Below, one piece after another: positions 1 through 21,005 of a stretch of DNA of 21,005 nucleotides. Source of the stretch: a candidate division WOR-3 bacterium. GTDB lineage: Bacteria; Hydrothermota; Tepidihabitantia; Tepidihabitantales; DTDR01. The notes under the pieces are model-generated. The model was not told the DNA's origin. It saw only the letters and a program-made list of their open reading frames with translations, and did not search any database. The position numbers and the translations under genes are program-made. The first letter of the stretch is position 1. Each line of letters begins with the position of its first letter. The stretch spans positions 1 through 21,005 of the forward strand of contig JBDRVN010000030.1 in the NCBI GenBank assembly GCA_039801885.1, in the 5' to 3' direction.

Positions 1-342
1 GAAGAAATAAAAAAGGAGTTTAATCTTGCTTTAAAATGTGATTCAACCGTAGAGGATGGCAGTGCTTATACTGCCTTAGGAAGAATATATTATCAATTAC
101 CTTCTTTTCTCGGTGGTTCTTTAGAGAAAAGTTTGAATTATCTTTTAAAGGCAAAAATAATTTCGCCAAATAATCCCTATACCAAATTATATCTTGCTGA
201 TACCTATTTGGCTTTAAAGAGAAAAGAAGAGGCGAAAAGAGAATTAGAAGAACTTATCCAAATGAAAGAGGAGAAAAAATGGCTACCGGAAATTAGAAAG
301 TTAAAAGAAAAAGCAAGAGAGAAAATTAAGGAAATAAAATGA
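1..342 (+). CDS. TPR-repeat protein, TRAP T-component (TatT)-like; 5'-truncated by window edge
   Basis: Frame 1 is open from base 1 (EEIKKEFNLALKCDSTVEDGSAYTALGRIYYQLPSFLGGSLEKSLNYL...), so the ORF-track start at 133 is not the true start. A-x-x-x-LGRxYxxLP-x-x-x-GG and PNN-x-x-x-x-x-YLA are TPR/TatT-like. Stop overlaps the tetR start (ATGA 339-342). Confidence 0.7.
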   Translation, partial: EEIKKEFNLALKCDSTVEDGSAYTALGRIYYQLPSFLGGSLEKSLNYLLKAKIISPNNPYTKLYLADTYLALKRKEEAKRELEELIQMKEEKKWLPEIRKLKEKAREKIKEIK

Positions 343-917
343 AGAAAGATAAGGAGAAAGTAAAAGAGAAAATTTTAGCCGTTGCCGAAGAGATGTTTTT
401 AAAAAAGGGATTTTTTCCAACCACGGTTGATGAGATTGCAAAACAGGCAAAAATAGCCAAAGGAACGGTTTATCTCTATTTTCCAACAAAAGAAAGTCTC
501 TATTTAGCCCTTTTTGAAAACAAGTTAAAAATGGGGATAGAAATTTTAGAGAAAGTGAAAGATATGCCGATTAGTGCGAAAGAGAAAATCTCTTTGATTT
601 TTGACGAGTGGTTTTCTAAGATTAAAAAGGCAAAAGGTTTTTCCAGTTTTCTTACTTTAGAAAATATTAATATTTCACCTAAAATTATTCTTCTTTTAAG
701 AAAAAAGATTCATCCGAAGATAAGAAAGATTTTTCTTTTGGTTAAGGAGATTTTTCAAGAAGGGATTAAAAAAAGGGAATTTAAGAATTATGATAGTAAA
801 TTGTTAAGTGTGATTTTTCTTCATCTTTTGCAAACAACTTTACTTTTTCCATCTTTTAATATTAAAGAAGAGGGAAAAAATCTTAAAGAGATATTTTTAA
901 AAGGAGTTGAGAAATGA
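339..917 (+). CDS. TetR/AcrR family transcriptional regulator
   Basis: N-terminal HTH ILAVAEEMFLKKGF..TTVDEIAKQAKIAKGTVYLYFPTKESL; 192 aa; precedes efflux genes; ATGA overlaps at both ends. Confidence 0.95.
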   Translation: MKKDKEKVKEKILAVAEEMFLKKGFFPTTVDEIAKQAKIAKGTVYLYFPTKESLYLALFENKLKMGIEILEKVKDMPISAKEKISLIFDEWFSKIKKAKGFSSFLTLENINISPKIILLLRKKIHPKIRKIFLLVKEIFQEGIKKREFKNYDSKLLSVIFLHLLQTTLLFPSFNIKEEGKNLKEIFLKGVEK

Positions 918-2314
918 AAAGGTTTTTAATATTAATTTTGGTATCAATTATTTATAGTGAGACCTTAATAGTTAGTTACGAAAAAGCCTGTTCTTTGGCG
1001 GTGGAGAACTGTTTATTGTTAAAAGTGAGTAATGAAAAATTACGGCAGAAATATTTTGATAAATTAACTTCCTTGGCTAACTTTTTTCCGCAGACAAATC
1101 TCTCTTTTGCTTATACTCGTTTAGACCAAGTGCCTTATTTTGTTTCTGGAACACCAATTTTTGGGAAATATCCTTTTCCGGTTTATGATATCTTTGGTAA
1201 TTTTATCGGGCTAACCGAATCAATTCCGGTAATTACTGGTTATCAAATTGAATCAATTCCTTTTGGCAGTAAGAATAATTATCTCTTTCGGTTAAGTTTA
1301 AATCAACCAATTTTTACTTTCTTTAAGATTTTAAGAGGTTATAAAATTGCCCAATTAAACGAACTTATTGAAAAGGAGAGTTATTTATTAACTTTAAATA
1401 CAATAAAAAAACAGGTTATTAATATTTTTTACAATTTATTTCTCTTGAAAAAGCAAAAGGATTTGCTCTTGGCTTCTTATGAACAGTTGAAGAGACATTT
1501 TCAAGCTTGCTCTACTCTTTATCAGAATGGTTTATTATCAAAGTTGGATTTATTAAAAACCCAATCGGTTTTAGAAGGTTTGGAGGTGAATATTTCCCAA
1601 ATTGCTCAGCAGGAAAGTCTATTACTTAGTAATTTTAAATTATTTTTAGGTTTAAAAGAAGAAGATGAGATTGTATTAGTTGATTCTTTTATTCACGAAT
1701 GGGAGAAAGAGAGATTGTTCTTAGAGAAAGAAGAGAGAAAACCGGATAGTTTAATTTTAATCGCTGAAAGAGAGAGAAGAGAATTAAAGACGCTTATTTT
1801 GACAAAAAAGATTATTGAAAATTCTATTAAAATCCAAAGAAGTTCATTCTTGCCTAATATTGTTGGTTCTTATAATTATGATTATAAAAAACCCTATTCT
1901 TATTTTGAAGATAAATGGAAAGGAAGTTGGAATTTTACTTTGGCGATAAATTTGCCATTAAGTCTTGGCGGTAGTGATTATACAAAAATGAAATCCTTAG
2001 AACATAAATTAAAAGAGGTTGACTTTTATTATAATTGGAATAAAGAATTGATAAAAAATGAGGTAAGGCAGATATATTTTAAATATCTCACAAGTTATGA
2101 TAATTTTCGGATAAGTTCTAATCAAGTAAAGATTGCCCAAGAGGCGTTAAAAGAAGCCGAAGAAGGCTTTAAAATGGGTAAGGTGAGCAATTTAGAATAT
2201 CTTGATACCGAATTGAAATTAAGAGAAGCAAGGTTAACAAATTTAAAAAGTTTAATAGAAAACATTATTAATAAAAAGGAGTTGGATTATGTGGTGGGTA
2301 AAGAGATTAATTAA
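914..2314 (+). CDS. TolC family outer-membrane efflux protein
   Basis: Signal peptide, two OEP-like halves (FFPQTNLSF / FLPNIVGSY; LNQPIF / INLPL; YQNGLLSKLDLL / FKMGKVSNLEYL); 466 aa; upstream of MFP and RND. Confidence 0.92.
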   Translation: MKRFLILILVSIIYSETLIVSYEKACSLAVENCLLLKVSNEKLRQKYFDKLTSLANFFPQTNLSFAYTRLDQVPYFVSGTPIFGKYPFPVYDIFGNFIGLTESIPVITGYQIESIPFGSKNNYLFRLSLNQPIFTFFKILRGYKIAQLNELIEKESYLLTLNTIKKQVINIFYNLFLLKKQKDLLLASYEQLKRHFQACSTLYQNGLLSKLDLLKTQSVLEGLEVNISQIAQQESLLLSNFKLFLGLKEEDEIVLVDSFIHEWEKERLFLEKEERKPDSLILIAERERRELKTLILTKKIIENSIKIQRSSFLPNIVGSYNYDYKKPYSYFEDKWKGSWNFTLAINLPLSLGGSDYTKMKSLEHKLKEVDFYYNWNKELIKNEVRQIYFKYLTSYDNFRISSNQVKIAQEALKEAEEGFKMGKVSNLEYLDTELKLREARLTNLKSLIENIINKKELDYVVGKEIN

Positions 2315-3164
2315 TTGGCAAGTTTTATTTTTCTTTCTTTTCTTAAATATTCTTTCTTGTCAGCAGAAAAAAATAGTTAAAGAGAAAGAGTTGCCAACAG
2401 TAGGCGTTCAGATTGTTGAAAAAGATAATTGCATTAAAACCGTAAAACTTTTCGGTCGGATTTGTGGCGAAGAAGAGGTGATTGTTGTCTCGAAGATAAT
2501 GGGCAAGATTTTAAAGATTAATAAAAAAGAGGGAGATATTGTAAAAATTAATGATACTATTATGTATATTTTAAACGATATTCCAGGTGCCGAATATCAA
2601 CCAGGACCGGTTCTTTCACCAATTAATGGAAAAGTTGGTAAAATCTATGTGGAACTTGCCCAGATGGTTAATATGGGAACACCAGTTGCTTTAGTTTTTT
2701 CTGATAAAAAATTAAGGGTAAAGGCAAAGGTTTCAGAAAAGGATTTATCTTATTTAAAAAAGAGGATGTCTTGTTATCTTGTTTTTGATAATAAAAGATA
2801 TGAAGGATATTTAGAAAAATTTAGTCCGATGATTGACCCATTAACTCGGGGTGCGGAAGTAGAAATTTATCTAAAGGAAAATAGAGACTTAAGAGTGGGT
2901 ATGCCTTGTGATGTTTATTTAATAATAGATGAGAAAAAAGATGTTCTGACAGTTTTACCAACCGCATTCTTCTTAAACGATTACTCTTCTCTTTATGTAG
3001 TAAAAGATGATTCAACAGTAGAAAAGAGAAATGTAAAAGTTGGTTTGATTGGTGATGAAAAAATTGAGATATTAGAAGGAGTAAAAGAAGGAGAAAAAGT
3101 AATAACTCTGGGCAAGGAATATGTAAAGGAAGGAAGGAAAGTAAGATTTCAGATTATTAAATAA
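2289..3164 (+). CDS. RND periplasmic adaptor (MFP), probable lipoprotein, lacking the alpha-helical hairpin (BesA-like)
   Basis: Lipobox-like ILSC; split lipoyl motifs (SKIMGKI...EGDIVK and SPINGKV...MGTPVA); SPMIDPLTR, LRVGM, VEKRNVKVG, EILEGVKEGEKVIT. Exact start uncertain. Confidence 0.9.
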   Translation: MWWVKRLINWQVLFFFLFLNILSCQQKKIVKEKELPTVGVQIVEKDNCIKTVKLFGRICGEEEVIVVSKIMGKILKINKKEGDIVKINDTIMYILNDIPGAEYQPGPVLSPINGKVGKIYVELAQMVNMGTPVALVFSDKKLRVKAKVSEKDLSYLKKRMSCYLVFDNKRYEGYLEKFSPMIDPLTRGAEVEIYLKENRDLRVGMPCDVYLIIDEKKDVLTVLPTAFFLNDYSSLYVVKDDSTVEKRNVKVGLIGDEKIEILEGVKEGEKVITLGKEYVKEGRKVRFQIIK

Positions 3165-3173
3165 GGAGTTAAT

Positions 3174-6100
3174 ATGAAGATAACTGAGATAGCAATTAGA
3201 AGACCAATATTAACATTTATGGTTGCCCTTGCCTTTATTCTTTTTGGAATAATTGGTGTTTTAAGAATGCCAATTGATTTATTTCCCAAAGTTGAACTAC
3301 CGGTTGCGGTAGTGGCAACTTTGTATCCTGGCGCTGGTCCGGAAGAAGTGGAACAAGAGGTGACAAAAGAATTGGAGAAACAGATTAGTACGGTTAGTGG
3401 AGTAAAAGAGATTACTTCTCGGTCAATGGAAAATTTTTCGGTGATTACTGTTACCTTTGATTGGGGAATTGATTTAGATGCGGCAACCAATGATATTCGG
3501 GATAAATTAGATTTAATTTTAGCCCAATTACCCAAAGAAGTTAATAAACCTTATATTTTAAAATTTGATCCTTCAATGATACCAGTAATGAATTTAGCAT
3601 TAATTGGCGAGGTTGATGAGGCTACTTTAACAAAGATGGCGGAAGATTTGGAGGCTCGTCTCCAAAGGGTTTCCGGAGTTGGAGCAGTTATTAGAATAGG
3701 TGGTGTTGAAGAACAGGTGAAATTATTTATCAATCCAAGGGCATTATATCAAACGGGAATCACCTTAGATAATTTAATAATGACTTTAAAGGCACAAAAT
3801 CTTAATTTTCCAATTGGTTATTTCAATTATCAAAATGAGAAATATCTTTTAAGGGTAGTGGGTCGTTTTAATGATTTAAGAGATATTGAAAATTTAATTG
3901 TTGGTTATAAGAATAATCAACCAATATTTTTAAAAGATATTTGTGAGGTAAATTGGGAAAAAGAAGAGAAAGAAAACTATGTTCGTTTTAAAAGAAAAGA
4001 TTGTATCTTTTTTGCTGTCCAGAAAAAGCCACAGGCAAACACGGTAGTGGTAGCTAATAATTTAAGAAAAGAGGTAGAAAAAATTCAAAAAGAACTGCCG
4101 GAAAATATAAATTTTTTAATTGTCTTTGATACTTCCGAATTAATAAAAAGGTCAATAAATAATTTGGTTAATAATCTATTATTAGGAGCAGTTTTGGCAG
4201 TTTTTATTCTCTTTCTCTTTTTAAGAAGATTAAGGGCAACAATTTATGTTGCCTTTGCTATTCCCCTTTCTCTATTTTTTGCCTTATTCTTTATGTATCT
4301 CTTTGGTTTTTCAATAAATATTTTATCTATTTCCGGCTTGGCAATTGCTGTTGGAATGCTTGTTGATTGTAGCATTGTCGTTTTTGAAAGTATTTATCGC
4401 CATCACGAACTTGGTTACGAACCGATTATGGCTTCTCAAAAAGGAACCGAATTGGTTGGGACAGCGGTTACCGCTTCTACCTTGACAACAATTGGTGTCT
4501 TTTTACCTTTGTTATTTATTACGGGCATTTTATCAGTATTCTTTAAAGAGCTTTCTTTAACCGTTACTTTTGCTTTATTATCCTCTTTGGTTGTTGCCTT
4601 GACATTAATTCCCTTGTTAACAAGTAAATTTTTTAAATGGGAAGAAAAGGAAGAAAGAGGAATTAAAAAATTCTTTAAGGATACCTACGAAAGATTGGAA
4701 AATTTTTATATGAAGATTATTAAATATGCCTTAGAGCATAGAAAATTGATAGTTCTTTTTATTTTAGGATTATTTATTCTCTCCCTTTCTCTTTTAGCAG
4801 TAATTGGTTTTGAATTCTTTCCTGAGCAGCAGATTAGAAGATTAGAAGCAAATGCCGAAATGCCTATTGGCACAAATCTTTACACTGCTGATAAGGCGAT
4901 AAGTGAATTAGAGAAATATATTATGGAAAAATATGAAAATGATTTAGATGGGATTGTCACCCAAGTGGGTGGTGCGGCTTCTATCTATCAAACAATCGCC
5001 CAGGATATAAAGACAAGCAGCGGCGTAATTACTTTGGTATTAAAAAGAGAGAAGAAAGGAAGGATAAAAGAACTGGAAGAAGATATTAGAAAAAAGGCAA
5101 AAGAGATACCGGGCTTAAAAGTTAGGGTTGCTTCCACGAGAGGTTATGTCCAATTTGCTGGTATGGGCGGAAGTAATTTAAATATTGAGATTTATGGTGA
5201 TAATTTAGAAAATGCCCGAGAATTAACAAAAAAAATAATAAGTGCTATTGAGACAATACCTTATTTAGTAGACCTAAAAGGTAGTTTGGAAGAGGCAGAA
5301 CCAGAAATTCAATTTGTTGTTGATAGAAATAAGGCAATTTTATACGGTTTAACCCCTTATCAAATTGGTTATGCTTTGAGGACAAAGATGGTTGGCGAAG
5401 TAGCAACCAAATATCGCACAGGTGGAAAGGAATACGAGATAATTTTGAAGTTAAAGAGGGAAGATATTGATGATATAAGAAACATTGAGAATATCTTTGT
5501 TAATAGTCAATTTGGTCAAGTTTTATTAAAGGATATTGCTGAAATAAGATTGGCAAAGGCACCGGTTGTAATTGAGCACAAAAATACTCAAAGGGTAGCA
5601 ACAATTACCGGGAATGTTGTTGGTCAATCTTTAGGAAGGGCAGCAATGAAGGTAAGAGGGATTATTGATAAAATAGAAAAGCCAATTGGCTTCTCAGTAA
5701 AAATTACCGGTGCTTATGAAGAAATGGTAAAATCTTATCGAGATTTAGCCTTTGCTATTTTGATTGCGATAATTTTAGTTTATATGATAATGGCTGCCCA
5801 GTTTGAATCCTTTTTATATCCCTTTGTGATTATGTTTACTGTTCCTTTGGCAATTATCGGCGTTATTTTTATACTTTTTATCACCAATACAACCTTCTCT
5901 TTAATTTCCGGTATTGGTGTTTTAGTTTTAGTTGGCATTGTCGTTAATAATGGAATTGTCTATGTTGATTATGTAAATCAATTGATAAGAAAAGAAGGGA
6001 TGTCTTTAAAAGAGGCAATAATTAAAGGTTGCCAAGTAAGATTAAGACCCATTTTGATGACCGCCTTAACAACGATTTTTGGTTTATTACCTTTGGCATT

Positions 6101-6230
6101 AAAATTAGGAGAAGGAAGCGAATTATGGTCGCCCTTAGGAATAAGTGTGATTGGTGGTCTTTTATTTTCTACTATCTTAACTTTAATTTTTATTCCAGTT
6201 TTATATTATATTTTTTCCAAAAAGAAATAA
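3174..6230 (+). CDS. AcrB/AcrD/AcrF family RND efflux permease
   Basis: 1018 aa; AIRRP N-terminus, YPGAGPEEVE, GMLVDCSIVVFE, QFESFLYPF, RLRPILMT; SD AAGGAG upstream of ATG. Confidence 0.97.
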   Translation: MKITEIAIRRPILTFMVALAFILFGIIGVLRMPIDLFPKVELPVAVVATLYPGAGPEEVEQEVTKELEKQISTVSGVKEITSRSMENFSVITVTFDWGIDLDAATNDIRDKLDLILAQLPKEVNKPYILKFDPSMIPVMNLALIGEVDEATLTKMAEDLEARLQRVSGVGAVIRIGGVEEQVKLFINPRALYQTGITLDNLIMTLKAQNLNFPIGYFNYQNEKYLLRVVGRFNDLRDIENLIVGYKNNQPIFLKDICEVNWEKEEKENYVRFKRKDCIFFAVQKKPQANTVVVANNLRKEVEKIQKELPENINFLIVFDTSELIKRSINNLVNNLLLGAVLAVFILFLFLRRLRATIYVAFAIPLSLFFALFFMYLFGFSINILSISGLAIAVGMLVDCSIVVFESIYRHHELGYEPIMASQKGTELVGTAVTASTLTTIGVFLPLLFITGILSVFFKELSLTVTFALLSSLVVALTLIPLLTSKFFKWEEKEERGIKKFFKDTYERLENFYMKIIKYALEHRKLIVLFILGLFILSLSLLAVIGFEFFPEQQIRRLEANAEMPIGTNLYTADKAISELEKYIMEKYENDLDGIVTQVGGAASIYQTIAQDIKTSSGVITLVLKREKKGRIKELEEDIRKKAKEIPGLKVRVASTRGYVQFAGMGGSNLNIEIYGDNLENARELTKKIISAIETIPYLVDLKGSLEEAEPEIQFVVDRNKAILYGLTPYQIGYALRTKMVGEVATKYRTGGKEYEIILKLKREDIDDIRNIENIFVNSQFGQVLLKDIAEIRLAKAPVVIEHKNTQRVATITGNVVGQSLGRAAMKVRGIIDKIEKPIGFSVKITGAYEEMVKSYRDLAFAILIAIILVYMIMAAQFESFLYPFVIMFTVPLAIIGVIFILFITNTTFSLISGIGVLVLVGIVVNNGIVYVDYVNQLIRKEGMSLKEAIIKGCQVRLRPILMTALTTIFGLLPLALKLGEGSELWSPLGISVIGGLLFSTILTLIFIPVLYYIFSKKK

Positions 6231-6232
6231 AT

Positions 6233-6745
6233 TTATAAAGTTTCCGGATTTACAAAAAGGTCAATCCAAGGTAAAGAATAGGTGAATCTGACAAATAGAA
6301 AAAGGGATACGAAAAAGAAGATAAGAATAATTATCTTAAAACGGATAGAGAAAGTTAAATTTTCTGTGTCTCTTTCAATAAGGATAGTAAAAAGTCCAGA
6401 GATATAGGTTGCCAAAATTGCCCAAATTATTTCTATGGTTGCTGATTTCAATTTTCCAATCGTTGCCGGCACTAAATACCAAACAGAAAAAGTAAGCCAA
6501 GGAATAATATTGGTTGATAGTAATCGGGAATACCAAAAACTATCTCTTTTTGCTATCTTTTTAATTATCAAATACTCAATTATGGAAACAAAGAAATAAG
6601 CAAAGAAAGCCATTTTGAGATGTTGATATACTGATTCGTTAATTCCCGAGATTGGTTTAAGAAAATCTAAATTGGTTAAATCATAGATAAAATGTAAGAA
6701 AGAAAACAAAACTAAATAAATTATTGATTTTAAAAATATGTTCAA
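6233..6745 (-). CDS. Small integral membrane protein, resembles DUF6512 family
   Basis: About five hydrophobic segments; LHFIYD and NESVYQHLK resemble the NESxWEHLK motif I recall for this family; overlaps tldE stop by 4 nt. Confidence 0.65.
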   Translation of the reverse strand: MNIFLKSIIYLVLFSFLHFIYDLTNLDFLKPISGINESVYQHLKMAFFAYFFVSIIEYLIIKKIAKRDSFWYSRLLSTNIIPWLTFSVWYLVPATIGKLKSATIEIIWAILATYISGLFTILIERDTENLTFSIRFKIIILIFFFVSLFLFVRFTYSLPWIDLFVNPETL

Positions 6746-8067
6746 TATTCAGTCTTGCTTTGGAAATTGAAATTTTCAATTACTAATGCAGGTGCAACCA
6801 CACCGAAGAGTTCTTCACCATAATATTTCTGCTCTTTTGATATCATTTTTACATTCTCTAAGGTCTCATAGATATTAATAAGAAATCTCATATTTTTTAT
6901 CGGATAAGCGATTTTGCCTTTTTCAATAAAATAAGTTCCGTCTCTCGTCATTCCGGTAATCAAAGTTCTATCTGGGTCAACAACCCTTGTGTACCAGAAT
7001 CTTGTTACATAGATTCCTTTATCAATGCTTTTTAACATCTCTTCTTTTTTCTTATCTCCCTTCTCAAATACCAAATTTAATGGAAAAGGTCCCCAAGGTG
7101 CTGGTTGCATTAAAGAATGGCCAGTATTTTTCATCTTTAATTTTTTAGCAAAATAAGAGTCAGTAACAACACTTTTGGCAATTCCATTCTTAATCAAAAT
7201 AACCTTATTTCTTTTTACACCTTCAAAATCAAAGGGAATACCAAGGGTTAATTTATCTGTCCAGTCATCATAAATAGTGATATTTTTACCGGTTATCTTC
7301 TTGCCAATCTTTTTAGAAATCAGAGAAGTCTTTTCGTAAAATCTTTTAGCCCCAAACTCTAACCAAGCAAGGAAAGAGATTATTTCGGCTACGGCTGGTT
7401 CCTCCAAGAAGACAGTATATTTTCCCGGTTCAATATCTTTCGGATTTTTTGCCATTAGTGCCTTTTCACACGCAATATTTGCTAATTTTTTAAAGTCAAT
7501 CTTATAAAAATCTTTCTCAATAGCAAAGGAAAAACCAGAGGCACTTTCGTTCATTGCGGTAATTGTTGTGTATGTCCAATTTAAGAGAGCATAATTGTTT
7601 ACACCATTGCTATTAAAAATTGCTAAAGAACTATTTATTGTGTGGATAACACCAAAGGCATTTAGATTATTTTTCTTACAAACCTCAACAATTTTTGCTA
7701 CTGCTTCTTCCCGTTCTTTTGGCGAGATAACGATTTTTTTACTCACTTTTTCTATTTTAGTTTTCTTAGGTAAAGAAGTTTCTAATTTTGGTGCGTATTT
7801 ACTTTTACTTAAATTTATTGCCCTCTCTATAAGATTTTTAATTCCCTCTTCACTCAAATCAGTGGTGGTGGAACTTCCGATTCTCTTCTTATTTATTATT
7901 CTTACCCACATAAAAGGACGATGGACGCCCATATTCTGATGGATAATTGAATTGGCAAAACGGGTAGTTCCGGTATTTGTTGAATCAATTCCTATCTCCC
8001 ATTCTAAACCTTTTAAATATTTTTTAGCAATCTTAATAATCTCATTTACCTGTTCTTTTTTCAACAT
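6742..8067 (-). CDS. pmbA: TldE/PmbA family protein (non-catalytic partner of TldD)
   Basis: TRFANSIIHQN, PGKYTVFLE, FDFEGV, GIYVTRFWY, TGMTRDG; no HExxH. Start placed at ATG 8067 because GGAGG (8073-8077) lies 5 nt upstream; ORF track extends to TTG 8079. Confidence 0.9.
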   Translation of the reverse strand: MLKKEQVNEIIKIAKKYLKGLEWEIGIDSTNTGTTRFANSIIHQNMGVHRPFMWVRIINKKRIGSSTTTDLSEEGIKNLIERAINLSKSKYAPKLETSLPKKTKIEKVSKKIVISPKEREEAVAKIVEVCKKNNLNAFGVIHTINSSLAIFNSNGVNNYALLNWTYTTITAMNESASGFSFAIEKDFYKIDFKKLANIACEKALMAKNPKDIEPGKYTVFLEEPAVAEIISFLAWLEFGAKRFYEKTSLISKKIGKKITGKNITIYDDWTDKLTLGIPFDFEGVKRNKVILIKNGIAKSVVTDSYFAKKLKMKNTGHSLMQPAPWGPFPLNLVFEKGDKKKEEMLKSIDKGIYVTRFWYTRVVDPDRTLITGMTRDGTYFIEKGKIAYPIKNMRFLINIYETLENVKMISKEQKYYGEELFGVVAPALVIENFNFQSKTEY

Positions 8068-8068
8068 A

Positions 8069-9508
8069 TTAACCTCCAATTTTTACTTTTCGAAATCTTG
8101 CTGGGCTTGCACCGTGACCAACGTGCATTACTTGGGTCGGGTCTCCTTTGCCACAATTAGGCACTCCCCAAACTTCCCAATATTTCTCATTACAAATGGC
8201 ATCACATTTCCGCCAAAGTTCATAAGAGATAGCCGAAAAAGAAGGTCTTCTTATCATTTCGGTCTTTTTACCATTTTTGATAATCCAACCAATTTCTGAC
8301 GAGATATGATAATTTAATCTTTTATCATCAATACTTGGTGCGCCCGCCGATTCAAAATAAACTCCTTCTTTAGTATCAGCAAATAAGTCTTCCAATTCCC
8401 AAGTTCCTGGTAAGAGATTAATATTCGTCATTCTAATTAATGGAATGGACTTCCAGGAATCAGCTCGCATTGTGCCATTACTTTTTTGATTTAAAACAAC
8501 CGCTGTTTCTCTTGATGTCAAATAACCAAAGAAAATTCCATCTTTTATTAGAAATACTTTTTGTGCCTTTACCCCTTCATCATCATAACCAAAAGTTCCT
8601 AAACCACCAGGGATCGTTGCGTCTGCCGTTATACTAACAATTTCACTGGCAAATTGGAATTTGTTTAACTTATCAATTGTCAAATGACTTGTTCCTGCCA
8701 AAGATACCTCAGTACCTAAAACCCGGTCAAGTTCGGTTGGATGACCAACTGTTTCGTGGACTTGGATAGCAACCATTGTGCCATCAAGAATAATATCAGT
8801 TTCCATATTAGGACATTCTCTTGCTTTTGTCAAAGCAACTGCCTCTTCGGCTACCCGTTCACAATTTTCTTTCAATTTTAATTCTTTGATAAACTCATAC
8901 CCCTTTGCCTTATAATGACCACCAATCATTCCGGGATAAGAACGAGAACCAGTAACCGTCCCCTTTACTGCTTCAGCCGAAATATAGCCGCCGGTATGAT
9001 AAATTGTCTGTTCAATAAAACTATCTTCTGTTGAAGCAAAGATTTGATACTTTTTATAAAAATATAACTCACTTTCCCGTTTTCTTATCCCTTTTACCTT
9101 TTTCATTATTTCGTCACACTCCATTAAGAGATTAATCTTTTCTTCCAAGGAGACCGAAAACGGGTCAATCTCAATTGGTGTTTGATAGGTATCTTTTACC
9201 GGCATAATTTCACAAATCTTAGTATCTTCCCTTTTTAATCTTGCGGAAGCTTCGGCAATCTCACAAGCCAGTTTTGCTGTTTTCATTACCTCTTCTTTTG
9301 TCAAAAGGGCAGTAGCGGCAAATCCCCAAGCGCCATTTTTAATAACCCGAATACCAATTCCCAAATCCTCTTCCTGTCTTATTAGATTTACCTTGCCATT
9401 TTCTTGACGAATTACTTCTTCTTGAATTCTTACCAATCGGACATCTCCATAAGAAACATTTAAAGTTTTTAAATAATCCAAAACTAAATTAACCAATTCT
9501 TTTGCCAT
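8069..9508 (-). CDS. tldD: TldD metalloprotease catalytic subunit
   Basis: GIGIRV...GAWGFA, HETVGH (HExxxH), GYDDEGV, PLIRMTN and C-terminal CGKG with the Cys metal ligand. ATG 9508 preferred over TTG 9514. Confidence 0.95.
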   Translation of the reverse strand: MAKELVNLVLDYLKTLNVSYGDVRLVRIQEEVIRQENGKVNLIRQEEDLGIGIRVIKNGAWGFAATALLTKEEVMKTAKLACEIAEASARLKREDTKICEIMPVKDTYQTPIEIDPFSVSLEEKINLLMECDEIMKKVKGIRKRESELYFYKKYQIFASTEDSFIEQTIYHTGGYISAEAVKGTVTGSRSYPGMIGGHYKAKGYEFIKELKLKENCERVAEEAVALTKARECPNMETDIILDGTMVAIQVHETVGHPTELDRVLGTEVSLAGTSHLTIDKLNKFQFASEIVSITADATIPGGLGTFGYDDEGVKAQKVFLIKDGIFFGYLTSRETAVVLNQKSNGTMRADSWKSIPLIRMTNINLLPGTWELEDLFADTKEGVYFESAGAPSIDDKRLNYHISSEIGWIIKNGKKTEMIRRPSFSAISYELWRKCDAICNEKYWEVWGVPNCGKGDPTQVMHVGHGASPARFRKVKIGG

Positions 9509-9513
9509 ACTCA

Positions 9514-9541
9514 ATTATAGAGAGAAGAGAAGAAAAATCAA
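9514..9541 (-). promoter_or_regulatory. sigma70-type promoter for tldD, probably leaderless transcript
   Basis: Minus strand TTGATT (9541-9536), 16 bp, TATAAT (9519-9514), 5 nt, ATG (9508); no SD. Confidence 0.6.
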
Positions 9542-9738
9542 GTTATTGAGTATTAAAACAATCAAAGAAAATATCAGAAAAGTCTGCCAAATAGGTTATC
9601 TTATTTTCTTTTATTGATTGTTAAGAAATAATCTTAAACTACCATTTTTTAGGATAACTACTTTTCCATCATAAATAACACTTTTTAAATTAACAACAAA
9701 TTTCTCAACCAAAAAATTTTAAATAATCTAAAAGTAAA

Positions 9739-9768
9739 ATTATAGAAAAATTTACAATAAAGTCTCAA
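9739..9768 (-). promoter_or_regulatory. Candidate second minus-strand sigma70 promoter
   Basis: TTGAGA (9768-9763), 18 bp, TATAAT (9744-9739). AT-rich background lowers specificity. Confidence 0.35.
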
Positions 9769-9795
9769 AAAAATCAAATCCAAAGCGGTCTCCAA

Positions 9796-9814
9796 GGCTA
9801 TATACTATATAGCC
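9796..9814. repeat. Perfect 19-bp palindrome GGCTATATA-C-TATATAGCC
   Basis: Read directly: 9-bp arms, 1-nt centre. Confidence 0.85.
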
Positions 9815-9831
9815 CCCTATCCGAATGGTAG

Positions 9832-9949
9832 AATTGATTTAAGTCTTTAAATTTCAAATACTTACCTAATTTTTGGGCAAAATAAAAAGTTTCCATACAG
9901 GAAACTGGAAAATTGATTTAAGTTATTGAAAATTAAGAACTTATAAATC
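9832..9949. repeat. Two direct-repeat units AATTGATT-TAAGT-N15-ACTTA, with palindrome AGTTTCC-N5-GGAAACT between them
   Basis: AATTGATTTAAGT exact at 9832-9844 and 9911-9923 (79 bp apart); ACTTA at 9860-9864 and 9939-9943; palindrome at 9888-9906. Confidence 0.8.
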
Positions 9950-10011
9950 GGTTGCTTTTATTACTTTAAAATAGGTTGGATTTAGAGCGAATCTTTAAAG
10001 TTAAAAGAGCC

Positions 10012-10119
10012 AAAAATTCCCCTTGACTTTTTTTTTTCGTGCCTATATTTATATATGTAGGATGCTGATAATGAAGATATTGAAATTATTTTTAAAAAAC
10101 ATAAAATAAAAAGGAGGAA
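10012..10119 (+). repeat. Duplicated promoter/5'UTR/SD module, copy 1
   Basis: Near-identical to 13649-13757. TTGACT 10023-10028, T10 tract, TATATT 10044-10049, AAGGAGG just before ATG 10123. Confidence 0.93.
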
Positions 10120-10122
10120 GAA

Positions 10123-10782
10123 ATGAAAAATGTAATTAAATTGGTATTTTTAACTTTTATACCTTTGATTATTTTTGCCCAAAGTTCGTTTTTAGATGAA
10201 CAAGAATGGCCCTGTCGTTCAGGTATTGATACGGCGCGATATCCTGGAGCCCCTGTGATGGATGAAGTTCGTGTTATTGAACCTGCCAATCCAAATTATC
10301 AAAATTATCATATAATTCTCTCTCCTGTTACAGGTGAGACTTTAAAAATATATGGTTGTAAAGTAAAGGTGGAAAATGATTTTTGTGGAATTTGTCGACC
10401 AGAAACACAATCTGGACCAATTGATGCTTTTTTGTTAGACCCTAATTACCAGTACATACCCCCGGACTATAAAAGAACAGAACCTTGGAGTTTCACACCT
10501 TTATATGCGCCAAGAGGATTTTTACCAGAAAGTGCTATCGTGTGGGCTTATACAGAAAGACAGGAGAGAGACACATCGGAACCTGTTCTTCTTTGGACAG
10601 GAGAAAAAAGAGCATATGGAGAAAATGTAAGAGTTTCTTGGGTATCTTGGCATCCGGCCTGGATAAGATATTACCGGTGGAAACAAGTGGGTGAGCATGA
10701 AGCGGTATATTATGATCCAAATCCTCCTTATCCGAGATATCGTGTACATACTGGTTCTGTGGCTAATCTTTTTTGGTGGTAA
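10123..10782 (+). CDS. Secreted hypothetical protein (Pro/Tyr/Trp-rich, 4 Cys including CxxC)
   Basis: Strong SD; Sec signal MKNVIKLVFLTFIPLIIFA|Q; no family recognised. Confidence 0.85.
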   Translation: MKNVIKLVFLTFIPLIIFAQSSFLDEQEWPCRSGIDTARYPGAPVMDEVRVIEPANPNYQNYHIILSPVTGETLKIYGCKVKVENDFCGICRPETQSGPIDAFLLDPNYQYIPPDYKRTEPWSFTPLYAPRGFLPESAIVWAYTERQERDTSEPVLLWTGEKRAYGENVRVSWVSWHPAWIRYYRWKQVGEHEAVYYDPNPPYPRYRVHTGSVANLFWW

Positions 10783-10799
10783 ATATAAAAAGAAAGCCC

Positions 10800-10832
10800 T
10801 TGGGCAGGCGGGCAAAAGCCTGCCCAATTTTT
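10800..10832 (+). terminator. Intrinsic terminator-like hairpin
   Basis: TTGGGCAGGC (10800-10809), 8-nt loop, GCCTGCCCAA (10818-10827), TTTTT; 17 nt after the stop. Confidence 0.8.
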
Positions 10833-10846
10833 AAATAATAATTAAA

Positions 10847-12184
10847 ATGGTAACTTTTATTGCATTTTTAATTTTTAATCAATGGTTAGAAACCCAAATT
10901 GTTGTTGGGAAAAATCCAACTAGTGTTTGCTATAATCCAATTAATCATAAAGTTTATTCATTGAATAGAAGAGGCTCAAGTATTTCAATTATTGATGCTG
11001 CTACAAATCAAGTGATTGACACAATTTTTGTAAATAATCCCTTTGGCGAAATTGTGTATAATTCTCAAAATAATAAAATATATTGTGTATCCGGTTCCTC
11101 ACAAGACTCAATTGTAGTTATTGATGGTGCCATCAATCAAATAATTTTAAAAATATTAAACCCTTCTTCAGGTGGTAGATTACTTTATAATCCCATAAAT
11201 AACAAAATTTATTGTTTTAATTGTGATGCTAATGATGTAACTGTTTTTGATGGCGAAAGAGATAGTTTAATTAAGATAATTCAATATGGAATTGGCGATG
11301 GTCCTGTGAAAGGTTGTATTGCTTTCCAATTTAATAAAATCTATTGTTTTAATACTTGGGATGGAACAGTTTCAGTAATTTCCAGTGATATAGATAGTGT
11401 GATTAAAGTAATTCCGGTGGCACCTCGTCCCGGAGGGATTGGTTATAATTTTAAAAATAAAAAAATCTATGTTTCCCATATATATGACCCAGTTGTAGAA
11501 ATAATCGATGCTGAAAAAGACACTCTCATTACGACTATAAACTTAGGTGCTTCTTCTTGGGGTAGTATTTCTTACGATACAGTATATAATAATATTTACA
11601 TTCCTGCAGATTATTATGTGGCAGTTATTGACGGAGAGACTAACGTTATAATTGATAGGATTTATTTTAGTGGTGCTCTTTATGAGACATTTTATAATCC
11701 AATAAATAAAAAAATATACTGCAGTTATGTGAGAATTCATCCAATTTTCCAATCAATAATTGGAATAATTGATACAAAAACTCGTCAAGTTATTGATACC
11801 ATTCCTCTTAATAGATTAGGAGCCTTTTTTCCTTTTTGTCTCAATCCCCGTGAAAACAGGGTTTATATTCCCCATGCTTGGGTGGATGCTAGTGGAACAC
11901 CGCGAGATTCAGTGATTTCTGTCATAAAAGACGAAGTAAGCATAAAAGAAAGCCGATCATCTTCTTCTTTTGAGATAAAATATTTCCCCAATCCTTCAAA
12001 ACCAGATTTTCTTATTTTACCAACTAACGTAGAAAGCGTTAAGATTTATGATGTTAATGGTAAATTAATAAAGAAGGCAAAAGGACAAAAGATTTCGGTT
12101 AAAGAAATAAAAACTGGTATTTATTTTGTTAAAATTTTTACCACCGAAAAAGAATATATTAAAAAATTGGTAAAAGTATATTAA
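10847..12184 (+). CDS. YncE/YVTN-type beta-propeller protein with T9SS C-terminal sorting domain
   Basis: Eight ~42-aa repeats (YNPINHKVY, YNSQNNKIY, YNPINNKIY, AFQFNKIY, YNFKNKKIY, YDTVYNNIY, YNPINKKIY, LNPRENRVY), most followed by a V/I-I-D-type strand; C-terminal YFPNP...IYDVNGKLI...GIYFVKI...KKLVK. Confidence 0.9.
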   Translation: MVTFIAFLIFNQWLETQIVVGKNPTSVCYNPINHKVYSLNRRGSSISIIDAATNQVIDTIFVNNPFGEIVYNSQNNKIYCVSGSSQDSIVVIDGAINQIILKILNPSSGGRLLYNPINNKIYCFNCDANDVTVFDGERDSLIKIIQYGIGDGPVKGCIAFQFNKIYCFNTWDGTVSVISSDIDSVIKVIPVAPRPGGIGYNFKNKKIYVSHIYDPVVEIIDAEKDTLITTINLGASSWGSISYDTVYNNIYIPADYYVAVIDGETNVIIDRIYFSGALYETFYNPINKKIYCSYVRIHPIFQSIIGIIDTKTRQVIDTIPLNRLGAFFPFCLNPRENRVYIPHAWVDASGTPRDSVISVIKDEVSIKESRSSSSFEIKYFPNPSKPDFLILPTNVESVKIYDVNGKLIKKAKGQKISVKEIKTGIYFVKIFTTEKEYIKKLVKVY

Positions 12185-12189
12185 CTAAA

Positions 12190-13608
12190 TTATTTCAAAA
12201 TCCCGTAAACCTCATAATATTGGTTTAAGCCAAAAACTGGTTTTGTTCTTCCTAAATAGATAAAATTGGTATCTTCTTTTGGTGAGAAGTTTAAAAAGAT
12301 TTTAAAGAAGTCAAACATCACTAAGTAATCGGCATTTTTTGTTACATAATCTTTTATATCCCTTTCATTTCTTTTTATATTTTTATAAAACCTTCTCATT
12401 TCCGGATTGGTTAAGCCGACCAAGTCCAAGATTTCCCTTTCGGAGAAATATTTTAAGGCACCGACGTCGTGGGTAGCAATAATTGCATTTTTATCGGTCT
12501 TTTCTTTGAAATAATTACTCATATCATATAAAACCTCTTTTGTTGCCAAGATAGAGTTATTATATTTTTGATAGCCATCAATTACTGAAAGAACTTGGTT
12601 AATAATAATTAAAGATAATAAAAAGTAGAATATTCTTTTCTTAAAAAAGTTTTCTATTCCCAAACTAATAACACCGATTACAAAAGGATAAAAGATATGT
12701 TGATAACGACACCAATAATGACCAGTGGAGCCAGGAAATAGAATAAGATAACTTAAATAGAAAAGAAAGATAAAGATAAGATAATAATATTTTTCATACA
12801 ATCTTTTGGCAAAGGGAAGGAAGATAAAGAAGAGAAAACTGAAAGGATATAAAAGTTGGTAATAGAAGAGTTTTAAGCCATCAGAAAAAAATTGGAATTT
12901 TGTTTTTATTGGTAAATTTATCTCATCAAAGAAATGTGTCTTGGCAATTCCTGTTTGGGGAAGGAAAGAATGAGTATTTTTATAGTTACTAATAAAGAAG
13001 GGGAGAAGGATTAAAAAGGTAATTGCAAAAGGGAATAATTCCTTTAATTTTATTCTTTTAAATATTAGATAAATAAAAAGGGCAACTCCTAAAAATATTC
13101 CCTCGGGTCGGGTATAAATTGCTAAAGCCAAAAATATGCCAAAAAGTAGGTTTTTCTTTTCAAAAAAATATAAGGTTAAAAGAATAAAATCAATAAAAAG
13201 AAGTGTTTCTAAACCTGATAAGGCATCAAAGATAATTAGACCAGTAGTAGCAGTTAAGAAAGAGGAGATAAGAGCGATTTTTTCGTTAAAGATTAATTTG
13301 TAATATTTATAAGTTAAAAAGATTAAAAGGAAATAGGAGAAAATACCTAAGATAATACTTGATAAAGGTAGATTATGGAAAAAGAGGTTGAAAAAAGAGA
13401 TTAGAAAAATATGTAAAGGGGAAGTAGCGCCTTCATTAAAATATCTGCCATCAAAAGTAAGCCCTTTATACTGAAAGAGATTTTTAGCAAAGGTTAAAGT
13501 GATATAACTATCATCATAGACTAAAAAGAGTTCTTTATTCTGCGAAAGATAAATTAAAGGTAAAATTATTGAAATAATAAATAAGAAAATTAAAAGAACT
13601 TTTCTCAT
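12190..13608 (-). CDS. Polytopic membrane protein, GT-C fold glycosyltransferase-like (ArnT/PMT/AftB-like)
   Basis: DDSYI acidic pair after first TM, then AKNL..G.TF.G...EGATSPL, SGLET, TRPEG, many TM helices, C-terminal soluble HDVGALKY...ILDLVGL domain. Confidence 0.75.
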   Translation of the reverse strand: MRKVLLIFLFIISIILPLIYLSQNKELFLVYDDSYITLTFAKNLFQYKGLTFDGRYFNEGATSPLHIFLISFFNLFFHNLPLSSIILGIFSYFLLIFLTYKYYKLIFNEKIALISSFLTATTGLIIFDALSGLETLLFIDFILLTLYFFEKKNLLFGIFLALAIYTRPEGIFLGVALFIYLIFKRIKLKELFPFAITFLILLPFFISNYKNTHSFLPQTGIAKTHFFDEINLPIKTKFQFFSDGLKLFYYQLLYPFSFLFFIFLPFAKRLYEKYYYLIFIFLFYLSYLILFPGSTGHYWCRYQHIFYPFVIGVISLGIENFFKKRIFYFLLSLIIINQVLSVIDGYQKYNNSILATKEVLYDMSNYFKEKTDKNAIIATHDVGALKYFSEREILDLVGLTNPEMRRFYKNIKRNERDIKDYVTKNADYLVMFDFFKIFLNFSPKEDTNFIYLGRTKPVFGLNQYYEVYGILK

Positions 13609-13612
13609 AAGA

Positions 13613-13642
13613 AATATATAACTTAAAAAATTATAAAATCAA
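13613..13642 (-). promoter_or_regulatory. Candidate leaderless promoter for the GT-C gene
   Basis: TTGATT (13642-13637), 18 bp, TATATT (13618-13613), 4 nt, ATG (13608); no SD. Confidence 0.45.
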
Positions 13643-13648
13643 ATAATT

Positions 13649-13757
13649 AAAAATTTCCCTTGACTTTTTTTTTCGTGCCTATATTTATATATGTAGGGAT
13701 GCTGATAATGAAGATATTGAAATTATTTTTAAAAAACCATAAAATAAAAAGGAGGAA
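13649..13757 (+). repeat. Duplicated promoter/5'UTR/SD module, copy 2
   Basis: Near-identical to 10012-10119. TTGACT 13660-13665, T9 tract, TATATT 13680-13685, AAGGAGG before ATG 13760. Confidence 0.93.
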
Positions 13758-13759
13758 TT

Positions 13760-14095
13760 ATGGTAAAATATATTAACAATTTATTTTTCTTATTTTTAAT
13801 TATTGGTTTTCTTATTATTGGTTTTCTTTTCATTCCCATTCGTAGTGAAGCAGTCACAATAACAATTTATGGCCACGGAGGAATTCAACTTGTCCCTCCA
13901 AAGGTGTGTCCTGACTCTGGTGGAAAATGTGCTGAAATAGTATTTTCTGCTTCCAACGGAAATGAAATTGTAATTCAAGATGCTAATACTGGACAAAAAT
14001 ATTTGGTTATTTTAGAGGAACCTCTTCCAGCGGATGCCACAGAAGTGCAGGGCGCGGACCTTAAGATAAAAATTATCGAACCTTTAGAAGAATAA
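13760..14095 (+). CDS. Small secreted hypothetical protein with C-x6-C loop
   Basis: Strong SD; long hydrophobic signal ending SEA|V; mature part ~80 aa with CPDSGGKC and acidic C-terminal half. Confidence 0.85.
   Translation: MVKYINNLFFLFLIIGFLIIGFLFIPIRSEAVTITIYGHGGIQLVPPKVCPDSGGKCAEIVFSASNGNEIVIQDANTGQKYLVILEEPLPADATEVQGADLKIKIIEPLEE
13799..13828 (+). repeat. Perfect 15-bp tandem duplication (ATTATTGGTTTTCTT)x2 = IIGFL-IIGFL
   Basis: Read directly; in frame within the signal peptide. Confidence 0.9.
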
Positions 14096-14097
14096 GA

Positions 14098-15846
14098 ATG
14101 GGGCTTTTAACAAGGAGAAGAGGGGGAAGAAATATTCTTCTCCCTCTTTTTTTAATTTCTTTTCTTTTTGCTAAATTAGAATGGGAAAAACAGATTCACC
14201 GAATGTATCAATTAGAAGGAACTAATAAATCAATTGAGAGGTTTTTTAAAAATTTAAATATCCCTTATAAATCAGATACTGTTTATGTATTTATGGTGCC
14301 ACCGATGGTGGCTGCCCGAGTCGAAATAGGAATAAATTCTTTTATTCAACATTTACGCAAGCAGAGTATTAAAAATGATATCATTCTTCTTGCGATATCT
14401 AATAAAAGACGGGCGACGGAAAAGTATCTTGAAAGAAGAAGATTTTTAGCAGATTATCAAAAAATAGTAAATGAAGAATTCCTGAAATTCTTTTATTTTT
14501 CTGGCAGTATTTTTGAGGTTCCTTTTGTTACCAAATTTTATCTTCCTAAAGGCGAATTGCTTTCTTCTTTTTCTTTAATGGGAAAAATTGATTCAATTAC
14601 TGTCTCAGAATTTATTGCTGACTTATCAAAACCTAAAATTAAAAGGGAAACCATATCTCTTAAAAAAGTAAAGATAAAAGGAGAAAAATATAAGCCAATA
14701 TTTGTAAAAAAATTAAAACTTTATGATACTGAAGAACATCCGCTTTCTTCTACTTTTTATATTAGTATTAATCCTTCAGGAACTTATCTTGCTTTAAGGG
14801 ATAATCTTTCCTATAGCGTTTATATTTTTGATTTAATAACTGGCAAAATGTTGAATGTTTTATATCCTGATTCAATAGAAGAGAGAATGTTCGTTAATGT
14901 TCCTGAGAATATTTATGTAATATTAAAAAAGATGAATGTTTTAAATCCAATGTATTTTAACCCCCAATTTTATGACGATACTACCATTTTTATTAGTGCT
15001 TCTTTACCAAGAATTGAGATTGATATAAAAGGAAAAGATACAAATATAAGTTATTTTAATGCTCGTTGTCTTATTAGAAAGAGTATCTTTTCTAATAAAA
15101 TATTAAAATATCTTCTATTTAAACAGCCTCCTTTAGACATCTCTTATCTAATTAAACATACTGATATCTCGGTTATTCCTCAAACTGGATTGATATTTGC
15201 TTTATTCAGCAAAGGTTGGCCTTATGGAGGTGAAGTATTAGATGAGTTAAAGATACCACCTGAAGAAAATCCATTTACCAATGAGTTTTATAAGGAACAT
15301 TTATATCAATTCGCCATCTATGACTCAGAAGTTAATTTCCTTTGTTTTCTTGGCAGACTAAATAAGCAGTTTGAAGAATTAAAAATGGGTTATTTTCTTT
15401 GCGACGGATTTGTAAAATTTTATGGAGATAAATATTATCTCACTGATAGATATTCGGGAATAGTGTATATTTATAATCAAAAATTTAACTTGCTTGATTC
15501 AATTATATTATTTGAGAATTCTTCCCTTGTGTCGCCTTCTATTTCTTATTCCAAAGACCCTGTGGGTTATTTAGTGGAAGCATATAAGAAAAATTTTAAA
15601 CGGCGTATTTTGGATTTTTTATTGTCAGATGGTTTTGGTTATGCTTTAATTAAGGAAGAGGAGCAGCCGGTAATATATAAAATAAATCTTAAAGAAAGAA
15701 AGGTAAGGAAAATCATTCTTCCAATTAAGATTGAAGGGAAAAAGATAAATTATTATATTTTAAGAAAAACTAATATAGGTAGCGTCGTATCGGCACTATT
15801 AGAAAACTTAGAAGAAACCTTTTATATTGAATTTAAACTTCCTTAA
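14098..15846 (+). CDS. Secreted hypothetical protein; possible degenerate thioredoxin-like N-domain plus beta-propeller
   Basis: 582 aa; RRR n-region and hydrophobic stretch ending LFA|K; propeller-like strands (ISINPSGTYLALRD...VYIFDLITGK; YYLTDRYSGIVYIYN; PVIYKIN). Gene call firm, fold is inference. Confidence 0.75.
   Translation: MGLLTRRRGGRNILLPLFLISFLFAKLEWEKQIHRMYQLEGTNKSIERFFKNLNIPYKSDTVYVFMVPPMVAARVEIGINSFIQHLRKQSIKNDIILLAISNKRRATEKYLERRRFLADYQKIVNEEFLKFFYFSGSIFEVPFVTKFYLPKGELLSSFSLMGKIDSITVSEFIADLSKPKIKRETISLKKVKIKGEKYKPIFVKKLKLYDTEEHPLSSTFYISINPSGTYLALRDNLSYSVYIFDLITGKMLNVLYPDSIEERMFVNVPENIYVILKKMNVLNPMYFNPQFYDDTTIFISASLPRIEIDIKGKDTNISYFNARCLIRKSIFSNKILKYLLFKQPPLDISYLIKHTDISVIPQTGLIFALFSKGWPYGGEVLDELKIPPEENPFTNEFYKEHLYQFAIYDSEVNFLCFLGRLNKQFEELKMGYFLCDGFVKFYGDKYYLTDRYSGIVYIYNQKFNLLDSIILFENSSLVSPSISYSKDPVGYLVEAYKKNFKRRILDFLLSDGFGYALIKEEEQPVIYKINLKERKVRKIILPIKIEGKKINYYILRKTNIGSVVSALLENLEETFYIEFKLP
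14118..14153 (+). terminator. Intrinsic terminator-like hairpin inside the 5' end of ORF 14098
   Basis: AAGAGGGGGAAGAA (14118-14131), loop ATA, TTCTTCTCCCTCTT (14135-14148; one G-U pair), T7 run 14147-14153. Confidence 0.75.
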
Positions 15847-15850
15847 AGAT

Positions 15851-17929
15851 TTATATCACCCTTGCCAATTCCACTTTGTCGGCAAATTTCCTTAATAAAT
15901 TCTCTTTGATTATCCTGTTTTCAAATTTTATTAAATTTGGGTCTTCTTCAATTATTTTGAAGGCATCCCTTTTTGCCATTAATAATAAATCTTTATCTTT
16001 TATCAAATCGGCAATCTTAAATTCCGGTAATCCGTGCTGTCGGGTGCCAAAGAATTCACCCGGACCTCTTAATTCTAAATCTTTTTCTGCCAGATAAAAA
16101 CCGTCATCACTTTTGACAAAATAACTTAATCTCAATAGAATTTTTTCATCGCTGATATTGGGTAATATTAAAAAGCAGTAAGAATCTTTTTCGCCTCGGC
16201 CAATCCTTCCCCTTAACTGGTGTAATTGGGCAAGACCAAACCTTTCCGGATGTTCAATCACCATTATTGAAGCATTAGGAATATCAACACCAACTTCAAT
16301 AACGGTTGTTGTTACTAAAATATGGATATTTCCCTTTTTAAACTCTTCCATTATTCTCATTCTTTCCTCGCTTTTTATTCTGCCGTGGATTAAGGCAACC
16401 TTTAAATCAGGAAAAGTATTTTTTATCTCTTCATAAACCTTGGTTGCCGCCCTTAAAGTTAATTTTTCACTCTCTTCAATTGTTGGACATACCCAATATA
16501 CCTGATTACCTTCTAAACATCCTTTTCTTATTTTTTCAACCAGTCTTTCTCTTGCTTTTACACTGATTAATTTCGTAATCACCTTTCCTCTGCCCGGTGG
16601 TTTTTCTGGTATGGTTGAAATGTCTAAATCACCATAAAGAATATAACTTAAAGTTCTTGGTATCGGTGTAGCGGTCATAACCAAAAAATGGGGATTATTA
16701 CCTTTGGCAAGTAAAGTGGCTCTTTGCATAACACCAAATCGATGTTGTTCATCAACAATCACTAACCCCAAATTTTTAAAATTAACATCACCTTCTAATA
16801 AAGCATGGGTACCAAAAACCAAATCAATCTCACCTTGGCTAATTTTTAAACATATTTTTTCTTTCTCTCTTTTACTAACACTGCTTGTTAATAAAGCACT
16901 CCTGACATTTAACTTTAAAAGTTCTTTACACCAATTAAAGAAATGTTGCTCAGCCAGGATTTCAGTTGGTGCCATCATTGCTACTTGATAGCCATTTTCA
17001 ATCGCGATTAATGAGGTATAAAGAGCAATTACGGTCTTGCCGCTACCGACATCTCCTTGAAGCAGTCTTGTCATACTTTTTCCTTTTCTTAAATCTTCTT
17101 CAATCTCTTTTATGACTTTTATTTGGGAAGGGGTTAATTGGAAAGGTAGATTATTAAGGAATTTCTTGGTTAATTCACCATCAGTCTTAAAAGTCGGCGA
17201 AGTTTTTAATTCTTCATACTTCTTTTTATTTAAGGCTAAAATAAGTTCAAAATAGAAAAGTTCAGAATAGGCTAATCTTTTTCTTGCCCTTTCCGCCTCT
17301 TTTAAATCTTCTGGAAAATGGATTTTTTTAAAGGATTCCCTTTTAGAATAAAAAGAGTATTTATTGATAATTTCTAAAGGCATGTCTTCTTCAATTAAAG
17401 AATAAGTTTTTTCTAATGCCTGTTTTATTGCCCTTCTTATATCCCAGTTAGAAAGTCCTTCGGTTAAAGGATAAATGGGAATGATTGTGCCGGCATATAT
17501 CTTTTTATTTTCGTTTATAAGTTCATAATAGGGATTGACCATCTCCTTTTGTTTGTAAAAATAAATTTTGCCTGAAACAACTAATTCCTGGTCTCTTTGA
17601 AATTTATATCTTAAATCGGGTCGATTAAACCAGACACAATGGAGATAATCAGTTCCATCCGATAAGATAAGTTCAATGACATTGCCTTTTGTTTTTGTCT
17701 TTTTTTCACCAACAAGAATAATCTTACCTTTAATTGTAACTTCTTCGTCAACTTTACAATCCTTTATTTTTTTTATATCCTTTAAATTCCAATAACGATA
17801 GGGAAGATGGTAAAGGAGGTCTTCAACTGTAAAGATATTTAATTTGTAAAAAATTTTTGCCCTTTTTGGTCCAATTCCTTTGAGATATTGGATATCCGAA
17901 TCAAGGGTTAAAAAAGTTTCTTTTTTCAC
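15851..17929 (-). CDS. recG: ATP-dependent DNA helicase RecG
   Basis: LKGIGPKRA, OB wedge, LLQGDVGSGKT, MAPTEILAEQH, VDEQHRFGV, MTATPIPRT, QLHQLRGRIGRG, DLELRGPGE; GTG start overlapping pcm stop. Confidence 0.98.
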   Translation of the reverse strand: MKKETFLTLDSDIQYLKGIGPKRAKIFYKLNIFTVEDLLYHLPYRYWNLKDIKKIKDCKVDEEVTIKGKIILVGEKKTKTKGNVIELILSDGTDYLHCVWFNRPDLRYKFQRDQELVVSGKIYFYKQKEMVNPYYELINENKKIYAGTIIPIYPLTEGLSNWDIRRAIKQALEKTYSLIEEDMPLEIINKYSFYSKRESFKKIHFPEDLKEAERARKRLAYSELFYFELILALNKKKYEELKTSPTFKTDGELTKKFLNNLPFQLTPSQIKVIKEIEEDLRKGKSMTRLLQGDVGSGKTVIALYTSLIAIENGYQVAMMAPTEILAEQHFFNWCKELLKLNVRSALLTSSVSKREKEKICLKISQGEIDLVFGTHALLEGDVNFKNLGLVIVDEQHRFGVMQRATLLAKGNNPHFLVMTATPIPRTLSYILYGDLDISTIPEKPPGRGKVITKLISVKARERLVEKIRKGCLEGNQVYWVCPTIEESEKLTLRAATKVYEEIKNTFPDLKVALIHGRIKSEERMRIMEEFKKGNIHILVTTTVIEVGVDIPNASIMVIEHPERFGLAQLHQLRGRIGRGEKDSYCFLILPNISDEKILLRLSYFVKSDDGFYLAEKDLELRGPGEFFGTRQHGLPEFKIADLIKDKDLLLMAKRDAFKIIEEDPNLIKFENRIIKENLLRKFADKVELARVI

Positions 17930-18651
17930 TTTTCTTCTTGTTCAATTTCAATCTTACCACGCATTGGAACAAAGCGGACATAATCACAAACCTTTTCGAT
18001 TAATTCTCCTTCTTTTTTAGTAAATAATGAAAGGACTTGCATGCCATTTCTTTCCACTGGCGCAACAATTTTACCACCTTCTTTAAGTTGTTCTTTTAAA
18101 GGTTTAGGAATATAAGGCAAGGCACAGGTGATGATTATCTTATCAAAGGGAGCATACTCTTGCCAGCCTTCAAAACCATCGCCCCATTTTACTTTGACAT
18201 TACGATAACCAAGTTCTTTTAATCTTTTTTCAGCCTCCTTTGCTAATTTCTCAATAATTTCAATTGTATAAACTTCTTTTACTAATAACGATAAAACTGC
18301 TGCCTGATAGCCACTACCGGTACCGATCTCCAATACCTTATCACTTGTTTCCGGTTCTAAAAGATAGGTCATTAAGGCAACAATAAAAGGTTGGGAAATA
18401 GTTTGTCCTTCACCAATCGGTAAGGGATAATCATTATAACTTTCATTCTGAAAGGTTTCTGGTACAAAAAGATGTCTCTTTACTTCTTTCATTGCCTTTA
18501 ATATCCGTTGGTCCTTAATTCCTCTTGCCTCAATCTGCTCTTTTACCATCCTTTCCCTTAATTTATTATAATACTCTTCTTTATTCTCTTTTTTCATTTT
18601 GGGACAGAAAAGAAAGAAAAAGATAAAGAAAAATTTTAATATTTTTTTCAT
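17926..18651 (-). CDS. pcm: Protein-L-isoaspartate(D-aspartate) O-methyltransferase
   Basis: RHLFVP, GQTISQPFIVA, VLEIGTGSGYQAA, APFDKII, VRFVPM; hydrophobic N-terminal extension ending in Cys. Confidence 0.95.
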   Translation of the reverse strand: MKKILKFFFIFFFLFCPKMKKENKEEYYNKLRERMVKEQIEARGIKDQRILKAMKEVKRHLFVPETFQNESYNDYPLPIGEGQTISQPFIVALMTYLLEPETSDKVLEIGTGSGYQAAVLSLLVKEVYTIEIIEKLAKEAEKRLKELGYRNVKVKWGDGFEGWQEYAPFDKIIITCALPYIPKPLKEQLKEGGKIVAPVERNGMQVLSLFTKKEGELIEKVCDYVRFVPMRGKIEIEQEEK

Positions 18652-18664
18652 TTAATTTTTTCAA

Positions 18665-20671
18665 TTATTTTCCTTTAATCATCTCTAAAAATTCTTCTTC
18701 ACCGATTATCTTTATTCCCAGTTCTTTTGCCTTATCCAATTTTGAGCCTGGGTCAGCACCACAGATTAAATAGTCTGTCTTCTTGCTAACCGAAGTTGCT
18801 ACATTACCGCCCAGAGATAAAATCAATTCATGGATTTGTTGCCTTGTAAAATTCTTTAAAGTGCCGGTAACAACAAAAGTTTTACCAGTAAGAATCTTCT
18901 TTTCTTCTTTCTTTTCCCTTTCAAAATTTATTCCTACTTCCTTTAATTTATTAATTAATTCAATATTTTCTTTTGTATGGAAAAAGTTATAAATACTTTC
19001 AGCAACAATCGGACCGATACCGCTAATTGATGACAATCTTTCTTTTGATGCCTTCATTAGTTCATCAATATTATTAAAGGCATTTGCCAAGATTTGAGCA
19101 GTTCCTAAACCAATATGTCTAATCCCTAAGGCATATAATACCCGATGGAAAGGACGGTTTTTGCTTTTCTCGATTCCCGCTAATAAATTTTCTGTTGATT
19201 TTTCTCCCATCCTTTCTAACTTTAATATCTCGTTCTTCTTAAATTTTAATTTATAAATATCAGAGAAGTCTTTAATAAAACCTTTATCAACAAAAATCTC
19301 TACCCATTTTTCACCTAATCCTTCAATATCCATTGCTTGACGAGAAGCAAAATGGATAATTCTTCGTTTTATTTGAGCAGGACAACTGGCATTGATACAG
19401 CGATAGGCAACTTCTTCCGCTTCTCTTACTACTTTACCGCCACAAACCGGACAGGTTTCCGGCATTTTAAATTCCTTTTCTTTTCCTGTCCTTTTATCTT
19501 TAACTACCTTTACAACCTGCGGAATAACTTCACCGGCTTTTTCAATAATTACCCAATCACCAATTTTTATATCCTTTCTTTTTATCTCATCATAATTATG
19601 TAAAGTAGCATGGGTGATAGTTGTTCCTGATAAAAAGACCGGTTCAAATTCGGCAACAGGTGTTAAAGTGCCAACCCTGCCAACTTGGACATAAATTCTT
19701 TTTATTTTCGTTGTTGCCTGTTTTGGTGGGTATTTATAAGCCACTGCCCAACGCGGACTTTTGATTGTCTCACCAAGTTCAAACCGATGTTTAAAAGAAT
19801 CTACCTTGATAACAATACCATCAACTTCATAAGGCAAATCTTCTTTTTTATCCTTCCATTCTTCACAGTAAGAAATTACTTCATTAATTGATTTTAATAC
19901 TTCGGAATGGGGAATAATTTTAAAACCGCTCTCTTTTAATTTTTCTAAAACTTGATAATCAGAATCATATTTTTCTGATGGTGGTTTGGGAATAGTATGG
20001 ATAAAGATATCTAAATTTCTTTTTGCTACTTCCTTTGGATCAAGAAGTTTTAAACTACCGGCACAGGCATTTCTTGGATTAGCAAAAAGTGGCTCACCTT
20101 CTTCTTCTCTTTCTCTATTCAATTCTAAAAATTGCTTTTTGGTTAAAAACACTTCTCCCCTTACTTCCATATTTAAAAAATCAGGATTATCGGTTAATAG
20201 ATTAAGGGGTAAAGTTTTAATTGTTTTCAAATTTAAAGTGATATCATCTCCTTTATGACCGTCACCTCTTGTTGCTCCCCGAATAAACTTTCCATCTCGG
20301 TATAACAAAGAAACAGCAACGCCGTCCACTTTCAATTCGCAAAGATAATGAACATTGGGCACACTCTTTCTTATCCTTTTATCAAACTCTTTTAACTCCT
20401 CATAAGAATAGGTATTATCTAAAGAGAGCATTGGAATTTCGTGAATAACCGATTTGAACTCTTTTAAAGGTTCACCACCAACTCTTTGGGTTGGCGAATC
20501 CGGAGTTATTAAATGGGGAAACTTCTTTTCCAATTCCACAAGTTTTTTATAAAGCATATCATATTCATAATCAGAAATAACGGGGTCATTTAAAACATAA
20601 TAACGATAATCATGATACCTTATCTCTTTTCTTAATCTTTCAATCTCCTTTTTTGCCTCTTTTTCATCCAT
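18665..20671 (-). CDS. ligA: NAD-dependent DNA ligase
   Basis: YHDYRYY, ELKVDG (KxDG), RGDG, EVRGE, NPRN, C4 zinc finger, HhH repeats, BRCT; SD GGAGG at 20677-20681. Confidence 0.99.
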   Translation of the reverse strand: MDEKEAKKEIERLRKEIRYHDYRYYVLNDPVISDYEYDMLYKKLVELEKKFPHLITPDSPTQRVGGEPLKEFKSVIHEIPMLSLDNTYSYEELKEFDKRIRKSVPNVHYLCELKVDGVAVSLLYRDGKFIRGATRGDGHKGDDITLNLKTIKTLPLNLLTDNPDFLNMEVRGEVFLTKKQFLELNREREEEGEPLFANPRNACAGSLKLLDPKEVAKRNLDIFIHTIPKPPSEKYDSDYQVLEKLKESGFKIIPHSEVLKSINEVISYCEEWKDKKEDLPYEVDGIVIKVDSFKHRFELGETIKSPRWAVAYKYPPKQATTKIKRIYVQVGRVGTLTPVAEFEPVFLSGTTITHATLHNYDEIKRKDIKIGDWVIIEKAGEVIPQVVKVVKDKRTGKEKEFKMPETCPVCGGKVVREAEEVAYRCINASCPAQIKRRIIHFASRQAMDIEGLGEKWVEIFVDKGFIKDFSDIYKLKFKKNEILKLERMGEKSTENLLAGIEKSKNRPFHRVLYALGIRHIGLGTAQILANAFNNIDELMKASKERLSSISGIGPIVAESIYNFFHTKENIELINKLKEVGINFEREKKEEKKILTGKTFVVTGTLKNFTRQQIHELILSLGGNVATSVSKKTDYLICGADPGSKLDKAKELGIKIIGEEEFLEMIKGK

Positions 20672-20684
20672 TAGTGCCTCCTTT

Positions 20685-21005
20685 TCAAAAGATAACCAAA
20701 TACTCTTCTTCGTTAATAAATTTAATCATCCCAACATTTGGGTCATGTTCAAAAACTAAACACCATTTTTCTTTTTTCGCCTTTTTTAAAAGCTCTTCTT
20801 TAACTTTCATTGTCTCTAAGGGGAATAAGTCGTAGCCCATTATATAAGGGATTTTTAAATGGCTCAAAGTAGGAATTAAATCACCTAAATAACAGCAGGT
20901 TTCTCCTTCACTTTGGATTAGAACAATTTGATGACCAACAGTATGCCCACCAGTTTTTATTAAATAAATACCATCAGTAATCTTCTCATCATCAGGAAAT
21001 TTAAA
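20685..21005 (-). CDS. MBL-fold metallo-hydrolase (YtnP-like), 5'-truncated by window edge
   Basis: Frame open from 21005: ...TGGHTVGHQIVLI...YLGDLIPT.SHL...MGYDLFP...LVFEHDP. Confidence 0.88.
   Translation of the reverse strand, partial: FKFPDDEKITDGIYLIKTGGHTVGHQIVLIQSEGETCCYLGDLIPTLSHLKIPYIMGYDLFPLETMKVKEELLKKAKKEKWCLVFEHDPNVGMIKFINEEEYLVIF

Follow-up and report, generated by a model that had tools for sequence, protein, structure and literature searches.

The window analysed here is a 21,005-nt stretch of DNA from a hot-spring WOR-3 bacterium, a member of an uncultured phylum, whose genome is 91% complete. Three backbone genes lie on the minus strand: tldD (8069-9514), a gene for a PMT_2-type membrane glycosyltransferase (GT; 12190-13608; PF13231, E 6.3e-10), which is kept in the relatives G002-G005, and recG (15851-17929). 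Amid this minus-strand run, four genes were found on the plus strand, namely P0001 (10123-10782, 219 aa) and P0002 (10847-12184, 445 aa) in cassette 1, and P0003 (13760-14095, 111 aa) and P0004 (14098-15846, 582 aa) in cassette 2. Cassette 1 is head-to-head with tldD, the GT gene lies between both cassettes, and recG is convergent with P0004. The stop-to-stop distance is 5 nt for P0002/GT and 4 nt for P0004/recG, so the coordinates agree with the initial annotation, which had described plus-strand units ending within 5 nt of the next stop. The parallel layout that it had proposed, consisting in each cassette of a module, a gene for a small secreted Cys protein, a hairpin and a large propeller gene, was also borne out.

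The two copies of the module are located on the plus strand at 10012..10122, upstream of P0001, and at 13649..13759, upstream of P0003. Pairwise alignment of 10012-10120 with 13649-13757 gave 105 identical columns out of 109 (96%), with one substitution and three 1-nt indels, in line with the near-identical module of about 108 bp reported initially. Copy 2 was also recovered by the whole-genome search at E 1.4e-41. Outside the module, identity was 36/68 over the 60 nt upstream and 44/69 over the initial 60 nt of each gene; therefore, the likeness is limited to the module and ends at both of its edges. In copy 1, a strong predicted -35 element TTGAC (10023-10027) is preceded by an A-rich stretch and followed by a run of ten T (T10, 10028-10037) and an AT-rich -10 region (10042-10056), after which come a second hexamer pair (TTGAAA, 10080-10085; TAAAAT, 10102-10107) and the SD GGAGG (10113-10117). 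Copy 2 has the same elements, with TTGAC at 13660-13664, a T9 run at 13665-13673, the second hexamer pair at 13717-13745 and the SD GGAGG at 13751-13755. From consensus, we infer that the module holds two sigma-70-like promoters, and their strength, start sites and termination are predicted on the same basis. The promoter scan returned 36 hexamer pairs, compared with 33.3 in shuffled sequence, and made no call for the first module promoter because the TATATT of that promoter stands at a spacing of just 14-15 nt. The leader is A/U-rich with the SD consensus GGAGG, and its RNA showed no fold (z 0.09 for copy 1 and -1.04 for the other).

This genome (G000) holds three full module copies, and strong matches were found in G000, G004, and G005, three of the six genomes available for the genus. 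The module family comprises 12 aligned copies from three congeners. Next to nine of them lies an ORF of 110-220 aa, with an ORF of 445-733 aa after it; the remaining three have no small-plus-large pair, as the small gene is deleted in G005_m1 and absent in G004_B, and G005_C35 has two large genes. The small proteins behind the copies are of at least six unrelated types and the propellers of four, which supports the portable expression unit of the initial annotation; a family restricted to the two window copies would have counted against that annotation, and the search of the genome and its relatives found more. TTGAAA and TAAAAT at a spacing of 16/17 were exact in 9 of the 11 copies read, with a spacer sequence that differs in three of these. 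The copies group by locus, with the G004 copies A, B, and C being 85-87% mutually alike and 70-76% like the G000 copies.

Near-identical promoters that are reused in front of unrelated genes have already been published under the name of "putative mobile promoters" (PMPs), which share 80% identity or more across 50 nt or more in the zone from -150 to -50 relative to the start codons of non-paralogous genes in one genome, and belong to no known mobile element (PMC3575422). The window pair is identical at 60 of 63 positions in the -150 to -50 zone. The adjacent genes are non-paralogous here: BLASTP of P0001 versus P0003 and of P0002 versus P0004 gave no match at E<=1e-3, as expected from the lack of evident similarity noted at first, and the gene starts share only 44/69. 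A reused promoter, or "putative mobile promoter", with predicted promoter activity is our best reading of the window module. In contrast to PMPs, however, the module is tied to one operon class and includes a leader and SD. Moreover, it is common to three congeners, is homogenised locus by locus, and marks cassettes gained or lost between strains. The initial annotation knew of no such small-protein and propeller pairs described with a shared promoter module; promoter reuse as such is in print (PMC3575422), and only its link to this operon class is new.

Hairpins follow both small genes and were returned by the terminator scan. Hairpin 1 (10800..10835, plus strand) is GC-rich with a T run and sits between P0001 and P0002; the fold of 10800-10827 was estimated at -21 kcal/mol (z -3.0). 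Hairpin 2 (14113..14153, plus strand), which is long and followed by T7, was estimated at -26 kcal/mol (z -2.95) and lies within the first codons of P0004, which encode its signal peptide. The terminators assigned initially after the small genes therefore stand as far as folding and T runs are concerned, but the second is not in a spacer. Hairpin 1 may be an intrinsic terminator or attenuator, and hairpin 2 a terminator-like attenuator. A GC-rich hairpin was present in six of nine small-to-large segments (G000_m1, G000_m2, G000_m3, G004_A, G004_C, and G005_C1b), four of them given by the script's best-hairpin line and those of G004_A and G004_C read by eye. GGAGG was absent upstream of all nine large genes inspected, and the ATG of P0002 has no SD. 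This design, with a strong SD on the small gene, a hairpin after it, and no SD on the large gene, would fit the suggestion of a small protein made in abundance with a scarcer large partner. In Bacillus subtilis, operon-internal read-through terminators set subunit ratios (PMC4198240). Such terminators resemble the arrangement seen here in having a hairpin and T run between operon genes 1 and 2; the differences are that the cassette 2 hairpin lies inside the signal-peptide codons of the second gene and that the role here is putative.

P0001 is a small secreted protein (signal peptides were called by eye on the translations) with a C-terminal WW and four Cys, all of which are kept in its 64% homologue. 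Its family is tiny, with four matches in 1.84 billion representatives by exhaustive phmmer, and no Pfam or NCBIfam family was matched. P0002 is a YVTN beta-propeller by its match to TIGR02276 (89 bits) and ends in a sorting domain of T9SS type A, detected both by PF18962 Por_Secre_tail (43.5 bits, cut-off 27) and by TIGR04183 (42.3 bits, cut-off 23). Because the Por_Secre_tail match is above the curated cut-off, P0002 has the domain of a T9SS type A cargo. For the secretion machinery, two matches below cut-off, one PorU-like at 260.7 bits (cut-off 420) and the other PorV-like at 86.8 bits (cut-off 250), were found near each other on contig C8, and the search for SprA returned only a 26-bit fragment in this 91% complete genome. 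The sorting domain is common to P0002 and four other module-driven large proteins, and P0004 has no such tail. The architectures of the module-driven large proteins are YVTN with CTD, NHL-like, SBBP with CTD, and LVIVD with CTD (twice). The four others with the CTD, at or above the Pfam cut-off, are the G004_C 465-aa, G004_C22 733-aa, and G005_C1b 718-aa proteins and a 447-aa protein of G000 (C43) behind a module variant. For the 619-aa large partner of G005_C1a, only a phosphatase domain and no propeller was seen. We know of no described T9SS cargo architecture in which a small upstream gene is co-transcribed and more strongly expressed.

P0003 is likewise small and secreted by its signal peptide, and two Cys are invariant across 11 members of its family (alignment A3), in which the C-terminus is acidic with a conserved EPxE. 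Members of this family always lie upstream of P0004 homologues. It matched no NCBIfam family, and among nine small proteins scanned at E<=1, no Pfam family was reached at or above cut-off. Small-peptide and propeller pairs of Bacteroidales contain NVEALA or GG-type precursors; the small partners here differ from these in matching no described small-protein family (Pfam, n=9; NCBIfam, P0001 and P0003).

P0004 begins with a signal or anchor, which is followed by a thioredoxin-like domain (residues ~35-175); its C-terminal part (~194-582) is a 6-bladed NHL-like beta-propeller in the AlphaFold2 model (pLDDT 85.7, pTM 0.85). Structure comparison with Foldseek and VIA-align placed 3s9j first among 976 chains (Z 19.7, rmsd 3.7, 309 residues aligned), with 4raa at Z 17.3 (300 aligned) and NHL domains at Z 16-17; the sequence identity to 3s9j and 4raa was 9-11%. 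These best matches are the Bacteroides proteins BVU_1028 (DUF4221; 3s9j) and BF0058 (4raa), which are exported, function-unassigned, and from the same superphylum; for the P0004 propeller, this supports the loose likeness to pairs with 6-bladed propellers of Bacteroidota that was noted initially. Unlike these proteins, P0004 also has a thioredoxin-like domain devoid of Cys, and a small partner gene is dedicated to it. Membership of the DUF4221 family is not supported by sequence, as the fold of 3s9j is shared but a sequence match to the family model is absent; more generally, P0004 had no match in Pfam at E<=0.01 or in NCBIfam at E<=1. Its homologues number 17, the majority labelled WOR-3. Invariant residues of the thioredoxin-like domain are D60, T61, P69, R74, and E76, and its assignment as a thioredoxin-fold oxidoreductase is not supported either, because the Cys pair of the CxxC motif is absent at the expected position. 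The atlas neighbours bear Redoxin/AhpC-TSA domains (scores 0.85-0.88), which serves as a lead only.

The pairing of small and large genes was then compared across genomes. In 16 of 21 loci examined (12 of 15 outside the genus), the P0004 homologue has a match to the A3 profile next to it, and the P0003/P0004 pairing is present across two WOR-3 families without the module. In G005 (contig C14), a P0001-like gene (44% identity) stands together with a P0002-like gene behind a module variant. Both pair types thus recur in other genomes, a result whose absence would have weakened the initial annotation. The halves of a pair are not freely interchangeable, as the P0003/P0004 and P0001/P0002-like pairs are inherited as units. 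Because each pair is inherited as a unit, both proteins most likely act together.

Comparison of gene order indicated what the cassettes interrupt. In G003, ligA-pcm-recG-GT-tldD-pmbA are contiguous, and the recG stop and GT start overlap (ATGA); relative to this order, cassette 2 corresponds to an insertion at 13609..15850 (plus strand). Cassette 1 corresponds to an insertion at 9858..12189 (plus strand; left edge approximate) relative to the tldD-GT spacers of G003 (163 bp) and of G002 (47 bp), where GT-tldD are contiguous. The recG-GT-tldD contiguity that the initial annotation had proposed to look for in relatives therefore exists, and the cassettes are not syntenically fixed. Other cassettes were found at the same sites: G004 has three in tandem from tldD to GT, G005 (96% DNA identity) lacks the P0001 body and has another small gene and an extra P0004 paralogue, and in a metagenome contig an SBBP/CTD gene occupies site 1. 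By these comparisons, both cassettes are accessory and strain-variable.

Taken together, we consider it probable, short of firmly established, that the window carries two accessory small-plus-propeller operons, each driven by a genus-specific reused promoter of about 110 bp, with the small protein in excess. The module would cause strong transcription and translation of the small gene, and the hairpin and T run after it would stop most transcripts, with the cassette 2 hairpin overlapping the start of the large gene. Given a strong small gene, a hairpin, and a large gene without SD, the small protein would therefore be in large excess over the propeller. P0002 would reach the cell surface via the type IX secretion system, and P0004 would be retained in the envelope; the small protein may serve the propeller as ligand, subunit, or substrate. 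Recombination among module copies would keep them alike, and the same homology would permit gain, loss, and reshuffling of cassettes between the neighbouring recG-GT-tldD intergenic sites.

The homopolymer behind TTGAC raises the question of phase variation. In all 12 copies a homopolymer of 6-11 nt (T10 and T9 in the window) follows TTGAC directly and thus lies between -35 and -10, as in phase-variable promoters with a spacer homopolymer. Slippage in the T/A run would then switch cassettes of a surface-protein system and module recombination would shuffle them, so that the population would present a variable surface, for example against phages or grazers. Run lengths differ between assemblies at orthologous sites (site 1, T10 in G000 and T8 in G005; site 2, T9 in G000, T10 in G005, and T9 in contig L078), but such a difference between MAGs is also the commonest assembly error. 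Runs of at least 9 nt are rare (45 in 1.56 Mb); TTGAC with a homopolymer of at least 7 nt, however, occurs at 27 sites, which makes it a common promoter style in this genome. Moreover, overlapping hexamers of the -10 block could absorb a length change, and downstream of the run there is a second promoter. Products that are secreted or exposed at the surface, evolve fast, and are strain-specific, and a conserved unit that extends into the signal peptide in P0001-like cassettes, are both consistent with phase variation. On balance, a phase-variable system seems unlikely, and we are equally doubtful of a wider reading, in which the module would both control and recombine a promoter-borne surface-variation system, with slippage switching single cassettes and with module homology allowing integrase-free swapping of whole cassettes between neighbouring sites and between strains, so as to diversify the cell surface in hot-spring mats.

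The Mycoplasma hyorhinis system of variable lipoproteins (Vlp) is comparable in its homopolymer inside the promoter and its strain-variable gene number; a poly(A) run in the vlp promoter was reportedly described by Citti and Wise in 1995. Further points of likeness are that there are several transcription units, that their 5′ region is highly conserved, and that their exported products diverge (PMC4198240). The cassettes differ from Vlp in being two-gene pairs rather than single repetitive lipoproteins, in having a free-living thermophile as host, and in that switching is hypothetical here.

A simpler explanation would be a strong local promoter, with recent duplication or gene conversion of a housekeeping-type promoter before functionally unrelated neighbours. 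The core TTCCCTTGAC...TATATTTAT is present at six further sites of the genome and, in G004, also stands before a tRNA gene at a distance of ~80-130 nt, and thus resembles generic promoters; likeness is also highest between copies a few kb apart. However, the full module, with both promoters and the SD, occurs almost only before small-plus-large pairs (9/12). T9SS-tailed proteins are very common in the genome (56 matches, 48 over cut-off), so a propeller neighbour would not be rare, but only about 8 of the 56 genes have a small hydrophobic-N ORF upstream by a crude rule, and of those with the module only two count among the clear cases, with no others. The recurrence of the P0001/P0002 pairing, and of P0003/P0004 without the module in two WOR-3 families, also argues against chance neighbours. 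We therefore give this explanation little credence.

Integron-like mobile cassettes, in which a recombinase encoded elsewhere would insert promoter-bearing units at specific sites, could account for the clean insertions exactly at recG stop/GT start and GT/tldD and for the fact that four genomes or contigs differ in what occupies these sites. However, none of the 15 window ORFs scanned had an integrase or transposase domain, as noted initially; the 3′ ends of both cassettes share no sequence; no inverted repeats flank both modules and no clear target-site duplication was seen; and no match was found on viral contigs. With neither an integrase among the 15 ORFs nor a shared end site (unrelated 3′ ends, no end repeat family), the assignment as integron-type gene cassettes was rejected, and such a mechanism is highly improbable. 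Chimeric joins induced by the repeat during metagenome-bin assembly can be practically dismissed: the module is mis-join-prone for assemblers and several genes of the relatives are frameshifted or broken by in-frame stops, perhaps through MAG errors, but G005, an independent MAG, has the same order and junctions with 96% identity over blocks of 6.3 kb and 2.9 kb, a JGI contig also contains the GT-module 2 junction, and five runs contain at least half of the stretch's sampled words.

If two accessory operons with a reused promoter are the correct reading, several points follow. WOR-3 has almost no experimental genetics, and the module, with its promoter, leader, and SD, would offer a compact, conserved, ready-made, and probably very strong expression part for such thermophiles. 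It may also mark the accessory genes that these cells express most. Judging by the cassettes, promoter reuse can be bound up with one particular class of secreted-protein operons that vary between strains, and cassette turnover may be driven by the homology of the promoter copies, with no need for a dedicated recombinase. The P0003-like small disulfide protein and the Cys-less thioredoxin-like/NHL-like propeller form a conserved two-gene unit and a concrete target for biochemistry. A distant relative of the P0003-like/P0004-like unit was also observed in Bacteroidales.

The genome that contains the window (MAG G000; the window is its contig C30) comprises 1.56 Mb in 70 contigs with 31% G+C and is 91% complete. 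Homologues of one window protein carry the label 'candidate division WOR-3 bacterium', and 15 of the 16 public runs with parts of the stretch were recorded as hot-spring metagenomes; no RNA run was among those listed. The two module copies (10012-10120 and 13649-13757) were compared and showed 105 identities over 109 columns, differing by one substitution and three single-base indels. Identity was low in the flanks (36/68 for the upstream 60 nt and 44/69 for the first 60 nt of the genes), indicating that the repeat is sharp-edged, and AAAGGAGGAA closes each copy a few bases 5′ of the ATG. On the plus strand, copy 1 is followed by P0001 (219 aa, 10123-10782), a hairpin with a T run (10800-10827; −21 kcal/mol, z −3.0) and P0002 (445 aa). 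Copy 2 is followed, also on the plus strand, by P0003 (111 aa) and P0004 (582 aa), which starts 2 bases past the P0003 stop and whose first codons encode a 19-pair hairpin and then T7 (14113-14153; −26 kcal/mol, z −2.95). Both cassettes are plus-strand islands amid the minus-strand genes tldD, GT (a PMT_2 glycosyltransferase) and recG, and their stop codons lie 5 nt and 4 nt from those of the convergent genes. No integrase or transposase domain was found in the 15 window ORFs scanned. The initial annotation had described two near-identical modules with parallel gene order, plus-strand units ending near convergent stops and a window free of integrase and transposase, and all of this was confirmed. 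Elsewhere in the window, 339-6230 encodes a TetR regulator, a TolC-like outer-membrane factor, an HlyD-type adaptor and an AcrB-type pump, an ordinary RND efflux operon. The long tldD-side spacer (9780-9830 and 9832-9943) contains a stretch of about 90 nt kept in the congeners G003 and G004 at 72-76% identity and a 33-nt direct repeat (9832-9864 and 9911-9943); no Rfam match was found in this spacer.

The initial annotation had also suggested looking for module copies and their downstream genes in the genome and its relatives. The fetched regions of five congener genomes (G001-G005) were read. Twelve copies were aligned, and 9/12 lead a small ORF (110-220 aa) that is followed by a large one (445-733 aa). 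The exceptions were G005_m1, in which the small gene is deleted, G004_B, which drives a P0004 orthologue directly, and G005_C35, which precedes two large T9SS-tailed genes. Strong matches within the genus were confined to G000, G004 and G005 (3/6 genomes), and G001-G003 gave only short matches with E of 4e-5 or weaker. A third full copy in G000 (C35:11886-11993, 83% identical) lies ahead of the genes for a secreted protein of 121 aa with 4 Cys and a protein of about 450 aa with a weak T9SS tail. The large genes have at least four propeller repeat types (YVTN, NHL-like, SBBP and LVIVD), and in one large partner (619 aa) a phosphatase domain was the only domain shown. T9SS-tailed genes are frequent in G000 (56 matches, 48 over cut-off); when a crude rule based on hydrophobicity was applied, only about 8 of these 56 genes had an upstream ORF that was small and looked secreted, and among them the module occurs only at C30 and C35. 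The module core pattern had no match in the genome contigs database, where near relatives may be absent, and matched two metagenome contigs; two core patterns had no match in viral contigs. Weak nhmmer matches in C50, C5, C21 and C38 were inspected and are not modules. A 29-nt fragment on G000 C37 is exact, derives from the second part of the module and lies about 90 nt past a tRNA gene; after another 180 nt or so, a generic TTCCCTTGACA promoter is followed by a cobalamin riboswitch (93.6 bits) that fronts a TonB-dependent receptor-like gene (locus L082; 9046-9131, 9221-9249, 9428-9461 and 10008-10211).

Judged by gene neighbourhood, the small and large genes form units. P0004 homologues were found in 17 of the 272 genomes of the phylum searched, all within two families, and a profile built from 11 P0003-family sequences matched an ORF abutting the P0004 homologue at 16 of the 21 loci studied. 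Of the 15 loci outside the genus, 12 showed this, the three misses being L053, L062 (heavily disrupted) and L064 (at a contig start); within the genus the profile missed only two P0004 orthologues preceded by a paralogue. In G+C-rich relatives the P0003-like and P0004-like genes overlap and the module is absent. For cassette 1, G005:C14 carries a P0001-like gene (44% identity) and then a P0002-like gene behind a module variant. In addition, P0001 and the small protein of G004 unit C are weakly similar (26%, E 8e-4). The latter is paired with an SBBP propeller, suggesting that some re-pairing within a small-protein superfamily may occur. In our view the small protein probably acts with its propeller, as a ligand, subunit or substrate. 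Complex prediction for P0004 (33-582) and P0003 (33-111) with alignments made for this analysis gave a score of 0.01 against a mark of 0.32, which is uninformative either way.

The genes flanking the cassettes were then compared among relatives. The initial annotation had asked whether recG, GT and tldD adjoin one another in relatives, and in one they do: G003 has ligA, pcm, recG, GT, tldD and pmbA in one run, with overlapping recG stop and GT start (ATGA) and a GT-tldD spacer of 163 bp; in G002, GT to tldD is 47 bp. With G003 as the reference, cassette 2 amounts to 2,242 bp (13609-15850) inserted precisely at the recG/GT junction, and the insertion that forms cassette 1 measures about 2.3 kb. 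Both cassettes are, on this comparison, accessory. In G005, flanking DNA is 96% identical, about 175 bp replaces the P0001 body and P0002 is frameshifted; at its recG-GT site the promoter core is followed by a different gene of the P0003 family, then an additional paralogue of P0004, a leftover of the second part of the module and finally the P0004 orthologue. Between tldD and GT, G004 carries three units in tandem, each led by a module. The P0004 orthologue is among them and is therefore at the opposite site to that in G000. A JGI contig carries an SBBP/T9SS-tail gene at the tldD-GT site, adjoining GT. In a 2518-nt metagenome contig (L077), an ORF whose beginning resembles that of the P0004 orthologue is followed, after a break, by one whose end resembles that of the 579-aa paralogue; 3′ of this chimeric P0004 paralogue come a copy of the module and a gene of the P0003 family, and the contig looks like a recombinant between paralogous cassettes. 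Module copies within one locus are more alike than those at corresponding positions across genomes; the three G004 copies are 85-87% alike versus 70-76% to G000, which fits local spread or gene conversion. The cassettes showed no terminal repeat, recombination site or clear target duplication, and no link to viruses was found. The frameshift in the G005 P0002 orthologue (L035, G005:C20) is at an A run, and at L041 (G005:C14) the P0001-like gene has an in-frame stop and the P0002-like gene is split; these defects could reflect genuine decay, slippage or errors in the MAG. The GT of G003 is split into two ORFs with stops inside the match (L073, G003:C18, 4734-6159), either a pseudogene or an assembly frameshift. 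The 40 nt from the GT start to module 2 (13609-13648) are part of the insertion and contain a minus-strand TTGATT-18-TATATT ending 4 nt before the GT start codon. Cassette 2 may have brought GT a new, possibly leaderless, promoter after splitting it from recG.

The first part of the module consists of AAAATTTCCCTTGAC, a T or A run of 6-11 and GCCTATATTTATATATGTAGGG. The TTCCCTTGAC...TATATTTAT core recurs at six further sites in the G000 genome and, in G004, upstream of a tRNA gene, which points to a putative strong housekeeping-type promoter. Of 11 copies read, 9 have the second part, TTGAAA, 16 or 17 nt and TAAAAT, in exact form. In the G005_C35, G000 C43:13093 and G005:C14 variants the spacer sequence differs and the hexamers and spacing are retained, so this part was read as a probable second promoter with a very short leader. 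A generic promoter scan gave hexamer pairs as numerous as in shuffled sequence, and both promoter assignments are ones that we infer. Phase variation via the promoter homopolymer would be the boldest reading and is a possible but unlikely alternative: run length varies between corresponding module copies (T10 versus T8; T9/T10/T9), but TTGAC with a homopolymer is a common promoter style in G000, present at 27 sites. Promoters of vlp, the variable lipoprotein system of Mycoplasma hyorhinis, have a poly(A) run. A structured RNA element in the leader was ruled out by the absence of folding (z 0.09 and −1.04), a known riboswitch by the absence of any Rfam family at gathering score in the window (9400-16000 gave only chance-level rows at E<=1), and a conserved leader peptide (MKILKLF...) by the variation of frame and stop among copies. 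A tRNA search of the window was negative. G000 also has a second type of repeated promoter, TTGAC followed by T8-T10 and CATGGTTATAAT (or AGAATTTGTTATAAT), at C27:1154, C43:13093(-), C43:3019(-), C67:864(-) and C22:8258(-) and 1145(-), frequently 5′ of genes that are T9SS-tailed or encode secreted proteins; at C43:13093 it is joined by the module's TTGAAA-17-TAAAAT and GGAGG part. Module-like first promoters followed by GC-rich structured leaders were seen before a nucleotidyltransferase gene (L039, G003:C3, ~6616(-); no Rfam assignment in the searches made) and a tRNA (L044, G004:C5, 5842-5637(-)).

GGAGG precedes the ATG of the small gene by 5 nt in cassette 1 and 4 nt in cassette 2, and was absent upstream of 9/9 large genes examined. 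By our reading, a GC-rich hairpin separates the small and large genes in 6/9 segments, four taken from the script's best-hairpin line and two (G004_A and G004_C) by eye. In two cases, cassette 2 and the C35 cassette, the hairpin shares sequence with the large gene's signal-peptide codons. This design would be explained most simply if the small protein is synthesised strongly and the large one comes from minority read-through. Overall, we consider it fairly probable that the cassettes are variable operons whose products are pairs of extracellular proteins, and that their expression depends on a reused strong promoter and built-in attenuation. The occurrence of nearly identical promoters in front of genes that are unrelated has been described under the name 'putative mobile promoters' (PMPs; PMC3575422). 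The window's pair fits the PMP definition: between −150 and −50, 60/63 positions are identical, and the genes are not paralogous. Features new with respect to PMPs are that the module is tied to one operon class, that it has spread within the genus with homogenisation by locus, and that cassettes turn over while their backbone sites stay fixed. The literature searched yielded no description of the module, and no paper joining WOR-3 with type IX secretion or T9SS was among those listed; none of the papers listed by a loose search mentioned NVEALA.

Among the large proteins, P0002 combines five propeller repeats of the YVTN type (TIGR02276, 89 bits) with a T9SS type A sorting domain that scores over both curated cut-offs. 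P0004 matched no Pfam or NCBIfam family. Its AlphaFold2 model, from 17 homologues (pLDDT 85.7, pTM 0.85), comprises a thioredoxin-like alpha/beta domain (~35-175) without the usual cysteine pair, in which D60, T61, P69, R74 and E76 are invariant, and a beta-propeller (~194-582). The best structural matches of the propeller were the exported Bacteroides proteins 3s9j (DUF4221, Z 19.7) and 4raa (BF0058, Z 17.3), followed by eukaryotic NHL domains (Z 16-17). The likeness to Bacteroidota 6-bladed propellers noted initially therefore stands at the level of fold but not of sequence family. The small family to which P0003 belongs is marked by two invariant Cys and an acidic C-terminus that is conserved; the structure model of P0003 (pLDDT 69.7) had no Foldseek match in the PDB at E<=0.001, and 0/9 small proteins scanned matched a Pfam family. 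P0001 is a near-orphan, with four matches including itself in an exhaustive phmmer search of 1.84 billion representatives; a 64% homologue keeps the four Cys and the terminal WW. Its atlas neighbours are assorted beta-sandwich clusters (feature scores <=0.81, TM <=0.51) and serve as leads only. In the public record and in the ESM Atlas, P0001 begins only at residue 46 (174 aa; start 10258 versus 10123), and the 219-aa form starting at 10123 was favoured because of its strong SD and signal peptide. The last residue is aromatic in all the P0001-like small proteins and in the small protein of C35 (…FWW, …AIW, …AEW, …LNW, …TIF; window 10123-10782, L034:7001-7558(-), L036:11890-12537, L041:4319-4984 and G000 C35:11991-12356), which is reminiscent of the C-terminal signal of outer-membrane beta-barrels.
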